Virus record (IMG/VR): IMGVR_UViG_3300034283_002790 | Location: 32,001-96,000 of that record | DNA length: 64,000 bases | DNA from: a virus | Reading direction: 5' to 3' (one strand) | Part shown: positions 1 to 64,000 of the stretch, piece after piece | Numbering within the stretch: position 1 is the first letter of the stretch | How the letters are laid out: each line of letters begins with the position of its first letter | Notes under the pieces: generated by a model | Databases searched by the model: none | What the model saw: the letters and a program-made list of their open reading frames with translations, nothing else | What the model was told of the DNA's origin: nothing | Program-made: the position numbers and the translations under genes

Positions 1-2
1 CA

Positions 3-359
3 CAAGAACTTGGTGTGTTAACTAATGAAGTTTTACAGACATATCAAAACTTTCAAATTTCAGGAATGGTTATTCAGAAAGAAATGTATGAAAAATATGG
101 TAAACTAAAGTCTAACATAAAACTTACTTTTGGTTATGAATTCTTTTTGAGAATGACACAAAATTCAGTCAACTTCATGACAGTTCCGAGAATAGGATAT
201 AAGCACACAAATTTCAGAAACGGTTCTCTTTTCTGGAATTACAAAAATGGTACTGAAAAATTATATGAAGACGAAGTTAGGTTTTGGATTGATTCTGCAA
301 AAAAAGAATATTTCTTTACAGAACAAAGAGATATAAATTACGAACCTCAAGAAATTTAA
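3..359 (+). CDS. C-terminal part of a probable GT2-family glycosyltransferase, truncated by the window edge
   Basis: Frame is open from position 3. SGMVIQKEMYEKYG...FGYEFFLRM resembles the C-terminal half of GT-A fold enzymes. Confidence 0.5.
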   Translation, partial: QELGVLTNEVLQTYQNFQISGMVIQKEMYEKYGKLKSNIKLTFGYEFFLRMTQNSVNFMTVPRIGYKHTNFRNGSLFWNYKNGTEKLYEDEVRFWIDSAKKEYFFTEQRDINYEPQEI

Positions 360-1105
360 TGTCAGATGAATTAGAAATAAATAATGATCTGAATGTTGTA
401 AAAAAGAAAGGTAGAAAACCAAAACAAAACAATTATTTTGATGAAAGAGAAGAAACGGCCGTTAAACTTTATTTAATGGCCACAACCTTCGAAGAAAAAA
501 ACAAAATATATAATGAGTTTTTAAGGAAACCTTTGGACAAGATGATATCGTCAATAATAAGACGATACAAATTATATAGAAAAGATATGAATTTCGAAGA
601 GATTCATGTAGACACACATTCCTTTTTAATGACCAAAATAGATAAATTCAAACCATCGAAAGAAAAGAAGGCGTATTCCTATTTTGGTACAATTTGTAAA
701 AATTATCTCATGGGTCAAATAATGAAAGATCAGAAAGAGATGAATCGCAAAATTTCATATGAAGATATCTCATCTGACTTGTTAAATACACCCGATATGA
801 TATACCACATAGATAACGACGAACTTACATCTGAAGATGTGATTTATAGATTTTTAAATTTATTAAAAGACACTCTAGAAGAACCAAGTCTAACTGAACA
901 AGAAGTTAAACTTGGAAGAGCGATTCAAGATATTTTTGAAAATTATACTTCAATATTTTTTGATTCCAGTAACAATAAGTTCAACAAAAACATTATTTTG
1001 TTTGAGTTAAGAGAGATGACAAACCTTTCAACTAAAGAAATTAGGGGATCAATTAAAAAATATAAAAAAATCTATAATCAAATGTTACAAGAACTTTTGA
1101 GATAA
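359..1105 (+). CDS. T4 gp55-like late-transcription sigma factor
   Basis: KFKPSKEKKAYSYFGTICKNYL resembles the sigma region-2 segment of gp55 (NPFAYFTQI-type motif). Size 248 aa; lies among structural genes. Confidence 0.6.
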   Translation: MSDELEINNDLNVVKKKGRKPKQNNYFDEREETAVKLYLMATTFEEKNKIYNEFLRKPLDKMISSIIRRYKLYRKDMNFEEIHVDTHSFLMTKIDKFKPSKEKKAYSYFGTICKNYLMGQIMKDQKEMNRKISYEDISSDLLNTPDMIYHIDNDELTSEDVIYRFLNLLKDTLEEPSLTEQEVKLGRAIQDIFENYTSIFFDSSNNKFNKNIILFELREMTNLSTKEIRGSIKKYKKIYNQMLQELLR

Positions 1106-1123
1106 AAAGTATTTATAGTTAAT

Positions 1124-1489
1124 ATGGCAAGACCGGTAAAAAAACAAATTAATTTATCCAAAGATTCGATGTTATCTTTGATGCAAGAAATTTACAATGA
1201 ATTGGTAGAACAAAGATCAACAGCAATAAGAATTCAAAATAAAATGTTGACAATGATGAAAGAACCGGAGGATATGACTCTTATTGGTCCAGTAATTGAA
1301 AAACAACAAAAAATTATAAACGATTGTGTTGAAAAAAAATTGACTTTATCTAAATTACAATCACAAATGTGGCAAAAATCTCAAGATAAAGAAGAAGATT
1401 TTACTTTATCTGATCTTGATTTAGATGACAGTACCTTCAAAAGTTTAATCGAGAAAGATATTTCTTCAGATAATAAATTAAAAATGTAA
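1124..1489 (+). CDS. hypothetical protein (helical/coiled-coil)
   Basis: 121-aa ORF with TATTTAT at 1110-1116. Confidence 0.75.
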   Translation: MARPVKKQINLSKDSMLSLMQEIYNELVEQRSTAIRIQNKMLTMMKEPEDMTLIGPVIEKQQKIINDCVEKKLTLSKLQSQMWQKSQDKEEDFTLSDLDLDDSTFKSLIEKDISSDNKLKM

Positions 1490-1494
1490 TTTAA

Positions 1495-3438
1495 ATGGCT
1501 CTAGATAATCAACAGGGTTATACGGATATCAAAAAAAAAACTACCTTAAGTCAAAAGTACAGAAAGGTCAAAAAAGATATTAAGGATTTAGAAAAAAAAA
1601 CCGGAAATAACTTTGAAACTTGGGCTGGTGGTGTTGAAACAAAATATGGAAAATATGGTGCACAAAAATTAAAAAGTGCTGAAAATTATTTAAATTACCA
1701 GAAAAAAAATCTTAAAACACAATTTGATGAATTATTAGATATTAAATTTTTGTCTGCGGAGTCCGGTGACACCAAATCAATGAAATATCTTAAAAAAACT
1801 TTTTCTGCCGCATTAATAGAACTCAAACCAAAAATCGAAAAGATTCTGGCAGAACTTATGGTTAAAACTTTGGGTTGTGATCAGGATTCTAGTTTTCCCG
1901 CAAATACTTCGGTATATATCAAAGTCAAATCAATTGACTTATTAAATCTACTCAAAGAAGAACCTGATTCGTTAGTGGGTCAAGTATGTTATGAATCGAA
2001 TCCAATTATCTATCAGAATCAACCCTTCTCGATGAATAAAGAGTTAAGAAATAGAATACAAAACATTAACATACCTTACTCTGCACCATCATTTGGTAAT
2101 TCCAATTATATTGGTAGTTCTGGACAAGATCTTTTTGATATAACTTATGTGGATAATTATATCAACCCACTAGGTCAAACTGTTGTCGGAGATTTTTTTA
2201 AAATTGATTTTTTTCCAAGGTCTAGTAACACAAACAAAATCTCAGAATTTTTAGAAGATTATTTTAAAACAATTGATATTATAGATTATAAACATTTATA
2301 TGCGAATTTAATACAAAATCTTACAGGATCACTCTCAATCGAGAAAGGAGATGGTGACACCGTCAATGGTGATTTTACCAAAATTATGATTATAATGAAA
2401 AGAATTTTTGGTCTTTGTTTTGACGAAACTCAAGAGATTGATGTAAGTGGAATATCTAAGTTATCACAAAGTGATAATATTGATGATTCTTTTTTTGAAT
2501 TTGACGAAATGGATTTGAAGTACATTGATTTTATTAATTCAAATATCAAAATCAAAGTGGTTGAATTCGAGGAATGTCAAAACGTGAAACTAACAGTTGA
2601 TTCCAATTCACTTTTAACTGCGGTCAATAACCTAACATATTTTCCTGGACAAAATAATAATAACCAACTTAACGATGCATCAGAGGAACTTACAGAAACT
2701 ATGAAAAATAGTTTTTTTCCTTTCGAAATTAATTTCGATGAGACTTTTCTCAAAGAATATCCAAGAGCACTTGTCATGACAATACTTTCACCTAAAACAC
2801 TTTTACCTCTTATTGCTTTAGGTAAATCTTTGGGTCAGGATTTATATGATGATGTCCAATCCTTTGTAGATTTTGCAAAAAAATTCAAAACATTTTTTGT
2901 TGCATTTGTTTCAAAAGTTGGGGCTGAGTTTGTTAGAATAATTTTTAATCTAATAAAAAAAGATATTTTATCTTTATCTCAAGTTATTTTAACAGATATA
3001 AATGATGAGATACGTAAGAAAAAAGAAGTTTTAGTTCTGGCATTAATTGCAATTGCAGTGAAACTTGTATCTGATTTCAGAAGTTGTAAGAGTGTTATAG
3101 ATGAACTTTTATCTATATTAAATTTAGTCCAAAAAAATCTTGAGAAGAAAAAAAAACCACTACCATATGCTTTAGTGAAATCCTCACAAGTTCTTCAGGG
3201 ATTTTCAAAAACAAGAGCGGTAATAAATGTTATAGAACAATTTGATAAATTAGGTCTTCCTACAGACCCTATGCCCGATGGAAGTCCTAATTTAATGTTG
3301 GCAGCAGTCGATGCTATAATTGGAGGTATTGACAAAGAAGAAACACAAAATGGTCAAGTACAAGTTGCAATAGACCCATTAAGTTTAACTCCAATAGGAA
3401 CAACAATACCTCAAGTTATGTTCGGTAAAAAATTATAA
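1495..3438 (+). CDS. large hypothetical protein, probably virion or baseplate-associated
   Basis: 647-aa ORF in the same operon as the gp5-like gene; no recognisable motif. Confidence 0.6.
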   Translation: MALDNQQGYTDIKKKTTLSQKYRKVKKDIKDLEKKTGNNFETWAGGVETKYGKYGAQKLKSAENYLNYQKKNLKTQFDELLDIKFLSAESGDTKSMKYLKKTFSAALIELKPKIEKILAELMVKTLGCDQDSSFPANTSVYIKVKSIDLLNLLKEEPDSLVGQVCYESNPIIYQNQPFSMNKELRNRIQNINIPYSAPSFGNSNYIGSSGQDLFDITYVDNYINPLGQTVVGDFFKIDFFPRSSNTNKISEFLEDYFKTIDIIDYKHLYANLIQNLTGSLSIEKGDGDTVNGDFTKIMIIMKRIFGLCFDETQEIDVSGISKLSQSDNIDDSFFEFDEMDLKYIDFINSNIKIKVVEFEECQNVKLTVDSNSLLTAVNNLTYFPGQNNNNQLNDASEELTETMKNSFFPFEINFDETFLKEYPRALVMTILSPKTLLPLIALGKSLGQDLYDDVQSFVDFAKKFKTFFVAFVSKVGAEFVRIIFNLIKKDILSLSQVILTDINDEIRKKKEVLVLALIAIAVKLVSDFRSCKSVIDELLSILNLVQKNLEKKKKPLPYALVKSSQVLQGFSKTRAVINVIEQFDKLGLPTDPMPDGSPNLMLAAVDAIIGGIDKEETQNGQVQVAIDPLSLTPIGTTIPQVMFGKKL

Positions 3439-3439
3439 T

Positions 3440-3664
3440 ATGGAAAAAGATAAACAAATTGTAAGAGCACAAGACGTTGCGGAAATAGTTAAAAATTTCA
3501 CAGACAAATCAAATAGAGATTTGAGAATCGCAATGGAATTTTTAAAAAAAGAATTTGAATTTACAAAAGATAATATTTTAAAATTAACTGATCATTTTGA
3601 AAAAGTTAAAAATGATTATAATACTGTTTTAGAAGAATTTAACAAACGGAATGGAGCAAGTTAA
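3440..3664 (+). CDS. small coiled-coil hypothetical protein
   Basis: 74-aa ORF translationally coupled to both neighbours. Confidence 0.7.
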   Translation: MEKDKQIVRAQDVAEIVKNFTDKSNRDLRIAMEFLKKEFEFTKDNILKLTDHFEKVKNDYNTVLEEFNKRNGAS

Positions 3665-5165
3665 AAATATAAGAATAGGTAGAGTCTTAAATAATCAAGA
3701 TCCATTACTTCTTGGTCGTTTGAGAGTTTATGCCCCCGATGGTGATCCAAAAGAATATTTGGAAATTCCAAAGTCCGAGTGGTGGACTTCAAAGGACCCT
3801 TTGATTCATATACCTCTAATCCCATACCATTTACATATTACACCCTCAGAAGATGAATATGTTCACTTAATTTATTCAACGGATAGAGAACCATATGATA
3901 GTAATAAATTTTACATTCCAGGACCAATAAGTCGCCCGTGGAGGAATTTAAAAGATACATTCAACGGGTCACAAGCAGTTTTGTCAAACGGAAATAATTT
4001 ACAACAAGCATATCAACCTCTGGATTCAACTACCGGGAAAGTAAACGTTGACATCGAAGGGGTCTATCCCAAACCAATTGATAACGCAATCCTTGGTCGT
4101 GGTACCAGTGATGTAATTTTGACTCAACAGGATGTATTAATAAGAGCAGGAGTCACATTACCCAGTCAAAACCCCGAACTTCCAATTATTAAAAATGATA
4201 AAAGAAGTTTTCTACAAGTCTCAACCTTTCCATTAGAAACTATTAGTACAGGAACAGAAACTGCTACTGAACGCACTTTCGAAGACGTAAGTATAAAAAG
4301 TTATGTTGAGTGGTATATTACTCCTAATAATAGTTTAGACTATGACGGATATATTAATTTTTATTATATAAATGGTAATGATGAAAAATTTAAAATATCT
4401 AACGTAAGTCAGAATGTTAATATTTTAGAAGGACAAAATTTTTTAACAGCATATACAATTAATTTTTCTTCGAAAACACTAGATGAGACCAAAGAATTAA
4501 TAAATCAATTTATAAAAGGGGTAAATGTTGGTTTTATTAATATAAATGGTTACCCTACATTTACTGTTGAAAATCAATTTCCATTTTTTTACGGATTGGA
4601 ATATTCAAATTATCTATTACTAACGTCTGACGATACTACTACTTCAAGTATAATAACAAATTTTATTCCCATTAATAAATTAGAACAATTATACCCGAAA
4701 GTAACTTTGAATGTTGCATTTCCAGAAACTGGAAATGGTTTGGTAACAAGAAAAAATCCCCCTCAATTAGGAATTATTTATGATGAAAATCAAACCACAA
4801 TAAATACATTTGGGTCAACACCAACACCAATAACATATTCATTGATGGGTGGAGATCGTGTGTATTTACTATCTCATAGATCTGAAGATAAGTTTAAAGT
4901 AGATCTTAAAGATACCTTATATGGAATTCAAGAACCACAATTAGCAACCGATATATATCAAAAAACAAATTCTATGGTTAGAGGAGATGAATTACTATCA
5001 CTTTTAAATTTGATAGTCAATTTTCTTCTTACCCACGTTCACGCATTTCCAGGTGTTGCACCAATTAAAGAGTATCCTAAAAAAGGGGTGTCTGCGTTGG
5101 AACTTGAAACCGTAATTAAAAATGCTCAAAATACCATACTGAACCAAAATATTCGAATTAATTGA
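3651..5165 (+). CDS. gp5/VgrG-like baseplate hub/spike protein
   Basis: N-terminal GRVLNNQDPLLLGRLRV matches the gp5 OB-fold signature. C-terminal LTHVH is an HxH spike-tip-like motif. No lysozyme domain recognised. Confidence 0.7.
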   Translation: MEQVKNIRIGRVLNNQDPLLLGRLRVYAPDGDPKEYLEIPKSEWWTSKDPLIHIPLIPYHLHITPSEDEYVHLIYSTDREPYDSNKFYIPGPISRPWRNLKDTFNGSQAVLSNGNNLQQAYQPLDSTTGKVNVDIEGVYPKPIDNAILGRGTSDVILTQQDVLIRAGVTLPSQNPELPIIKNDKRSFLQVSTFPLETISTGTETATERTFEDVSIKSYVEWYITPNNSLDYDGYINFYYINGNDEKFKISNVSQNVNILEGQNFLTAYTINFSSKTLDETKELINQFIKGVNVGFININGYPTFTVENQFPFFYGLEYSNYLLLTSDDTTTSSIITNFIPINKLEQLYPKVTLNVAFPETGNGLVTRKNPPQLGIIYDENQTTINTFGSTPTPITYSLMGGDRVYLLSHRSEDKFKVDLKDTLYGIQEPQLATDIYQKTNSMVRGDELLSLLNLIVNFLLTHVHAFPGVAPIKEYPKKGVSALELETVIKNAQNTILNQNIRIN

Positions 5166-5185
5166 TATTTATTAAATAAAAGGTA

Positions 5186-6646
5186 ATGTCAATTAATAAT
5201 TCTTATTTTTCCAAAAATAATACAATACTATATGATAGTTTTACAAATACCGGAAGAAACCCGGTTATGGAATTGTATTATGGAGATGGGGGGATTGCAA
5301 ATCCAAAAGGGTATTCTAGATTCATATTCGATTTAGATCTCGGTTTGTTGAGAGAAAAAATTGATGATGGAACAATATCAACTGGGTGTACGTCAGCAAT
5401 GACTCACACTTTACGAATGACAAACACATCTTTTTTTGATAAAGATTTTTTGAACACAACTACTTCGCAAGGAAGACTCAGAGCAACATCTTTTGATTTA
5501 TTTTTATTTAGAATTCCCTACACTAATTTTGATCCGAACCAACCCCAACTTTGGGATGAGGGTGTCGGGTACGATTATATTGATTCTATAACAAATATCC
5601 CAAATGATAAAAATTACTCCGATCGACCTTCGAACTGGTCAGGAAGAACCACAATAGATAATTGGGAAAACCCTGGAATTTATAGTAATACAAATACTGG
5701 GATATTCAACTACAATCAATTACAAATAATTGACACTCAACATTTTCAATTCGGTGATGAAAATATCGAATTTGATATGACAACTGAAATCCAGAATGTG
5801 TTAGATGGTACAATACAAAATCCAGTAGGTTATGGAATTGCGTATTTACCACAAGTAGAAAATATCACCGGAACCTCCGGAACTTATTCAGTTGAATTTT
5901 TTACAAGACACACACAAACATTTTATGAACCTCATCTTTATACAAATTATGATGACTTGATAGAAGATGATAGAAATTTATTTTCCTTGGGAAAAGTAAA
6001 TAAACTTTATTTATATGTTTATGAGGATGGTAATTTTTTAAATTTGGATCAAAATCCGGTTGTTGACATAACAGGACCAAATTGTCAAGTAATACCCGGT
6101 CTATCTGGTCTAACAACTTGTAGAAGATCGAAAGGTGTTTATGAAGTTGTTATTCCACCATTATTAGGTTACTCAGTTCCTTGTACTTTTACAGATACAT
6201 GGAGAAATATTATATCAAATGGTTTTACCCTTCCAGACATTATAAATCAATTTACAGTTTATCCATTAGCAAAATCTTTTACGATTGGAACTCAATCAAA
6301 AGATCCAGTATTATATGGGTTTGATTTTTATGGTATTAAACAAGATGAAAAAATATTAAACACAGATGTAAGAAAAGTTGGGGTTATAATTAAAAAGGCA
6401 TATACCACAAATCATTTACAACTCAAAGTTGATGCTTATTATCGTGTTTATGTAAGAGAAGGTCAAACGGAAGTTCAAGTACAAGAGTGGACAAAAATTA
6501 ACAGGACCCCAAATGAGTATTATTTTATCTTTGATACTCGAGATAAAATACCTAATGAATATTTTATTGATATCAAAGTTTTGAGTAGTGGGGAAGTTAA
6601 CACTTACAAAAAACAAATTAAATTCCAAATAGTGAATAAAAAATAA
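5186..6646 (+). CDS. probable virion structural protein (beta-rich, Ig-like C-terminal segments)
   Basis: 486 aa, rich in N/T/Y/F, follows the gp5-like gene, TATTTAT at 5166-5172. Confidence 0.55.
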   Translation: MSINNSYFSKNNTILYDSFTNTGRNPVMELYYGDGGIANPKGYSRFIFDLDLGLLREKIDDGTISTGCTSAMTHTLRMTNTSFFDKDFLNTTTSQGRLRATSFDLFLFRIPYTNFDPNQPQLWDEGVGYDYIDSITNIPNDKNYSDRPSNWSGRTTIDNWENPGIYSNTNTGIFNYNQLQIIDTQHFQFGDENIEFDMTTEIQNVLDGTIQNPVGYGIAYLPQVENITGTSGTYSVEFFTRHTQTFYEPHLYTNYDDLIEDDRNLFSLGKVNKLYLYVYEDGNFLNLDQNPVVDITGPNCQVIPGLSGLTTCRRSKGVYEVVIPPLLGYSVPCTFTDTWRNIISNGFTLPDIINQFTVYPLAKSFTIGTQSKDPVLYGFDFYGIKQDEKILNTDVRKVGVIIKKAYTTNHLQLKVDAYYRVYVREGQTEVQVQEWTKINRTPNEYYFIFDTRDKIPNEYFIDIKVLSSGEVNTYKKQIKFQIVNKK

Positions 6647-6673
6647 AAATAAAATATTTATAAATAAAAAAAC

Positions 6674-7300
6674 ATGGCAAATTATACCGGACAGAGTTGT
6701 ATAGATGAAGTAGTTGTAATATTGACTGGTAGCACAGGTTTTACAACCGGACAAATAGTTGGTGGATTTCCTATTGGATCAGGTCCAGGGGCAACACAAT
6801 GTTATACAATTTTAGGAAATGCATCATTAAGCGAAATTCCAACAATTCAGTTTCAGGGATTGGCATTTTATGAAGATTGTATTGAATGCTATATAGATAA
6901 AGAACTTGGTTTTGAATTTGAAGACTGTATAACTGGCGACTTAGAGGTGGTATCGGCAACTAGTCTTGGTTTTGTACCTACAATAGATTTAATTTATCAA
7001 TTTTCATTAGATGGCTCCGCACCAAGATGTTATATTGCAACAGGTAACGTTGATCCTTTGGGGGTTGATATTACGCCACAATCAATCAATGTTTTTACTA
7101 GTTGTATAAATTGTTATAAAAATCAAACAGTGACTGCTGGTACTGAATATACAGTCTGTGTTATTTGTTGTCCTTGTGATTCAGGTTCTACTGTAACAAG
7201 TGTGGCTGTACCTCATCCTGTATGGACATCAACAGATGGTAAGGCGGTAGTTCAAAGTAACATGGTCGTTTTAGGTGGACCTAATGGATTAAATAATTAA
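6674..7300 (+). CDS. Cys-rich repeat-module protein, probably virion-associated
   Basis: Repeated CxxCY modules (EDCIECY, TSCINCY) and CVICCPC; TATTTAT at 6655-6661. Confidence 0.6.
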   Translation: MANYTGQSCIDEVVVILTGSTGFTTGQIVGGFPIGSGPGATQCYTILGNASLSEIPTIQFQGLAFYEDCIECYIDKELGFEFEDCITGDLEVVSATSLGFVPTIDLIYQFSLDGSAPRCYIATGNVDPLGVDITPQSINVFTSCINCYKNQTVTAGTEYTVCVICCPCDSGSTVTSVAVPHPVWTSTDGKAVVQSNMVVLGGPNGLNN

Positions 7301-7302
7301 AT

Positions 7303-7791
7303 ATGAGAAATTTAAATTCAATTATTAAAAGAGTAATTAAAGAAACTTTTGAAGATAAACCATCAACTCAAGAAAGAGGGTCTTCAAGATATATGTTCTT
7401 TTCAAATTTACAACAAATGAGAAGACAATGTGATATGTTATTAGAATTGGATCATTCTATGATTGAAGAAATTCTTGAAAATGGTCACGACTGGGCTCAG
7501 GATCATATCGCGGAAGCAAAAAATAACATGGATCAAGTTTTTGATTTTTTAATGAATGAGACAAAAAAACATGGAATGCAAATGTCAATGAATATTGATG
7601 ATGAAGATATGGTCATGATGGAAGGTAGAAAAAAAACAGGAACAAAACTTTGTGCCAGAGGTTTAGCATCTGCTAAAGCGAAATATGACGTTCACCCCTC
7701 TGCTTATAGTAATGGTCACGCCGTTCAAGTATGCAAAGGAAAAATCAAAGGACTCGACGGAAAAAGAAGGTGTTCAGGTGCGTTTTGTTAA
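7303..7791 (+). CDS. hypothetical protein with small basic Cys-containing C-terminal domain
   Basis: N-terminus IIKRVIKE; C-terminus LCARG..AKAKYDVHPSAYSNGHAVQVCKG. Confidence 0.7.
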   Translation: MRNLNSIIKRVIKETFEDKPSTQERGSSRYMFFSNLQQMRRQCDMLLELDHSMIEEILENGHDWAQDHIAEAKNNMDQVFDFLMNETKKHGMQMSMNIDDEDMVMMEGRKKTGTKLCARGLASAKAKYDVHPSAYSNGHAVQVCKGKIKGLDGKRRCSGAFC

Positions 7792-7852
7792 AGAATAAAA
7801 GAAATTAATATCTCTTTTTTTGAATTTTATGTTTATCCGTATATTTATTAGT

Positions 7853-8335
7853 ATGGATCAACAATGTAGTAAATGCGGAAAAATAAAATCTATAACTGAT
7901 TTTTATAAAACTCAAAGAGGAAATAAATGTAAAGAATGTATTTTAAAAGTAACACGAGAATATAAAAGAAAGAAAAGATTAGATCCGGAACACAGAAAAA
8001 GAGAAGGGATCTTACAAAAAGAAAGAAGGGTTAGATTGTGGCAAAACACTCTTATTCATGACTCAAAACATAGAAAAATAGAATGTACGTTAACCGTTGA
8101 CGACATCAATGAAATGATGGAGAAACAAAACGGTCTTTGTCATTGGTTTAAAATACCTTTAATACCTTCCCATCAAAAAAAACATCCACAACAACCATCT
8201 TTAGATAGATTAGATAATAATAAGGGATATACTAAAGATAATGTTGTACTATGTTGTTATTCCGCAAACATAGGTAGAAATGAAATTGATTTGGGGACTT
8301 GGAGAACTTTTTTGAAATTACTTTTGAATAATTAA
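7853..8335 (+). mobile_element. HNH/His-Me-finger-type putative homing endonuclease with N-terminal zinc finger
   Basis: CxxC...CxxC zinc finger plus PSLDRLDNNKGYTKDNVVLCC. Start moved from 7820 to ATG 7853 because TATTTAT lies just upstream at ~7842-7848. Confidence 0.65.
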
Positions 8336-8354
8336 ATTTTCTTTTTTATATTTG
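8323..8354 (+). promoter_or_regulatory. Bacteroidota primary-sigma promoter (-33 TTTG, -7 TAnnTTTG)
   Basis: TTTG at 8323-8326, 20-nt spacer, TATATTTG at 8347-8354; matches the established Bacteroidota consensus. Confidence 0.7.
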
Positions 8355-8373
8355 TAAAAACAAAAAAAACAAT

Positions 8374-8808
8374 ATGAAAAAAAGTATTCTAAGATTTTAC
8401 AAAAGATTTAAAGTTTATTTAGGAAAATTAGGACGTTCGAAAGGACTTAAAACTGAAGAATATTTACAAGATCACGAAAAAATCGCATTCCGTATATGTG
8501 TAAAACTTATTTCTCACGAGGATTCTGAACTTGTAATTGCACCAATGTCACAAAAAAGATTTATAGTGAATAATACCCTTAATTTATTTTGTACATTAGA
8601 CTGGGGAAGAATCGAATTGACCAATCATACATTTCATTATGACGTTAAGTTAAGTGGTAGAGATTTCGAAAGAGTTCTTTTCTTATTCGATAAAGAATCA
8701 GAAAAAAGAAGATCGGTTACTGAAAGTATAGTTCAAAGTCAAATTAACGACTCACTAATTAAAATATTAAATAAAATTAATAATAGAGTAGAAACTCACT
8801 TAAGTTAA
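8374..8808 (+). CDS. hypothetical protein under a host-type promoter
   Basis: 144-aa ORF preceded by TTTG-N20-TATATTTG (8323-8354). Confidence 0.75.
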   Translation: MKKSILRFYKRFKVYLGKLGRSKGLKTEEYLQDHEKIAFRICVKLISHEDSELVIAPMSQKRFIVNNTLNLFCTLDWGRIELTNHTFHYDVKLSGRDFERVLFLFDKESEKRRSVTESIVQSQINDSLIKILNKINNRVETHLS

Positions 8809-8810
8809 AA

Positions 8811-9824
8811 TTATAGATTCCTAAGTATTCTTCTTATAATTTGATCCTCATTCATTTTTTTGGTTTTGTAACTTGTCATAACAGGTTTTTGACCTTTTCC
8901 TGATTGAGGATCTTTTTTTTCTGCATTTCTTTTTTGTTGACATGCCGATCTTTTTTGTGAATCACTCATTTTACCTGCAACACCAGAGGCTCTACATTTT
9001 GGATATGATCCTGTGTCGGCATCCTTTCTTCCACATGGGGGATGTTTACCATCTACTTTTCTACATATATCTACCCAAGGTCCTTTTGGCTGAGATGACC
9101 CTTTTGTTTTTTTCTTTTTACCAAACCATACAGCCAAATCTTCGTTTACCGCATGAACCGGGTATTCTTCCTGATTATATGACCCATCTTTGTTTTTTTC
9201 CCAAACCCCGACCGTCCTTTTGATATTATTTTTCAAACTAGGTTTTTTGGCATAATCATTATAATCATGATCTACCTCAATAGAAAAAGGGCTTAAAAAA
9301 TTTTTTTTCCATTTTTTTAACCCCAATTCAACTGGGCCACTGTATACCCCTGCACTAGTTGATGAATCAACTTCATTGATTGCATTTTCATTTGATTTTA
9401 GTTTGATAGTTTCTCGTAAAATGTTTTTTATGACATCATCAATACTTTCAAGTTTTGTCTTAGGTTTTTGTTTTTTGGGTAATTTAATTGGTTTTGCATC
9501 TGTATTTTTTTTAGGAAGTGAGTTCATAATACCAGCATCCCCATCCCAGGCAAATTTATCTGGGTGTTTTTTAATATCATTTGTGACTTTTTCTGCCCTT
9601 TTTTCTATCTTACTTATCCATTTTGGGTGAGTCGACATATCACCATCTAAACTGTCATAATCAAGTAACGCACTGTCATAGTCATTAAGGATTTCTGTGT
9701 AAGGTTTGTTTAACTTATCTCCAAAATCCCGTAACCCGGGAAGTAACGGTGATACATAACTACCTCTAGAAGAACTGGTCGATGTAATTTCGTTTAATAT
9801 TTTTTTAATAATCTTATTTAACAT
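8811..9824 (-). CDS. hypothetical late protein with C-terminal WFG..KGPWVDI..CGR..YPKC domain
   Basis: 337 aa with several [IL]-x-E sites and ATAAATA just upstream on the + strand (TATTTAT in sense). Confidence 0.7.
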   Translation of the reverse strand: MLNKIIKKILNEITSTSSSRGSYVSPLLPGLRDFGDKLNKPYTEILNDYDSALLDYDSLDGDMSTHPKWISKIEKRAEKVTNDIKKHPDKFAWDGDAGIMNSLPKKNTDAKPIKLPKKQKPKTKLESIDDVIKNILRETIKLKSNENAINEVDSSTSAGVYSGPVELGLKKWKKNFLSPFSIEVDHDYNDYAKKPSLKNNIKRTVGVWEKNKDGSYNQEEYPVHAVNEDLAVWFGKKKKTKGSSQPKGPWVDICRKVDGKHPPCGRKDADTGSYPKCRASGVAGKMSDSQKRSACQQKRNAEKKDPQSGKGQKPVMTSYKTKKMNEDQIIRRILRNL

Positions 9825-9870
9825 AGAAAAATAATACCTATACTTATAAATATCATAAAAGTTTAAAAAT

Positions 9871-10092
9871 ATGGAAAACTCAAATAATTTGTATGGAAAT
9901 CTATTCGGAACAATAAATATACTTGATGAAAATCATTTGGAATTAATTTTAACCTCAATGGATGAGGGTCATGCCATTTATTATTTGGTCGAAGCAATTA
10001 AAGCCGCTCACAAACGGGGATCCTTCACAATTGGTGAATCTGAAGTTCTATCAAAAGCAATTAGAGTAATATCTAAAAATTCCGAAGAATAA
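9871..10092 (+). CDS. small hypothetical protein
   Basis: 73-aa ORF followed by a terminator. Confidence 0.65.
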   Translation: MENSNNLYGNLFGTINILDENHLELILTSMDEGHAIYYLVEAIKAAHKRGSFTIGESEVLSKAIRVISKNSEE

Positions 10093-10104
10093 ATCATATA
10101 AAAT

Positions 10105-10133
10105 AAAAAAGGTCAGACGAATCTGACCTTTTT
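10105..10133. terminator. bidirectional intrinsic terminator downstream of MCP
   Basis: AAAAAA-GGTCAGA-CGAA-TCTGACC-TTTTT between convergent genes. Confidence 0.85.
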
Positions 10134-10154
10134 CTTTATTTAACCTTTAATTGA

Positions 10155-12017
10155 TTATCTCAATTCTTGTAAGTCAAATGTACGTACTCCATCAACTGTG
10201 ATACGTCCGTAGAAACGGTTGTTAACCATTTTCTTAGCGTATCGTGTCATAATACCTTTGATAGGTGTAAAGTTAAATGGATTGTACATTGTAGGTGTCA
10301 ATTGTAGAGGTACATACGGTGCGTAGATGTAACCAGTGTCTAACAATGATGTTCCTTTGTGTCCAATCAAAACTTGGTTTGGTGGGAAGTAAGGATCACG
10401 GTAAACTTGGTAACGTCCTGCTAAAGTACCTACTCTTTCGATACCCATGTTATATTGATCTTGCTCAGGTGAAGCGTTAGATACGTGGAAGTACTCCAAA
10501 TCATCAAAAATTGCGGAAACCTCAGATGATACAACGATCCAGTTAGCACCACCACGAAGAGTTGACTTGTGGATTTGTGCGGACAACTGGTTGATTGCTG
10601 TGATCAAAGTTTGGTTCCAGTCTTTTTGAGTGTAAGAAGTTGTTTGAGAAATTCTTCTCCATCCGTTGTAATCCCAACGTAAGTTCCAAGCCGCACCTTT
10701 ACGAAGGTCACGTAGAATTTCACGATCGATTTCAGCAGCCACTTGTTCAGACAACAATGCTGTAAGTTCAGCCTCTGCGTCGATGTTGTGGAATGCCGCA
10801 ACGTCTTGTGCTAATTCAGGAGACCATTGTGCTCTTAGTTTTCTTTCAGACACAGAAACAGTTACTGATTCTAAGTCAAAAGATACTTCACCAATTTTGT
10901 CTTCGAATTCTAATTCTTCATAACGTCTCCAAACAGCGGTAAACGATGTTGCAGATGCTGCAGAATAGATAGTAGTACCTGTGTAACCATCCAAAGATGT
11001 TGAGTTACAATCAGCACAAACTGGACAAGATAAGTCAACTTCTAAATAGATACAACCTTCTGGGTCACAGATGTTGTCAAAAGAACCACCGTTTCCGGTA
11101 GCGGCCCATTTAGTTTGAGAAGTTGTAGAGTTAGGATTAACGATTCCTTTACCGTATTGTTGAGTAACAACTCTAAACAATAATGGAACTGGAGCCGCTT
11201 GTGTACCTAATACATTACAAGGTGTTGTAGATGCGGAAATAGTTGGTTGGTTTGCGAAGATTTTAAGATCTGAAAGGAAAGTCTCAGAATCAACTTCAGC
11301 ACCATCCGGTCCTACTAATTTACCCCATCCGATGTAAGAATTCCATCCACAAAGTTTCATGATGATTTTTCGGTAATTACCTTCAGAAGTAATTTGGAAA
11401 TCAACCAAGTTACCGTTAGACCATTGTAACATGGATGTGTTTTGTGTTACAGCAGACCAACGACCTTTAGAATAATCGAATAATCCTGGAGGATCTAATC
11501 CTGCCTCAGAACCTTCATAAAACAAATCATAAAGATTTTTTGAGTAAGTAGGATTGTATGTTCCGTTACCACTGTCATATCCTGCGTTAGGATCACCAGG
11601 GTAGTTACCAGGTGCACCTACAGGAGAATAATGGTCTCCAGAGTTTGACGGATATGCTCCTGTGTAAGTACCACCAGAATATCCTTGAATTTTAGGTACA
11701 AAGTAGAACAATTTACCAATTGGTAAGTTCATTGCTTGTACTGATACGATGTCATTTGCCAACAATTTAGAGAAAACTCGACGAATGATTGGGAAAACAA
11801 CAGTTTCGAACGCTCCGTTAGAACCTTCAGAAGTTGCTTCGTTAATCAAATGTGACGCTTGGTTTTCATATAATTGTGCCACGTTTTCTTTTAGATGACC
11901 TCTAAGACCATCAAGGAATCCTAATCGATCCCATTTGTTAATAGTATCTTCTTTGATAACTTTAAGGTGCTTAAGACCGATGTTACCAACAAGACCTGAT
12001 TCTAATAATGCTCCCAT
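10155..12017 (-). CDS. major capsid protein (T4 gp23-like) with a large internal insertion
   Basis: VSVQAMNLPIGKLFY, RKLRAQWSPELAQD, LSEQVAAEIDREI, YAPYVPL and GIMTRYA are gp23-family motifs. Confidence 0.95.
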   Translation of the reverse strand: MGALLESGLVGNIGLKHLKVIKEDTINKWDRLGFLDGLRGHLKENVAQLYENQASHLINEATSEGSNGAFETVVFPIIRRVFSKLLANDIVSVQAMNLPIGKLFYFVPKIQGYSGGTYTGAYPSNSGDHYSPVGAPGNYPGDPNAGYDSGNGTYNPTYSKNLYDLFYEGSEAGLDPPGLFDYSKGRWSAVTQNTSMLQWSNGNLVDFQITSEGNYRKIIMKLCGWNSYIGWGKLVGPDGAEVDSETFLSDLKIFANQPTISASTTPCNVLGTQAAPVPLLFRVVTQQYGKGIVNPNSTTSQTKWAATGNGGSFDNICDPEGCIYLEVDLSCPVCADCNSTSLDGYTGTTIYSAASATSFTAVWRRYEELEFEDKIGEVSFDLESVTVSVSERKLRAQWSPELAQDVAAFHNIDAEAELTALLSEQVAAEIDREILRDLRKGAAWNLRWDYNGWRRISQTTSYTQKDWNQTLITAINQLSAQIHKSTLRGGANWIVVSSEVSAIFDDLEYFHVSNASPEQDQYNMGIERVGTLAGRYQVYRDPYFPPNQVLIGHKGTSLLDTGYIYAPYVPLQLTPTMYNPFNFTPIKGIMTRYAKKMVNNRFYGRITVDGVRTFDLQELR

Positions 12018-12090
12018 TTTTAATTTTTTTTAGGCTTTATTTAGTTTTATGTATATAATAAATATACGAGTTTTTAAAAAAGTTTATTTT

Positions 12091-13581
12091 TTATAGTTTT
12101 TTCATCAAATCCTTCATTCGTAAGAACTGAGGATTCTCATAAGTTTTTGATTCGATCAAGTTTACTGAAGACCCATTAGATGGAGTTTTGTTTACAGTTC
12201 TCTCGATAGATTCGTTTATTTTTGATTTTGACTCATTGATAGTTGGTGTTGTGTCCAATTCTGATTTGATTGTACGATAAAGATTTTTAGATTCTTTCAA
12301 CGACTCCACTGAATCAAATCTTTTAAGGATATTGATTTTTTCTTGTTTTGTTGTTGAATGTTCTGTGAACAATCTTGTTGCGTAAGCCAAGTTTGAATTG
12401 AAAACTGCAACTTCGTTAAGTTTTTCTCTGAACACATTTAAGGCATTTCTGTATTCCTCATTTTTAGTTTTAAGAATTTCAAGTTCTTCAGTACTTTCTT
12501 TACGTAATCTACGTGGTGCCGCTTTTGGTTTAGGAAGACCTTCTCTACCCCAATATTTACCAGCCCCTAAAGTTCGTGAAGATTCTTTAGTTTCTCTTTT
12601 CTTCGGCTTTTCAGTATATCCTTCCATGTTAACCTCATCATCATAATCCATTTTCTTCGGAACTTTACCAGTATACTTGGTTGCATCTCCCTGTTTCATT
12701 TTTGTGTTGAAACCTTTGGAATTTGAGTCCTTTGAATATTTAAATTTATTTGGGTTACCCATTCCAGTACCTTTAGCCTTAAAGGATTTTGCCTCCATCA
12801 TTCTATCAGAAAGTTTAGTTTCGGCATCCAGTTCGAAATCCATTTCTAACATTTCATCAGATCCCATTCTGGACATTCTAGACATTTTAGATTCGTAATC
12901 TTTGTAGTGTCCACCTTTACCATACTTTCTTCCACCTACATCACCCATTTTGTGACCATCTCGTCTATGGAAGTCATGTTTGTTTCCACCGAACAATTCA
13001 TCTTCATTTTGTTCTCCGTAATTTTCATCACCAAAAGTAATTTCATACTCGGTTTCTGTACCCTTGTCTCCCATAAGTTCTTTTAGATAGTTTATTTCTT
13101 CAGTGTCGTCGTCTTCATCAGACTCACTGTATTCACCTTCTGGATAATCATCGATATCAGATTCATTCATAGTAATGATGTATTCAGTATCATTTTCGGT
13201 GTCTTTTAGATTTACAGATCTTCTACCATCAGGAGTTTCACTGCTAATTACTTCAACTGTGTCACCTGGTTGTAACTTTTTGAAAACATCAACCACAGCA
13301 CTCATGCTTTCTGGGTCATCTCCAAATGGACTTACATCCAAGACTTCATCATCGTCAAAGTCATCTTCATCATCCGGCATGTCCATAACTTCAAGTTCGT
13401 CTGCCGGTAAATCAATAATCTCCTCATCGTCTTCTTCGTCGTCAAGAGATTCTTTTACTAAAGATCTGATTTCATCCCTCATAGTAGAGGCAAGTATTCC
13501 TTTTGCATTTTCTTGTACAGACTCTTCCAAGTTTCGTAACTGGAAAAGAGCCTCTTCAACCGTTTGGTTTTTTTTATTCAT
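12091..13581 (-). CDS. prohead core/scaffold protein (gp22-like)
   Basis: Acidic, low-complexity, many [IL]-x-E sites, C-terminal LNEVAVFNSNLAYATRLF; lies between protease and MCP. Confidence 0.7.
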   Translation of the reverse strand: MNKKNQTVEEALFQLRNLEESVQENAKGILASTMRDEIRSLVKESLDDEEDDEEIIDLPADELEVMDMPDDEDDFDDDEVLDVSPFGDDPESMSAVVDVFKKLQPGDTVEVISSETPDGRRSVNLKDTENDTEYIITMNESDIDDYPEGEYSESDEDDDTEEINYLKELMGDKGTETEYEITFGDENYGEQNEDELFGGNKHDFHRRDGHKMGDVGGRKYGKGGHYKDYESKMSRMSRMGSDEMLEMDFELDAETKLSDRMMEAKSFKAKGTGMGNPNKFKYSKDSNSKGFNTKMKQGDATKYTGKVPKKMDYDDEVNMEGYTEKPKKRETKESSRTLGAGKYWGREGLPKPKAAPRRLRKESTEELEILKTKNEEYRNALNVFREKLNEVAVFNSNLAYATRLFTEHSTTKQEKINILKRFDSVESLKESKNLYRTIKSELDTTPTINESKSKINESIERTVNKTPSNGSSVNLIESKTYENPQFLRMKDLMKKL

Positions 13582-13699
13582 TTTTTAAATTTGATTTACA
13601 TATAAATATGTTGATTTTGTAAAAATTCATTTAAATTGTAAATAAATAAAAAAAAGGTGAGAATCTCTTCCCACCTTTTACCAAAAAAATTAATTTTGA

Positions 13700-13909
13700 T
13701 TATTCGATCACCTCATCGATTTTACTTTCAACAATTGAGGTGATTCTCCAATCCTGTGTATAGTTCTCGTAGATTTTAGTAATCTTAGCCTCAACATCAG
13801 TTGGTGAAAATGCTCTCACCAATTTTTCTTCTTTTAATTTCTTAACTCTTCCAGAATTTTCATCAACCATGTCAGTTGATATTTTACACACAAAATACTT
13901 TTCGTTCAT
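13700..13909 (-). CDS. small hypothetical protein of the head cluster
   Basis: 69-aa ORF between protease and scaffold. Confidence 0.7.
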   Translation of the reverse strand: MNEKYFVCKISTDMVDENSGRVKKLKEEKLVRAFSPTDVEAKITKIYENYTQDWRITSIVESKIDEVIE

Positions 13910-13950
13910 AACTTTATTTTTAAATTTACTTAAATATAAAAATAAAAAAA

Positions 13951-14688
13951 TTACTTATCAAGGTATGCGGATAATTTATCCATTAAATTTTTTGATTTAT
14001 CAATCTGAGATGGTTGTGAATTTGTCAATCGTTCTTGACCCATCTTTTTTTCTTCTTCCAAATTTTCCTCAAAATTAAATCTATCTTTTGGATCTAAAAA
14101 TAGATATGCTCCAGGTGTGGATGGAGATGAAACAAGATCAAAACAAATTAACTCGAAATCTTTTTGTACTTCATTTTGTTCACCAACTTTCTTCAAAGAA
14201 CCAACTCCTCGAGAAGAAATACCTAAAGTAACACCTTGACGAAGATAGTTTGCTGCTAAGTCCCCTTTTGTAGAAACAATTCCTCTTTCGTGAAATCCTG
14301 GACTTGTCAATAATCTTAACTTACCTAAAAGAACCGGACCTTCCCACCATACCTCAGTAATTAAATGTGATGCTCTATCCAAATCTATTAGTGAAGATTC
14401 TGGATGGTTTAATTCAGAAAGGGAAGTACCTTTCTCTATCATCTTTTTATAGTTATTTACTTCTCGTTTCAGGACTTCTTCAGGATAAACTCTTCCGTTT
14501 CGGTTGGGTGTATCATATTTTTGAAGTACGGCATAAAACTCGAATGGTTTTGAATAGTCCAAAAAGTTTTTGTTTTCTTTTAGAATTTCTAAGTTTCTAG
14601 ATTCTCTTGGGTTGATATATCCCGCATCATATTCAATAAGAATACCCTTACCAGTCTCTCTTGGTCCCAAAATTTTTAAATTATCCAT
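13951..14688 (-). CDS. prohead protease (T4 gp21-like)
   Basis: NRNGRVYP, ELNHP, GISSRGVGS and FDLVSSPS are gp21/peptidase S77-type motifs. Confidence 0.92.
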   Translation of the reverse strand: MDNLKILGPRETGKGILIEYDAGYINPRESRNLEILKENKNFLDYSKPFEFYAVLQKYDTPNRNGRVYPEEVLKREVNNYKKMIEKGTSLSELNHPESSLIDLDRASHLITEVWWEGPVLLGKLRLLTSPGFHERGIVSTKGDLAANYLRQGVTLGISSRGVGSLKKVGEQNEVQKDFELICFDLVSSPSTPGAYLFLDPKDRFNFEENLEEEKKMGQERLTNSQPSQIDKSKNLMDKLSAYLDK

Positions 14689-14710
14689 AGAATAGTTTTT
14701 TTAATAAATA

Positions 14711-15178
14711 CTATCCAGTTTGGAAATCTAAATTTTTTCTACTTTTGTTACCTGATTTTGTTAAAGAGAATTTGAAATATTCATTTTTGAAAAAAATGTC
14801 ATCGTAAATCGAATTGATTATATTTTTGATTGAATTTCTTAATTCTTTTGATTTAAATTCTATTTCTGATATTACAAAAAAATTCATTTCCAAATTCATA
14901 AATGATTTTTTATTTATGTTTAAACCACTTGTTCTTAGATCCATGTCGACAATATATTTTCTATCGAAAATTGAATCATCAATTGAATCATAAACTGAAT
15001 GTTTTATTGATCTTGACATGTTAGAAACAATTCTTGCCCAATTTTCCTCATCCTCTTTTGGCTCAACCCATGTTTGTAAATTTACGTATACAGATTTAAG
15101 TTCTTTAGAATCTACAGTTCCATATACGATTTTAGAGTCTTTAAAACCTTCCAGTTTTGAAGTTTTTCCTTTTTTCAT
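14711..15178 (-). CDS. hypothetical protein
   Basis: 155-aa ORF in the head cluster. Confidence 0.7.
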   Translation of the reverse strand: MKKGKTSKLEGFKDSKIVYGTVDSKELKSVYVNLQTWVEPKEDEENWARIVSNMSRSIKHSVYDSIDDSIFDRKYIVDMDLRTSGLNINKKSFMNLEMNFFVISEIEFKSKELRNSIKNIINSIYDDIFFKNEYFKFSLTKSGNKSRKNLDFQTG

Positions 15179-15251
15179 AAATAATTTTCATCATTGAATG
15201 TTTATTTTAACAAAAAATACACAATTTTTGTGTATATATCAATAAAACAAT

Positions 15252-15440
15252 ATGATAATTGTTAAAATCAAAAAAAAGGGAAATATTGAAAAGGCTTTGA
15301 AAGACCTTAAATCAAAGGTAATTAAAACAAGACAAAGTTCTGAACTTATGGAAAGAAAATATTTTCAGAAAAAATCAGTTAAGAAAAGAAATCAAATTAA
15401 TAAAGCAATTCACGTTCAAAAATTAAGACTTAAAGATTAA
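15252..15440 (+). CDS. rpsU: phage-encoded ribosomal protein bS21
   Basis: 62-aa basic protein with NIEKALKDLKSK...ERKYFQKKSVKKR, the bS21 pattern. Sits between portal and protease, as reported for bS21 phages of Bacteroidota. Confidence 0.85.
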   Translation: MIIVKIKKKGNIEKALKDLKSKVIKTRQSSELMERKYFQKKSVKKRNQINKAIHVQKLRLKD

Positions 15441-16146
15441 GTTTCAATTGATTTAATTTATAATAATCTAATTTATTATAACTAACACTTTTTACTTTCT
15501 CGATCGTTTCATTCAATTTAATTTTTGTAACGTCATCAGATTCGGTTTCTAATAAGGTGTCTAACTTCTCTAAAACATCTTCTTTAATAATTTCAAATCT
15601 AACTTTTAAATCTTTGTCGGATTTAGACAATATCTTATTTAATTCTTTTTGTTCTGACTCGTTGAGGGATGAGATATATGTTTTAACAGTTTTGTTTGCT
15701 ACGTCAACCATTTCATTTAAAGATGCTTTAATGATTGGTTTAGGTTTTTCAGTATTTTTCATTAAAGATTCTGCAATTTGATTTTTGCTAACAACTTTAT
15801 TAATCATGTCGGTAACATTCTTTGAAAACAAATTGTCTAAATCTGCATATCTATTTTTTGTGTTTTGGGAACCAACCCAAAGTTTGATTTCGTTAATATT
15901 TTCACTAGAAATTTTGTTCACTAAATTTTCATACAATGTAATAGACTGGTTGATCAATTCATTTGCCAATTCTTTTGACAAACCTTTGTTAGTTGAAAGT
16001 TCTTCATATAAATAATATAATTTAGAGAGGTTTTTGTTTTTTAATATAAGTTCATCAAAAACAAACATGTCTCTTTTTAATGTATCATTTTTATATGACT
16101 CAATTAAAAGATCTTCTATTTTAGTTTTAAGAATACCAAATTTCAT
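15430..16146 (-). CDS. hypothetical head-cluster protein
   Basis: 238 aa, helical, several L-x-E sites, TATTTAT upstream. Confidence 0.7.
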   Translation of the reverse strand: MKFGILKTKIEDLLIESYKNDTLKRDMFVFDELILKNKNLSKLYYLYEELSTNKGLSKELANELINQSITLYENLVNKISSENINEIKLWVGSQNTKNRYADLDNLFSKNVTDMINKVVSKNQIAESLMKNTEKPKPIIKASLNEMVDVANKTVKTYISSLNESEQKELNKILSKSDKDLKVRFEIIKEDVLEKLDTLLETESDDVTKIKLNETIEKVKSVSYNKLDYYKLNQLKLNL

Positions 16147-16167
16147 AATAATTTTTTATTATAAATA

Positions 16168-17988
16168 TTATCTATTTAATAATTTTGATAATTCTTCCTC
16201 AATTATACCTAATCCATTTCCTGCTTTAGATAAATCAACAAAAGAATCACCTAATACATCATCACTTTCCAAAAGTATTTTTAAGTTGTCTTTTTTCTCA
16301 CCCTCAGGTAATCCCCCTGGTCCTTCACCTGGTGGTGGCGGAGGAGGTGGTCCCCCACCTCCCAGTAATCCTGGAGGAGGTCCTGATGGTCCTCCCGGTC
16401 CACCCCCTTCTGGTGGTGTTTCTGTACTTCCTGTAACTTGTTTATACAACTTATCTACATTGTCGAATAAACCAGTATGAGTAATTACAGTAGGAGTATT
16501 TGCCAATTCGGCAGCAACCGCTCTTTCTAATCTTTGTTGTTGGATATCGAGTTTGATTTCTTCATCAGAAAAACCAAAAATATGTTTTTTCGCCCAAGTC
16601 GCTGAAGTAGGTGCCAAAGAGTTTGGAATTTCAGTTACAAGATCTTTATAAAGTAATACTTTTTCTTTCCAAACATCTACCATTAATAAGTCCGCTTGTT
16701 TCGACGGATTTGTTAGACCAAGGGTGAAATTTTGTAATTCATCTTCAAACCCCAATAAAAACAAATGGACGATTGCAATCTTATTCAATTCTGCAATCAT
16801 TGCTTTTTGTATTTTATTAATAGTTCTTGCAAATCTAATATCTTGTAAGGACAGATTTTTTCCATCACCTACAACTTCTTCGAAACCTAAATATGCTTTT
16901 GGTACCCTAAGAGCCGTAACCAGTTTTTTCTGAATATATTCAATATCTGCAATTTCAGAAAGGTTAGTACCACCAGGAAGAGTTGTTATCGGTTCTGGGG
17001 CTGCCATATCTCTAACTGGAACAAAATAATCTTGATCTACCGCCATTTGATTAAATCTTAAATCAACATTTCCTGTATTTTTATCTACAATTTGATCTCG
17101 TTTGAATTTATTTGCAACTCTTTGTACGTATGGTTCAATATCTTTGTCATCCATATTTCCAACAAAAACTTTAAATATCCTTCTTTCGGGTGCTCTTGAT
17201 GTACGATAAATTAACATTGCATCTTCTGATAACATTAATTGTTTCCAAATTCGTCTGGCTTTTTCTAACATCGAGGTTCCATAAGGTAATTTCCTATCAT
17301 CACCCAACAAACGAAAGTGGGCGATCTCGAAAGAATTGAACTCCATATTTTTTGCTTTCCAATTGAACTTCAAACCTTTTGATTTAGGGTCTACTTCAGC
17401 ATTTACTGATTTTGCTTCCATTCCTCTTTCCAATCGTTCAATTTCAATATTTGGTAATTGCATACATCCAACAATACCTCTTTCAGGATCCAATTTTAAA
17501 TAAACAAAATTATCTCCATACTTACAAGTGTTTCTTGTCCACATTTGTAAATTAGTATTGATGTCCAGTGCATTATCGAACAAGTCAGTTAGTATTTGTC
17601 TGATCCTTTTGGACTCGGAATAAATTTGTAGGATTCTACCGTCTTGGTCTGCTGTTGTGGATTCTTCCGCATATATATCTAATGCTGTTGATATTTCTGG
17701 GGTAAACTCCATAGATTCATAATCATAAAATGAGGCTAATCTTGTTGGTTCGTAATAAACCGCTTGAGTATAAAGATTATTTTCAATTTTAGTCCATTGA
17801 CCGGATAAATATAAAGATTGTTGTGCTTGAAGTTTTTCTCTTTCGTATTCTTGTTTATCTGTTGTCCTAAGAAGAGTTTTTTTATCAATATTGTATGTTG
17901 GTAAATCCTGATTCAACATAGAATTTGGTCCTAGAGTTTGGGACAATCTTTGCCATAGAGTCAGATTCTGATTATTATTATTTTCCAT
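16168..17988 (-). CDS. portal protein (T4 gp20-like)
   Basis: LMLSEDAMLIYRTSRAPERRIF, EDYF-like QDYFVPVR, EITTLPGG-like PITTLPGG and RFARTI motifs; Pro/Gly-rich C-terminal tail. Confidence 0.93.
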   Translation of the reverse strand: MENNNNQNLTLWQRLSQTLGPNSMLNQDLPTYNIDKKTLLRTTDKQEYEREKLQAQQSLYLSGQWTKIENNLYTQAVYYEPTRLASFYDYESMEFTPEISTALDIYAEESTTADQDGRILQIYSESKRIRQILTDLFDNALDINTNLQMWTRNTCKYGDNFVYLKLDPERGIVGCMQLPNIEIERLERGMEAKSVNAEVDPKSKGLKFNWKAKNMEFNSFEIAHFRLLGDDRKLPYGTSMLEKARRIWKQLMLSEDAMLIYRTSRAPERRIFKVFVGNMDDKDIEPYVQRVANKFKRDQIVDKNTGNVDLRFNQMAVDQDYFVPVRDMAAPEPITTLPGGTNLSEIADIEYIQKKLVTALRVPKAYLGFEEVVGDGKNLSLQDIRFARTINKIQKAMIAELNKIAIVHLFLLGFEDELQNFTLGLTNPSKQADLLMVDVWKEKVLLYKDLVTEIPNSLAPTSATWAKKHIFGFSDEEIKLDIQQQRLERAVAAELANTPTVITHTGLFDNVDKLYKQVTGSTETPPEGGGPGGPSGPPPGLLGGGGPPPPPPPGEGPGGLPEGEKKDNLKILLESDDVLGDSFVDLSKAGNGLGIIEEELSKLLNR

Positions 17989-18037
17989 GTATTAAAGTTA
18001 AGTTCTTAAATAAATATTTCAATAGTTTAAACATAAA

Positions 18038-18244
18038 TTATACTCTCGTGGGTGTTGGTGTGGGTGAGGGTATTGGAGTTGGAGTTGGTGTGGATGAGGG
18101 TGTCGGGGTGGGATAAACTCGATTTTCCCTTGTATCTTTTTTTAAATCGGGAGGAAATATTTTGGAAGGATATGGGGGCACACCTTCCACGATTAACTTG
18201 GAGTTAAGTAAAATGTTTGTTCTCCTTCTAAATGTTAATCCCAT
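18038..18244 (-). CDS. small protein with (PT)n C-terminal tail
   Basis: 68 aa ending PTPTPSSTPTPTPIPSPTPTPTRV, between TerL and portal. Confidence 0.55.
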   Translation of the reverse strand: MGLTFRRRTNILLNSKLIVEGVPPYPSKIFPPDLKKDTRENRVYPTPTPSSTPTPTPIPSPTPTPTRV

Positions 18245-18249
18245 ATCTA

Positions 18250-20022
18250 TTAATTTTTACCAAATAACCAACCATATTTTTCATAGTCTTGTCTGCTTGG
18301 TCCACTATTATTTCTGTTATATCTATCGTTACTGACGTTCATGTTAGGAATTGCCGGATCAAAATGCATTTGTTTAGAAACATTATCATTTGAACTTATT
18401 GTCCAAGACTCCAACATAACTTTTGTTTGTTCAGTAACTTTTTCTAATTTTGCAAACGACGATTCACCAACATAAAGTGCCATTGATATTCCCATTATCA
18501 AGTCGTCATGTTGACCTTTTTGATGATCTGGTCTTCCATTTACATATACAAAGGTGTTCATTTCATTGTAAAGTCGAACACTTCTAATTTTAAATTTGTG
18601 TCTGACAGATTCTTCAAATGCCGCAATAATTTGAACTCTTTTAGAATTAAAATTAATTCCTGGGATTTTTTCTCCGACTCTTGGATTATAAGACCAAGGA
18701 TTGAGAGTGTCAACCCCATCTATGTATAGATTTTTATACCCTAATTCTTGAAGTTTTCTTACTGTGGTGATTCCCATCCCCCCGGTAATATCAACTACGA
18801 TAAAAGTACTATACATAACGCCCCATTTATATGCTATTTCCGCCAATGTGTCCGGGGGTATTTTTCCAACGTATTCTAAAACTTGTTCTCTATCGTCAAA
18901 ATCAACTATCTGAATTGAGGAAAAATCTTCACTATCACCACGAGAAACATCAATACCCATTATATATCGATGTCCTTGTATTGGTTCTTTCCAAATCCAA
19001 AGAGAATTACCCATTAATTTAGTTGTGGGTTCTTGTAATGAATCGTTTTTTATTTGGTCTAATTGAAGTGCGTCGAAAACATTATCCCCAGAACCTAAAA
19101 ATTCACAATTTAATTCTTGGTTTATTTTTCTTTTATCATATTTAAGTTTTTTGACCATTTTTTCATACCATGTAGAACAAGGTTTGTATCCTTGACTGAA
19201 AAAATGTTGTAATTCTTCATAGTCTCTTTCATAAGCACTTACATGGGAAAATGAAATATTTTTTGACTCATCATAATCTTCTCTATTCAAAAGGTAATGA
19301 ACAATGTCATCTGTAGGTACAAGATAAAGGTCTTTTGTATATCTTGGATCCCTGTACCAGAACATTTCAGAAATCTTAAATTGATTCATTCCCTTTAATG
19401 CCTGATCATAGATTTCGTAATAAATTGGATCATATCCATTTGGAGTAGAAATAACAATTACTTTACCCCCTGTTGATAATGATGCCATACACGCAGCCCA
19501 GAAATCATTGTCGGCCTCGATAAAAGCGGCCTCATCGAAAACTAGAATAGTTGGTGTAAAACCACGTAAAGCGTCTTTTGAGGTTGCAACTGCCTTAACT
19601 TCAGATCCATTAACCAACTTATAATGTCTTTGTGAATTTTTTTCGGGTGCAAAACCAGCACCAACCCAACTTGGCCATTGGTCAATAAAGGCTCTGATTT
19701 TATTTGCCATTTCTTGTGAAGTGTCAAGTTTGTTTGCAATAATCAGAATTTTTTCTGGTTGTATTTTTTTTGCAAATACCAACCTTTTTGAAATCCAAGC
19801 CGCGGTTACGGTCGAAACACCTGCTTGCCTATATTTCAATGCAATATTTTCTTCATATTCCTCATAATCATTCAATAATGATACCTGATCTGGAAAAAGT
19901 TCTAATGGTACATAACGAGAAACCGTATTATCATAAGTTTGTAAATACGTTCTTAATGCGTAAGGTGTATTTTTCATACACTTCGCATATTCTAACATTA
20001 CTTGTTCTTTAGATAAACCCAT
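18250..20022 (-). CDS. terminase large subunit (gp17-like)
   Basis: LKYRQAGVST (Walker A), ILVFDEAAF (Walker B), ISTPNG, nuclease MGIDVSRG and HDDLIM. Confidence 0.95.
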   Translation of the reverse strand: MGLSKEQVMLEYAKCMKNTPYALRTYLQTYDNTVSRYVPLELFPDQVSLLNDYEEYEENIALKYRQAGVSTVTAAWISKRLVFAKKIQPEKILIIANKLDTSQEMANKIRAFIDQWPSWVGAGFAPEKNSQRHYKLVNGSEVKAVATSKDALRGFTPTILVFDEAAFIEADNDFWAACMASLSTGGKVIVISTPNGYDPIYYEIYDQALKGMNQFKISEMFWYRDPRYTKDLYLVPTDDIVHYLLNREDYDESKNISFSHVSAYERDYEELQHFFSQGYKPCSTWYEKMVKKLKYDKRKINQELNCEFLGSGDNVFDALQLDQIKNDSLQEPTTKLMGNSLWIWKEPIQGHRYIMGIDVSRGDSEDFSSIQIVDFDDREQVLEYVGKIPPDTLAEIAYKWGVMYSTFIVVDITGGMGITTVRKLQELGYKNLYIDGVDTLNPWSYNPRVGEKIPGINFNSKRVQIIAAFEESVRHKFKIRSVRLYNEMNTFVYVNGRPDHQKGQHDDLIMGISMALYVGESSFAKLEKVTEQTKVMLESWTISSNDNVSKQMHFDPAIPNMNVSNDRYNRNNSGPSRQDYEKYGWLFGKN

Positions 20023-20107
20023 TTTCTATAAATATAAAACCCCCTAATTATTTTTAAATAAAAGGGGGTCCTGTTTTTTTATTTATTAAATTTTTTAGAC
20101 AAATCTT

Positions 20108-21496
20108 TTAGTAATCGTTTTCTTCATCATCTTGACCATAACTATCATAAATTCTTACCGCTTCATCATAGAATTCTCTAAATTGTTTTTTTGCACGTTC
20201 ATTATCCGAAGGATTTTCAGACATAATATTATTTACAAGTTTGTGAAATGCCTCCACTTCCATACCATAAAACAATTTTTTGAAATCTATAACATATTTG
20301 AAACCTTGAGGTTCTCCTAGTTCTGTTGGTATTAAAACATTTAGTTTTTGTTGTAATTTCATCAACCTGAAATTCATGGGTTCATTTTGTAATGTATCAG
20401 TTTGCGAAATAATATCGGTCGCAGTTCCGGGATCCATATCTTTCCATTGACTTCTAGCGGGTAGCATTTCAAAAACCTTAAAAAGTTCATGTAATAAAAT
20501 TGGAAAAATTAATCCATTTGCTTCCCAGGTTTGGATACCCTCTCTAGAATCTTGTTCATCTTCATCTTCATCCTCATCATCAGAATCTGGTAAATTAATA
20601 TTATTTAATTTTTTCGCCGAACCAGAGGCATTTCCACCTAACATTTCTATTAAATCTTCATTCATAAAATACATTAAATCATTTGCCGACATAATTTTAT
20701 TATATAAACTAAAAAGTTCAGGATTAATTGCGTCTAATTGATTTTTGTAATAGAGATAGTAAAATTGACCTCTCTTTCCAGCAGCACCAATGAAAATATT
20801 AATTACATTCCTTTTATCAATTTCTAATTGTTTTTTTTCTTCTGGAGTTAACTCATCAATATCGAAAGAAAAATTTGGTGGTATAGGGAGTGGTGTATTT
20901 TCTTTTGGTGTCATTTGGAATTGTTCGGGTGAAATGGGTTGTTCAGAACCAAAATATGTTAAAAGATTAATATCAGGTAACAAATACAATTTTCCCCCCT
21001 CATAATCCATTTTTTCAATAGTTCCGTCTTCCAAACCTTGTTTGAGAGTGACTGGGTCATTCGCATAAAATATTACGTTACCATTTTCATCCTTGATGTC
21101 TTCTTGTCTAACCGGCATCCATCCTTGGAATGTAGAAGCAATCTCAACTGCCAAATCACGTAATTTTTCTTTATTTCCAGATTCGATTGATAAGACTCGT
21201 CTTAAAGCGGATTGAAAATCAGTCATGATTGCGGAAGTTAAAGTAGTCCCTCTGAAATCTCCTTGGATATTATAATATTCTTTTACTTTATCAACCACTT
21301 CTTTGAACCTTTCTGAAGCCAAGTTTTCAACATCTGAAATACCTCTTTTAAATGATTTGTTTTTAGCATATATTCCCTCTGGATCTTCAATTTTTTGTTG
21401 GGATCTTGGGTGTGGTCTTTCTTGATAGTCACCAAAATCCATCGGTGCCTCCAACATCACTTTTCTAATCGCTCTTCTAATTCTTGCGTTCATCAT
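20108..21496 (-). CDS. hypothetical late protein
   Basis: 462 aa; contains LLHE in a hydrophobic helix; leader IRRAIRKVMLE. Confidence 0.7.
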   Translation of the reverse strand: MMNARIRRAIRKVMLEAPMDFGDYQERPHPRSQQKIEDPEGIYAKNKSFKRGISDVENLASERFKEVVDKVKEYYNIQGDFRGTTLTSAIMTDFQSALRRVLSIESGNKEKLRDLAVEIASTFQGWMPVRQEDIKDENGNVIFYANDPVTLKQGLEDGTIEKMDYEGGKLYLLPDINLLTYFGSEQPISPEQFQMTPKENTPLPIPPNFSFDIDELTPEEKKQLEIDKRNVINIFIGAAGKRGQFYYLYYKNQLDAINPELFSLYNKIMSANDLMYFMNEDLIEMLGGNASGSAKKLNNINLPDSDDEDEDEDEQDSREGIQTWEANGLIFPILLHELFKVFEMLPARSQWKDMDPGTATDIISQTDTLQNEPMNFRLMKLQQKLNVLIPTELGEPQGFKYVIDFKKLFYGMEVEAFHKLVNNIMSENPSDNERAKKQFREFYDEAVRIYDSYGQDDEENDY

Positions 21497-22217
21497 AACC
21501 TAAATTTTTAAAAACATTATTTAATGCAAACATGAAATCATTTTTTTCAAGTCCAGAATCTGTTTCAGACATTTCTTTACCCATAGAAAAAACTTTTCCA
21601 ATTGGTTTTTTCATTTTCTGAGTTTTACCAATTTTATTCTGTATCGAAGACATAATTTCTTTTTTGGACATTTTAGGTGTAAGATAACTTTCAACCATTT
21701 CCACAATAGAATCTTCCAAAAATTTTTCAGTAACCTCATCTTTGTTCTGAGGCATTGTCTCATAATCTTTTTTAGTTGTTTTACTAGAAAATTCTTTTGC
21801 TAATGAACACCACTTACAGTTTTTATTTTTACACTTGTTACAACGTGCCCAAAATAAACCTTGTTGATCTTTAGATTGGAATTTTTCTGTTACCTCATTT
21901 TTATTTGAATCCATTGATAAAGCGACTGCTGTATTGGGATCTATCTTACCGGATGCCTCTAAACCCACGGCTAAGTCTTCCATACCATTTTCTTCCAAAT
22001 TCGTTTTGACATTACCGGCATCGTCCATAATCCCTTGATTTTTTGCAAAAGCAACATCTTTAGGATTTTTTGGGTCAATTTTTATTTCAACCTCGTTTCT
22101 TTCTTTTTTAGAATATTTTTCCGATAAAAGTTTTATTTGGTTCACATTTAACTTGGAAACAAAACTCAGAGGTAACCCACCCTCCAAAAGAATTTTTATA
22201 CTATTTTTAATGTTCAT
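21477..22217 (-). CDS. hypothetical late protein with small Cys cluster
   Basis: 246 aa; FQSKDQQGLFWARCNKCKNKNCKWC; multiple x-x-E sites. Confidence 0.7.
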   Translation of the reverse strand: MNIKNSIKILLEGGLPLSFVSKLNVNQIKLLSEKYSKKERNEVEIKIDPKNPKDVAFAKNQGIMDDAGNVKTNLEENGMEDLAVGLEASGKIDPNTAVALSMDSNKNEVTEKFQSKDQQGLFWARCNKCKNKNCKWCSLAKEFSSKTTKKDYETMPQNKDEVTEKFLEDSIVEMVESYLTPKMSKKEIMSSIQNKIGKTQKMKKPIGKVFSMGKEMSETDSGLEKNDFMFALNNVFKNLGYDERKN

Positions 22218-22614
22218 ATACTACTTTTTTTTCAAATTCTAAGACAATGTCTCTTTCATAAAGTTTATCTTTTATTTGTTGTTCTTCCTCGCCAAAGTGA
22301 AAAACTAGTCTTTTTGTTATCGAAAAATCAAGATTATCGTTTTCTTTTTCCCAACCCAATGCTAATACACCATCCATACAATCAACAACAGAAAAAACAT
22401 CAGAATCTTGAACTAAATCAAAGGATATACCCCCCTTATTTAGTACGCCCACTCTAGTAATGTATTCAATGTCAGGTGGATGTGGATATCCATTCGCTGG
22501 TCTAGATTCCCAATTTTCACCCCACACTTCTTTAGTTTCTGAAAATATAAATTCATAAATGTTGTCACCTTTAAAATTAGGACCAAGTCCATTTATGTAT
22601 ATTAAATAATTCAC
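22207..22614 (-). CDS. hypothetical protein
   Basis: 135-aa ORF overlapping both neighbours. Confidence 0.75.
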   Translation of the reverse strand: MNYLIYINGLGPNFKGDNIYEFIFSETKEVWGENWESRPANGYPHPPDIEYITRVGVLNKGGISFDLVQDSDVFSVVDCMDGVLALGWEKENDNLDFSITKRLVFHFGEEEQQIKDKLYERDIVLEFEKKVVYEH

Positions 22615-24122
22615 AAAATATTTCCTTTGGGGGTTATTTTAAATTCTCTGTTACTAGTTCTAAAAACTAAATTATTTTTGTTAGTTTTCCCCATGAATGT
22701 TGCGTGTGGGAATTTTTCCATCAATTTAATCGCATTTCTTTCTTGGGACACACTTTCAGATAATTGTTGAATTCTATTTTTTTGTTTATCTGTGTTATCA
22801 AAATATTTGGAAATTATTGAGTCAACTGTAGTTGATTCCATGAATCTATTTTTCTCGAATGTGCGATTCCTTTTTCTAGCCCCATGTTTAATGTGTTGTT
22901 TTTCACCAGTACCTTCACACCAATCACACATTGCATCTGTTTTTTCATCATGACCTGAACCATTACAATGATCACACACATCTACTTCAAAATCACCAAA
23001 TTCATCTAATTCACCCATTTTTTTCATCATCTCACCTTGGTGTTTCATAGACACTGACTTACCAATTGCACTACCCAAATTCATAGTTTCCATCATTTCA
23101 CCACCTGTGGGGGGAGTTGGTATTGGTGGTGTCACCGAACCATCGAGACCTAATTTTGACATGTCATAATCCATATCTTCTTCTGGTACTTTTCTTGAAT
23201 TTTCCGTATCTTCAATTCCTTCTTCACTAGAGAACTCGTCGTCAGAATCTGATTCTTCATCATTACCTTCTAATTTATTTAAGATATCATCAACATCATC
23301 ATCAGATAACTTAGTTAAATCCAAAGAAGATAATACTGAGTTAATAACCCACTTTACATTATCTGTCGTCATTGCTTCTTCATCCTCAGAAGAAAATTGT
23401 CTAATTTTCTGAGTCAATTTACCAACCATTTTTTGAATGGATTTATAAGTAACAACTTCTTCACCCTCGTTTGATCCCATCTCGGAACTATCCGGTTCTG
23501 GTGTTTCAAAATCAAAATCAGTTTCTTCGGTATCAGTTGTTTCTTCCGTACCTATTTCTGATCCTAAATCTGTTCCCATATCTGTTCCCATTTCAGGAGA
23601 TGGTGTTGTGTCCATCGCTGGTTCTGGTGCGGGTGCTGGAGGAGCAGGAACTGGAGGTGGAACTTGTGCTTGTGGTTGGGGTTTTGGTTTAGGAGTTGGT
23701 GCTCCTTGTTCACTCATTTCAGATTTTTTATATTTTAAAAAATATTTGTTTTTTTGACGTTCCTCAATTTCGTTTTCAAAAATGTTTGTACCGACAGTAT
23801 TTTCATTAACCATGTTTAACTCTTTGGCCATGAAATTTAATTTTTTAAGTGCGGTTGAGTAAGAACCAAAGTATTCCCTATTTTTCATTGGGGATATATA
23901 TTCACTATGCGATTCGTTTAATTTTCTTTTAATAACATAACCACCTTTTTCTTTTTCAATTTGGTATGTGTTTCCGTCCGCTAATTCTACAGAATAATTG
24001 ACAGAACTTGATTCATTTACATTTTGTGGAACGTTCTCATTGTATCGTGCAATTTGCATAATACGATTAATTTTTTCCATTCCTTGAAGTTTTTCACTTC
24101 CTACAGGTCTAAATCCTCCCAT
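22611..24122 (-). CDS. acidic Pro-rich late protein with a DnaJ-type CxxCxGxG zinc-finger pair
   Basis: CDHCNGSG...CDWCEGTG, Pro-rich linker, many [ILM]-x-E sites. Confidence 0.65.
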   Translation of the reverse strand: MGGFRPVGSEKLQGMEKINRIMQIARYNENVPQNVNESSSVNYSVELADGNTYQIEKEKGGYVIKRKLNESHSEYISPMKNREYFGSYSTALKKLNFMAKELNMVNENTVGTNIFENEIEERQKNKYFLKYKKSEMSEQGAPTPKPKPQPQAQVPPPVPAPPAPAPEPAMDTTPSPEMGTDMGTDLGSEIGTEETTDTEETDFDFETPEPDSSEMGSNEGEEVVTYKSIQKMVGKLTQKIRQFSSEDEEAMTTDNVKWVINSVLSSLDLTKLSDDDVDDILNKLEGNDEESDSDDEFSSEEGIEDTENSRKVPEEDMDYDMSKLGLDGSVTPPIPTPPTGGEMMETMNLGSAIGKSVSMKHQGEMMKKMGELDEFGDFEVDVCDHCNGSGHDEKTDAMCDWCEGTGEKQHIKHGARKRNRTFEKNRFMESTTVDSIISKYFDNTDKQKNRIQQLSESVSQERNAIKLMEKFPHATFMGKTNKNNLVFRTSNREFKITPKGNIL

Positions 24123-24199
24123 AATGTTTTTTTGTTTTTTAGATTAATTTTTTCTTTATAAATATAGCGATAAATATAATTATGTGGATATGTTAGATA

Positions 24200-24961
24200 T
24201 TATTGTTTCATGGACAATTTTTTATCTATCATTTTAGTTGGGTAATCATAGAGTTTTTCAATGTAACCGTTTCTCCTAAGAACTTTGAAAACTAAATTTT
24301 CTAAACTCATCTCCCCACCTTTTTCAAGACCACAGTTCCTGAACTTTTTTAATTTTTCTTTATATTTTTTAATCAAGTCCTTAATTTCCTCTGGGTCCTC
24401 ATCCTCAATATTATCCAAAACACCATCAATTATAGACATCCATTGTCTTGATTTTTCCTTCAAAAGTTCGAAATCAATTTGGTCAGAACTTTCTTTTTTT
24501 GGAACACTAATCCATTCGTCAAATAATATAGAATAAACCCCACTACTGAACGTTGTTTCTTTTTCGCTCTGAACAAAACATTCAACGTCATAACCAAAAA
24601 ATTTAATATTGTGTTTTTGATTGAAAATAACTTTTTTGAGATCAAAAAATTCCACGTAAAGTTCCTTTTGGTTTTCAGCAAATTGATCATAATCAACAAC
24701 CACATGAAGATCTATATCGGAATATTCGGACCAATTGTAATTTACTAAAGATCCGATAATAATTAAATCAGAAATTACAACGTCAACTCCCAAAAATGAA
24801 ATAAATTGATTTGAAATTTCTAATAATTTTTCTCTTACTTCGGGTCGTATTTTATAATTTTCCGCACTATCTGTTTTAGAACCTTTTTTATCGAGATACC
24901 AAACTTTGGAATTTAGGTCTTTTTTTGGTATAAAACTTTTAAGCAATTCTTTTTCCATCAA
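24200..24961 (-). CDS. Pol-beta-superfamily nucleotidyltransferase
   Basis: IIIGSLVNYNWSEYSDIDLHVV (hGS..DxD motif) plus a downstream ECF/VE-type third carboxylate region. Confidence 0.75.
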   Translation of the reverse strand: MMEKELLKSFIPKKDLNSKVWYLDKKGSKTDSAENYKIRPEVREKLLEISNQFISFLGVDVVISDLIIIGSLVNYNWSEYSDIDLHVVVDYDQFAENQKELYVEFFDLKKVIFNQKHNIKFFGYDVECFVQSEKETTFSSGVYSILFDEWISVPKKESSDQIDFELLKEKSRQWMSIIDGVLDNIEDEDPEEIKDLIKKYKEKLKKFRNCGLEKGGEMSLENLVFKVLRRNGYIEKLYDYPTKMIDKKLSMKQ

Positions 24962-24982
24962 TAATAAATACCAAAATATTCA

Positions 24983-25228
24983 TTAAGTTAATTTTTTGTA
25001 CTTAAAAGTTTTTGATATTTCCTTATTAAAAAAGTTTCCATGAGATTTTGCACTTCTAAATGAAGTATAAAGTTGGTGCGGTACTTCATCATATTCATAC
25101 CTTATCCCATTCTTAAATTCTACAACTAATTTTTTAGTGATTGTATCATATTCTGTTTTCACTAAATTTGAAGATTCAATTTCATTAATAATCTTCGTAC
25201 CCAAAATAATTTCTTTTAGTATTGCCAT
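24983..25228 (-). CDS. KTSC-domain protein
   Basis: SSNLVKTEYD...LVVEFKNG..YEY.EVP..LY..F..A.SHG.FFN is the KTSC signature. Start placed at MAILKE (25228). Confidence 0.8.
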   Translation of the reverse strand: MAILKEIILGTKIINEIESSNLVKTEYDTITKKLVVEFKNGIRYEYDEVPHQLYTSFRSAKSHGNFFNKEISKTFKYKKLT

Positions 25229-25306
25229 GTTTTTTATTTTAAAAATATGAACTTTAAAAAAAAAATCCACCCTATAGGTAGATTTAATAATTGGGATATA
25301 TATTTT

Positions 25307-25663
25307 TTATTTAAGTAAATTGATTACTTTTTTTTCTTTTTCTTTTTTAAAAGGAAAAAATATTTCTAAAATCCCATCTCGAAGATCTGCTTTAATTTTT
25401 TCCTGATCATATTTTTCCCCAATTGTATATTTTTTTGAAATTGTGGACTTTGAAACCGGGGATCCGGACTCAAAATTTAGTTCCCTTTCCCCCTTAATTA
25501 AAAGATGATTGTCCTTGACCTCAACACTAAGGTTATCTTTATTATATCCAGGAACTTCAATACTAAAATAACTCCCCGACTCCGAATGATGAAGTTCGGG
25601 TGTATTCAAGTTTTTTAAATTTTGACTCATTTGATAAAAGTCATCATAAAATAATTTAAACAT
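25307..25663 (-). CDS. small heat-shock protein (Hsp20/alpha-crystallin)
   Basis: IEVPGYNKDNLSVEV.D..L.IKGER and IKADLRDGILEI. Confidence 0.9.
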   Translation of the reverse strand: MFKLFYDDFYQMSQNLKNLNTPELHHSESGSYFSIEVPGYNKDNLSVEVKDNHLLIKGERELNFESGSPVSKSTISKKYTIGEKYDQEKIKADLRDGILEIFFPFKKEKEKKVINLLK

Positions 25664-25725
25664 TTTTTTTTATTTTTAGGTTTATTTTGTTATTTTTGTT
25701 CTCGAAAATTGTTCCATTGTGTGGA

Positions 25726-25775
25726 AAGTGTCATATTGACACTTATATTCTTATTTCAGTGACAAATTGACAAAT
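25726..25775. promoter_or_regulatory. putative operator in the hsp20/clpC divergent region
   Basis: Perfect inverted repeat AAGTGTCA-TAT-TGACACTT (25726-25744) and direct repeat TGACAAAT x2 (25760-25775). Confidence 0.5.
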
Positions 25776-25824
25776 ATGGACTTTATTAATATTTTAATTT
25801 ATATTTAAAAAAAAACAAAAAATT

Positions 25825-27879
25825 ATGATTGAGTTAGGTGATGAAAACGAGAAAAGAAATAAAAAAAGTGAATCAGGTACACCAGTACTAGATAATTTTA
25901 GTAAAGACCTGTTGAAGTTGGCAGAACAGGGTAAATTGGATCCTGTAATTGGAAGAAAGTCTGAGATTTTACGAATTGCACAAATTCTATCAAGAAGAAA
26001 GAAAAATAATCCAATTATTATCGGTGAACCTGGGTCGGGAAAAACAGCAATAGTTGAGGGTCTCGCGATGTTGATAAAAGAGGGTGAGTGTCCCAAAAAT
26101 CTTTTAGATAAAAGAATTCTTTCCTTGGATATTAATTCATTAGTTGCTGGTACCAAATATCGTGGTCAGTTTGAAGAAAGAATGAAAGTAATTATCGAGG
26201 AACTTAATCAAAATCCTGATATTATAATTTTTATTGATGAGATTCACACCATGGTTGGAGCCGGAAATAGTTCTGGTTCTTTGGATGCCTCCAACATCTT
26301 AAAACCGGCACTCTCAAGAGGTGAAATTCAGTGTATTGGTGCAACAACACTTGACGAATATAGAAAACATTTTGAAAAGGATGGTGCTTTAGACAGGAGA
26401 TTCCAAAAAATTATTGTAAGTCCATCCACTAAAGATGAAACATTTGAAATTTTGAAACAAAGTAAATTAAAATATGAAGATCATCATAAAGTCACATATG
26501 ATGATAATACTTTACGATTATTTGTTGAACTTGCGGATCGTTATATCACTGATCGAGAGTTTCCGGATAAAGCGTTCGATATCTTGGATGAGGTTGGTGC
26601 TAGAATGCAAATAGATATCAAACTTCCTGAGGTTATCGAAAATCTTAAACAAGAGGCATCCGACATCAAAAAACAAAAAATGGATGTCATCAAGAAACAA
26701 AATTACGAACAAGCGGCGGAGTTACGTGATAGAGAAAGACAAGTTTTAGGTTTGTTGGATGAAGAAAAAAAGAAATTCGAACAACAACTTAAAAATAGTA
26801 AAAGACCTATCGGAGAGGAATTAGTCTATGAAGTAGTCTCCAATATGACTAAAATTCCGGTTTCTAAAATTAACCTGGATGAGAAAAAATCTTTAGTTGA
26901 TCTTGATAAAAATTTAAATGGAAAAGTTATAGGTCAGGAAGATGCAGTAATTAAGATTACCAAATCCATCAGAAGAAATAGAATTGGTATAAAAGATCCA
27001 AATAAACCAATTGGTTCTTTTATATTTTTAGGATCCACCGGTGTAGGTAAGACATTTTTAGCAAAACAACTTGCCAAAGAAATATTTGGAAGTGAGGAAA
27101 ATCTAATAAGAGTTGATATGAGTGAATATCAAGAAAAACATACTATTTCAAAGTTGATAGGATCACCACCAGGATATGTAGGTCATGACGAAGGCGGACA
27201 GTTAACAGAACAAGTTAAAAATAAACCTTATTCAGTAATTTTGTTTGACGAAATAGAAAAGGCACATAAAGACATTTTCTCAACTTTGTTACAAATATTA
27301 GATGACGGACATGTAACCGATTCTTTGGGTAGGAAAATTAATTTCAAAAACACTATGATTATTATGACATCCAATATCGGTGTTAAAAAACTTCAAGATT
27401 TCGGAACGGGTGTTGGATTCAAAAGTTCGAATAGTGAGGCAGTGCAAGAAGAACATAGAAGAGATGTTCTTAAAAAAGAATTAAGTAAGTTCTTTGCCCC
27501 TGAATTTTTGAATAGAATTGATGACGTTGTTATTTTTAATTCGCTTAGAAAAGAACATATTGATGTTATTACTAAATTGGAGATCGATAAACTATTAGAA
27601 AGAGTGACTTCTAAAAATTACTTTTTCTCTTACGATCAAAATGTAATTGATTTAATATCTGAAGTGGGGTTTGATGAAACATTTGGTGCCAGACCCATCA
27701 AACGAGCAATTCAAGATAAAATTGAAGATTTGATTTCAGAAAAAATCCTCACGGATGAAATTGTGGAAAATCAAGAATATGTTTTAGTTGTGGAGGGTGA
27801 AAAAGAAAATAGAAAAATTTCAGTCTTAACTAAAGAGATTCCTAAAACAACCAAAAAGAGGACATCAAAAATTAAATAA
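25825..27879 (+). CDS. clpC: ClpC-like AAA+ unfoldase lacking the N-terminal Clp-repeat domain
   Basis: Two NBDs (GEPGSGKT, GSTGVGKT), pore loops KYRG and GYVG, UVR-like M-domain (YEQAAELRDRE) and ClpP-docking VGF loop. Starts about 20 aa before NBD1. Confidence 0.88.
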   Translation: MIELGDENEKRNKKSESGTPVLDNFSKDLLKLAEQGKLDPVIGRKSEILRIAQILSRRKKNNPIIIGEPGSGKTAIVEGLAMLIKEGECPKNLLDKRILSLDINSLVAGTKYRGQFEERMKVIIEELNQNPDIIIFIDEIHTMVGAGNSSGSLDASNILKPALSRGEIQCIGATTLDEYRKHFEKDGALDRRFQKIIVSPSTKDETFEILKQSKLKYEDHHKVTYDDNTLRLFVELADRYITDREFPDKAFDILDEVGARMQIDIKLPEVIENLKQEASDIKKQKMDVIKKQNYEQAAELRDRERQVLGLLDEEKKKFEQQLKNSKRPIGEELVYEVVSNMTKIPVSKINLDEKKSLVDLDKNLNGKVIGQEDAVIKITKSIRRNRIGIKDPNKPIGSFIFLGSTGVGKTFLAKQLAKEIFGSEENLIRVDMSEYQEKHTISKLIGSPPGYVGHDEGGQLTEQVKNKPYSVILFDEIEKAHKDIFSTLLQILDDGHVTDSLGRKINFKNTMIIMTSNIGVKKLQDFGTGVGFKSSNSEAVQEEHRRDVLKKELSKFFAPEFLNRIDDVVIFNSLRKEHIDVITKLEIDKLLERVTSKNYFFSYDQNVIDLISEVGFDETFGARPIKRAIQDKIEDLISEKILTDEIVENQEYVLVVEGEKENRKISVLTKEIPKTTKKRTSKIK

Positions 27880-27881
27880 AA

Positions 27882-28622
27882 CTATACGTCTTTTTGGGTC
27901 CAGGTTATTTTATTTTTTGTTTCTTTAGCCATTTGATTCATGTGATTTTTAAATGAATTGTAGAAACTTGTAGGTATTGTTAAACAAATCTTTTTCTTTT
28001 TAACTTTACCTTTTGGTACATTTCTAAATAAATCTCGTCTATCTACATTTGTATTATCCCCAGCGACACCTTGTATTTGGTAATTTGTGGTTTTTTCTCC
28101 AGTTATTGCTGCAGAAACGTATTGTTCTTTTACTGCTTCAGGACTATTCATTACTGTTGCTTTACCGACTTTAGTTGTCCCTGCGGTAATTACTACTCTA
28201 GGGTCTGTAATGTTTTGTTTGATATAAGTAATTAAATTATCCCGTCTTCTTGCCGCTAATGCATTATTATCATATCCAGATGTTGTCCCAACGGCTGATG
28301 CACCACCACCAACAGTAACATAAACTTTTCCTTTAGTCTCCTTTAAAAGATCCTTAATTGTTTGAATTATATCTTTGATTTTTGGATCGTTAGGATTTAT
28401 TGTATCAACACCATTAGCAAATGTAGTTGAACCATTCGAAACTATGTTGTAAGATACATTATATCCATTTGGATATCTTGCCTTTAATCTTTCGATACTA
28501 CTGAGTGCAGGACCACCGAGTGCCTCAGAAATAACAATATTACGTGTTGTACTAGATCCGTGAAGATTTAAAATTCTAAACTTTTCGTCTTCGGTAATAA
28601 ACGTTTTTTGACTCATGGACAT
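27882..28622 (-). CDS. late protein with possible OmpA-C-like peptidoglycan-binding domain
   Basis: YDNNALAARRRDNLITYIK resembles the OmpA-C N..LS..RA..V..YL helix; leader FITEDEKFRILNLH. Confidence 0.4.
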   Translation of the reverse strand: MSMSQKTFITEDEKFRILNLHGSSTTRNIVISEALGGPALSSIERLKARYPNGYNVSYNIVSNGSTTFANGVDTINPNDPKIKDIIQTIKDLLKETKGKVYVTVGGGASAVGTTSGYDNNALAARRRDNLITYIKQNITDPRVVITAGTTKVGKATVMNSPEAVKEQYVSAAITGEKTTNYQIQGVAGDNTNVDRRDLFRNVPKGKVKKKKICLTIPTSFYNSFKNHMNQMAKETKNKITWTQKDV

Positions 28623-28653
28623 TTTTATAATAAATATGTCCTTAAAAAAAAAA

Positions 28654-29439
28654 TTAATGTTTAGAACATCCTAACTCCTCAATTATTTTTTTTCCGATAG
28701 AAATTCCATTATAAGTGTCTTCTAACACAACGTATTCTTGTCTTGTGTGATACCGGTAGTATCCGATAGAAAGATTGAAACAGGATAATCCAAAGTTTTG
28801 ATTTAAAGGGAATATGTCAGTGTAAGGATGATATTGATATAGTGGATCACTAGGGAAATTTTCACAAATTAATCTATTCCCAACTTCAAAAAACTTACTT
28901 TCTCGATTAAACATTTTCTTTCCCATCAGGTATTCTGATATCATATTGTTTTCCGGTGCGTCAAATTGAATGCAGTACCCAACGTTTGAAAAAAATTCTG
29001 GGTCTGCCGCTTTAGAACCGTGACACCCGGTTTCTTCAGAAACAAAGAATGCCGATTTAACATTATCGAGTTCCAATAAAGAAACCATGCAGGCAAATAC
29101 ACCACATTTATTATCACCACCAATACCTGTGGGATCACCCTTGTCATTAAGAGCCCTCCAGGATTTTTTCAGTTCACCCTGGGCGTTGGGTAACATTTCC
29201 TCAATAATATTAATTGGTTCAATGTTATGTACTGTATCGGTGTGTGCGATCACACAAGGAAAAAAATCAACGTCCTGGGAGGTTTGCTTTGTTGCATAGA
29301 TGTTTTTCATCTTATCAACATAAAAAGGTATTTTATTTTCCTCTAACCAATCACAAATAAACTTAACAAGTAAATCTTCTTGATAAGTTTTTGAAGGTAC
29401 TGAAAGTACACTTTTTAAAAGTTCTAAATTATTCATCAT
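28654..29439 (-). CDS. M28/M20/M42-clan zinc peptidase
   Basis: AHTDTV, GIGGDNKCG, FVSEETGCHGS and YHTRQE metal-ligand pattern; TAAATTTG promoter at 29444-29451. Confidence 0.75.
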   Translation of the reverse strand: MMNNLELLKSVLSVPSKTYQEDLLVKFICDWLEENKIPFYVDKMKNIYATKQTSQDVDFFPCVIAHTDTVHNIEPINIIEEMLPNAQGELKKSWRALNDKGDPTGIGGDNKCGVFACMVSLLELDNVKSAFFVSEETGCHGSKAADPEFFSNVGYCIQFDAPENNMISEYLMGKKMFNRESKFFEVGNRLICENFPSDPLYQYHPYTDIFPLNQNFGLSCFNLSIGYYRYHTRQEYVVLEDTYNGISIGKKIIEELGCSKH

Positions 29440-29553
29440 GGTACAAATTTACAACGTTTTATTTTATCTACCAAAAAATTTGACTCATTAAAAAAGTTTT
29501 TTTATATTTATGTCTGTAAATAGTTCATTGAAAACACACCGTACAAAATATAT

Positions 29554-29972
29554 GGGCCTATATTGGATTTGACGGGCGTTGGTTGGATTAAAGGAGCATG
29601 TCGGGTCTGAATTAAACTCGTTAAAAACTGATTCGAACAACAACTGGCAATGTGCTAAACAAAATGGAAACTCTTGGTTTACTAAGAGGTTCTGAAGTTA
29701 CTGTAGCCTAATAGGTTTACGGAAACGGAGGGTCGATCAGACAGATACCTAGTAACAGAAGTCGTAGATGAGTTGGTTTTCACTCTAAAAGAAAACAACG
29801 GTCTCGTTCAGAGGGCTACCGTAACAAAAGTGAACTCGACACAGTTTTTGGTAACAATGTCAAAATAGGAACCAAATATTTTGGAAGATATGAAAAATCT
29901 TAACCTAAACATGTAGTTGTCTTTTTGACAAAACGAGCCGGACGAGGGAGTCGGAGCCCTCTAGGTCCACCA
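29554..29972 (+). ncRNA. ssrA: tmRNA
   Basis: 5' GGGCCTA pairs with 3' TAGGTCC-ACCA, with a G3-U wobble. 5' TATTGGATTTGAC, GCATGT/ACATGT helix, internal tag frame 29646-29714 ending TAA TAG. Confidence 0.92.
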
Positions 29973-29975
29973 ATT

Positions 29976-30007
29976 GATCCCATCATTTAATTATGGTGGG
30001 ATTTTTT
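29976..30007 (+). terminator. intrinsic terminator after tmRNA
   Basis: ATCCCATCAT-TTAATT-ATGGTGGGAT followed by a T-tract. Confidence 0.75.
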
Positions 30008-30269
30008 ATTTATCCTTCATGTTAAAATTAAGAGTATGGTTGATTGTAACTGTTATTTGATTAGTATCGAAATGACGTATTTTACCATCTTCAAAAGAAG
30101 AACATACCCATATGGTATTTCTATGTATCCCATAATCTATTATAAATAAAACCTGGGCTTCTCCAAAAGGTGTGTTCACTGTTATAACTTGTTGTACTTC
30201 ATGAATTGAGGTCATATTGATAAATATGAATATTATAAAATTATCACAGGTTAAATATTTATGATTCAC
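30006..30269 (-). CDS. small hypothetical protein (true start probably an internal Met)
   Basis: C-terminal ~70 aa look globular (VNTPFGEAQVLFIIDYG...WVC...GKIRHF). Confidence 0.65.
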   Translation of the reverse strand: MNHKYLTCDNFIIFIFINMTSIHEVQQVITVNTPFGEAQVLFIIDYGIHRNTIWVCSSFEDGKIRHFDTNQITVTINHTLNFNMKDK

Positions 30270-30271
30270 AT

Positions 30272-30940
30272 ATGAAAATATATTTCGATCATATTAATGG
30301 TTTTGGTAAAATAAGTGATTTCGAGGTAATAGTTAACTGTGCCTATGGAATTCAAGAAAAAGAAGATAACCCATCCGAGTTGATGAATCAAGGGTGGATT
30401 CCCTGGAAAGATAGATGGTATAATGAAAGAAGTACAAGAATAAATCTTACAAACTATAAACCAAGTAAAACGACAAAAAGACTGTCAAATAAAATTACTA
30501 CCAGAAAAGGAGACATAAAAAAATATATAGAGATTTACAAGGAAATTCATCAAAAATACTCCACTCATAAATCATTTCAGAGAAATATAAGTCTTGATAC
30601 ATTTTTAGATTGTGAGATAATAGAATATTGGAAAGATAATCTTATTGCTCTGTCTATTTATAAAATGATCGGAAAGGATATGATTGCATATCAATTTATT
30701 TGGGACTATGAAGATCCAAAATTGTCTATGGGAAATGTTGCTCAGATGTTTGAGTGTGAACAAGCAAGGTTAAATCAATGTGACTATGTTTACCTTATGG
30801 GTGGATATGAAAAATGTTGTGAATACAAATCGGAATTTTCTGGATTTGAGTTTTGGACTGGTCTTGAATGGTCTTCCGATGTTGACTTATATAAAAATCT
30901 TATAAGTCGAGATCAAAAAGTTATAATACAAAATATATAA
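30272..30940 (+). CDS. ATE/Bpt-family aminoacyl-tRNA--protein transferase (N-degron tagging)
   Basis: GW..W...WYNERSTRINL (ATE_N-like) and LSMGNVAQMFECEQAR...YVYLMGGYEKCCEYKSEF (ATE_C-like YxYLG...YK). Confidence 0.7.
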   Translation: MKIYFDHINGFGKISDFEVIVNCAYGIQEKEDNPSELMNQGWIPWKDRWYNERSTRINLTNYKPSKTTKRLSNKITTRKGDIKKYIEIYKEIHQKYSTHKSFQRNISLDTFLDCEIIEYWKDNLIALSIYKMIGKDMIAYQFIWDYEDPKLSMGNVAQMFECEQARLNQCDYVYLMGGYEKCCEYKSEFSGFEFWTGLEWSSDVDLYKNLISRDQKVIIQNI

Positions 30941-30961
30941 AAAAAGGGACAGACTGTCCCT
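30939..30961 (-). terminator. intrinsic terminator closing the large non-coding unit
   Basis: AGGGACA-gac-TGTCCCT hairpin with a U-tract on the minus strand (A-run at 30939-30945). Confidence 0.7.
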
Positions 30962-30964
30962 AAT

Positions 30965-31922
30965 ATTTTACCGGTGGCTCCATTAAAAGAAACGCTGAGA
31001 TTACACGTTTTTGTGAGAACCTTTAGAGTCATTATTGTTTCTACTCTTATCCACTTCCTTTTGGAAAGTATTTCTCAGTGACGGTCTTTTAGGTTTACCA
31101 CTCCTTAAGGTTTGAATTACTCTCATCCTAATCTACTCTTTTCGAGGATGCCTCCCCAACTCGTCCTTGCGGGACTAAAGGTTTTTCGGATAATTACACT
31201 CAGACTTGGGATCTTTGTGTGCAATGAACGGCTCATTACTATGTAGTCACCTTTCATCCAAACCTGACGGACACTTTTCCTTATTTTTTATTAATTATTG
31301 GAATAATCAACTTCCATAAGTTTTGTGTTGTGGATTGTGAAAGTAGTGGTCCGCCAACCAAGCCAACCCATCTTTTGAACGAGTCGATACTCAACTACTC
31401 TCTGAAATGTCCCCATTTCCATATTTTTAGACTACTTCGAAACAAATCTTTTGGTAAAGATTCATTAAGGTTCATAACAGCACCACCTGTACATAAACAT
31501 ACCTTTCGGTTTTAAGTATCCTATAATATTGGAATCCGTAATTATAAAGTTGGATAACTCTATTTCTTACATAATTCCTACGGGTTATTCCTATCGGTGT
31601 TCCCACCTCAACTAGACGACCCACATCGCCCAATCGTCAAACCACTTTCCTTACAGCGTTGCCCTCAGTACTAAAGGTTTAACGGTATCCCGCTTGCATA
31701 CTCGACCTCGAATGTCCGAAGACAAACAAGACGCAAACCAGTTACACTTCTGATTCACTTTATCCCACTTTCGTGGTTTATTTATTGACCATATGCGGCC
31801 AAATATCTTTATTACTCAAAGGAGAGAATTACATCTCTATTATCGGTCAAATAATCTGACCGGACTTTTTTGTAAAAGGATAATTCAATTTTTCAAAGAA
31901 CTTTTCGGACGTTTCCGAACTG
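30965..31922 (-). ncRNA. large (~950 nt) structured non-coding RNA, GOLLD/ROOL-like in size and context
   Basis: No credible ORF and clearly higher GC than the flanks. Tetraloop hairpins CCAC-GAAA-GTGG (31765-31776), TGTC-TTCG-GACA (31713-31724), ACC-GAAA-GGT (31501-31510) and a GCAA-capped stem (31163-31175). Own promoter and terminator. Confidence 0.75.
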
Positions 31923-31929
31923 TTTGATA

Positions 31930-31958
31930 AGTATACGAGTAACATTTGAAAAAGTCAA
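31930..31958 (-). promoter_or_regulatory. promoter of the large ncRNA
   Basis: Minus strand reads TTGACT-N17-TATACT, near-consensus sigma70. TACTTAT overlapping it also resembles the phage TATTTAT motif. Confidence 0.6.
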
Positions 31959-31977
31959 CTCGAAACGAAAATTTTTT

Positions 31978-32124
31978 TTAAAAACTTTCAACGTAAACTT
32001 TATCGGTCCCAAAAAAGTTTGCTCTTTCCCGTGCAAAACCTAAATTTGGGGTATAAAATTTAAGACCTCTCTCATTAAAGTAATAATAAATTTCAATTTT
32101 TTCGACTGTGATTTCTTCTGTCAT
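31978..32124 (-). CDS. 48-aa hypothetical protein absent from the ORF track
   Basis: MTEEITVEKIEIYYYFNERGLKFYTPNLGFARERANFFGTDKVYVESF; TAATTTTG promoter element at 32148-32155. Confidence 0.6.
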   Translation of the reverse strand: MTEEITVEKIEIYYYFNERGLKFYTPNLGFARERANFFGTDKVYVESF

Positions 32125-32184
32125 AGTTTCTATTAATTAATTTGATACAAAATTAGGTAAATTTAAATTAAAAAACAAATTTTT

Positions 32185-33333
32185 TTATAAAATTTTTGAA
32201 AAAATATCCAGAATTCTATTTTTTTCTTCTGAAATTTTTTTGTTGGGATACATTGTGGCGTTCTGTTTGTTTAATTCTGCCTCAATATCATCAAGTTTTT
32301 TAGTTCCGGTTGAAAAAAAATCTTCTAATGCCTTTTTTATTTTTTCTTTATCAACTTTTACTACATTGAACTCTACTTGTTCTGGTGCTTCTTCTTCTGA
32401 AGGTACTTCTGGAGCATTCTTGATATTACCCTCCTTATCCATAAATTCAAAAATATCTTTTCCTTGATCCGTTCCTATGTGTACGTGGCTTGAACTTGGA
32501 TAGGAAGGCCACTCTGTTATTTTCCCAATGAAATCACCAGGTTTTACTTTGTCTCCGGGTTCTAACTTTACAGAATCCAAATGTGTGTAAAAAACACTTG
32601 GATCACCATTTTCACCAGAAATGGACAACTGAGTCCCGAAAATATTTTTTTTCTTTTTACTAGATTCGTGTTTTTTTGCCACTTTTCCATGTGTCAAAGA
32701 ATAAACTGAAGTGCCTATTGGTGCTTGTATATCCCAAGCATGTCTGGATGACCAATCTGGTGTGGATCTTTTGGCATGATCACTTGGTGTTGATATAATT
32801 TTTATTGGGTTTCCTCCAGAAAAAAAAGTCTTAGATTCCATTTTTGGAACTTTTTTCTTTTGTGCTACGGTCATTGTGACTGTCTCTTTATTACCGATTT
32901 CACCACTTACTATTTCCGCCCCAGATAGATATTTCTCAGGATTTACCCAATTTCCAGATTCTGATTTTCTAATTTCAAAATGTAAATGTGGCCCAGTTGA
33001 CTTACCACCACCACCTTCTAAACCTTGTCCACCACCAGATTCGGCAATTTTTTGACCCTGTTTAACTTTATCACCCACATCAACAAGTCTTTGAGTTAAA
33101 TGTGCGTAGGCTGAATAGAAATTTTCTCCATCAACATTATGTTTGATTATTATAAAATTACCATAACCACGTTTATTTCTCATGTCGGATCTAACAACTT
33201 CACCATCTGCAACTGAAATCACATCAGAACCATCAGGTATGGCAATGTCAATACCATTATGATGTTTTCCCCATCTAGGACCAAATCCAGAGGTCTTAGT
33301 TCCTTTTTTAGATAATGGATAAACTAATTTCAT
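32185..33333 (-). CDS. tandem double M23 peptidase (cell-wall endopeptidase)
   Basis: Domain 1 HNGID...HLHFE and domain 2 HAWDIQA...HVHIG, each with HxxxD and HxH ligands. Confidence 0.88.
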   Translation of the reverse strand: MKLVYPLSKKGTKTSGFGPRWGKHHNGIDIAIPDGSDVISVADGEVVRSDMRNKRGYGNFIIIKHNVDGENFYSAYAHLTQRLVDVGDKVKQGQKIAESGGGQGLEGGGGKSTGPHLHFEIRKSESGNWVNPEKYLSGAEIVSGEIGNKETVTMTVAQKKKVPKMESKTFFSGGNPIKIISTPSDHAKRSTPDWSSRHAWDIQAPIGTSVYSLTHGKVAKKHESSKKKKNIFGTQLSISGENGDPSVFYTHLDSVKLEPGDKVKPGDFIGKITEWPSYPSSSHVHIGTDQGKDIFEFMDKEGNIKNAPEVPSEEEAPEQVEFNVVKVDKEKIKKALEDFFSTGTKKLDDIEAELNKQNATMYPNKKISEEKNRILDIFSKIL

Positions 33334-33335
33334 AT

Positions 33336-33824
33336 TTACATAAATACTTCATTCTTTGAAAACCACTCAGGTATATTTCTATTTTTCCACACGGCAAAAT
33401 TCTTTTTCGATCCCATGTAGTAATTTCTGTAAGATTCTACCACATCGATAACTTTGTATTCATCTGGCATTGCTTTAGGAGGAGTTGTAAAATCAATGTC
33501 CGGTATTTGTGGTTTGTTAATCATACACCACTCAATAACTTGTTGGGACTTGTGTCGTTTACCGTAACGATAAGTATACTCTTTACACAACTCCAATCCG
33601 AGATCACAAAGATAAAGATAATTAGATAGTGATTCTCGAGCCCAAATCGCACAGGGGTGATTTTTGTGAGATAACTTGTAGGGAACTTGAGGGGTAACTT
33701 GGGGGGTCATATGATGAACACCACATAAAAGTTGTGCTGTTTCAAGGATCATTTTTACTACGTGCTTATCACAATGATATTGAGCACATTTTTTCGTGTT
33801 GTAATCTAAAATAAAAATATTCAT
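33336..33824 (-). CDS. pyrimidine-dimer DNA glycosylase / T4 endonuclease V-like
   Basis: MNIF.LD...CA..HCDKHVVKMILETAQLL...HKNHPC..WARES signature; TACCTTTG promoter at 33829-33836. Confidence 0.8.
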   Translation of the reverse strand: MNIFILDYNTKKCAQYHCDKHVVKMILETAQLLCGVHHMTPQVTPQVPYKLSHKNHPCAIWARESLSNYLYLCDLGLELCKEYTYRYGKRHKSQQVIEWCMINKPQIPDIDFTTPPKAMPDEYKVIDVVESYRNYYMGSKKNFAVWKNRNIPEWFSKNEVFM

Positions 33825-33847
33825 ACCACAAAGGTATAAAATTTTTT

Positions 33848-34459
33848 TTATTGTGCCAAATATGTCATTAGAACACCACCGATAGATGATGCGTGAACCT
33901 GGAGGTGATTAATAGACTCCATGTCCAGATTTGTTTTTCTACGAGTAAAATCAATTGCTAATACACCAATAAACCGTCCCTCAATAGTCTTAATTGCAAA
34001 CAAATATGATGATTTAGATCCACATTCTTCTGCAATATATTTAAGTCCGAAGGTTGCAATTGTTTCATCTTTGAAGTCGGAAATTTGAATTATGTCATTT
34101 TGATAAAGTTCATTTATTGCTCTTGAAAATAACTGAACCGGTATATTTTTGAAATTAGATTGTACTGATTGAGTACTAGCACCGACTGTTTCATACATTA
34201 TTGAGAATTTAGCCATCGATTTACCTGTTGGATAAAAATTACCACCATTATGAAATTGAGAGATCCAAACTCGGTCCGCTTTAAATTCGTCTTTGATGTG
34301 ATCAATTTTTTGATTTATTAATTCACTTACTCTAAGCGTATCCATGACCATATCTGGTTTAACTTTTCTTTTCTCTAAAAAATCTCTAATGTAAATTATT
34401 AATACTGGTCCTAATACCCCGGTGATAAATGCGACTGCAATAGTTACAAAATTCTCCAT
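33848..34459 (-). CDS. membrane-anchored GAF-like protein, candidate T4 T-type holin
   Basis: One N-terminal TM helix then a GAF-like body (ADRVWISQFHNG...GRFIGVLAIDF); sits among lysis genes. Confidence 0.45.
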   Translation of the reverse strand: MENFVTIAVAFITGVLGPVLIIYIRDFLEKRKVKPDMVMDTLRVSELINQKIDHIKDEFKADRVWISQFHNGGNFYPTGKSMAKFSIMYETVGASTQSVQSNFKNIPVQLFSRAINELYQNDIIQISDFKDETIATFGLKYIAEECGSKSSYLFAIKTIEGRFIGVLAIDFTRRKTNLDMESINHLQVHASSIGGVLMTYLAQ

Positions 34460-34512
34460 GTTATGTAATATTTAAAAACCCCCCAGAAATAAACCCGGGG
34501 GGTGAAAAAATT

Positions 34513-34686
34513 TTATGAGTTGTTTTTTTCGATTATGGACCAGATAGTTCCTGTTAATGTGATTACTCCACCGATGATTTCAGTTAATGTTTTTTCGTCA
34601 ACAATACCTTTCATTACCAAAATACCACCAACAAATGTTAAAGAATGTCTCACAATTCCTAATATTTGTTCTTTTGTAAGTTTCAT
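34513..34686 (-). CDS. 57-aa two-TM holin-like protein absent from the ORF track
   Basis: MKLTKEQILGIVRHSLTFVGGILVMKGIVDEKTLTEIIGGVITLTGTIWSIIEKNNS; resembles Pam3-gp28-type putative holins. Confidence 0.7.
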   Translation of the reverse strand: MKLTKEQILGIVRHSLTFVGGILVMKGIVDEKTLTEIIGGVITLTGTIWSIIEKNNS

Positions 34687-34750
34687 AATTAATTTAGTTA
34701 AAAGTTTATTTACTAAATAAATATGTAAACAAAAGTAAAATTATATATTC

Positions 34751-34849
34751 TTACTGATGATTTTGTTTTTTGTCAATTAGAAACAAAATTAAAATCCATA
34801 CAAATAGACCCATAGGAATAGAGAGAGAAATAATTTCAGATATTTTCAT
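34751..34849 (-). CDS. 32-aa single-TM peptide absent from the ORF track
   Basis: MKISEIISLSIPMGLFVWILILFLIDKKQNHQ, overlapping the stop region of the upstream gene. Confidence 0.45.
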   Translation of the reverse strand: MKISEIISLSIPMGLFVWILILFLIDKKQNHQ

Positions 34850-35069
34850 TATTATTTTTTTTTTGAATTTTTTTACTTATAAATCTTCTGTACCTTTTTA
34901 GAACATAAATTTTGGACTTATTAAAATAATTTTCACCAATTACAGAATACCAAATTACTGTCATAAAAATCAATGGAAGTCCGGACAATGAAGTACCAAA
35001 GTAAATTGCCCATTTTATGTATAAAAATGTGATGACCAGGTCAAATAAATAATTTAAAAATTTTAACAT
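34836..35069 (-). CDS. small two-TM membrane protein
   Basis: Two hydrophobic stretches and a basic C-terminus. Confidence 0.6.
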   Translation of the reverse strand: MLKFLNYLFDLVITFLYIKWAIYFGTSLSGLPLIFMTVIWYSVIGENYFNKSKIYVLKRYRRFISKKIQKKNNNENI

Positions 35070-35083
35070 TGTAATTTAAATTG

Positions 35084-35195
35084 TAATCGAAAAAGGGTTC
35101 GAACCTTTACTACTGTTTTTAACTCAGCATCTCCGTTTAACTGGATAGCGTCTACCACATCAAGTACCTTCGTACTGTCATTTCGCCATTCGATT
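35084..35195 (-). tRNA. atypical tRNA-Leu(TAA)-like gene with D-loop insertion
   Basis: Acceptor AATCGAA/TTCGATT plus A73, D-arm TGGCGAAATG...GGTAGACGC split by an extra ~22-nt hairpin, GTTAAAC loop on a poorly paired stem, long variable arm, T-arm AAAGG-TTCGAAC-CCTTT. No encoded CCA. Confidence 0.6.
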
Positions 35196-35202
35196 AATCT
35201 TT

Positions 35203-35508
35203 TTAATCATTCTTAATTGTGACTAAATTTAGTCTAGTCGGAATAATCTCAATACATTTTTCTTCCACAATCTCTCCTCGGGAGTAGACAATTAAGTCAT
35301 AAATCCCGACTTGTAAATTCCAAAATTTTATATTTTTTACTTTATCCATTCCGATGGGTGGAAGATAAAACCCATCATTATAAGTGATTACAACACTATC
35401 AGAAACTGCGCTTCTGATAGGAATATTTAATCTTGTTTTATTTGTCATTAACATATCCTGTCCATAAATCATGGGAGATATAAAAAGAATCCAAAAGAAC
35501 TTTTTCAT
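35203..35508 (-). CDS. hypothetical secreted protein
   Basis: Signal-peptide-like MKKFFWILFISPMIYGQ. Confidence 0.6.
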   Translation of the reverse strand: MKKFFWILFISPMIYGQDMLMTNKTRLNIPIRSAVSDSVVITYNDGFYLPPIGMDKVKNIKFWNLQVGIYDLIVYSRGEIVEEKCIEIIPTRLNLVTIKND

Positions 35509-35715
35509 TTATTTGTTTTTTTTGTTAAGAAAATTTGAAATTTCAGTACTCCAGTATTCATAAGCGGGATAAAGTATTAATACTCCCAAAATCACTAAAA
35601 TCATTGATAATATAGAAACATCATTATAGAAATAATAAGATACCATGAATGAAGATATCAGAACAATCATTGTCCCAATAAAAATTGATAAAAACTCTTT
35701 AAATTTTTCTAACAT
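35509..35715 (-). CDS. two-TM membrane protein
   Basis: Start moved to ATG 35715 because TATCTTTG (35728-35735) overlaps the track's TTG start. Confidence 0.6.
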   Translation of the reverse strand: MLEKFKEFLSIFIGTMIVLISSFMVSYYFYNDVSILSMILVILGVLILYPAYEYWSTEISNFLNKKNK

Positions 35716-35758
35716 AACTTTTTTATTCAAAGATAGTAAAAAAAATTAAAAAGTCAAA

Positions 35759-36301
35759 TTAATTAAATCCGAAATTGGGGTCATTGTCTCGGTTAAACCT
35801 ATCACTAAAAGTATCTACCGTTCTTCTTAATGAACCGGAAAAATCACTTAAAAACTCTAAAATCGATGAAGTTTCTTCAACCAAATAATTAAAATCAATA
35901 TTGTAAGACTCATAATCTGAAACATCCATTTGATCCAGCATGATAAATTTATCTTTTAATTTTCCAAGTTTTTTGATTAAAACTTTGGATTTTTCTCTGA
36001 GTTCATCCTCAGTAAAATCTCCTAGTATTTTATCCAACCTAAAAATTACTCGTTCTAGTTTCATTGCGATCGACTCAAAAAACTCTTTCTTTTCCACATT
36101 ATCGAAGTCTGTATCCAGTAATAAGGAAATTATTTTTGCCATCATCAAAGATAATTCACTTATCATTTCTAATGAATTACTAAAAACATGTCTTCCGTGT
36201 GAAGCCATAACAAACGGGTCATCATACCCACCAATTTCTAAAATTACCTTTTTAACGATATTTCGAAGTTGAGATTCTGAAAGTCTAATTACTTTTTTCA
36301 T
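35759..36301 (-). CDS. late protein with MKKVIRLSESQL leader
   Basis: Shared leader family; TATTTAT upstream. Confidence 0.7.
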   Translation of the reverse strand: MKKVIRLSESQLRNIVKKVILEIGGYDDPFVMASHGRHVFSNSLEMISELSLMMAKIISLLLDTDFDNVEKKEFFESIAMKLERVIFRLDKILGDFTEDELREKSKVLIKKLGKLKDKFIMLDQMDVSDYESYNIDFNYLVEETSSILEFLSDFSGSLRRTVDTFSDRFNRDNDPNFGFN

Positions 36302-36322
36302 ATTATAATAAATATCACCAAA

Positions 36323-36877
36323 TCAAATAAGTTCAAACCCTAACTCAACGCAACTATCCATTTTTAAGATTTCATATTTTAAACCGAACTCCTCTATCAC
36401 CGCAAAACTTAATTTGGCAGAATCCCTTCCTCTATTGTTTACCTCGAAAAATCGTTGTTTTTTCGAGCGTTCAACATTGAAAAAATTTTCAAAATTACTA
36501 TCATAAAATATTTTTATAACAAACACTAATCTACCTTTTGGCGTAAATAATCCACAATAAGTGTCTTTTTGATCATGTGGGGTGTCCATATTGATCCTAC
36601 CTATCTCACCTAATGACTTAGATTTTGTTATCCTGAATTTATTTTCAGAATTGGGTTCGATCTTCGAACTCTTTAAAGAGTATAGTTGTGAATCTGGACC
36701 ATTAATTCTTTTGTTTTGATTATTTTCTATGTTCAAAAAATCTCTCAAAGAAACCTCCCTATACTTGTCATTAAATAAAAATTCCAAAGGTAAAACTTTA
36801 TCTATAAAATCTAACTTATCACCTAATGTTTTTTTATTCAAAAAACAAACTATTATTTTTTCAAAAATTTTTTTCAT
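36323..36877 (-). CDS. hypothetical protein under a host-type promoter
   Basis: 184 aa; TACTTTTG at 36897-36904. Confidence 0.65.
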   Translation of the reverse strand: MKKIFEKIIVCFLNKKTLGDKLDFIDKVLPLEFLFNDKYREVSLRDFLNIENNQNKRINGPDSQLYSLKSSKIEPNSENKFRITKSKSLGEIGRINMDTPHDQKDTYCGLFTPKGRLVFVIKIFYDSNFENFFNVERSKKQRFFEVNNRGRDSAKLSFAVIEEFGLKYEILKMDSCVELGFELI

Positions 36878-36948
36878 ACATATTTCTAAACTTTCACAAA
36901 AGTAAAAAAAACAAACTTAAATGTCAAATTTTAATATTTATATAATAT

Positions 36949-37251
36949 ATGACACAAGTTATTGTTTCTTCAGTAATAGGAGGTACTTTTCCCATTTTCA
37001 TCTATGCTTGTGATAGTTTTGGAAACAATTGCTCATTGGTTGCTAGTGTAACGTCTGTAACACCTTTACCATATATTATAACTCTTCCCCCACAATTTGA
37101 TACAGCACCTCAAATAATGTTAAAATTTGTTGATGCAATCGGTTGCGAACATTCTGAAATTCTTCTATGTACTCTGGATGAAAAAATATTCGAAGATGGG
37201 GTTACCTTTTTATTTATGGATGGAATTACTTTTATTTTTCAAGATCAATAA
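36949..37251 (+). CDS. small probable virion protein
   Basis: Beta-rich, Cys pairs, C-terminal FEDG.TFLFMDG.TFIFQD repeat; TATTTAT upstream. Confidence 0.6.
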   Translation: MTQVIVSSVIGGTFPIFIYACDSFGNNCSLVASVTSVTPLPYIITLPPQFDTAPQIMLKFVDAIGCEHSEILLCTLDEKIFEDGVTFLFMDGITFIFQDQ

Positions 37252-37276
37252 TTGTTATATTTATAATATATAAATT

Positions 37277-38032
37277 ATGTCTCAAGAAAAACTAACAGAC
37301 CGAACTTTAGCAACTGGAGTTACTTTGAATGATTTATTTCATATTGTAATTACGGGAGACACAACGCAGAGTAGTGATGGATCATCATACAAGGCTACAA
37401 TTCAGCAATTAGCAACTGCAATCTCTGGTGGAACAAGCGGAACCAACGGAACAAGCGGAACCAACGGAACAAGCGGAACCAACGGAACAAGCGGAACTTC
37501 TCCTGTCAGTCCATACCCATATGTTTATGGTTTATTTTCACAAACTGGAAATAGTGTAACTGTATCAGGCACTACTTCAGAAACAACGATTATTGGCCCT
37601 GGTATTGGTTCTCTAACAGTATCTGCAAATACTTTTAGTGTTGGTGATTCATTCACAATTAAACTTTTTGGTGACATGGGGTCTCAGAACAACGACACTT
37701 TACAAATAAAAATTAAAAGTGGAAGTGTGATATTAGGAACCACAGGTTCATTAACAATGCCATCAGTAACCAATTCTCATTTCATGTTAAATGTCGGGTT
37801 TACAATAAGATCTACTGGAACTACAGGCGTGGCATCAATAGTCTCCTCTGGATTTTTTACATACACTCAAAACGCATCAGGTAATCAAGAAGGGGGTAGT
37901 TTTAGTACTTTGAATAATACTACTTTTGATACAACATCCTCAAACACTCTCGATATAACGGCACAGTTCAATTCTACAAACTCAGCGAATTTTATCTATT
38001 CTGAATTTTTTGTATTAAACAAAGTTTATTGA
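37277..38032 (+). CDS. tail-fibre/appendage-like protein with G-X-Y (GTSGTN) repeats
   Basis: Thr/Ser/Gly-rich with (GTSGTN)3-GTSGTS; TATTTAT upstream. Confidence 0.6.
   Translation: MSQEKLTDRTLATGVTLNDLFHIVITGDTTQSSDGSSYKATIQQLATAISGGTSGTNGTSGTNGTSGTNGTSGTSPVSPYPYVYGLFSQTGNSVTVSGTTSETTIIGPGIGSLTVSANTFSVGDSFTIKLFGDMGSQNNDTLQIKIKSGSVILGTTGSLTMPSVTNSHFMLNVGFTIRSTGTTGVASIVSSGFFTYTQNASGNQEGGSFSTLNNTTFDTTSSNTLDITAQFNSTNSANFIYSEFFVLNKVY
37430..37497 (+). repeat. 18-nt tandem repeat GGAACAAGCGGAACCAAC x3 plus a partial copy (coding)
   Basis: Exact copies in frame, encoding GTSGTN. Confidence 0.95.
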
Positions 38033-38124
38033 TTTAATTCCGATAAATAAAGTTCGTAAAGATAAACGAAATAATCTTCAGAATTTATAAATTCTTCGTG
38101 AATTGTTTGATGAATATCTTCCAT
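38026..38124 (-). CDS. 32-aa hypothetical peptide downstream of tRNA-Arg
   Basis: MEDIHQTIHEEFINSEDYFVYLYELYLSELNQ; not in the ORF track. Confidence 0.4.
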   Translation of the reverse strand: MEDIHQTIHEEFINSEDYFVYLYELYLSELNQ

Positions 38125-38136
38125 ATTTTTAATTAG

Positions 38137-38209
38137 TATCCCTATCAGGGCTCGAACCTGAATGATTTCTTTAGAAGAGAAATATGTTATCCAGTTACAT
38201 CATAGGGAC
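38137..38209 (-). tRNA. tRNA-Arg(TCT)
   Basis: GTCCCTA/TAGGGAT acceptor, D-arm ATGT-AACTGGATA-ACAT, TTTCT-CTTCTAA-AGAAA anticodon arm, TCAGG-TTCGAGC-CCTGA T-arm. CCA not encoded. Confidence 0.92.
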
Positions 38210-38246
38210 AAGACTATTATAAGTAAAAAAAAACTTATAATCAACT

Positions 38247-40667
38247 TTATCTATGAAATTTATTTCCAATAACAAAATTTGCTGATTTATAATCTTTATT
38301 ATTTTTGGCTTGAGGTTTTGGAATTTCGTTCGATGGTTTTCTTAAAACTTCTCCGTTTTGATTGATTGAATCCGTTTTTGTTTGGTTTGGTAATACAATT
38401 CTACTTTTATTGAGTAATCTATCTGTAATTGATCTATCCGCAACTCTGTTGTACTTATCTGGTCTATGTGACTCAACCACTTTTCTTACAGGTTTGTTGA
38501 TGACAGAATTAATATTATTAATTGCATTTTGTTTTTTTTCTAAAAAAGAATTTTCAATGAAAGAATAGTCAATCATAGAATCAAAATAGGTATAGTTTCT
38601 TGTGTTCAATATTTCTGGATTACCGGACCCTTTTTTAGATTTCATAATTTTGAAATAGTGATGTCTTAATACTGACCTCATACCAGTATCTCTATTAGTA
38701 GTCAAACTATTCGAGTGAATTCTTCTCTTAAACAGTGGTTTTTTGCTGAAATTAATTTTTGGATTTGATTTATACAGTCTTCCCATAAAATCTGAATCAG
38801 CAGCACACATCCATGGTTCAAAACCATTCATATTCAAAAAAACATCTTTTTGTATTCCAAATACTCCCTCACCATAGTTATTTAAACCTTTAATTTCGGT
38901 GTTTGTTAAGTTATCAAAATTTAACATTCTTGGTTTGATACAAACAAAATGATCTAATTTTTCATTCATGTAGGTAATCATATCTTTTAACATTAAGTCG
39001 TCCGAATCAAAAAAAATTAATTTGTTACTTTTTGATATTGATGCCAAGGTATTTTTAATAGAATAAGGTCCATTATTCTCATCAAAGTAAAATATCTTTA
39101 CGTTTGGTCCAATTGCTCTTTTAGTAAAATGTTCCAGAGTATTAATACACCCATCAATTCCGATCAATATCTCAACATTTTGATTTAAAGACGAAAATTC
39201 AACAGATGACAAACAATCGTCAATAAAATCAACATTATTGTAAGTTGGTATTATTACTGATAATTCTGGTTTTTCAAGATCATAGGGGTATAAAGAACAA
39301 TGTTCATTTTTTAAAATTAATTCATTTTCTGATAAAATTTGATAAAATTTTGTGATGGTCATTTCTGTAATTTTATCAACTATTTTTTCTTCTCGTCTTT
39401 TTCTTATAATTGAGAAATATTTTTGTCTAATACTTGAATTTAAATCGGTTTCCTTTTTTTTGGTTAGATTTTTTTCGTGTCTTCTCCGGTAATAAAGAAT
39501 TTTATTTGATAAAAGGGTATTAACTTTTTTTATTTCTTCTCTCATTTTAAACTCAGAATCTGCACTACAAACCCAAGGTTCGAAACCTTTGAAATCTAAT
39601 AATATTTTTTTATTTATTCCTAATTGACCAATAGATAAAAAATTATTAATATTTTCTTTTTTGAAATTTGTTATATCTGAGTTATTCTTGAAATTATAAA
39701 ATTTAAATCTGAATGTATCATGAGAGTCAAGTGCGTTGATTGTATCGGTAATAAGATCTTCATGTAAAATATCATCAGAATCAACAAATAATATTTTTTT
39801 GGAATTCGAAATTTTAGATAAAGAATTTCTAATAACATAGGGTCCTACACTTTTATCAAAAAAGTAAAATTTAAAATCGTTTTTGAGTGAGTTAAATCTT
39901 TTTGAGACATACTCCTTAGTTTTCTTACAATTATCAATACCAATTAAAACTTCTATATTGTATTTTTTTTTCGATTTAATTATGGAAAGAAAAAAATCAG
40001 ACAAATATTCAATATTATCAAAAGTCGGGGTCACGATTGTTAAATCGTAATCTATTATTTTATCTATTTTTTTGTCTTGAGGATTTATTTTAGAATAAGA
40101 ATTTTTTCCATGAACAACTAATCTTGTATTTTGATCTTTTAATAAAAAAATGTTCGGTGTAATCTCATTCATAAATCTATGATTTTTATCATAGACAAAA
40201 TTAGTAACTTCTTTTTGACACAAAGTTAAAAACATAGAAGTGAAATTACCCTTACTATAATCCAAACCATGTTCATAGATTTCACCAGTATTGTGGTCAA
40301 GTTTGAATACTTTAGAATGAATTATGAATTTGTCAAAAGAGTCTTTATTTTTTGTGTATAAGTTTTGAATCGTTTCAATATAATCTTCTCTCATCCAGTC
40401 ATCACAATCGTGTCTTGTCTGAATTTCTATATTATTTGTGTAACAATAATTTCTTACCTCTTCGAATGTCGAAAAAAATATAACATTATCGTCCAATAAA
40501 TGTTTAATTAAGTCTATGTGTTTTGGATTGATCACAAGACCTATCTTGAAGTTTTTATTTGTTTGAGAATTTATCGATGGGATATAGTACTTTTTCATTA
40601 TTTCAAAGTATTCTTGAAATAATGTATCGTCCTGGAAATTGACTCTAGTAATTACTATATGATTCAT
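38247..40667 (-). CDS. multi-domain glycosyltransferase (putative rhamnosyltransferase-like N-domain plus two GT2 domains)
   Basis: IPSINSQTNKNF...TRHDCDDWM, then two LTIVTPT/LSVIIPTY...FVDSDD/FFDSDD GT2 repeats. Confidence 0.85.
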   Translation of the reverse strand: MNHIVITRVNFQDDTLFQEYFEIMKKYYIPSINSQTNKNFKIGLVINPKHIDLIKHLLDDNVIFFSTFEEVRNYCYTNNIEIQTRHDCDDWMREDYIETIQNLYTKNKDSFDKFIIHSKVFKLDHNTGEIYEHGLDYSKGNFTSMFLTLCQKEVTNFVYDKNHRFMNEITPNIFLLKDQNTRLVVHGKNSYSKINPQDKKIDKIIDYDLTIVTPTFDNIEYLSDFFLSIIKSKKKYNIEVLIGIDNCKKTKEYVSKRFNSLKNDFKFYFFDKSVGPYVIRNSLSKISNSKKILFVDSDDILHEDLITDTINALDSHDTFRFKFYNFKNNSDITNFKKENINNFLSIGQLGINKKILLDFKGFEPWVCSADSEFKMREEIKKVNTLLSNKILYYRRRHEKNLTKKKETDLNSSIRQKYFSIIRKRREEKIVDKITEMTITKFYQILSENELILKNEHCSLYPYDLEKPELSVIIPTYNNVDFIDDCLSSVEFSSLNQNVEILIGIDGCINTLEHFTKRAIGPNVKIFYFDENNGPYSIKNTLASISKSNKLIFFDSDDLMLKDMITYMNEKLDHFVCIKPRMLNFDNLTNTEIKGLNNYGEGVFGIQKDVFLNMNGFEPWMCAADSDFMGRLYKSNPKINFSKKPLFKRRIHSNSLTTNRDTGMRSVLRHHYFKIMKSKKGSGNPEILNTRNYTYFDSMIDYSFIENSFLEKKQNAINNINSVINKPVRKVVESHRPDKYNRVADRSITDRLLNKSRIVLPNQTKTDSINQNGEVLRKPSNEIPKPQAKNNKDYKSANFVIGNKFHR

Positions 40668-40668
40668 C

Positions 40669-41397
40669 TTATAGAATATAAATTTGTTTATTTTCTACAT
40701 ATACTAATGAACCAAAAATTCTTTCCATTGCATGATTTATTGATGGTTCATGTACATAACCTGGTGGAGAGATTTCTAAAATTTTATCAATAACATCATC
40801 TGTTAAATATTTTTTCAAAATATCATTATTTATCCAAAAAATTGTCCCCCCAACAAAAAAGTGACCATCAGTATTTGTTTTTAAATTGACCCATGAAAAT
40901 ATTTCATTCATACAACTTAAATTTACCGCAAAATTATTGTTTTTTTTAGCCCCAACCATTCCACAATCGGGGTTATTTTTAAAGTTATCAATAATTCTAT
41001 CAACACGTTCTTTCGAACCAAGTACTCCATGCATCAGACCGTTAAACCAAACCTGTCCCCTATGATTTGCACTTTCTAAACCATGCCTTGACAAATGTAT
41101 TGATGGTCTGGTGGGTGATCCCAAACCTTTTTTTGTGTGAATTTTTAAAATTAAATCATATGAATCTCTTATTGTTTTATATATTTGTAAAAAACCACCC
41201 ACATCCATTCCTATATTTTGTACAAAAACAATATTGGTATTTTTATTTGTTTGTTTAAGATTATGAAGAAAACTTTGAGGATAATTTTTAGTCAATCCAA
41301 TATATAAATCATATTCATGTTCTAGATTACTCAAATATGATCTTATAGAATCTAACATATCAATATGATATAAATGGACACAGACGGCAATTTTCAT
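40669..41397 (-). CDS. RgpF-like (rhamnan synthesis protein F) glycosyltransferase
   Basis: VCVHLYH, NIGMDVGGF, LKIHTKK, FVGGTIFW and HAMERIFG motifs. Confidence 0.75.
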   Translation of the reverse strand: MKIAVCVHLYHIDMLDSIRSYLSNLEHEYDLYIGLTKNYPQSFLHNLKQTNKNTNIVFVQNIGMDVGGFLQIYKTIRDSYDLILKIHTKKGLGSPTRPSIHLSRHGLESANHRGQVWFNGLMHGVLGSKERVDRIIDNFKNNPDCGMVGAKKNNNFAVNLSCMNEIFSWVNLKTNTDGHFFVGGTIFWINNDILKKYLTDDVIDKILEISPPGYVHEPSINHAMERIFGSLVYVENKQIYIL

Positions 41398-42023
41398 TCT
41401 TCTGTTTTTATTTCATATTTATCTTTGTAAGTTTCCAAATCATTTATACTAATTTCTCTGAAAATTTCATTTGATTTTCTAGTTGCGGCAATTTCACCAT
41501 CTAATTCGGGGTTGAAAATAATCCCGGGATTTTTTGAATTGTTGTATTGAAAAAAATCTCCTCTGAAAATTTTAAACTCCTCTGGTACAATAAAGTAATT
41601 TTTTATGTACATAAAACAACCATATCCCTTTCTTAAAAATTCATTTACCGGTTCTATTCTTAAATCGTCAGAATTTTCCCAACTTATCCCTAAAAAATCA
41701 TAGTCGTTTTTATCTATTAAATCTAATAAATCTCCGATATTTGGGATCAAAATGTCATCATTTGCAATAATTAGTTTATATTTTGACAATGAAACTCCCT
41801 TATTCCACGCAGGATTTACAAATAAATTTTTGTGTTCAGAATAGTATATAATTTTGGACAAATCTTCGATTTTTGGTCTTGATTGGTATTCGTTATCTAT
41901 TAAAATGATTTCTTTAATTTTTTCTTCTTTTTGATAAATTGGTAACATTTTAAGTAGAAACTCACTCTTCCACATTGTAGCAATAACAATAGAGTAACCT
42001 TCTTTGTTGTCCAAATCCTTCAT
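41394..42023 (-). CDS. GT2-family glycosyltransferase
   Basis: YSIVIATMW, IILIDN, NPAWNKG and IIANDD. Confidence 0.75.
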   Translation of the reverse strand: MKDLDNKEGYSIVIATMWKSEFLLKMLPIYQKEEKIKEIILIDNEYQSRPKIEDLSKIIYYSEHKNLFVNPAWNKGVSLSKYKLIIANDDILIPNIGDLLDLIDKNDYDFLGISWENSDDLRIEPVNEFLRKGYGCFMYIKNYFIVPEEFKIFRGDFFQYNNSKNPGIIFNPELDGEIAATRKSNEIFREISINDLETYKDKYEIKTEE

Positions 42024-42045
42024 TAATTAAAATATTAAGAAATTC

Positions 42046-44586
42046 CTAGAGATTTTGTAGTATTCTTCTTCTTAATCTAGAAACCTTGGATTCATTCATT
42101 GTTCCACTTCTCTCACAAGGACAATTTAATTCTCCAAAGTCAACATCTTTATAATCTCTACTCTTAAGTTTTAAATTTCCAGTTTGACCAGTTTGAATCA
42201 GTTCTTTAATTTCTTTCCACGAAAGTCTTTTTCCGGCCGCTCTACCAAACTCTTCTTGTGATAGATCGTATCTTGTTGCTAAATCCGAAAGATCAATTTT
42301 CAAAGTACCATTGACAAAACTATCGAATCTACCTTTAAGGTAACATGAACATAATTTTTTCCATTTATTTCCTTGATACCTTCCTCCATCAGAAGTTAAA
42401 GCCTCAACAATATATTTTTCTAACTCTTCAATTGCTCTTACATCATCCCATTCACAAGTACAACCACCTGATGAGATTGACGATTCACTACCCTTAAGAA
42501 CAAATATTTTCAAAGCAGATTTGTTACCCAAATAAAATCCAAAATTTGTCTCTCTATAGTTAATTTTTGAGTCATCATCTGTCAATGGAGATAATCCGGA
42601 GAAGTTATTTTCAGTAATTTCGTCACCTCCCTTCACAACATCCCTTGTTTTTTTGACTGATCCTACCTGAACTTGTGATGTCTGTTGTGTCTGATTTGTG
42701 GAGTTGTCTTGCATTTCTCCTTGACCTCCAGGTGTGTTTGTAATATCAGTAGTTTGTGTTTGGTATTTTGGTTCATCATAAACCTCAGTTTCGGTTTTAG
42801 ATGGATACTTCAATAAATGTGCATCTTGTTCTGTGGCATCAAACTCTAGTTTGATTAATTTGTTATAAATATGAAAATAATCAGACCTCGCACCATTATT
42901 AATTGCATTTTGTAAACTTCCCTGACCATTTATCCCATAGTTTGGTAGTTTATCCATTTGAATAATTCTATTTTTTGCGGAAACAGGTTTACCATCCTCA
43001 GTCACAAAACCAAATTGTATACGTAATTGATCTAATTCACTTGCTTGACCAGTAGTCTGTTGATTGGTGGTAGTTGGTTGATTAGTAGTTGGTTGATTAG
43101 TTGTAGGTTGATTAGTTGTAGGTTGATTTGTAGTGGGTTGATTAGTGGTAGTTTGTGTTTGATTTTTACAAATTTGAATTACCTCATCCATTATTTGAAT
43201 AAGTCTATTAACATCTTTTCCAATCGCAGCATTTTGAAATCCGGTTAATTTTGATTTCATTAATTCCAATTGTTGTTTTCCTAAAATAACTTTTTGTTGA
43301 TTATCGGGAGTACATACTTGTGACGAATCAATTGAGTTTAATAATGCGATTGCCTCATCAATTTGTTTTTTATCATCAGGATTGGTTGCTAATCCTCTTA
43401 ATTTTGTTAGTATTTGAATTGCCTCCTGTTTGAGTTTATCAATTTTTTGAATATCCGTTTGACTCAAATTTTGTGTCGTTTGGTTCAAACTATAACCCAT
43501 AAAAGAACTTAAAGTTTGGTTTTGTGGGTTTTGAAAAGAATAATTAATAGATGATTGTTGATTACTTACAAACGGTGCTGAGAAACTGTAAACTTGTTCA
43601 TGAAGTTTTTTTTTTAATGCCCTTTTTAAACTTCTACTGATACTTTCATAAAACGTAACTTGTTCAACTTTTTTCTTTGGAGACCATTTCCAGTTAGGAT
43701 TTACCAAAATTGTTAATTTTTCTCCTTTGAAATCTTTTTCTTTTACGAGTTGCCCTAATTGACCAGTATCACCTACTAAAGGAAAGTGAACAAAATATAC
43801 AAAATCTTTGTCATTTAATTTTTCGACCGTCAATTCATCTTTAGTAACCGGATAATAATTTACCTCTTTACTTGGATCATATTTTGTAATGACATCTTTA
43901 TCATTTTTTGTAATATAGACTGTTTTGCCCTCAAATTTTGCAAAAATCCCATTTGATGTAATTTGTCCATTTTCTATTAGGGTTTCAAAAACCTTCTTTT
44001 GAGCCTCTGGATTATTTTGTGATGGTGTATTCGCATTATTTGGATCAAATGACGGATTTTGTAAGTAAAGTTTATACAAAGCCCCATAACTTCTTTTAAA
44101 TTCGTCTTTTAGATTTTGTGCATAAAATACGTCTCTTATTGTGCAGTTATCATATCTTCTATATGATATCCATAAATCATATTTACTTGCAACATCAGGA
44201 TAAAATCTATGAATAAATTCTCTAAAACTATCCCCTTCAGCCTGATTTTTGAATCCGGTTGTTGAATTTCCACTTTTACACTTTGTTTTTTGTGGAGGAT
44301 TTGGTGTTGGAGTTGGGTTTGATCCTTTACACTTTCCATCACAATTTGACGTTGTGTATGGTCCATTTACATCCGGAACACAATTTTGACCATTACATTT
44401 GTACTTCTTAGTTTGAGAAGATTTCTTTTTAATAAAATATCTTGCACCCTTAACGCAATCTAATTTTCTAGTTTCATATGCGGGATCAACCTTTTTGGAA
44501 TTATACTTTACTTGGCTAACTTTTTCGAAACCACTAAGTTTCAATTTGGCTTCTTCTGAATTACATTTTACTTCTGTAAATGGCAT
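42046..44586 (-). CDS. large late protein with Cys-rich N-terminal modules and QPTTN repeats
   Basis: 846 aa; C-terminal MNESKVSRLRRRILQNL. Confidence 0.7.
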   Translation of the reverse strand: MPFTEVKCNSEEAKLKLSGFEKVSQVKYNSKKVDPAYETRKLDCVKGARYFIKKKSSQTKKYKCNGQNCVPDVNGPYTTSNCDGKCKGSNPTPTPNPPQKTKCKSGNSTTGFKNQAEGDSFREFIHRFYPDVASKYDLWISYRRYDNCTIRDVFYAQNLKDEFKRSYGALYKLYLQNPSFDPNNANTPSQNNPEAQKKVFETLIENGQITSNGIFAKFEGKTVYITKNDKDVITKYDPSKEVNYYPVTKDELTVEKLNDKDFVYFVHFPLVGDTGQLGQLVKEKDFKGEKLTILVNPNWKWSPKKKVEQVTFYESISRSLKRALKKKLHEQVYSFSAPFVSNQQSSINYSFQNPQNQTLSSFMGYSLNQTTQNLSQTDIQKIDKLKQEAIQILTKLRGLATNPDDKKQIDEAIALLNSIDSSQVCTPDNQQKVILGKQQLELMKSKLTGFQNAAIGKDVNRLIQIMDEVIQICKNQTQTTTNQPTTNQPTTNQPTTNQPTTNQPTTTNQQTTGQASELDQLRIQFGFVTEDGKPVSAKNRIIQMDKLPNYGINGQGSLQNAINNGARSDYFHIYNKLIKLEFDATEQDAHLLKYPSKTETEVYDEPKYQTQTTDITNTPGGQGEMQDNSTNQTQQTSQVQVGSVKKTRDVVKGGDEITENNFSGLSPLTDDDSKINYRETNFGFYLGNKSALKIFVLKGSESSISSGGCTCEWDDVRAIEELEKYIVEALTSDGGRYQGNKWKKLCSCYLKGRFDSFVNGTLKIDLSDLATRYDLSQEEFGRAAGKRLSWKEIKELIQTGQTGNLKLKSRDYKDVDFGELNCPCERSGTMNESKVSRLRRRILQNL
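43058..43153 (-). repeat. degenerate 15-nt tandem repeat encoding (QPTTN)n
   Basis: About 6 imperfect copies in frame. Confidence 0.85.
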
Positions 44587-44614
44587 TTTTTTTTATTTTT
44601 TTAATAGATCTTTA

Positions 44615-46243
44615 TTATTTATCACATTCAAATGTTTGGTTAACCACTTTAGTATTACCATCCTCAAGTGTTACTGTTTCATCGTAAGTACCAGTACAAC
44701 TTGTAGTGTCAAATGCCTCATTAGAATAATTAATTCCATCGGCAGTAAGACTCGCTTGCATAGTTGCTAGTGTACATTTACAAGAATTGTTTGGTGGTGG
44801 AGTTACGTTATTTCCGCTGCATGGTTCCCCGACACCCCCAGCACTTACTGTCCATTTTTCTGAAGTACCACCTTTTCTCACAGCAATTACACACCCCGTG
44901 TTTTCATCAACCCCAAAAGACGCAACCCCATTCGTAGTGTTGTTTTTTGTGTCTTTACACCCATATTTAACGACAACAAATTTTTGCTGATCACTATTAA
45001 GGTCATTATACCCAATTATTGCCTCGCAACAATCTTCGTCCTTTGAATCTGCGGTAATAGTATCTTTTACATCTCGTTTAAACCCACCGTTGGCAAAATA
45101 TTGGTATACTTCATATCCAAGATACAAAACGGCTGCTATTACTAGTATCCACACTATAGTCTTTCTTGTGTTTCCTTTTAATGCTCCCAAAAGTCCGTTC
45201 AAAATTGCTGGGACAATTCCAAATATACCCGCAATAATCTTATGAATCACAGTTATGATTTGATCTGTTTTTTCATTTATATTCGGGGGTATTGGAATAC
45301 CACTATACAAATAACCTCCACCACTTGAGGGTTTTGGTTTTTCATTTTTTAATATAGGCACCACTAAGTCATCAAATACCTTATTGATTTCTTCATCACT
45401 CATTTCATCAACAGCATTTTTCAAACTCGTGATTTCTCCATCGGACAACTTGAGTTTCACGTCGGGATTACTGTTCATTACATTTCTTATTGATGAATAA
45501 TTTCCCTCCTGTAATTCATTTATTGTTTTTTGAATTGCCGGATCTAGTTCAAAGACATCACTACTTTTTGTTTTATAAGCATTTGCCTGGGCTTCAAGTG
45601 AATCAAATAATTCGTTTATTGCGGTTTTTTGAGTTGCGGTTAAATTTATATCACTATCTACTGCATTTCTTAAACCAGGTAATAAGTCAGCGACTGTTTC
45701 TAAATTTGCTGCCTTTTTTGCCTGATCAGGAACATCAATTTGTTTTTGAATGTTCTGTAATTTACTTTGTACCTGTCTTTGAGGTTCAGTTGATAATTCA
45801 GCAATTTGATTTTTTAGTGAAGTTACGTTGGCACCTCCTAAAATATCTCCTAAATTTTTCATAAGGGTAACACCACTTTCTCCTAACTCTTCTACAATAC
45901 TTTGTGCAACTTCTCTTTTAGTTGTACCCATCAAACCACCACTGATTATATCGTCAAATGTCAAATTATCACCAACTTTTTTACCTAGTTTAGTCATGAT
46001 TAAATCACTATTTTTTGCCGACATCAAAATTGCATTCTCGATTTCAGGAAGAACTGTTTTACCGATTAGTGCAACAGATGACCCCGGTGTGAGCCCATCC
46101 AATACACTTGGTAAACCTGATCCTAATGATTCATTTAATCTTATTTTGTTTTCTTTCAGAACTTCTGTGACACCCATTTTATGAAACATTTTTCTCATAA
46201 GAGCAAATTCCTCATTAAGTGTCATTTTTCTATTTCTTTGCAT
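44615..46243 (-). CDS. large late protein with TM segments and Cys-rich C-terminus
   Basis: Hydrophobic IIAGIFGIVPAILNGLLG and IVWILVIAAVLYLGY; leader TLNEEF...RLNES. Confidence 0.7.
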   Translation of the reverse strand: MQRNRKMTLNEEFALMRKMFHKMGVTEVLKENKIRLNESLGSGLPSVLDGLTPGSSVALIGKTVLPEIENAILMSAKNSDLIMTKLGKKVGDNLTFDDIISGGLMGTTKREVAQSIVEELGESGVTLMKNLGDILGGANVTSLKNQIAELSTEPQRQVQSKLQNIQKQIDVPDQAKKAANLETVADLLPGLRNAVDSDINLTATQKTAINELFDSLEAQANAYKTKSSDVFELDPAIQKTINELQEGNYSSIRNVMNSNPDVKLKLSDGEITSLKNAVDEMSDEEINKVFDDLVVPILKNEKPKPSSGGGYLYSGIPIPPNINEKTDQIITVIHKIIAGIFGIVPAILNGLLGALKGNTRKTIVWILVIAAVLYLGYEVYQYFANGGFKRDVKDTITADSKDEDCCEAIIGYNDLNSDQQKFVVVKYGCKDTKNNTTNGVASFGVDENTGCVIAVRKGGTSEKWTVSAGGVGEPCSGNNVTPPPNNSCKCTLATMQASLTADGINYSNEAFDTTSCTGTYDETVTLEDGNTKVVNQTFECDK

Positions 46244-46303
46244 ATCTTGTTTTTTTATAAATACTATTAATTATGAAAAAATTAATTTATAGTTTAATAA
46301 TGT

Positions 46304-48769
46304 TTATTTTCCAATCCTTTTACCAAATTTATCTTTTAATTTTTGTTTTATACCTGGTTTTTTTGGTTCAGTAGTAGTTTCTGGTTGTTGTAACTGAGAA
46401 TTGTTTGAAGGATATTGTTGATTCGGATTATTACTAAATTGATTTGTTTGTTTTATTTTTCCGTAATAAACAACGTTTGGTGGAGTTCCAGCACTGTATA
46501 CATCATATTTATGGGGTTGTATACGGTAACTATTATATTTAACCTGTGTTACTTTTTCCCAATTAGTTCCGGTCCATTCTTCTGGTTTGGGCTCAACTGG
46601 TTTTACCACATTTGGATCCACAGGTCTATTCAAAGGATTTTCTATATTTGTAACAACTTCACCCTTTGCGTACTTTTTATAACCTTCTCTAACATCTGTA
46701 GATTTTGCAATACAAGGAAGACAATTAATTGATCTACCACCAATTTTCTTTTTACAAGCCTCATCATCATCTGTTAAAACATATCCTGATTCCTCACAAA
46801 TTGTTAAAATTTGATTTGCCAAATCAGGATTTTTTGACACAACATCAGTTTCCCAACATAGATCACTATTAAAATAATTTAATAAACCACTGACACCTTC
46901 CAGGTATTCAACCACTTTTTGACCTCCTTGTTGTTGTCTCTTTTTTAAATTAAGAAGGGACTGTAGAAGTACCGTTTCTTTCCATACCTTTGTTGCTTCA
47001 TCGGTAAACACACCATTTTCAAATAATTTCTTTAATGTGTCTTCACTAAATGTCATTGATCTTAATGAAAATTCATCTTGAGCATCTTTTTCTGACATTA
47101 TTTTCTTTTCCCACCCAGGACATTCACTATACTTTTTATCAAGGGCCGCTTTAGAGTTTTGTGCGTGTTGTTTTGCTGTTTGGTCATTAATTTTATCTTT
47201 ATTCTCTGGTTTAGAAGAAAAACGATCATAAATATTAATTAATACTTTTTGATAAGCAACCACCGTTCCAAGAGATTTTGTAAACGTTGATAAAAATCCT
47301 GCATTAGGTTTTGCCAATTCATCATTTATCCCATCAATTAATGATAACACTTTTGCGTATTTTTGTCTAAGTGCTTGCATCGCTAATCCTTCTTCCGTCA
47401 CATTCGATACCAAAGTTTTATTTACTTGACCATAAAATCCTGTCTCTCCGGTTTCAAACAACATCTTAAACGCTTGTTTTATTTCCGCTTGTAACTCAGG
47501 TTTTGTCATTGCTTCCATGAATTTATATAAAACCGCCCATTCTTCTGGTTGCATTGATCCTTTAAGTAATGTCATGGATAACCCCAAATCAACCCCAGAC
47601 AATGCTTGTTCTGTTAATTGTTTTCCTATTATTTCTAACATCGATTTGTTAGAATATTCCGTTCCCAAAAAGTTTTTTAATCCAGGACAATATGCCGAGA
47701 TTGCAGGCCAAGCAGCAAACGCCATTGTTATAAATGCCATTGATTCGTACTCAGGTCCCGCTTTAAGATAATTGAAAGCCAAAAACGAATTTAATCCAAT
47801 CTCACCAATCGTTTGAAAAAGCACCAATCTTAATCTTAGGTTTGCCGGACTAAGATTTGCACTTGTAAATGCCATCGCTCCCTCAGTACCTGCTACGGTT
47901 GAAAAACTTGTTAAAACTACCAATTTTTTTGCCACAAGGTAAATTGCAAGACTCGCCGCAATTTGTGCCAACATTCCTTGCCATGAACCCATAAATTTTA
48001 CAAAATTAGTTCTTGTATCAAGATCAAATGTTGATGGATCATCTTCTACAATAGGTGCTGTTTGGTTGTAAGACTCGTTAGTTTCAACATTAAAATACGC
48101 ACTTCCCAAATCAAACCTCGAACTTGTTGCTGCCATCCCTGGAACTACAATATTCCATCCTCTAGATTTTTCCATAGGTTTCAAAGGAACTTGGTCTTTT
48201 CTTATAACTTCCGGAAATAAGGATTTTTCCAAATCCACCAATTTAATTGCCAAAACAAACATCTTACCCTCACTTGTTTTGAATGCATAAGGTATTTTAT
48301 TTTTTCTTACCCATTCTAAAGTTTGCCAATCATCGGCCGGGTAATATCTTTTAACTATGGTTCCTTGTTTTCTAAGTTCCTTGTAAGGATCGTTTTGTAC
48401 GGGACCAGGAGAGTTCTGAGTAACAGTTATATCGTAATCATCCCAACTTTTTTTAACGTAAGCCTCATGCCACCCAAACTCGTCTTTGAAATGGTTGGGC
48501 TTATTTTCCAAACCAAATAATTTTCCAATATCTAAATTACCTTCAGGTAAATAAAATGCATTAAAACCTTTTTTAACATACCAAATTTTACCGTAAGTAC
48601 CAAAATCAAAACTACCTAAGGGACCTTCTTTATCAGACCCCTGCTCAAGTAAAATATTTTTATGAAATTGTTTTGGACTTAATTTAGTTTCAGTTAATAT
48701 AATGTCCAAATTCATCAACTCATGAATTTTTTTTATTTCAGATAATAAATTTATATTTTTGTTTGTCAT
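46304..48769 (-). CDS. large late protein with central hydrophobic helices
   Basis: 821 aa; leader LLSEIKKIHELM...ILTE...ILLE. Confidence 0.7.
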   Translation of the reverse strand: MTNKNINLLSEIKKIHELMNLDIILTETKLSPKQFHKNILLEQGSDKEGPLGSFDFGTYGKIWYVKKGFNAFYLPEGNLDIGKLFGLENKPNHFKDEFGWHEAYVKKSWDDYDITVTQNSPGPVQNDPYKELRKQGTIVKRYYPADDWQTLEWVRKNKIPYAFKTSEGKMFVLAIKLVDLEKSLFPEVIRKDQVPLKPMEKSRGWNIVVPGMAATSSRFDLGSAYFNVETNESYNQTAPIVEDDPSTFDLDTRTNFVKFMGSWQGMLAQIAASLAIYLVAKKLVVLTSFSTVAGTEGAMAFTSANLSPANLRLRLVLFQTIGEIGLNSFLAFNYLKAGPEYESMAFITMAFAAWPAISAYCPGLKNFLGTEYSNKSMLEIIGKQLTEQALSGVDLGLSMTLLKGSMQPEEWAVLYKFMEAMTKPELQAEIKQAFKMLFETGETGFYGQVNKTLVSNVTEEGLAMQALRQKYAKVLSLIDGINDELAKPNAGFLSTFTKSLGTVVAYQKVLINIYDRFSSKPENKDKINDQTAKQHAQNSKAALDKKYSECPGWEKKIMSEKDAQDEFSLRSMTFSEDTLKKLFENGVFTDEATKVWKETVLLQSLLNLKKRQQQGGQKVVEYLEGVSGLLNYFNSDLCWETDVVSKNPDLANQILTICEESGYVLTDDDEACKKKIGGRSINCLPCIAKSTDVREGYKKYAKGEVVTNIENPLNRPVDPNVVKPVEPKPEEWTGTNWEKVTQVKYNSYRIQPHKYDVYSAGTPPNVVYYGKIKQTNQFSNNPNQQYPSNNSQLQQPETTTEPKKPGIKQKLKDKFGKRIGK

Positions 48770-48822
48770 TTTTAACTATCTTTCATTACTTTATCTAAAG
48801 TTTTCATAATTGTTCTAAATAT

Positions 48823-50988
48823 TTACTGCCCAACCATGTTGTCCATTACTGATGAACCATCATCTTTAAAACCATAAACGGTTTTAGTAAACACGCCTGA
48901 TGGGGGAACCATTAATGCCATTGGGTATGACCGAAACATTTCTAGTTCGTAACTTGTCTGAGAGGAAACATTATCGGAACATGTCACTAGTTCTCTATTT
49001 AATTTAGGGTCGCAAAAATCATTCCAGATTTCATTAGCCATCCCTAAGATCTCATCTTGACTTTTTCCAACAAATAACATATCAATAGTTCCTTGATTTG
49101 ATCCCGGTTGTTCCAAATCTTGTCCATAGGTTTTCATTATATATGGATTAATTTTTCTAATTATTTTCTTTCTGTGAGCGACTGGTAATAGTTTTCCCAA
49201 AGAATCAAAATCAGAATCATCAATTTTGCCATTTGAGTTCACATCTAATAAATCTAAAATGAATTTTGTTTTTTGATAAGTTGTTTTTTGATCTGGATTT
49301 ATTGATCCGTGAGATGCATCATCATATTCATTATCTGCTTTAGATCTATTTTTGGAATAATAATCATTAGTCCTACATGTCTCAACAGATTTGGATGTTA
49401 CCCAAACATGACTCACATTCATATCTTTACCAATTGGACTATCGGCTTTCGCTGTTTCAAACAATTTAATTCTCACCCATCTTTTAGCAACTCCTGTTGA
49501 TAATGCTGCGTCCATTAATTTTTTATTAGATAAAACTGTATTAGTGGGAATTACATATGACTCAAGTTCACATTCACTTGGTGCCATACCCGCTAAACCT
49601 GTGGCACCACCATAAAGTGTTTGCCAACCACTTTTATCCACTGTTTGTGATTGATTTAGAATACTTTGATCCGCATCTGTAAATTTTGAGGCATTTCCAC
49701 CACATGATGTGAAAACCCCATAATCTACCCCACAAGGATTCGGAAGTTCTTTAGTAGATACTTGGTCGACAACCATAAAAAATGCAGTTTGTGAATCGTT
49801 CACTTCTATTCTTTTCCACGCTGAGTTTTTGAAACCTTGTTCTTTTCCCATTTGTTTACAAGCCACTTTGTGATATAGTGGTAACCAAAGTAAAACTTCA
49901 TCTCCGGTAAATTCTCCAATTATTTTTTTACCCGTCCATTGTGCATAATTATCCCAATAGTCGAAAAATTGCCCCACATCTTTATTAACACCCGGATCTT
50001 CTCTTAAATTTACATAAATCTCCCCATTTCTTAAACATGCAGGACTTTTTACTCTATCCCCGGTGTTATCAATTACATAACCCTCTTGGTCAATATTATG
50101 TTTTTTCATCGATTCGATTTCCGAATCTTTATAGGCCAAAATTTCAAAACTATAGTTCATAACAGATTCAGTAGATGGAATTTCGGGTTTCAAAGGGTTA
50201 TTTAAATTACTAAAAGATGTTTTTTGATCAGCAGGTAAAGAGAATTTACCTAAATCAGTCTCCACATTAGGTGCTGATCTTGAAGTATATATTACATTTT
50301 CTGGACTTACAAGTTCCCAGGGTGAAACGATCTCTGGTATGGGTGTCCATTTTTTAGCATCTGTAATTTTTTTGTTTTGTTCATACCAACTTTGATAAAG
50401 TGGGTATCCTTTAGGAGTAAACCACCAATTCTCTGACCAGGTTACATCTAAGTATTCTGCACCACTTACCCCTTGTTTTTCTTTTCCTACCAGTTCATTA
50501 TAAGCCCCACGATTCATAGCAAACTGTTGATCACAACCTATCGGTATGCTCATCCAAGAATTATAGATTAAAATTAAACACTGTTGAGTTTGTTGTGATT
50601 TCCAAGTATTTTCGTCAGGTAATTTAAGACCCAATTGTCTTTTTTTCAACCACTGTATTTCAGTGTATGACTGACACTTTTCAATCTCACCAGTTTCGCC
50701 TTTTTGTTTTTTTCCTAGTAAATAATTAGTATATTGATCAAATGTCCAAACTTTAAATTTATTTTCTTCATCTGTTGTTGCCCCAGGAATTATTAGTGTT
50801 TTTCCATCCTTACAACTCATAATTTTACCAATCCCCTGATTGGGTTGATTTGCTTTATCAGTTTTTTTTGTTTCTGTATTATTAATAATCGGAATTCGTA
50901 CAGGAAGATTATTTTCAAGAAGCACTAATTTTTCCTGATTTGTTTTTTTTTCGAGTAATCTTTCCTTAATTAATTTTTTGAGTTCCAT
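48823..50988 (-). CDS. large late protein
   Basis: 721 aa; leader LIKERLLE...VLLE; EF-hand-like DVNSNGKIDDSD near the C-terminus. Confidence 0.7.
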   Translation of the reverse strand: MELKKLIKERLLEKKTNQEKLVLLENNLPVRIPIINNTETKKTDKANQPNQGIGKIMSCKDGKTLIIPGATTDEENKFKVWTFDQYTNYLLGKKQKGETGEIEKCQSYTEIQWLKKRQLGLKLPDENTWKSQQTQQCLILIYNSWMSIPIGCDQQFAMNRGAYNELVGKEKQGVSGAEYLDVTWSENWWFTPKGYPLYQSWYEQNKKITDAKKWTPIPEIVSPWELVSPENVIYTSRSAPNVETDLGKFSLPADQKTSFSNLNNPLKPEIPSTESVMNYSFEILAYKDSEIESMKKHNIDQEGYVIDNTGDRVKSPACLRNGEIYVNLREDPGVNKDVGQFFDYWDNYAQWTGKKIIGEFTGDEVLLWLPLYHKVACKQMGKEQGFKNSAWKRIEVNDSQTAFFMVVDQVSTKELPNPCGVDYGVFTSCGGNASKFTDADQSILNQSQTVDKSGWQTLYGGATGLAGMAPSECELESYVIPTNTVLSNKKLMDAALSTGVAKRWVRIKLFETAKADSPIGKDMNVSHVWVTSKSVETCRTNDYYSKNRSKADNEYDDASHGSINPDQKTTYQKTKFILDLLDVNSNGKIDDSDFDSLGKLLPVAHRKKIIRKINPYIMKTYGQDLEQPGSNQGTIDMLFVGKSQDEILGMANEIWNDFCDPKLNRELVTCSDNVSSQTSYELEMFRSYPMALMVPPSGVFTKTVYGFKDDGSSVMDNMVGQ

Positions 50989-51224
50989 TATAGTAAAGTG
51001 TTCGCTTTTCCTCTAGTAATTTTATAAAGTGATGACCAAGTTACTTTATCGTCAATTGTATTTGCAACTCCCCTCGTTAGACCGGTTTCCCATTTTGTAA
51101 CAGTGGGATACCCCTGTGCCGACCCCCCACTTGGTTCACTAGGTGCATCCTGTTCACCTAATTCACTTTCAATATCCTCATTTGAATATTTATTCAAAAT
51201 ATTAATTACGTCATCAAACAACAT
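50988..51224 (-). CDS. small late protein with tandem KW..GxTRG.AN repeat
   Basis: KWETGLTRGVANTI / TWSSLYKITRGKANTL. Confidence 0.65.
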   Translation of the reverse strand: MLFDDVINILNKYSNEDIESELGEQDAPSEPSGGSAQGYPTVTKWETGLTRGVANTIDDKVTWSSLYKITRGKANTLL

Positions 51225-51313
51225 AACAATAAATATCTTTTTTTGTAAATAAATTCCAAAAAGTTTTTTTTTTAAAAAAATTGATTTACATTTGTGGTTT
51301 AAAACTATTTTTT

Positions 51314-51820
51314 ATGAAAAATTTATTTATCTTAATTTCTCCCTTTTTATTATTTTCTTCTTGTATTAAATATGGTCAACCAAAATTATTGTCCCTCAGT
51401 GGAGAATATAGGGTAGATAAAATAACATATGAGGAAATTGACAACTCAGGAAACCCATCTCAAGTAGTTTATTTACCTGGAGACTGGTGTATCAATCCTG
51501 CTGAAATTGATGTTCTAGATTCAATTGATGTTGGCTTTTTCAAAATGCATTTAGATTATTCCATGATTAGATTTCAACCAATACCTACTGGTTCCGGTTC
51601 TTCTTATTGGTCGGTACAATACCCATATCATGTAAGTGGACAATATAGTTCTTATGATCTAGGTTACATCAATTTTAATTGTGATGGTACAAGAAGGTAT
51701 TGGAAAATTATTGATGATGGTGTTGAATCTTTAACTATTAGAACTTCGGGTCAATGGGTTAATGGAAATTCTGGTTCAAATGAATCATTTACATTACATA
51801 TGACTAGAGTTGGTCCTTAG
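51314..51820 (+). CDS. lipoprotein (SPII signal), possibly lipocalin-like
   Basis: MKNLFILISPFLLFSS-C lipobox. Start moved to ATG 51314; TACATTTG promoter at 51287-51294. Confidence 0.7.
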   Translation: MKNLFILISPFLLFSSCIKYGQPKLLSLSGEYRVDKITYEEIDNSGNPSQVVYLPGDWCINPAEIDVLDSIDVGFFKMHLDYSMIRFQPIPTGSGSSYWSVQYPYHVSGQYSSYDLGYINFNCDGTRRYWKIIDDGVESLTIRTSGQWVNGNSGSNESFTLHMTRVGP

Positions 51821-52128
51821 AATAACTCCGAATTTGGTAATCTATCGGGATTTACAATATAGTACTCATTAAGGTAGGTAATTAATACGTCTTCGTCGAG
51901 GGTTTCGATATCAAAGAAGTCCTCGACAAATGAGTAGTCATCCTCTTCTTCGTTAACCAAAAAATCCACATCATCCTGTATCAAATCAAATCCCATTCCT
52001 TTTGCTTCTTCGATACTCAAAACATCACTTCTTACTTCATCTTCAGCATCATAAGACAACCTAAAAGAAACCTCAATAGACTTTGTCTCTTCATAAATGT
52101 AATAAGAAATAATTTCAACAACTTCCAT
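51817..52128 (-). CDS. highly acidic small protein
   Basis: 103 aa, D/E-rich. Confidence 0.7.
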   Translation of the reverse strand: MEVVEIISYYIYEETKSIEVSFRLSYDAEDEVRSDVLSIEEAKGMGFDLIQDDVDFLVNEEEDDYSFVEDFFDIETLDEDVLITYLNEYYIVNPDRLPNSELF

Positions 52129-52129
52129 T

Positions 52130-52756
52130 TTAGTTATACGACTTAAATTTGTTGAACATTTCTTTAGTTCTGTTCAAACTCTCTTCTAATTTTTCATAAT
52201 CATCTGGATCAGTCATATCAGATTTGATTCCATTTTCAATTTCTTTCATCTCATAAGAAAAAATATCATCTCCACTGGGTATATTATAATCACCGAAGTC
52301 GAAGTCACGTAAATTGATTCCCGTGTCTTCTGTTTCCATCATTGGAGTATTAGATTCACACTCTAAACATTCTCCTTCAGGAGAAACACCCAAAGACACA
52401 ATATCAAATTCGTTTTCATTTGGTGAAGGATATAAATCGTGTAAAAAATCAAAGTTTTGTTCCTCATAATCAAAAACACTATCAACATCTACTGTACCAT
52501 TTTTTAAGTCATTTGGTCCGTCTGCAATTTTATCTTTCATGGTGTGCGACTCATTGATATTCATGTTTTGATAAGACATCACGTTTCCTTTATTTGATAC
52601 TGTAATTCCATTTTTATCATTTGCAAAATCCTGAACCATTAAAGGTTGTTGATTATTTTGACCATATAAAGTAACATATCCATCATAAATTTTTTTATGT
52701 TGATCTAAAATGTCATTTTTTTCTGCCTTACTAACTTTGAAGAAATATTGTCCCAT
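52130..52756 (-). CDS. acidic late protein with EKNDILDQH leader
   Basis: Shared leader family; TATTTAT upstream. Confidence 0.7.
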   Translation of the reverse strand: MGQYFFKVSKAEKNDILDQHKKIYDGYVTLYGQNNQQPLMVQDFANDKNGITVSNKGNVMSYQNMNINESHTMKDKIADGPNDLKNGTVDVDSVFDYEEQNFDFLHDLYPSPNENEFDIVSLGVSPEGECLECESNTPMMETEDTGINLRDFDFGDYNIPSGDDIFSYEMKEIENGIKSDMTDPDDYEKLEESLNRTKEMFNKFKSYN

Positions 52757-52787
52757 AATTTTTATTTTATAAATATAACCTTATTAA

Positions 52788-53633
52788 TTAAAATTTTCGG
52801 AACATAGATGTTTGAGCCCATAGTTTAATATACTCTTTTGCATTGTTCTGAATTATTGACTTTAGTCTACTATAAAATTCGTCAGGATTTTTGTCCACAT
52901 CATAACTTTTATTATCTGAAATTTTTTCGTATCCTGAGTTAATCATTATATTTCGAACAGGTTCAATTAAAGAAATTAAAATTTCTAAATTTTCTTTTTC
53001 ATCTTCACAACTTTTGATTTCTTCATCGGTATTCAAATCCTCGCACTTCATATTTTGTATTTCTTTGATACGATGATGATATTGTCTTTTAAATTCATCT
53101 TCACCCATATATAAAAATGGTGAGGCCCCTAACATATTCACAAAACCACTATTTTTTAGAACTTGTAAAAAATTATTTAATGTATTTTTTTTATTACCAA
53201 ATTGATTTGCAAAGTCTAAAAATTTATAAATTAATTTTTCATTCGATTCAGTAATTTGACGTTTTTTAATTCTAAAATTTTCTGTGACATTTGGATCCGG
53301 GTTGTTTTCCACTTTCCACCATTCATCAACATTTTTTAAATCAGTACTACCACAATTTTCGCATACCGTTGATTTACTATTATTAGAGGTGTCACATTCT
53401 TTACATACTTTAAGATCTATTAGACTTAATTTACCCCCATTTTGCCATTCTACACCATAATGTGTTTCAACCCCAACGGAAGTGACTTTATCGACTTTTC
53501 CTCGCATTCCCATAGGAATTCCATTGTAAACTTTGTTTCCGGTGTTCCTATCAATAACAAAGTCATCCATTTGTTTACAAATTACAACATCATCTACTGA
53601 TAGCGGTGCATTTAATATAAGTTTTTGTCCCAT
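52788..53633 (-). CDS. hypothetical late protein with zinc ribbon
   Basis: CKECDTSN...CENCGS inserted in an SH3-like N-terminal region. Confidence 0.65.
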   Translation of the reverse strand: MGQKLILNAPLSVDDVVICKQMDDFVIDRNTGNKVYNGIPMGMRGKVDKVTSVGVETHYGVEWQNGGKLSLIDLKVCKECDTSNNSKSTVCENCGSTDLKNVDEWWKVENNPDPNVTENFRIKKRQITESNEKLIYKFLDFANQFGNKKNTLNNFLQVLKNSGFVNMLGASPFLYMGEDEFKRQYHHRIKEIQNMKCEDLNTDEEIKSCEDEKENLEILISLIEPVRNIMINSGYEKISDNKSYDVDKNPDEFYSRLKSIIQNNAKEYIKLWAQTSMFRKF

Positions 53634-53640
53634 AATTATT

Positions 53641-53667
53641 TATAAATATGTTTATAATAATATTTAT
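53641..53667. promoter_or_regulatory. back-to-back TATTTAT motifs serving divergent genes (example of the putative late promoter)
   Basis: ATAAATA 53642-53648 faces the minus gene at 53633, and TATTTAT 53661-53667 faces the plus gene at 53675. Confidence 0.7.
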
Positions 53668-53674
53668 TTAAATA

Positions 53675-54265
53675 ATGAAACTAGTCGTATCCGAATCACA
53701 ATATAAAACGATTTTATTAGAAGAAAAAATCAATACTATTATTGACAAAATCAAAAATGCCAGAAATAAATTTATTTCCCATATGAATAAAACTGAAAAA
53801 ATATTTGATGTTGATTTAAATGATTTAAAATCCCAATCTATGGCAATTGGAGGAATGTCTTATTTTTTAAATGAATTTTTGAATGAGGATGGAAAAAACT
53901 TAAAAAAAGAAGATATTGGTCTTATAATATCAACCACGTTACTTCCTTATTTTTCCAAAAATTTAAAAACTATAAAAAAGTTATTGGAAGAAATAAAAAA
54001 AAGAAAACTGGTTGACTACTTTGATACTTGTCTAGAAAAATTTAACTCATTAAAAGATTCTTTTGAAAACTTCATGAAGAGTTTAGATATTACTTTTAAG
54101 AAAGATCCATTAAGTTACTCTTTTTTGTTACCAGTAATACCGGATTTATATTTTATGGGAAATAACTCTAAATATAAAATTGATATTGATCAAATTATGG
54201 GATCTAATCAAAACCAAGAACTTGGAGTTATTGTTGATGAAATAATCAATAAATTTTCAAATTAA
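53675..54265 (+). CDS. late protein with MKLVVSESQY leader
   Basis: Shared leader family; TATTTAT at 53661-53667. Confidence 0.7.
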   Translation: MKLVVSESQYKTILLEEKINTIIDKIKNARNKFISHMNKTEKIFDVDLNDLKSQSMAIGGMSYFLNEFLNEDGKNLKKEDIGLIISTTLLPYFSKNLKTIKKLLEEIKKRKLVDYFDTCLEKFNSLKDSFENFMKSLDITFKKDPLSYSFLLPVIPDLYFMGNNSKYKIDIDQIMGSNQNQELGVIVDEIINKFSN

Positions 54266-54885
54266 TCTTTTTTATATCTTCCTTGATAAAATTTATAATC
54301 GATTAATTTTTTCATAACTTTTTGAACTTCTTCATTATTCATTAAATGTATTTCTTGGTGAGTTTTAAACCAATTTTTCATCACCTCCTCAAATGACTTG
54401 TTAGTTATTTTTGCCAAATGATCAAAACCAAAAACTTGAGCATCCAATTCTTCTGGTCTGGTATAATATTCATATGGGTCTTCTTCTTTTTTATTTTTGA
54501 ACCTGAACATATCGTTGTTAGACTGATGAATGTGTCTTATTTCATGTGCAATCACCTCCCGAAGTTCATTCATTATACTAAAAGTAATATTTGATTTTTC
54601 TTTAGAATTATATTTTATTAACACAACAATTACATCATCATCTCGATAATAGTCTGAATTGACAATAAATTCATCTATTTCATCATCAATTTCAATGATT
54701 AATTCAACAGTAAGACTTTCCGACAATTCAGAAAGAGTATAAACCAGTTTATCCGGATCAAAATGTTCAGGGAGATAAAATTCTCCCTCATCCACCGTTT
54801 TGAATATTTTGATTATGTCCCTAACAATAGATTCGACAAAATCAAAAATTCTAGTTGATTCATTTAATATTTTTTTGTAACTCAT
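54262..54885 (-). CDS. HExxH zinc metallopeptidase-like protein
   Basis: VIAHEIRHIHQ...YEYYTRPEELDA. Confidence 0.65.
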   Translation of the reverse strand: MSYKKILNESTRIFDFVESIVRDIIKIFKTVDEGEFYLPEHFDPDKLVYTLSELSESLTVELIIEIDDEIDEFIVNSDYYRDDDVIVVLIKYNSKEKSNITFSIMNELREVIAHEIRHIHQSNNDMFRFKNKKEEDPYEYYTRPEELDAQVFGFDHLAKITNKSFEEVMKNWFKTHQEIHLMNNEEVQKVMKKLIDYKFYQGRYKKD

Positions 54886-54953
54886 AGTAATAAATATTTG
54901 ATTTAAAAATTAATTTTTTTTATCTTTTTATCATTACCAAAATTAATTAAAAT

Positions 54954-55925
54954 ATGAAAACAAAATTTGACTTTGATGAAATCACTTTAATTCCTTCTTA
55001 CAGTATTATTGAATCTCGTTCGGACTGTGATGCAAGTTGTCATTTTGGAGGTTTTAAATTTAATTTACCAATAGTTCCCGCAAATATGCAAAGTGTGATT
55101 GATGAAAGTCTGGCAATTAAATTGGCTGAAAATGGTTACTTTTATATTATGCATAGATTTGATGTGGATATGGTCGATTTTTGTAAAAAAATAACAGATC
55201 TAGATCTAATGTTATCCATTTCCCTAGGTGTAAATGATGACTCATATGAACTTATTGATTCTTTAGTTTCAAAAAACTACATTCCCAATTTTATAACAAT
55301 TGACATTGCTCATGGTCATTGTATAAAAATGAAAAAAATGGTTCACTATATTAAAAATAGAATGCCAGACACATTTGTAATAGGTGGTAATGTTTGTACA
55401 CCACAATCAGTCATAGATCTTCAAAATTGGGGTTGTGACGCAATAAAATGTGGTATCGGTGGAGGTTCTGCTTGTACAACATACCATTCTACTGGATTTG
55501 GTAATCGAGGATGGCAAGCAAATATGATTCTTGAATGTTCTTCGGTTGCAAAAGTCCCAATCATTGCAGATGGATCAATCAAACAAAATTGTGATATTGT
55601 AAAAAGTTTAGTTTTGGGTGCCACTATGGTAATGGTTGGTGGTATGTTATCTGGTTATCAAGAATCCCCAGGTCAAAAAGTTAAAAATCTTGTAACTGGT
55701 AGTTGGCACAAAGAATTTTGGGGGAGTGCTTCCTCATCTCAATCAGGAAAAACTAATCGAATTGAAGGTGTTAAAAAACTAGTTGATTATAAGGATGTTT
55801 CTATCTTCACCAAACTTACGGAAATTGAGGAATCAATACAAAGTGCCATCTCATATGCTGGTGGATATCCTAATACTATTGATTGTTTAAATAACGTAAA
55901 TTTCGTGGTAAAAAGTAATCAGTAG
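54954..55925 (+). CDS. guaC: GMP reductase
   Basis: PIVPANM, YIMHRF, IDIAHGH, GNVCT, GIGGGSACTT and IIADG; 323 aa, no CBS domains. Confidence 0.9.
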   Translation: MKTKFDFDEITLIPSYSIIESRSDCDASCHFGGFKFNLPIVPANMQSVIDESLAIKLAENGYFYIMHRFDVDMVDFCKKITDLDLMLSISLGVNDDSYELIDSLVSKNYIPNFITIDIAHGHCIKMKKMVHYIKNRMPDTFVIGGNVCTPQSVIDLQNWGCDAIKCGIGGGSACTTYHSTGFGNRGWQANMILECSSVAKVPIIADGSIKQNCDIVKSLVLGATMVMVGGMLSGYQESPGQKVKNLVTGSWHKEFWGSASSSQSGKTNRIEGVKKLVDYKDVSIFTKLTEIEESIQSAISYAGGYPNTIDCLNNVNFVVKSNQ

Positions 55926-55927
55926 AG

Positions 55928-56509
55928 TTACCAAGTCTTGCAAGCCCAATACCTGGGTTTCCATCTTGGTCCTGGATTATCACAATTATGTCTAGCCCTG
56001 AAAGATCTTCTTCTTTCGGGGTTATTTTTTTTAATTACCATTCTTTTACCCTTTGCCGATTTACCACCAAAACCAAAGTTCACCTTTACTACTTTTCCTT
56101 TGTCGTTTTTAACATAAACTTTAAATTTTTTGATATCTCCTTGCATTATCTTCCCAAGTTGTACTTTTCTTCCTTGGTATTCCGCCTCAAACAAGTAACT
56201 ATCATCCTCATAGGGAACATCTAACCAAATTTTTTGACCGGATTCCGAAATAATAAATTTACCCAAGTCCGTTTCAACTAAATCTCTATCGTTCTCATTC
56301 AAGAAAATGAACTGATTATAATAAAGTTTTCTTACTTCTCTAATTAATTCCAAATATTCTTCTGAATATAAATCAAAAATGTTTTCACTAAGTGGAATTT
56401 TATTAATTAAATGATACCGTAAATTTTCAGAAATATGAACAGTATTTATTAATTCCATTGGACTATTGAAAGTTTGACTAAGATTTTTTTTGATTATTTC
56501 ATTTATCAT
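55928..56509 (-). CDS. late protein with basic C-terminal KKFKVYV..FG..SFRARH.C..RYWAC domain
   Basis: Motif in translation; TATTTAT upstream at 56529-56535. Confidence 0.7.
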   Translation of the reverse strand: MINEIIKKNLSQTFNSPMELINTVHISENLRYHLINKIPLSENIFDLYSEEYLELIREVRKLYYNQFIFLNENDRDLVETDLGKFIISESGQKIWLDVPYEDDSYLFEAEYQGRKVQLGKIMQGDIKKFKVYVKNDKGKVVKVNFGFGGKSAKGKRMVIKKNNPERRRSFRARHNCDNPGPRWKPRYWACKTW

Positions 56510-56578
56510 ACAACTTATATTTATACCAATAAATACACAATAATTTAAATTGAATATATTTATATAAAAAGTTTTTTT

Positions 56579-57118
56579 ATGAAAAAAATTAGATTGACGG
56601 AAAATGAATTAATTAGTTTGATCAAACAAACCATATTAGAAGATCAAAGTGTGGGATCATCACCAAAAAAAGATAAGAAAAAACCAAATGCAAGGTGTAT
56701 TCCTGAAAATGTACTTCCTCTAGATGAAATTGCTGGATTAAGTGATGATTTTATAACTTACGGTCCTGGAATACAAAAAAGACGTGGAGGAATTGGTCAT
56801 CTTGTTGATTCATTAGGATTATTGAATAATATTAGACTTAATAAAAGTATTAAAGATGGTGGAACTCACCTGGCATACGAGATGATGAATCATTTGAATA
56901 AATTCAGAAATAAAAATTATTTTGATGAGACAAACGGTCAATGTTTACCGGCAATGGAAAAAATTGTACAACTTTATAAAGAAAATGAACATGGCACTGA
57001 GTTAGTCAAAGATATAGAAAAAGTACTTGATTTACAATCTAAAGATGACGATCTAACACCATCAGCAAGAGCAAAGGAATATCTTAAACAATGCATTAAT
57101 CTAATTAAAGGTATCTAA
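56579..57118 (+). CDS. late protein with MKKIRLTENEL leader
   Basis: Shared leader family; TATTTAT at 56557-56563. Confidence 0.7.
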   Translation: MKKIRLTENELISLIKQTILEDQSVGSSPKKDKKKPNARCIPENVLPLDEIAGLSDDFITYGPGIQKRRGGIGHLVDSLGLLNNIRLNKSIKDGGTHLAYEMMNHLNKFRNKNYFDETNGQCLPAMEKIVQLYKENEHGTELVKDIEKVLDLQSKDDDLTPSARAKEYLKQCINLIKGI

Positions 57119-57119
57119 A

Positions 57120-57248
57120 ATGGCAAAAAAAACAAATACAACTTCTTCAGTCAAAGTTACTTTTGGTAAGAAGAAATCTGGAAAATTAAAAAAAAGATTT
57201 GGTCCTAAAGAAGAAAGACCAAAAAGATATAGAGGTCAAGGAAGATAA
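57120..57248 (+). CDS. 42-aa highly basic peptide absent from the ORF track
   Basis: MAKKTNTTSSVKVTFGKKKSGKLKKRFGPKEERPKRYRGQGR; fits exactly between neighbours. Confidence 0.7.
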   Translation: MAKKTNTTSSVKVTFGKKKSGKLKKRFGPKEERPKRYRGQGR

Positions 57249-57249
57249 T

Positions 57250-57483
57250 ATGAAACGAATGATGAGAAATTACTGGAAACCCACCCCCAAAAAATGGAGA
57301 AAATGGGGGGATACGTTTTTGGCAGTATCTTCAGTACTAGCAATAGGTGGATTATGGCAATTTGACAATCTTAAAGAAATATTCACACCCTCGGAAATCA
57401 AAATCATGATTGTATCTTCAATAATACTGGGTGTAATCGGTAAATTCCTAACAAATTTTTTCAAAGAAGAAGAAAATATATAA
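57250..57483 (+). CDS. two-TM holin-like membrane protein
   Basis: MKRMMRNYWKPTPKKWRKWGD followed by two hydrophobic helices. Start moved from 57199 to ATG 57250. Confidence 0.55.
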   Translation: MKRMMRNYWKPTPKKWRKWGDTFLAVSSVLAIGGLWQFDNLKEIFTPSEIKIMIVSSIILGVIGKFLTNFFKEEENI

Positions 57484-57504
57484 TTTTTTCATTATCTTTG
57501 TGAT

Positions 57505-57678
57505 ATGAAATCAAAAATTGAAACTAAAAAGTTCGAAAGAACATTTGTTTTTGAAGACTGTACTGTAATTTGGAAATATGACACTTCCAGGTCCGTTCTT
57601 CATCCTATAGAGGTAGAGATCAAATACCCCAAAAAAACCCAGGAAATAACCAAAAAAACCCCAAAAAAACGAAATTAA
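57505..57678 (+). CDS. 57-aa hypothetical protein absent from the ORF track
   Basis: MKSKIETKKFERTFVFEDCTVIWKYD...; TATCTTTG at 57493-57500. Confidence 0.6.
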   Translation: MKSKIETKKFERTFVFEDCTVIWKYDTSRSVLHPIEVEIKYPKKTQEITKKTPKKRN

Positions 57679-57933
57679 TCACCTTTTTTTGTTATTATTA
57701 GACCTATAAAAGTTGTTTGGGTCTATATTTTTCATCATTTTATCCAAATTTTTCATCATTTCCATTGGATTTTGATCAATAAAGTTTGGAAATGTTGTAT
57801 TTTTCATCAAATTTTCTGGTTTTATTAAAGAAAATAACGTTTTTCCGTATTTTTTCCACCAAATTACACCCAAAATGATGGTAGTTAGTAATAAAATACT
57901 AAAAATTGTCAAAATTACTTGTAAATAAATCAT
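57679..57933 (-). CDS. single-TM small protein
   Basis: N-terminal hydrophobic helix. Confidence 0.6.
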   Translation of the reverse strand: MIYLQVILTIFSILLLTTIILGVIWWKKYGKTLFSLIKPENLMKNTTFPNFIDQNPMEMMKNLDKMMKNIDPNNFYRSNNNKKR

Positions 57934-57988
57934 AATTAATGGTTTTTTTTAGAAATATACTTATATTTTGAAGTATAATCAATTGTAA

Positions 57989-58282
57989 ATGAAAAAAAAC
58001 ACGGAAATTATAGAATTTCTTATAAATTATGGTCTAAAAACTTACAAAAACAATCTTTTTGGTGAAAAATCGCAAGTAAAAGTGACTTTAATACAGTTTT
58101 TAAGTCAAAAAAAGTGTTTTATGGTCCATGTTACTCTGTATATTGAAAATTTGGATCAAAATTTAGAACTTTACCCGGATGGTTTAGAAGAATTGATTAG
58201 ATTAGCATGGTCCGCTTATGGAAAACAAGAAAAAATAGTCATTTCTTCATCGGTTAAATTACTAAGTGACTGTTTTAACTAA
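57989..58282 (+). CDS. hypothetical protein
   Basis: 97-aa ORF. Confidence 0.55.
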   Translation: MKKNTEIIEFLINYGLKTYKNNLFGEKSQVKVTLIQFLSQKKCFMVHVTLYIENLDQNLELYPDGLEELIRLAWSAYGKQEKIVISSSVKLLSDCFN

Positions 58283-58891
58283 ATCTGTTTCTATTTCTGG
58301 AGGATTCAAGGTTTTTCCATCCAAAACCTTACCTACAAGGTCCCCAGTACCCCAAGTTTTAAGGTCTTTTCGACAATGTCTGGCAATATATCTTGCCGTA
58401 CAATTTTTTGTACACGATTCGTTGTTTCTAAGTTGGTCAACTATACAATCATAATGACCGTTTAATAAAGTTTTTATGGTTGCATCAATTCCCACTTGTA
58501 AACTGGGATAATTTCTTACTCCCCCACTACATTTTCCATTTTTTCTTTTTAAACAATTATAAAAACTTGATCCATCCTTTGGTTGAGTTGTATTGAATGG
58601 GTTATATCTTGCATGTGCCCCTTCTGATTGTCTCCAGGCATAGAAGAATTTCATATTTTCGTCGGTAATTGGTGCTCCAATACCCTGTAATATTTTTTTA
58701 TAGACCTCATCATCACTCATATCCACCGAACCAACGGTGACAGATTGAGTTTCATCTTCTTCATCCTCAGTATAAGACGGGATCAGGTCTAATTTTTTGT
58801 TAATTTGGTCAATAATCTGATCTAAAACATCTTTTGGATTTGTGAGATCAAGTTCAAGATCTTTGACAAGGTCATCTAATTCTATTTTCAT
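58262..58891 (-). CDS. lysozyme-fold-like cell-wall hydrolase (putative)
   Basis: AWRQSEG...NPFNTT...GVRNYPS..VGIDATIKTL.NG.Y pattern resembling phage muramidase/transglycosylase-like domains. Confidence 0.5.
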   Translation of the reverse strand: MKIELDDLVKDLELDLTNPKDVLDQIIDQINKKLDLIPSYTEDEEDETQSVTVGSVDMSDDEVYKKILQGIGAPITDENMKFFYAWRQSEGAHARYNPFNTTQPKDGSSFYNCLKRKNGKCSGGVRNYPSLQVGIDATIKTLLNGHYDCIVDQLRNNESCTKNCTARYIARHCRKDLKTWGTGDLVGKVLDGKTLNPPEIETDLVKTVT

Positions 58892-58965
58892 ACTTAAATA
58901 AATATTTAACGACTCATAAATGTTTACTTAAGATTTATATTTAATAAATTTTAGAAAAAAATAAT

Positions 58966-59391
58966 ATGAAAAAAGTAGAAAACACAAGTGTTGTAAAATT
59001 TAACTACACAGGAAAATTAGAAGATGGGTCTGTATTTGATTCTTCACTTACTGAAGGTAGAGAACCATTAGTTGCGACTTTAGGTCAAGGACAATTGATC
59101 CCTGGTTTTGAATCAGGATTATTAGAAATGTCAGAAGGTGAAAATAAGACTATAGAAATTGAACCTGATCAAGCATATGGTTTGTTTAGGGAAGATTTAA
59201 TCGATGAGGTTACAAAAGATAAAGTTCCAGAAACTGTACAACCGGGTGACATGTTACAAGCCTGGACCCCTCAGGGTCCTATGCCTGTAAAAGTATTAGA
59301 AGTTAAAGAAGAAACTGTAGTTTTAGATGCTAACCACCCATTAGCAGGTAAAAAACTAATTTTTGATTTAGAGGTACTAGAAGTTTCCTAG
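58966..59391 (+). CDS. FKBP-type peptidyl-prolyl isomerase (short SlyD-like)
   Basis: YTGKLEDGSVFDSS, LIPGFE, IF domain and DANHPLAGKKLIFD; no His-rich tail. Confidence 0.92.
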   Translation: MKKVENTSVVKFNYTGKLEDGSVFDSSLTEGREPLVATLGQGQLIPGFESGLLEMSEGENKTIEIEPDQAYGLFREDLIDEVTKDKVPETVQPGDMLQAWTPQGPMPVKVLEVKEETVVLDANHPLAGKKLIFDLEVLEVS

Positions 59392-59669
59392 AAATCTTTT
59401 CCAAATGTGGTTTTTACCCCAGGAACAACTCTTTCTGGTTCGTACAAATCTCTTGGTGATAAAACCTTGATTTTAGTGAGTGGGTAATCTTCATTGAACT
59501 GTTTTAGTGCATCGTAATACTCGTCACCATATTCACTAAACCTATTAACAACAGAATCCACAAGATCAAGTCTCATGGATTCTGTTTCTCTAGGGTCTCT
59601 TCTGGACTCTTTAACTATTTTTTTAATTAACTGTAATAACTGTGTTTCGTTAAGTGTTATTTTTTTCAT
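59388..59669 (-). CDS. small late protein with MKKITLNETQL leader
   Basis: Shared leader family; TATTTAT upstream. Confidence 0.7.
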   Translation of the reverse strand: MKKITLNETQLLQLIKKIVKESRRDPRETESMRLDLVDSVVNRFSEYGDEYYDALKQFNEDYPLTKIKVLSPRDLYEPERVVPGVKTTFGKDF

Positions 59670-59710
59670 TTTGTGGATTTTTATATAAATACCACAACAC
59701 TAATAAAAAA

Positions 59711-60046
59711 TTATCTAAACAATACTACTTTTCCTTTTTTTACAAAACGTTTGTTATTATCAGTAACACATACAATTTTAAAATCATATATTCCTGTTTC
59801 TGATTTGCCACCATCCCAGTATTCTCCAGGATTGTTTGTTTTGTAAACCAACCGGTTTTTCTTGTCTCTGATAACCAAATAATATTTTTTTGGTGTAAAG
59901 GATAATCTACTCATAAATAAGTCATTTACACCGTCATTATTGGGTGTGAATGTATTATTAGTGTTGAGACTAAAATCTTTAACATTAGTTTGTGAGACAA
60001 AAAACGTAGAAATAAATAAAAAGAAGGATACTAAATAAATTTTCAT
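59711..60046 (-). CDS. signal peptide plus stand-alone T9SS type-B (gliding-motility-associated) C-terminal domain
   Basis: NTFTPNNDGVNDLF...IRDKKNRLVYKT......WDG.....G.Y......KGKVVLFR matches the CHU_C/type-B CTD pattern. Confidence 0.75.
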   Translation of the reverse strand: MKIYLVSFFLFISTFFVSQTNVKDFSLNTNNTFTPNNDGVNDLFMSRLSFTPKKYYLVIRDKKNRLVYKTNNPGEYWDGGKSETGIYDFKIVCVTDNNKRFVKKGKVVLFR

Positions 60047-60079
60047 AAAATATAAATTAAAGGTTACTAAAAATTAATC

Positions 60080-60598
60080 TTAATTTAAAGATACTGTGCT
60101 GATAAATTCATCAACCGCAGTCTGAAGTGATGGGAAATCGTTGAACCCATACCCCATAATTAAATCTGAAATTTTGGAATAAAGAGTTTTCATATCTTCC
60201 AGGTTAACTCTAGTTGATTTTTCTTCATCTGTTAAATCTGGGTTTGTGAGAATATCAAGTCTGTTTTTCCAAAAACCATTCATTGTTTCCTGTCCGGGAA
60301 CGTTGAACTGTTGTGGAAAACCATTTTCTCTACCGGTAGTGATGATTTGAGAGTCCAAATCTGCAAAATCGGTAAATTTCTTTCTTTCATCGTCAGTTAA
60401 ATCGGGAATGAAATCTGCCAATTTGTAATTCAAGGCAGAAAGATTATAACAAGTAAGAATCATTTCGATAATGTCCTGGACTGTCAAATCCATCAAGTTT
60501 CCAGATTCGAATAGGTAATTCAATTTGGATGCTTTGGTGTGCATTTCTAAGATCCTATTTTTCTCGGATCTATCAACTTCAAAAAGGTTATTTTTCAT
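60080..60598 (-). CDS. late protein with EKNRILEMH leader
   Basis: Shared leader family; TATTTAT upstream. Confidence 0.7.
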   Translation of the reverse strand: MKNNLFEVDRSEKNRILEMHTKASKLNYLFESGNLMDLTVQDIIEMILTCYNLSALNYKLADFIPDLTDDERKKFTDFADLDSQIITTGRENGFPQQFNVPGQETMNGFWKNRLDILTNPDLTDEEKSTRVNLEDMKTLYSKISDLIMGYGFNDFPSLQTAVDEFISTVSLN

Positions 60599-60642
60599 AT
60601 TTTATATTTTAGTAATAAATATGATTAAAATTAGAAAAATGA

Positions 60643-61125
60643 TTACTTAATATTATTTTTCACCAAATAGTCCTCCATACCTTGAATTTCGATCCCCGCT
60701 TGTTGATAAAGACGAAAATTGAATATTCCGGTATTTTTCGTCATTTTGGAAATCAATTTGTGTTCTTCTCTAGTGACTTTAACAGTTGAACAAAATCTTT
60801 TCAAGATTGAGGTAAATTCACGAACGGACATTTCAGGATTTTTTGATAACTCATCAAAAATAATTCTCATGGCAAGTGATCTTTGGATATAATGTTCCAC
60901 AGAAACTTTTGTTTCTTCGTCTCGGGATATATACCCATTGGAGACCAATCCAGTAGAAAATGCTTTAGTATTTGTAATATCCCAAAGTGGATTTCTATTT
61001 CTACTTAGAAAAGACTTCATTAATCTTGGAGAACTTTGAACTTCACTATAACGAGGAAGTAATGTTTTGAAATCTTTAAGGGTTTCTTGAAGTTTCATTT
61101 TTTGTTTAGACGACGTTTTTTTCAT
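60643..61125 (-). CDS. hypothetical protein under a host-type promoter
   Basis: 160 aa with VSVEHYIQR (possible degenerate HNH-like); TATTTTTG at 61157-61164. Confidence 0.6.
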   Translation of the reverse strand: MKKTSSKQKMKLQETLKDFKTLLPRYSEVQSSPRLMKSFLSRNRNPLWDITNTKAFSTGLVSNGYISRDEETKVSVEHYIQRSLAMRIIFDELSKNPEMSVREFTSILKRFCSTVKVTREEHKLISKMTKNTGIFNFRLYQQAGIEIQGMEDYLVKNNIK

Positions 61126-61296
61126 ATTACTTGTTTTTATTGTTTTAATATTTCTACAAAAATAAGAATAAAAAACTTTCCAAACAAATTTTTTTGAAAT
61201 TATTTTTTCAATTTAGAGATTATCTCCATATTATTTTTAATAATCTCTAATTTTTTTTTCAGGTTTGATCTGTTTCTCTTTTTTTTTCCTTCCTTT

Positions 61297-61593
61297 CTAG
61301 CCTTTGCCATTTTTACATTTTTTAATTTTTTTATCATAAAATTTTTTAATATGTTCCGAGTCATTTGTCAGAAACCTAAAAATTGACATTTTGGTGTCCA
61401 TATCGTCACTTAATTCCTCAAGTTTAATTATTGATTCGTTAATTACGTCATTAAAAAACTTATTCCATCCATAATAACCCATTTCTTTATATTCACAAAC
61501 ATTTTTTTGATTCAATATTTCGTCAATTATAAAATTAATCAATTCATAATTTTTGATGATCTTTTCTTGTTTTTCAGAAATTATTATCTTCAT
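61297..61593 (-). CDS. small late protein with MKIIISEKQ leader
   Basis: Shared leader family. Confidence 0.65.
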   Translation of the reverse strand: MKIIISEKQEKIIKNYELINFIIDEILNQKNVCEYKEMGYYGWNKFFNDVINESIIKLEELSDDMDTKMSIFRFLTNDSEHIKKFYDKKIKKCKNGKG

Positions 61594-61659
61594 AATAATA
61601 AATAGTGTTAAATAAAAAAACCCTCACAAGAGGGTTTTCAAATCATGGATTATAAGATA

Positions 61660-62655
61660 TTATCCTCGGACAACAACTGAATCACATAGTTCTTTTATCA
61701 TTTCATCAGTGACTGGTCTTTGAGTATAACCAATTTTGTTAAGAAGATGATCTGTTTCACAACCAAATTTACCATCAATCAAAATATCTCCAAAATCTGG
61801 TACTTTACTAAGACATCTTTGTATTTCTTTTATTTTTTCACACTTTTCACATCTTTCATAGACAGTTTTTCCCTCACAAGATTTAAAATTTGTACATTGT
61901 TTAGAACCATCTATACACCTTTTAGGTTCTGGTTTTGGTTCTGGTTTAGGGTCTCTACCAAAACAACATTTTTCACATTTACTTTTATTTTCGAATCCAC
62001 CAGGTCCAGTTCTAAACTCACATCCGTCTTCATCTACAAACCATCCTTGTACTTGTTGACAAGGTGATCCTGGAAAACAAGGTTTTGCATTACATTGATC
62101 ACTACATCCTTTGGTTCGTTTTTTATCATTACAATATCCTTTTTCACCTGGTTTGGGGTATGCAACAGCATATTGTCTTTCCGTGTAACTTTTCATTTTA
62201 TCACCACAACAAAACATACTTCTTAAACCTACAGGTAAACCAGGTGCACCTGATCCTGACTTACCTTTGCCAATATTAATAAGTCCACTTGTTCCTTGAG
62301 CAATCACATTCCATTCAAATTCATTTAAAATTGGAGAAATTTTAGGACAAGGAAGATCTGCGTATAAATTAACCCCCTTATACTTACCGATGTAAAATCT
62401 CATTTTTTGATCTTTAGTGGCATATATCCTTTTTCCGACCTTAATTGTGAAACTTTTCCCATTTAAAAAACTATATTTTTTATCAAGAATTGATAGTATA
62501 ATAAATTTGAATTCTGTTGTTGTTGTGAATGAACCATTTGCATCTAATTGACCATCATACCTAGATTCTTTTATTAAAGGTTTGAAATCATAGTTTTTGT
62601 GGAGATTTAATATTCTTTTTTTTTCTTGTTCAGAAATTAATTGTCCCTTACTCAT
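61660..62655 (-). CDS. Cys-rich late protein with C-terminal peptidoglycan-binding-like helical domain
   Basis: Leader LISEQEKKRILNLH; PKPEPKPEP linker; IKEIQRCL...IDGKFGCET resembles PG_binding_1. Confidence 0.55.
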   Translation of the reverse strand: MSKGQLISEQEKKRILNLHKNYDFKPLIKESRYDGQLDANGSFTTTTEFKFIILSILDKKYSFLNGKSFTIKVGKRIYATKDQKMRFYIGKYKGVNLYADLPCPKISPILNEFEWNVIAQGTSGLINIGKGKSGSGAPGLPVGLRSMFCCGDKMKSYTERQYAVAYPKPGEKGYCNDKKRTKGCSDQCNAKPCFPGSPCQQVQGWFVDEDGCEFRTGPGGFENKSKCEKCCFGRDPKPEPKPEPKRCIDGSKQCTNFKSCEGKTVYERCEKCEKIKEIQRCLSKVPDFGDILIDGKFGCETDHLLNKIGYTQRPVTDEMIKELCDSVVVRG

Positions 62656-62697
62656 ATATTTTATTTTATAAATATTTTAATGTATCAAAAAAATCAA

Positions 62698-63750
62698 TTA
62701 AGAAGTTTTTTTAACTCCCAAAGAATCCGGAGAATAACATTTCTCTGGATTATCAATGACTTGCTCAATCGATTGAACATAGTAATTAACTTTTTCGGGT
62801 GAAATATAAAAAATCCATGAATTCCTTAAAATTTCTCTAAATGTTTCATTGTCATAGATTTTATAAGGTACATTGATACACCCAAGACTTAAATTAAGAT
62901 AATCTGATGGTTCGTCCACTGTTTTAGATGTTCTTTTAAATGCGTTTGCAAATGCTTGAACTCTTTCTGGTTTGTTTAACATTCTATGAATTGCATTCGA
63001 CAAGAGTGTTCCATTTAAAGTCTTTAAAAAAGCAATGTCAAACTTATTTTTACCTTCAGGATATTTATCTCCACCATATAACTTAATTTTTCCTGGTTCT
63101 GTAGAAAATATTTGTGGGTAAACTGTTGTACTTCCCAAAACTGAAAAAAGATCATTAACTGTTACCGGATAATTTTTTTTATCTTCGTCTGTAATTGATT
63201 TCCAATCTTCATCGGTAACATCTTCAAATTTTTTACTTAGTTTTTTCATGGCCGTTACCCATTTGTATTGGTCAAATTGCGAAAGATTTACAAAATCTTT
63301 TATTCTTCCTGTTGGGACCAAGTCTGATTCTTTTCCGGTAATAATTGGTATAGGATTTTTTTGATTGGGATCTAAGTAAGGGGTAACATCATTAAGATTT
63401 TGGTCAAAAGAATATATTGTGTGATAATTTGGATCCACTACTGTCATATATTTTTTATCTTTGAACCCGGGTCTAATATATATTAATCCTGCTTCACATG
63501 CGGTTCTATCTGGGATACCTTTATCAACTAATGTTTTAGCAACCTCTTCTATCTTAGTATTGATTATCTTGAATGTTTCTTCTTCTGTTGATGCTGAATA
63601 AGCGTTCAAAATATCTTGATAATCAACTACTAGTGTTTTTGATTCAGTATTGAATTCAGTACAAAGTTTAGTTGTATCTTCCTCATCAAGACGATATAAC
63701 CCCCTGATTGATGATTTTTCTTCTTCACTTATAATAAATCTTTTTCCCAT
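62698..63750 (-). CDS. YkuD-like L,D-transpeptidase-family protein
   Basis: PTG, AIH and SLGCINV catalytic-type motifs; leader FIISEEEKSSI. Confidence 0.6.
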   Translation of the reverse strand: MGKRFIISEEEKSSIRGLYRLDEEDTTKLCTEFNTESKTLVVDYQDILNAYSASTEEETFKIINTKIEEVAKTLVDKGIPDRTACEAGLIYIRPGFKDKKYMTVVDPNYHTIYSFDQNLNDVTPYLDPNQKNPIPIITGKESDLVPTGRIKDFVNLSQFDQYKWVTAMKKLSKKFEDVTDEDWKSITDEDKKNYPVTVNDLFSVLGSTTVYPQIFSTEPGKIKLYGGDKYPEGKNKFDIAFLKTLNGTLLSNAIHRMLNKPERVQAFANAFKRTSKTVDEPSDYLNLSLGCINVPYKIYDNETFREILRNSWIFYISPEKVNYYVQSIEQVIDNPEKCYSPDSLGVKKTS

Positions 63751-63822
63751 TTATAATAAATATGATTAAATAAAAAAAACCCTAACCAAAAGGATAGGGT
63801 TTGATTAAAATAGGTCCAAAAA

Positions 63823-64000
63823 TTATTTGTTTCTCAAATAATATGCAACCCACGAAAAAACACCAATCATAATTGGCATCAATATACCTGATCCACCCAT
63901 GTAAGATAGGTGAATAACAGCGGCTGCTGACATGATGGACGTGATTAAAATCGAACCGTACAATGTAGTTCGAGAATAAATCAACAATCCAACACTCAGT
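63823..64000 (-). CDS. C-terminal part of a DoxX-like membrane protein (truncated)
   Basis: LSVGLLIYSRTTLYGSILITSIMSAAAVIHL... matches the DoxX pattern; extends past the window edge. Confidence 0.6.
   Translation of the reverse strand, partial: LSVGLLIYSRTTLYGSILITSIMSAAAVIHLSYMGGSGILMPIMIGVFSWVAYYLRNK

Follow-up and report, generated by a model that had tools for sequence, protein, structure and literature searches.

In bacterial trans-translation the ssrA tag is read by ClpXP and ClpAP, with the help of SspB. In Mollicutes, a long ssrA tag has been re-aimed at Lon, and the pairing has been shown by experiment (PMC9382460). Substrates carrying N-degrons are known to reach ClpA and ClpC via ClpS bound to the N-domain (PMC9382460), and according to a review, the ClpC of Firmicutes assembles only with the help of an adaptor or a substrate. 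Phage tmRNAs have been identified in the mycobacteriophage Bxz1 group, in Bacillus phage G and in huge phages (PMC4131195, PMC12484599, PMC7162821); the tmRNA of Bacillus phage G has a tag of 13 residues, and the ClpXP genes reside elsewhere in the genome (PMC12484599). None of these three accounts mentions a tmRNA gene regularly found beside those of a Clp ATPase and a peptidase (PMC4131195, PMC12484599, PMC7162821).

The DNA analyzed here, hereafter the window, is a stretch of 64,000 nucleotides belonging to a 187 kb record of a T4-like phage, and 187 kb correspond to about 64% of the genome. As in the known cases, a large phage carries a tmRNA of its own. The first-pass annotation had interpreted positions 24983-30940 as a single module, in which an ATE/Bpt-like transferase and the tmRNA would write N-terminal and C-terminal degradation tags, respectively, both leading to a ClpC devoid of its N-domain. 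We favor another explanation, to which we assign, as a joint figure for the whole of it, a probability of about 0.55: the span contains two unrelated things, a conserved phage block and a mobile cassette formed by a short ATE-like gene (mini-ATE) and a small partner gene.

Results

Gene content of the region

All the genes singled out in the first-pass annotation are present, at or near the positions originally assigned to them. The span starts at 24983 with a gene that had not been named, encoding a small KTSC-domain protein (24983-25228, minus strand; PF13619, E 5e-17). The ORF is open to 25270, but homologs, which are 59-84% identical, start at M15 of the listed ORF, and the protein is 81 aa long from this conserved ATG. 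Next to it lies a gene for an Hsp20 small heat-shock protein (25307-25663, minus strand; PF00011, E 1.8e-14, 54.1 bits against a cut-off of 20.8). The FKBP gene noticed farther away is likewise present (58966-59391; PF00254, E 7e-20). Two further ORFs reside within the span, at 27882-28622 and 30006-30269. The first (minus strand) encodes a 246-aa protein with no Pfam or PHROG match, and is a lineage-specific insert between clpC and the peptidase gene, having homologs in only 2 of 80 related loci; the second includes the partner of mini-ATE, described below. Two additional genes precede the span. One (22611-24122, minus strand), a conserved flank of the block, encodes a 503-aa protein with a DnaJ-type CXXCXGXG zinc-finger motif, the match of which to PF00684 is weak and falls below the Pfam cut-off. 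The other (24200-24961, minus strand) encodes a phage-only nucleotidyltransferase of the pol-beta superfamily (phrog_36119, E 1e-37), in which the motif G70-S71...D82-x-D84 is at least 97% conserved. Nucleotidyltransferase homologs are found in the protein atlas in viral NTP_transf_2 clusters, some fused to M23, but neither the atlas nor PDB sequence searches yielded a functional clue for these two proteins.

Conservation of the block

The block was monitored in 80 related viral loci, in which ClpC is 67-85% identical. The peptidase is found in 78 of them, the KTSC gene in 77, the nucleotidyltransferase in 75, and a zinc-finger homolog resides upstream of clpC in 73. All the 65 loci including enough DNA to show a tmRNA have one; the remaining 15 end less than 1.5 kb past the peptidase gene, and the gap between peptidase and tmRNA measures at least 1.1 kb. 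The peptidase gene keeps its place next to clpC in spite of inversion and of a change in form (260 versus 340 aa). The proposed linkage of N-less ClpC, peptidase and tmRNA is therefore borne out as a strongly conserved syntenic block (peptidase 78/80, tmRNA 65/65). The same does not hold for Hsp20, a variable member of sporadic occurrence, detected in only 18 of the 80 loci. In full, the block is made of the zinc-finger protein, the nucleotidyltransferase, the KTSC protein, sometimes Hsp20, the N-less ClpC, the peptidase and the tmRNA, often followed by a GOLLD RNA, and is carried by a jumbo phage. It borders genes encoding T4-like terminase, portal, protease and capsid proteins. In the window clpC and the peptidase gene are convergent, and thus do not form one operon; the tmRNA has a promoter-like site and a terminator-like hairpin of its own, and is linked to both genes by position only.

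No clpP, smpB or clpS gene was found in the 187 kb record. A clpP gene is carried by three of five large relatives, and a few relatives have their own copy of smpB; since no clpP was found in a complete relative of 304 kb, ClpP must be assumed to be provided by the host. In a DNA-level search of phage records clpC alone gave matches, to uncultured huge phages and unrelated records, and no cultured close relative was found. A literature search returned nothing specific on phage ClpC with tmRNA, on phage-encoded tmRNA, or on phage arginyltransferase. To our knowledge, nothing beyond annotation is known of phage tmRNAs and phage Clp components.

The tmRNA, its tag and the GOLLD RNA

The tmRNA gene spans 29554-29972 (plus strand), in agreement with the early assignment, and matches the full RF00023 model (positions 1-374) with 74 bits, against a cut-off of 47; the tmRNAs of relatives score 50.6-90.9 bits. 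The acceptor stem, in which GGGCCUA pairs with UAGGUCC, has the G3:U70 pair and is followed by ACCA, the CCA end being encoded. The stem covaries, six fully complementary variants occurring in the clade, all of which keep G3:U. The T-loop is unusual in the subclade to which the window belongs, being 8 nt long (AGUCGGAG) rather than of the canonical 7-nt GUUCRANU type, which is present in more distant members of the clade. This may be the reason why ARAGORN missed the tmRNA of the window; the program found only 11 of 63 clade tmRNAs, and detection relied instead on Rfam and nhmmer, with three tmRNAs missed by single-query nhmmer and later found by Rfam. The upstream promoter-like site (29480-29508, plus strand; TTGACT-17-TATATT, 10 of 12 matches) is a consensus match only, and such sites are not enriched in the region. 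An intrinsic-terminator-like hairpin (29976-30003, plus strand), formed by an 11-pair stem followed by a T-run, is located right after the CCA end.

The tag reading frame (29646-29711, plus strand) comprises 21 codons (GNVLNKMETLGLLRGSEVTVA) and ends with a TAA stop, after which comes TAG. A frame of 21-22 codons is kept in 60 of the 63 clade tmRNAs, which encode 37 distinct tags conforming to one pattern, with G1, K6, G11 and L12 invariant. Diversity at the three codon positions is 0.35, 0.26 and 0.48, the third position being the most variable; by this sequence measure the tag frame is under coding constraint. The C-terminal end is a hydrophobic V-x-A, as in ordinary ssrA tags. Tags of Chitinophagales, the host lineage, are 9-mers which start with GN and end with AA. 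The phage system thus resembles bacterial trans-translation in having a one-piece tmRNA with G3:U70, CCA, and a tag with a hydrophobic plus Ala end, along with a Clp unfoldase endowed with a ClpP-docking loop. It differs in being phage-encoded, in the length of the tag (21-22 residues versus 9 in Chitinophagales), in the nature of the linked unfoldase, an N-less ClpC and not ClpX, and in the lack of SmpB, ClpP and SspB at the locus. With the ssrA tag of Mollicutes and Lon it shares a markedly longer, lineage-specific tag and a changed likely protease, but here only the linkage of the genes suggests the pairing, and ClpC-ClpP takes the place of Lon as candidate protease.

The conserved 3' part of the GOLLD RNA was identified at 30992-31402 (minus strand; RF02032, model positions 1-416, 317.5 bits against a cut-off of 150). 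In its entirety the RNA probably extends over approximately 30945-31925, a promoter-like site being found at 31958-31930, and a two-way terminator-like hairpin (30945-30961) is common to GOLLD and the mini-ATE gene. GOLLD lies immediately downstream of mini-ATE in the window, comes after the tmRNA in no fewer than 30 of the 80 loci, and is next to smpB in one relative.

The unfoldase and the peptidase

The clpC gene (25825-27879, plus strand) encodes a ClpC-type double-ring AAA+ unfoldase of 684 aa. The protein aligns to residues 149-811 of S. aureus ClpC (E 1e-209), and GVGF at about residue 529 is aligned with the ClpP-docking loop in D2. The UVR M-domain gives a weak match to PF02151 (region 277-306), below the Pfam cut-off, but is aligned to the ClpC M-domain and conserved family-wide. 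Two sets of Walker A/B motifs and both pore loops are conserved across 81 phage ClpC members, and the G[VI]GF loop is found in all of them. The proteins are 665-719 aa long, with at most 33 open codons upstream. No match to Clp_N (PF02861) was found by Pfam in the ClpC of the window, and none of the 81 phage members has the N-domain. Every one of the 75 assessable cellular relatives, instead, is endowed with it, and in cellular relatives at 55-58% identity the median number of additional codons upstream is 164. The initial description of a ClpC without N-domain, retaining docking loop and M-domain, is hence correct. The closest cellular ClpCs are from Chitinophagaceae (Chitinophagales), and Flavobacterium, formerly indicated as the specific host, has been discarded on this ground.

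The phage protein shares D1, the UVR M-domain, D2 and the VGF-type loop with the ClpC of Firmicutes, and is 55-58% identical to that of Chitinophagaceae. Unlike both, it lacks the whole N-domain of about 150 aa, which includes the adaptor, ClpS and phospho-arginine site. No adaptor for the phage ClpC was identified here, and the protein might be inactive, or dependent on a partner such as the KTSC protein.

The peptidase gene (28654-29439, minus strand; phrog_4191, E 5.5e-28) encodes the catalytic domain only of a PepT-like di-metal enzyme (M20, clan MH). The structure model (pLDDT 92.1) has PepT (M20B) among the folds as best match, with TM 0.72-0.79 and E values down to 6e-14, followed by M42 and DapE. 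Residues H66, D68, D109, E135, E136, D160 and H231, at least 97% conserved and aligned to PepT, provide the full set of di-metal ligands and catalytic residues (H-x-D, D, E-E, D, H). At E <=0.01, Pfam gave no match to either M20 or M28. The gene had been taken to encode an M28-clan peptidase: clan MH is right, but family M28 was rejected, as PepT leads the fold matches and no Pfam match supports M28. Though active-site residues and catalytic-domain fold are those of Peptidase T, a tripeptidase of family M20B, the phage protein lacks the lid/dimerisation domain (261 versus about 410 aa, only the flanking segments being aligned to PepT) and carries four conserved cysteines.

The mini-ATE cassette

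The 222-aa mini-ATE (30272-30940, plus strand) is a homolog of ATE/Bpt-like aminoacyl-tRNA transferases. It matches PF04377 (ATE_C) with 37.5 bits, against a cut-off of 25, and its structure model (pLDDT 87.8) best fits human, yeast and K. lactis ATE1, then MprF, L/F-transferase and FemX. The match to human ATE1 has E 6e-9 and TM 0.62, and TM is up to 0.64 for K. lactis ATE1. No ATE_N match was found, the N-terminal cysteine motifs are absent, and C23, the only cysteine in the first 110 residues, is not conserved. The best score against the NCBIfam Bpt/arginyltransferase equivalogs is 24.6 bits, far from the cut-off of 252. Of the proposed ATE/Bpt-like transferase, the ATE_C domain and the ATE1 fold are thus retained, while ATE_N and membership in the Bpt equivalogs are not. 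Compared with Bpt/ATE1 and L/F-transferase, mini-ATE has an ATE_C domain above the Pfam cut-off and a whole-protein fold best matched by ATE1; it departs from Bpt/ATE1 in the above features, in being phage-borne, and in being always paired with a 65-aa protein. The family includes about 120 homolog clusters, nearly all of which carry PF04377 among the matches listed.

In the window the partner is a 69-aa protein (30009-30215, minus strand), contained in the listed ORF 30006-30269, which has a GTG start. It belongs to no known family, having no match in Pfam, PHROG, NCBIfam or PDB. The partner, about 65 aa long, adjoins mini-ATE in 83 of 83 core-family loci, and 81 of these have it downstream of mini-ATE and on its strand, with a median gap of 6 nt. 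The cassette was confirmed in 500 stretches of viral contigs. ATE genes do not adjoin the distant members of the partner family. Fusions of ATE and partner were considered and rejected, long ATE entries being the result of mis-called starts or of a frameshift. No annotated viral look-alike of ATE was found in the viral structure library, and no paper on the cassette was found in the literature.

Mini-ATE is absent from the 80 ClpC loci and from all five large relatives. In turn, among 85 other ATE loci, only one, from a close relative (L092), has mini-ATE beside ClpC and tmRNA, and no Clp or tmRNA was found in 81 within the available flanks, up to 8 kb on each side. The cassette has been inserted between tmRNA and GOLLD in this lineage only, and is not a component of the ClpC-peptidase-tmRNA block. 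In another phage lineage (L003-L005) a distant ATE-like gene resides 2.2 kb from a gene encoding a Clp_N+D1 AAA+ protein.

Discussion

A pathway coupling tmRNA, ClpC and peptidase is plausible on the grounds of gene content and linkage. The phage tmRNA would be charged with alanine by the host enzyme, and enter stalled ribosomes with host SmpB, or with the phage protein in the few relatives encoding it. Tagging would free the ribosome and add to the chain a phage-specific tail of 22 residues, alanine plus the 21 encoded ones. Docked on ClpP, the N-less ClpC would unfold the tagged chains, the ClpP plausibly being that of the host in this phage and the phage-encoded one in some relatives. These chains may be unfolded by host ClpXP too, as the V-x-A end of the tag could be equally readable by it. 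The exopeptidase would act downstream, trimming the released peptides to amino acids, and the net effect would be the recycling of ribosomes and amino acids during infection. Mini-ATE, in turn, most likely would transfer an amino acid from aminoacyl-tRNA onto the amino group of a protein or peptide, and its partner may be either a specificity subunit or a substrate.

Genes of the block may be neighbors without sharing a pathway. According to this view, the tmRNA would only raise rescue capacity, handing its products to host proteases, the peptidase would act independently, and ClpC, with Hsp20 and the zinc-finger protein, would serve phage assembly or host takeover as a general unfoldase or chaperone; adjacency would reflect inheritance in a slowly rearranging region beside structural genes. 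This is possible, if on the whole doubtful. Separate transcription units in mixed orientations, the T4-like terminase, portal, protease and capsid genes at the border, the chaperone-type neighbors, and the variable presence of Hsp20, of the 246-aa gene and of gene X all fit such a scenario, as does Bacillus phage G, in which tmRNA and ClpXP are found at separate places (PMC12484599). Yet, co-occurrence with tmRNA (65/65) and peptidase (78/80) holds at ClpC identities down to 67%, and the adjacency of the peptidase has outlasted inversion and change of form. The ClpP-docking loop, missing from pure chaperones such as ClpB, has been kept family-wide, and the tag is long, specific and conserved. 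We regard as very unlikely a reading in which the phage ClpC does not use the long tag as a degron. Either the tag would mark or neutralize rescued chains in other ways, for example by an amphipathic middle driving sequestration or escape from host ClpXP, or the tmRNA would mainly compete for host SmpB and ribosomes. Twelve extra residues with invariant K6, G11 and L12 would be needless for a simple C-terminal degron, the 8-nt T-loop of the subclade is atypical, and a phage tmRNA reduced to the tRNA-like domain has been proposed to titrate SmpB (PMC4131195). The V-x-A/AA end is nevertheless kept as in canonical tags, G3:U70, CCA and an open tag frame constrained as coding sequence are all retained in the full-length tmRNA, and in known systems additional upstream tag residues serve, according to a review, the binding of adaptor or protease.

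Least probable among the readings is the one from which the analysis started, in which N-degrons written by the ATE-like enzyme and C-degrons written by the tmRNA both would feed a supposedly adaptor-independent phage ClpC, which would redirect host ClpP, perhaps against defence proteins. It fails the test of synteny because the ATE-like gene is unlinked from ClpC and tmRNA in relatives, being missing in 80/80 ClpC loci and 5/5 large relatives, with 81/85 other ATE loci devoid of Clp and tmRNA in the available flanks, up to 8 kb on each side. Moreover, the phage ClpC lacks the N-domain, where ClpS docks to deliver N-degrons (PMC9382460), no clpS was found in the 187 kb record, and the constant companion of mini-ATE is the 65-aa partner, not Clp. 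What speaks for it is that all the parts lie within 6 kb in the window and in L092, that mini-ATE has the ATE1 fold, that in L003-L005 a distant ATE-like gene is close to the Clp_N+D1 gene, and that ClpS is present in Chitinophagales genomes. A bolder version of the two-part explanation is improbable. Mini-ATE and its partner would form an undescribed two-component phage system adding a residue to N-termini, perhaps of chosen host proteins, possibly defence proteins, or of the partner itself, with a host aminoacyl-tRNA as donor, and the conserved middle of the tmRNA tag would act as a degron reserved for the N-less ClpC. If so, targets of mini-ATE would pass to the N-degron machinery of a host having ClpS, and tag and protease would be an orthogonal pair, like the ssrA tag and Lon of Mollicutes.

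Under the explanation that we favor, a block and an unrelated cassette, each part has its own interest. Mini-ATE, if active, would bring the aminoacyl-tRNA protein transferases their first member from a virus. GOLLD is repeatedly found by the tmRNA, and once by smpB, which offers a modest but concrete hint at the function of this RNA. A phage family keeps a tmRNA with a double-length tag beside a ClpC without regulatory domain and an exopeptidase, and it becomes directly testable whether phages have a tag-and-degrade or recycling route of their own.

A conserved gene block around an N-less ClpC

The window covers bases 32001-96000 of an IMG/VR virus record of 187,384 bases, for which CheckV estimates a completeness of 64%. 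T4-like capsid, portal, prohead-protease and terminase genes lie immediately upstream of the block region, so that the record most likely represents part of a larger genome, that of a jumbo phage of ~290 kb. A ClpC scan of viral contigs yielded at least 597 related stretches, the best 80 of which (67-85% identical) were analysed. In these loci homologs of the window genes keep a fixed order around clpC. Peptidase, KTSC, NTase and Zn-finger homologs recur in 78, 77, 75 and 73 of the 80 loci, respectively, Hsp20 in 18, and a 246-aa ORF in 2. The tmRNA was detected by nhmmer in 62 loci and by Rfam in 3 more; since the other 15 all end <1.5 kb past the peptidase, and the peptidase-tmRNA gap is never <1.1 kb, it is present in all 65 loci able to show it. 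What is shown for the block is its anatomy, its conservation and the coding constraint on the tag. The linkage in relatives anticipated by the first-pass annotation holds for peptidase and tmRNA, is sporadic for Hsp20, and fails for the ATE-like gene, which is found in none of the 80 loci. The position at which that annotation opened its module is occupied by the KTSC gene, which it did not name, as it did not two additional ORFs within its span.

The conserved NTase (24200-24961, minus strand) is of a family confined to phages, some of which have it joined to an M23 peptidase in one protein or next to one (atlas structure row). Several loci show M23 matches ~1.8-2.6 kb upstream of clpC.

The ClpC-like ATPase of the window (25825-27879, plus strand; 684 aa) aligns with residues 149-811 of Staphylococcus aureus ClpC (E 1e-209). 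Its middle domain is of the UVR type, and in the alignment its GVGF loop falls on the ClpP-docking loop of the S. aureus protein; a domain search of the 684 residues gave no match to Clp_N. The architecture deduced at first reading is therefore correct, as is the presence of an Hsp20 gene (25307-25663, minus strand) and, farther away, of an FKBP gene at 58966. Members of the phage family (n=81) span 665-719 aa and are preceded by at most 33 open codons, and in all 81 the two Walker A/B pairs, the two pore loops and the G[VI]GF motif are conserved. Since all of the 75 assessable cellular relatives have 61-367 extra upstream codons (median 164), loss of the N-domain is fixed throughout the phage family. 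The nearest cellular relatives (55-58% identical) come from Chitinophagaceae/Chitinophagales MAGs and Sediminibacterium. Sequence affinity points to Bacteroidota as the putative host lineage, and Flavobacterium, named at first reading, is not singled out.

Peptidase and flanking genes

The peptidase (28654-29439, minus strand) is a clan-MH metallopeptidase, modelled with a pLDDT of 92.1. The top fold matches are to peptidase T of family M20B (TM 0.72-0.79, E down to 6e-14), from which the phage protein differs in lacking the lid domain; M42 aminopeptidases, and then the DapE catalytic domain, follow. Its earlier assignment to M28 is hence right at the level of the clan, and wrong at that of the family. 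Seven metal-binding or catalytic residues are conserved in at least 97% of 76 homologs. The enzyme exists in two forms, both adjoining clpC and occupying the same position after it: a short one of ~260 aa on the minus strand, as in the window, and a long one of ~340 aa on the plus strand (11724-12752 in locus L032, 10087-11109 in L013), ending in an acidic C-terminal extension of 75 aa.

In 71 of the 80 loci a gene of 350-400 aa, without exception on the minus strand, lies between peptidase and tmRNA (L035:10880-12079, L061:11529-12575, L013:11097-12242, L092:6167-7237). It matches no Pfam or PHROG family, and evolves fast, with ~27% identity between subclades. The window has no such gene between peptidase and tmRNA, which are just 115 nt apart; a 33%-identical paralog sits ~5 kb past the window's end (L267:1285-2397, minus strand).

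The tmRNA and its tag

The tmRNA signalled by the first-pass annotation is full-length (29554-29972, plus strand), and scores 74 bits against an Rfam cut-off of 47. Translation would resume at a GGC codon at 29646, and the encoded tag, GNVLNKMETLGLLRGSEVTVA, is followed by TAA and TAG. An open frame of 21-22 codons is found in 60 of 63 tmRNAs of the clade, encoding 37 distinct peptides. Residues G1, K6, G11 and L12 are invariant, R14 and a C-terminal V-x-x-A nearly so. Diversity of the tag frame at the three codon positions (0.35/0.26/0.48) follows the pattern expected of a translated frame. Six distinct acceptor stems occur in the clade, each fully paired, and the G3:U70 alanine identity pair is kept throughout.

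The T-arm of the window tmRNA (29939-29972) has an 8-nt loop, AGUCGGAG, in place of GUUCRANU. The unusual loop marks the subclade of the window, more distant clade members having the canonical one. ARAGORN did not detect the window tmRNA, and misses 52 of the 63 clade tmRNAs, so surveys based on this program will undercount these phage RNAs. A tRNA-Arg(TCT) (38136-38209, minus strand) is the sole tRNA found in the window by either ARAGORN or Rfam.

In three Chitinophagales genomes the tmRNA tag has 9 residues, and starts with GN and ends with AA as the phage tag does; in a fourth genome ARAGORN called a different 19-residue frame, treated as unreliable. Given the shared ends, the phage tag looks like a host-type tag with ~12 conserved residues inserted. 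Phage tmRNAs are known from mycobacteriophages, Bacillus phage G and huge phages (PMC4131195, PMC12484599, PMC7162821). Neither this tag nor the linkage of tmRNA, ClpC and peptidase is described in the open-access texts on phage tmRNAs that were consulted.

GOLLD RNA and the mini-ATE cassette

A GOLLD RNA (30992-31402, minus strand; 317 bits), overlooked at first reading, is convergent to the tmRNA in the window, and directly follows it in at least 30 relatives. GOLLD is known among tRNA genes (PMC6582537). In the large relative G003 (309 kb; G003:C1:23555-24471, loci L086 and L174) it is unlinked from the tmRNA, and ends 96 nt upstream of the phage's smpB gene on the same strand; in G002, another large relative, it is unlinked from both. 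Its two different links, to tmRNA in the window and relatives and to smpB in G003, offer a lead to a possible association with trans-translation parts. A two-domain M23 peptidase (32185-33333, minus strand) and a pyrimidine-dimer glycosylase (33336-33824, minus strand) come after GOLLD, and recur downstream of it in some relatives.

GOLLD lies immediately downstream of the mini-ATE gene (30272-30940, plus strand; 222 aa). The product of this gene passes the Pfam ATE_C threshold, and its model (pLDDT 87.8) best fits human, yeast and Kluyveromyces lactis ATE1, followed by MprF, L/F-transferase and FemX. The earlier label of ATE/Bpt-like transferase is sound to this extent; since ATE_N with its cysteine motifs is absent, and scores are far below the Bpt equivalog cut-offs, the protein is filed, on sequence grounds, as an ATE-fold relative, neither Bpt nor ATE1. 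The family counts 500 confirmed stretches in viral contigs and ~120 homolog clusters, whose proteins measure 220-230 aa and almost always contain PF04377. A partner of 65-87 aa, matching no known family, accompanies mini-ATE in 83 of 83 core-family loci, and in 81 directly follows it on the same strand, at a median distance of 6 nt. It is inverted in the window (divergent ORF 30006-30269, minus strand; the likely start gives 69 aa, 30009-30215) and in L092. The wider set that includes the partner numbers 714 representative proteins, small and stand-alone, and its more distant members do not adjoin ATE genes.

Genomic backgrounds vary, and include a replication module in one contig and a crAss-like contig, L091. 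In the latter (region 5133-8672) the cassette is embedded among consecutive small genes, and Tad1/Acb2-like (a weak match) and Tad2-like anti-defence genes precede it by ~2.2-2.6 kb, a context which may hint at a counter-defence role. Only one of 85 ATE loci, L092, a close relative of the window with 70% ATE identity and identical gene order, has mini-ATE beside ClpC, peptidase, tmRNA and GOLLD. A distant lineage of three loci encodes a 254-aa ATE-like protein; in the two with enough upstream sequence (L004:963-4466, L005:5288-8765) the order is DNA polymerase III alpha, a 459-464 aa AAA+ protein made of Clp_N and D1 only, an APH-like kinase and the ATE-like gene, 2.2 kb from the AAA+ and kinase genes and devoid of the partner. 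Here, for a second time and independently, an ATE-like gene is found close to a Clp-type ATPase. In the other 81 loci neither Clp nor tmRNA was found in the available flanks of the ATE gene, which reach at most 8 kb per side. By gene order, the cassette is cargo separate from the ClpC-tmRNA block; because GOLLD directly follows the tmRNA in most relatives, it occupies the tmRNA-GOLLD junction in the lineage of the window.

A putative tag-and-degrade module

The first-pass annotation supposed that N-terminal tags, written by the ATE-like protein, and C-terminal tags, written by the tmRNA, both feed the phage ClpC. This now seems a weak proposal. The ATE-like gene is unlinked from the block in relatives, being missing from the five large ones too, and mini-ATE lacks hallmarks of the known transferases. 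The N-domain of ClpA/ClpC is the docking site of ClpS, and is precisely what the phage ClpC is devoid of. Delivery of N-degron substrates is the job of ClpS (PMC9382460); searches found no phage clpS, the five large relatives included. Four of four Chitinophagales genomes searched encode ClpS and none has an ATE_C gene, so that N-degrons, if made by mini-ATE, would be read by the host machinery rather than by the phage ClpC.

The ClpC-tmRNA block itself is best read as a positional, and probably functional, module. Substantial weight must still be given to the main rival view, that its genes are co-inherited neighbours sharing no pathway, because they form separate transcription units. A full-length bona fide ClpP is encoded by three of the five large relatives, 20-30 kb away from clpC (G002:C1:147522-148049, G003:C1:245312-245839, G004:C1:143701-144228), and SmpB by one; clpP is found neither in the complete 304 kb relative G001 nor in the record of the window's phage. 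In Mollicutes it is Lon, not ClpXP, that reads a lengthened ssrA tag (PMC9382460), a precedent for tag and protease changing together. For the phage we infer that ClpC reads the tag, that ClpP is its partner, and the sequence in which the parts act. According to the module hypothesis, the phage tmRNA would rescue ribosomes and append a phage-specific tail, tagged products would be degraded by the N-less ClpC on ClpP, and possibly also by host ClpXP, and the PepT-like exopeptidase would finish the resulting peptides.

What the first reader, a model, noticed from the sequence alone, without database searches (positions are those of the whole stretch)
30939..31958. ~950-nt highly structured non-coding RNA gene with its own promoter and terminator
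Seen: a kilobase with no credible ORF in an otherwise densely coding genome, visibly GC-richer than its flanks. It is bounded by TTGACT-N17-TATACT (31958-31930) and a hairpin/U-tract (30961-30939). It has GAAA, UUCG and GCAA tetraloop hairpins, and near the 3' end CTGAGA can pair with either TCTCAG or TTCTCA, which suggests a pseudoknot. Knowledge: GOLLD and ROOL are giant ornate RNAs of unknown function, often in phages near tRNA genes. Inference: this is a divergent GOLLD-like RNA or a new giant phage RNA class, here placed next to tmRNA and a protein-tagging enzyme.
Basis: partly seen in the sequence, partly recalled or inferred. Interest (0 to 1): 0.88.

Follow-up and report, generated by a model that had tools for sequence, protein, structure and literature searches.

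The report
Textbook GOLLD RNA in lake phage
The gene-free kilobase is a standard member of GOLLD, a known family of giant phage RNAs that assemble into RNA-only cages of unknown function, so the class is ordinary, although its rRNA-style leader, its tmRNA neighbour and a conserved tiny upstream gene are useful leads.

Summary
Window 31923-30939 (minus strand) is a roughly 985-nt unit without ORFs, running from a promoter to an intrinsic terminator. It is not a new RNA class. Rfam's GOLLD model (RF02032) matches 31402-30992 over its full length at 317.5 bits (gathering score 150, E 4e-90). The 5' half, which Rfam does not model, is shared with about 100 IMG/VR phage contigs and two 630-640 kb megaphages. 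It is supported by compensatory changes in 68 of 120 predicted pairs. GOLLD is published as a homo-14-mer nanocage of unknown function (PMC12286853).

Three context features recur in relatives:
- The leader carries a hairpin followed by GUUCUUUGAAAA. The same word stands before the phage tmRNA, and in the rRNA leader and spacer of a Chitinophagaceae genome. This suggests host Nus-type antitermination.
- A tmRNA gene lies convergent to GOLLD in 47 of 98 related loci.
- A conserved 48-aa ORF lies directly upstream of GOLLD in 61 loci.

This scan has already reported GOLLD, its boxA leader and its tmRNA neighbour on other phage DNA. No read-mapping evidence of expression could be obtained. Verdict: known RNA class, low novelty.

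The parts
31930..31958 (-). Promoter: TTGACT (31958-31953), 17-nt spacer, TATACT (31935-31930). The predicted start is about 31923.
   Evidence: The promoter scan scores it 10 of 12. Homologues keep TTGACA-N17-TAACTTTG at the same place, and sequence conservation begins just after it.
31904..31919 (-). Leader hairpin UUCGGAAACGUCCGAA, in the position of boxB.
   Evidence: All 4 of its pairs show compensatory changes among homologues. Chitinophagaceae rRNA leaders have a hairpin in the same place before boxA.
31890..31901 (-). boxA-like word GUUCUUUGAAAA.
   Evidence: It is one of only 2 matches in the window, where 0.12 are expected. It is at least 90% invariant in 57 homologues. The same word lies 120 nt before the 16S gene of a Chitinophagaceae genome.
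31804..31889 (-). Rest of the leader, with a lineage-variable hairpin insert at about 31874-31813.
   Evidence: The alignment shows this stretch is variable or absent in relatives. A leader profile finds nothing in the megaphage or Acinetobacter-phage GOLLDs.
31403..31803 (-). Core of the GOLLD 5' domain, which Rfam does not model.
   Evidence: blastn gives 67-86% identity to about 90 IMG/VR loci. nhmmer gives E 2e-62 and 1e-56 to the megaphages, and weak colinear hits to the Acinetobacter-phage GOLLDs. Of 120 pairs, 68 are compensatory and 96.8% of cells are canonical, against 13-25 pairs and 36-41% in slid controls.
30992..31402 (-). GOLLD 3' domain, including the A/U-rich variable linker at about 31340-31281.
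   Evidence: RF02032 scores 317.5 bits against a gathering score of 150, E 4e-90, over model positions 1-416 of 416. ARAGORN finds no tRNA in the linker.
30939..30961 (-). Intrinsic terminator: a 7-bp G+C-rich hairpin followed by U7.
   Evidence: Terminator scan and the sequence.
31978..32124 (-). Conserved 48-aa ORF ending 20 nt before the GOLLD -35 box. It is a linked neighbour, and no function with GOLLD is shown.
   Evidence: tblastn finds it on the same strand directly upstream of GOLLD in 61 related loci. Differences at codon positions 1, 2 and 3 are 0.28, 0.26 and 0.49. The AlphaFold2 model has pLDDT 86 and a beta-beta-alpha-beta fold.
29523..29972 (+). Convergent tmRNA gene (29554-29972) with its own boxA-like leader GUUCAUUGAAAA (29523-29534). 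It is a context feature.
   Evidence: RF00023 scores 74 bits over the full model. A tmRNA convergent with GOLLD is present in 47 of 98 related loci. A boxA-like word precedes the tmRNA in 31 of 32 distinct relatives.

Best explanation
The interval is the gene for a GOLLD RNA (Rfam RF02032) carried by a large uncultured freshwater phage, probably of Bacteroidota (Chitinophagaceae-like) hosts.

Shown here:
- The RNA is a stand-alone unit of about 985 nt, from a promoter (31958-31930) to an intrinsic terminator (30961-30939).
- It has three parts: a leader of about 120 nt, a 5' domain core of about 400 nt, and the canonical 3' domain of about 410 nt with its variable linker.

Inferred from published work on the family:
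- The RNA folds into two separate domains and self-assembles into a closed homo-14-mer RNA nanocage, with the linker facing inward.

Inferred from comparison:
- The leader hairpin plus GUUCUUUGAAAA copies the host-type rRNA boxB/boxA signal. RNA polymerase would then be modified by the host Nus factors (NusB/NusE and partners) and would transcribe this long untranslated RNA without Rho-dependent termination.
- The neighbouring tmRNA would be made the same way.

The cellular function of the cage is unknown. My best guess is about 25% likely: during infection the cage sequesters or scaffolds components of translation, such as tRNA-like RNAs, tmRNA or ribosomal particles. This guess rests on the family's constant association with tRNA genes, and here with tmRNA.
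For: Identity:
- RF02032 matches at 317.5 bits over the full model.
- No other Rfam family matches within 30600-32300 at E <= 1, apart from a sub-threshold terminator look-alike.
- The record is an IMG/VR virus contig of 187 kb.

Family:
- A 3'-core pattern retrieved 98 viral contigs.
- All eight of those tested, plus two megaphage and two Acinetobacter-phage loci, are RF02032 hits of 207-340 bits.

5' domain:
- It is homologous across these loci.
- It is supported by covariation, with 68 of 120 pairs against 13-25 in slid controls.

Transcription unit: promoter and terminator, and conservation that starts at the predicted transcription start.

boxA reading:
- The window holds two matches to the motif, where 0.12 are expected, and both lie in the leaders of stable RNA genes.
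- The other two matches in the genome lie in coding sequence.
- The motif is nearly invariant in GOLLD homologues.
- It is present before 31 of 32 tmRNA relatives.
- GTTCTTTGAAA lies 120 nt before the 16S gene, and GTTCTTTGACA lies in the 16S-23S spacer, of a Chitinophagaceae genome. Two other Bacteroidota genomes carry GATCTTTGAAA and GATCATTGACA at the same place.
- boxA is the NusB/NusE binding site (PMC3177189, PMC2800207).

Nanocage: the cryo-EM 14-mer of GOLLD env-38, with separate 5' and 3' domains and an internal linker (PMC12286853).
Against: - The transcript ends are therefore predictions.
- The window's -10 element, TATACT, departs from the TAnnTTTG box of its relatives.
- The boxA-like word could be conserved for another reason, such as processing or structure. 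It is absent from GOLLDs embedded in tRNA arrays (L003, L106, L107), so it is not part of the GOLLD fold itself.
- Only 1 of 3 Bacteroidota genomes tested has the exact word in its rRNA leader.
- Cage assembly is extrapolated from one solved homologue, whose sequence I could not align here.
- Nothing tested here bears on the biological function.
Confidence: 0.9

Rival explanations
1. It is a new class of giant phage RNA, unrelated to or only superficially like GOLLD.
For: The 5' 520 nt have no Rfam model, so a scan alone leaves them unexplained. At about 985 nt the RNA is longer than the 833-nt GOLLD whose structure is solved.
Against: RF02032 matches over its full length at twice the gathering score. 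The 5' core is homologous to the region directly upstream of the Rfam-defined domain in megaphage GOLLDs, and weakly so in Acinetobacter-phage GOLLDs. The extra length is a leader plus a variable insert.
Confidence: 0.01
2. There are two separate RNAs: an independent 5' RNA (31923-31403) and a GOLLD 3' domain RNA. Alternatively, a mature GOLLD is cut out of a longer precursor, with the leader removed at about 31803.
For: The published structure shows the two domains fold separately. The universal core starts only at about 31803, and relatives sit inside tRNA arrays, where RNase P/Z processing would release them. A terminator-like hairpin is called at 31758-31733.
Against: The two domains are always adjacent and colinear in every locus examined. 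No promoter-like site lies between them on the minus strand. The hairpin at 31758-31733 is a covarying structural helix, with 6 of 9 pairs compensatory. Leader removal remains possible and does not conflict with the main reading. No leader-trailer processing helix was found.
Confidence: 0.1
3. The conserved GUUCUUUGAAA word is not an antitermination signal. It is instead a processing or binding site specific to phage stable RNAs, or part of the promoter-proximal region.
For: The word lies only 5-25 nt before the mature tmRNA 5' end in relatives, where an RNase site would also lie. No functional test exists.
Against: The same word, after a hairpin, occupies the classic leader and spacer positions of an rRNA operon of a likely host family. 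It also matches the boxA consensus type known from rRNA operons (own knowledge; NusB/NusE-boxA: PMC3177189).
Confidence: 0.2

Closest known systems
GOLLD RNA (Rfam RF02032; Weinberg et al. 2009; GOLLD env-38 cryo-EM 14-mer, Kretsch et al. 2025, PMC12286853)
   Same: The covariance model matches over its full length. The architecture is the same: a less conserved 5' domain, a conserved 3' domain and a variable internal linker. It is phage-borne and lies near tRNA-type genes. Relatives in the same alignment sit directly after tRNA-Met, as env-38 does.
   Different: At about 985 nt it is longer, because of a leader of about 120 nt with a boxB/boxA-like signal and a variable hairpin insert. It has its own promoter and terminator and is not embedded in a tRNA array. 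Its linker holds no tRNA. Its nearest RNA neighbour is a tmRNA.
GOLLD copies inside tRNA islands (Acinetobacter phages Bestia and vB_AciJM_313; mycobacterial tRNA clusters, PMC6582537)
   Same: They share the 3' domain (207-222 bits) and a weakly recognisable 5' core.
   Different: Those copies fill gaps between tRNA genes and have no leader or boxA-like word. They share only 65-73% identity, and only over the 3' part.
ROOL RNA (Rfam RF03087)
   Same: It is a large ornate phage or prophage RNA near tRNA genes, and it forms an RNA-only cage, an octamer.
   Different: Its sequence and fold are unrelated. There is no Rfam match here at E <= 1.
rRNA-operon leader antiterminator (boxB-boxA; NusB/NusE/NusA/NusG complex) and lambda nut sites
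   Same: A hairpin followed by a boxA-type word stands directly behind the promoter of a long untranslated RNA. The same word is in a Chitinophagaceae rRNA leader and spacer.
   Different: Here it heads a phage non-coding RNA and a phage tmRNA, not rRNA. No boxC was looked for, and no leader-trailer helix was found. Function is untested.

Membership tests
GOLLD RNA (RF02032) | Covariance-model score at or above the curated gathering score, over the whole model | tested here: met
   317.5 bits against 150; model positions 1-416 of 416; E 4e-90.
GOLLD RNA (RF02032) | Two-domain architecture: a less conserved 5' domain directly followed by the conserved 3' domain, more than 800 nt in all | tested here: met
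   The 5' core is 31803-31403 and the 3' domain is 31402-30992. The unit is about 985 nt.
GOLLD RNA (RF02032) | Variable A/U-rich linker after the first helix of the 3' domain, which holds a tRNA in some members | tested here: met
   The linker at about 31340-31281 aligns to the unpaired model positions of about 65-135. It is variable among homologues and holds no tRNA.
GOLLD RNA (RF02032) | Helices kept by compensatory substitutions in both domains | tested here: met
   5' core: 68 of 120 pairs compensatory. 3' domain: 43 of 103. Slid controls give 13-25 and 3-10. The structure was derived from the same alignment, so it is somewhat favoured.
GOLLD RNA (RF02032) | Location in a phage or prophage, close to tRNA genes | tested here: met
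   It lies on an IMG/VR virus contig. A tmRNA is 1 kb away and tRNA-Arg is 7 kb away. Relatives have tRNA-Met directly upstream.
GOLLD RNA (RF02032) | Self-assembly into a homo-14-mer nanocage | not testable with these tools
   Known for env-38 only (PMC12286853). It needs an in vitro transcript and mass photometry or cryo-EM.
GOLLD RNA (RF02032) | Expression, rising during phage lysis | not tested
ROOL, OLE, HEARO, RNase P RNA, group I/II introns | Match to the family's covariance model | tested here: not met
   No match at E <= 1 in 30600-32300 on either strand.
rRNA-type boxB/boxA antitermination leader | boxA-type word in the 5' leader, preceded by a hairpin | tested here: met
   Hairpin at 31919-31904 and GUUCUUUGAAAA at 31901-31890. 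Both are conserved in homologues.
rRNA-type boxB/boxA antitermination leader | The same word in the leader and spacer of the host group's own rRNA operons | tested here: inconclusive
   The match is exact in one Chitinophagaceae genome, 120 nt before the 16S gene and in the spacer. Sediminibacterium soli has the one-letter variant GATCTTTGAAA, and a Saprospiraceae genome has GATCATTGACA. The true host is not known.
rRNA-type boxB/boxA antitermination leader | NusB/NusE binding and Rho-resistant elongation | not testable with these tools
   This needs biochemistry or a reporter assay.

The most novel reading that the evidence does not exclude
In this lake-phage lineage GOLLD may not be a lone RNA. 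It may be the core of a small conserved module.

- The 48-aa beta-beta-alpha-beta protein encoded immediately upstream stays attached to GOLLD while the genes beyond it change. It could be a dedicated partner of the cage, as cargo, assembly factor or regulator.
- GOLLD may act together with the convergent phage tmRNA, both being made through the host's rRNA-type antitermination machinery.

That would give the first protein and pathway handles on GOLLD function.
Probability: 0.12. Interest if true: 0.7.

Novelty: already known. Interest (0 to 1): 0.22.

Why it matters
As a class this is ordinary. GOLLD has been in Rfam since 2009-2010 and its cage structure was published in 2025. The finding therefore mainly removes a false lead for a new giant RNA.

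What remains useful is context, because the function of GOLLD is still unknown. In about 100 related freshwater phage contigs:
- The RNA is a stand-alone gene behind a host rRNA-style hairpin and boxA leader.
- It usually faces a phage tmRNA.
- It is usually preceded by one small conserved protein gene.

None of the papers searched links GOLLD with boxA or with a partner protein. This scan has already noted the boxA leader and the tmRNA neighbour on other phage DNA. These features suggest concrete experiments on how the RNA is made and what it works with.

Tried and rejected
Transcript ends remain predictions.
- Leader-trailer (rRNA-like processing) helix: the best duplex between 31923-31804 and 31003-30962 is -17.5 kcal/mol, against -14.0 +/- 3.0 for shuffled trailers. 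This gives no support.
- Long-range pairing of the boxA word (31899-31893) with 31108-31102, proposed by RNAalifold: rejected as probably spurious. Both sides are invariant, so there is no covariation. GOLLDs that lack the leader keep the 3' partner sequence.
- Other matches to the boxA word in the genome, at record positions 10373 and 118209: both lie inside coding sequence, with no tRNA and no Rfam hit nearby. They are chance matches.
- The 48-aa ORF: no Pfam family. The ESM Atlas gave only scores below 0.9. Foldseek against the PDB gave no match with E <= 0.001. The protein is slightly acidic, so nothing marks it as an RNA binder. It was not found within 3 kb of the megaphage GOLLDs or near the Acinetobacter-phage GOLLDs.
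- ARAGORN misses the window's tmRNA, while Rfam finds it.
- I could not align the RNA to the solved env-38 sequence, because no RNA sequence of it was on hand. Individual quaternary-contact loops were therefore not mapped.

Full report
**What is there.** Window 30941-31977 has no ORF longer than 61 aa. Its G+C content is 0.37-0.42, against 0.23-0.33 in the immediate flanks. On the minus strand, a promoter-like site TTGACT-N17-TATACT lies at 31958-31930 and a hairpin with U7 lies at 30961-30939. Both are called by the consensus scans. The 985-nt transcript folds better than all 20 shuffles, with z = -3.8.

**What it is.** A scan of the whole window against Rfam 15 gives three hits above the gathering scores:
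- GOLLD (RF02032) at 31402-30992 on the minus strand: 317.5 bits against a gathering score of 150, E 4e-90, covering model positions 1-416 of 416.
- tmRNA at 29554-29972 on the plus strand.
- One tRNA.

A permissive scan of 30600-32300 adds only a sub-threshold look-alike on the terminator. RF02032 models only the conserved 3' domain of GOLLD. [quoted passage not shown] The whole RNA forms a homo-14-mer nanocage (Kretsch et al. 2025, PMC12286853).

**The 5' half.** The window lies in an IMG/VR virus record of 187 kb, estimated 64% complete, which holds one GOLLD. An exact pattern taken from the 3' core retrieved 98 IMG/VR viral contigs.
- blastn with the window's 5' half (31930-31403) hits nearly all contigs that extend far enough, at 67-86% identity. 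The matches cover positions about 119-528 and 6-56 of that half, with a variable insert between them.
- In GenBank phages, the two uncultured 635- and 642-kb megaphages LR745206 and LR756502 share the 5' half. A group of Acinetobacter phages shares only the 3' part.
- All twelve loci rescanned are RF02032 hits of 207-340 bits.
- A sequence profile of the window's 5' core (31803-31403) finds the megaphage GOLLDs at E 2e-62 and 1e-56. It finds the Acinetobacter-phage GOLLDs weakly (E 3e-4 and 2e-3). In every case the match lies directly upstream of the Rfam-defined domain. A profile of the first 120 nt finds nothing in those loci.

The universal GOLLD core therefore begins at about 31803, and 31923-31804 is a lineage-specific leader.

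**Covariation.** I aligned the window with 56 distinct homologues and computed an RNAalifold consensus projected on the window. It has 247 pairs, of which 120 show compensatory double changes in at least two sequences.

| Region | Pairs | Compensatory | Canonical cells | Slid controls (partner moved 1-3 columns) |
|---|---|---|---|---|
| 5' core | 120 | 68 | 96.8% | 13-25 compensatory, 36-41% canonical |
| 3' domain (independently validated) | 103 | 43 | 97.9% | 3-10 compensatory, 42-46% canonical |

The structure was derived from the same alignment, so it is somewhat favoured, but the margin is large. The 5' half is a genuine structured RNA domain and part of the same family.

**How it is made.** Sequence conservation among homologues starts right after the -10 element. 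Relatives carry TTGACA-N17-TAACTTTG at that place. TAnnTTTG is the -7 box of Bacteroidota promoters (own knowledge).

The leader holds a hairpin (31919-31904, all 4 pairs compensatory) followed by GUUCUUUGAAAA (31901-31890). I tested that reading as follows.
- The word GTTCWTTGAAAA occurs exactly twice in the window, where 0.12 are expected. One copy is in the GOLLD leader and the other is 20 nt before the tmRNA.
- The two further matches to the 11-mer in the 187-kb record lie in coding sequence.
- The word is at least 90% invariant in the 57 aligned GOLLD leaders.
- In 31 of 32 distinct tmRNA upstream regions of related contigs, a GTTCTTTGAWA, GTTCTTTAACA or GTTATTTGACA word lies 5-25 nt before the tmRNA 5' end, behind a TAnnTTTG box.
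- The phage's Clp ATPase is most similar (55-58% identity) to proteins of Chitinophagales genomes.
- In one Chitinophagaceae genome, GTTCTTTGAAA follows a hairpin 120 nt before the 16S gene, and GTTCTTTGACA lies in the 16S-23S spacer before the 23S gene.
- Sediminibacterium soli and a Saprospiraceae genome carry GATCTTTGAAA and GATCATTGACA at the corresponding places.

boxA RNA is the binding site of NusB/NusE, which nucleates the antitermination complex (PMC3177189, PMC2800207). The inference is that the phage uses the host's rRNA transcription mode to make its long untranslated RNAs without Rho-dependent termination. I put this at about 70%.

GOLLDs that sit inside tRNA arrays, namely the Acinetobacter phages and one megaphage, lack this leader. 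It is therefore an expression signal and not part of the fold. No paper in the library links GOLLD with boxA. This scan has reported the same leader before phage GOLLD and tmRNA on other DNA (e1-5339394, e1-5380554, e1-5392087, e1-5343238). My tests agree with those reports.

**What it does.** Nothing here tests function. By homology, the RNA should fold into a 5' cap domain and a 3' ring domain and assemble into a 14-mer cage with the linker inside.

GOLLD is known to lie near, or to contain, tRNA genes, and to rise at lysis. In this lineage a tmRNA gene lies convergent to GOLLD in 47 of 98 loci, which is 37 of the 55 loci that have at least 3 kb downstream. It is often only 60-125 nt away. 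My preferred functional guess is that the cage sequesters or scaffolds translation-related RNAs or particles during infection. This is inference, at about 25%.

**Context specific to this locus.** The ATE_C-domain gene (30272-30940) between GOLLD and the tmRNA has no counterpart in any of the 98 related loci. It is a local insertion into an otherwise conserved GOLLD-tmRNA pair.

A 48-aa ORF (32124-31978) ends 20 nt before the GOLLD -35 box.
- Homologues lie on the same strand directly upstream of GOLLD in 61 loci, or 44 of 58 distinct upstream regions. Six of the remaining regions have tRNA-Met there instead.
- Codon-position differences of 0.28, 0.26 and 0.49 indicate a real protein.
- The gene beyond it falls into at least 15 unrelated groups by a crude measure, and the window's M23 peptidase recurs in only 12 loci.
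- ORF and GOLLD therefore travel together.
- The protein model is confident (pLDDT 86, beta-beta-alpha-beta) but has no structural or family match, and the protein is not basic.

A functional link with GOLLD is a lead only.

**Verdict.** This is a canonical member of a known RNA family. The new-class reading is excluded. Novelty is low. The recurring leader, tmRNA neighbour and small upstream gene are modest but testable handles on an RNA whose function is still open.

Noticed in passing
window 31978-32124 (-): A conserved 48-aa ORF lies directly upstream of GOLLD on the same strand in 61 related phage loci. Its codon pattern indicates a real protein. It has a confident beta-beta-alpha-beta model and no family or structural match. 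The genes further upstream vary between loci.
   Followed up: partly
window 29523-29534 (+) and related loci: A boxA-like word (GTTCATTGAAAA here; GTTCTTTGAWA, GTTCTTTAACA or GTTATTTGACA in 31 of 32 relatives) lies 5-25 nt before the phage tmRNA, behind a Bacteroidota-type TAnnTTTG promoter box. It closely resembles the 23S-proximal spacer boxA of a Chitinophagaceae genome (AAGTTCTTTGACATATTGGG).
   Followed up: yes
window 29554-29972 (+): Rfam finds the phage tmRNA (74 bits) but ARAGORN misses it. A tmRNA convergent with GOLLD is present in 47 of 98 related contigs, often within 60-125 nt of the GOLLD 3' end.
   Followed up: partly
window 30272-30940 (+): The ATE_C-domain (arginyl-tRNA-protein-transferase-like) gene between GOLLD and the tmRNA has no homologue in any of the 98 related GOLLD loci. 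It appears to be an insertion peculiar to this phage.
   Followed up: partly
window 25825-29439: A ClpC-like AAA+ ATPase (684 aa) and a 261-aa peptidase recur near GOLLD in 34 and 40 related loci respectively. The ATPase is 55-58% identical to Chitinophagales proteins, which hints at the host group.
   Followed up: partly
L106 (Acinetobacter phage Bestia MW316733.1, 26116-26903) and L107 (vB_AciJM_313): The GenBank records leave an unannotated gap of about 790 nt (Bestia) or about 985 nt (vB_AciJM_313) inside the tRNA array. This gap holds a GOLLD RNA (RF02032, 207-222 bits). In phage Ab15 (PP763259.1) a 'hypothetical protein' is annotated over it.
   Followed up: partly
L002/L003 (LR745206.1 at about 420.3-421.3 kb; LR756502.1 at about 434.1-435.1 kb): Two unannotated 635- and 642-kb megaphage genomes carry GOLLD with the same 5' core as the window. 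One copy follows a tRNA and has the hairpin plus GTTCTTTGAAA leader. The other lacks that leader and is followed by a tRNA.
   Followed up: partly
window 35084-35195: Another reader of this scan flagged a tRNA-Leu-like gene with an extra D-loop hairpin here. Other reports of the scan describe tRNA mimics of this kind beside GOLLD in Bacteroidota phages. I did not examine it.
   Followed up: no
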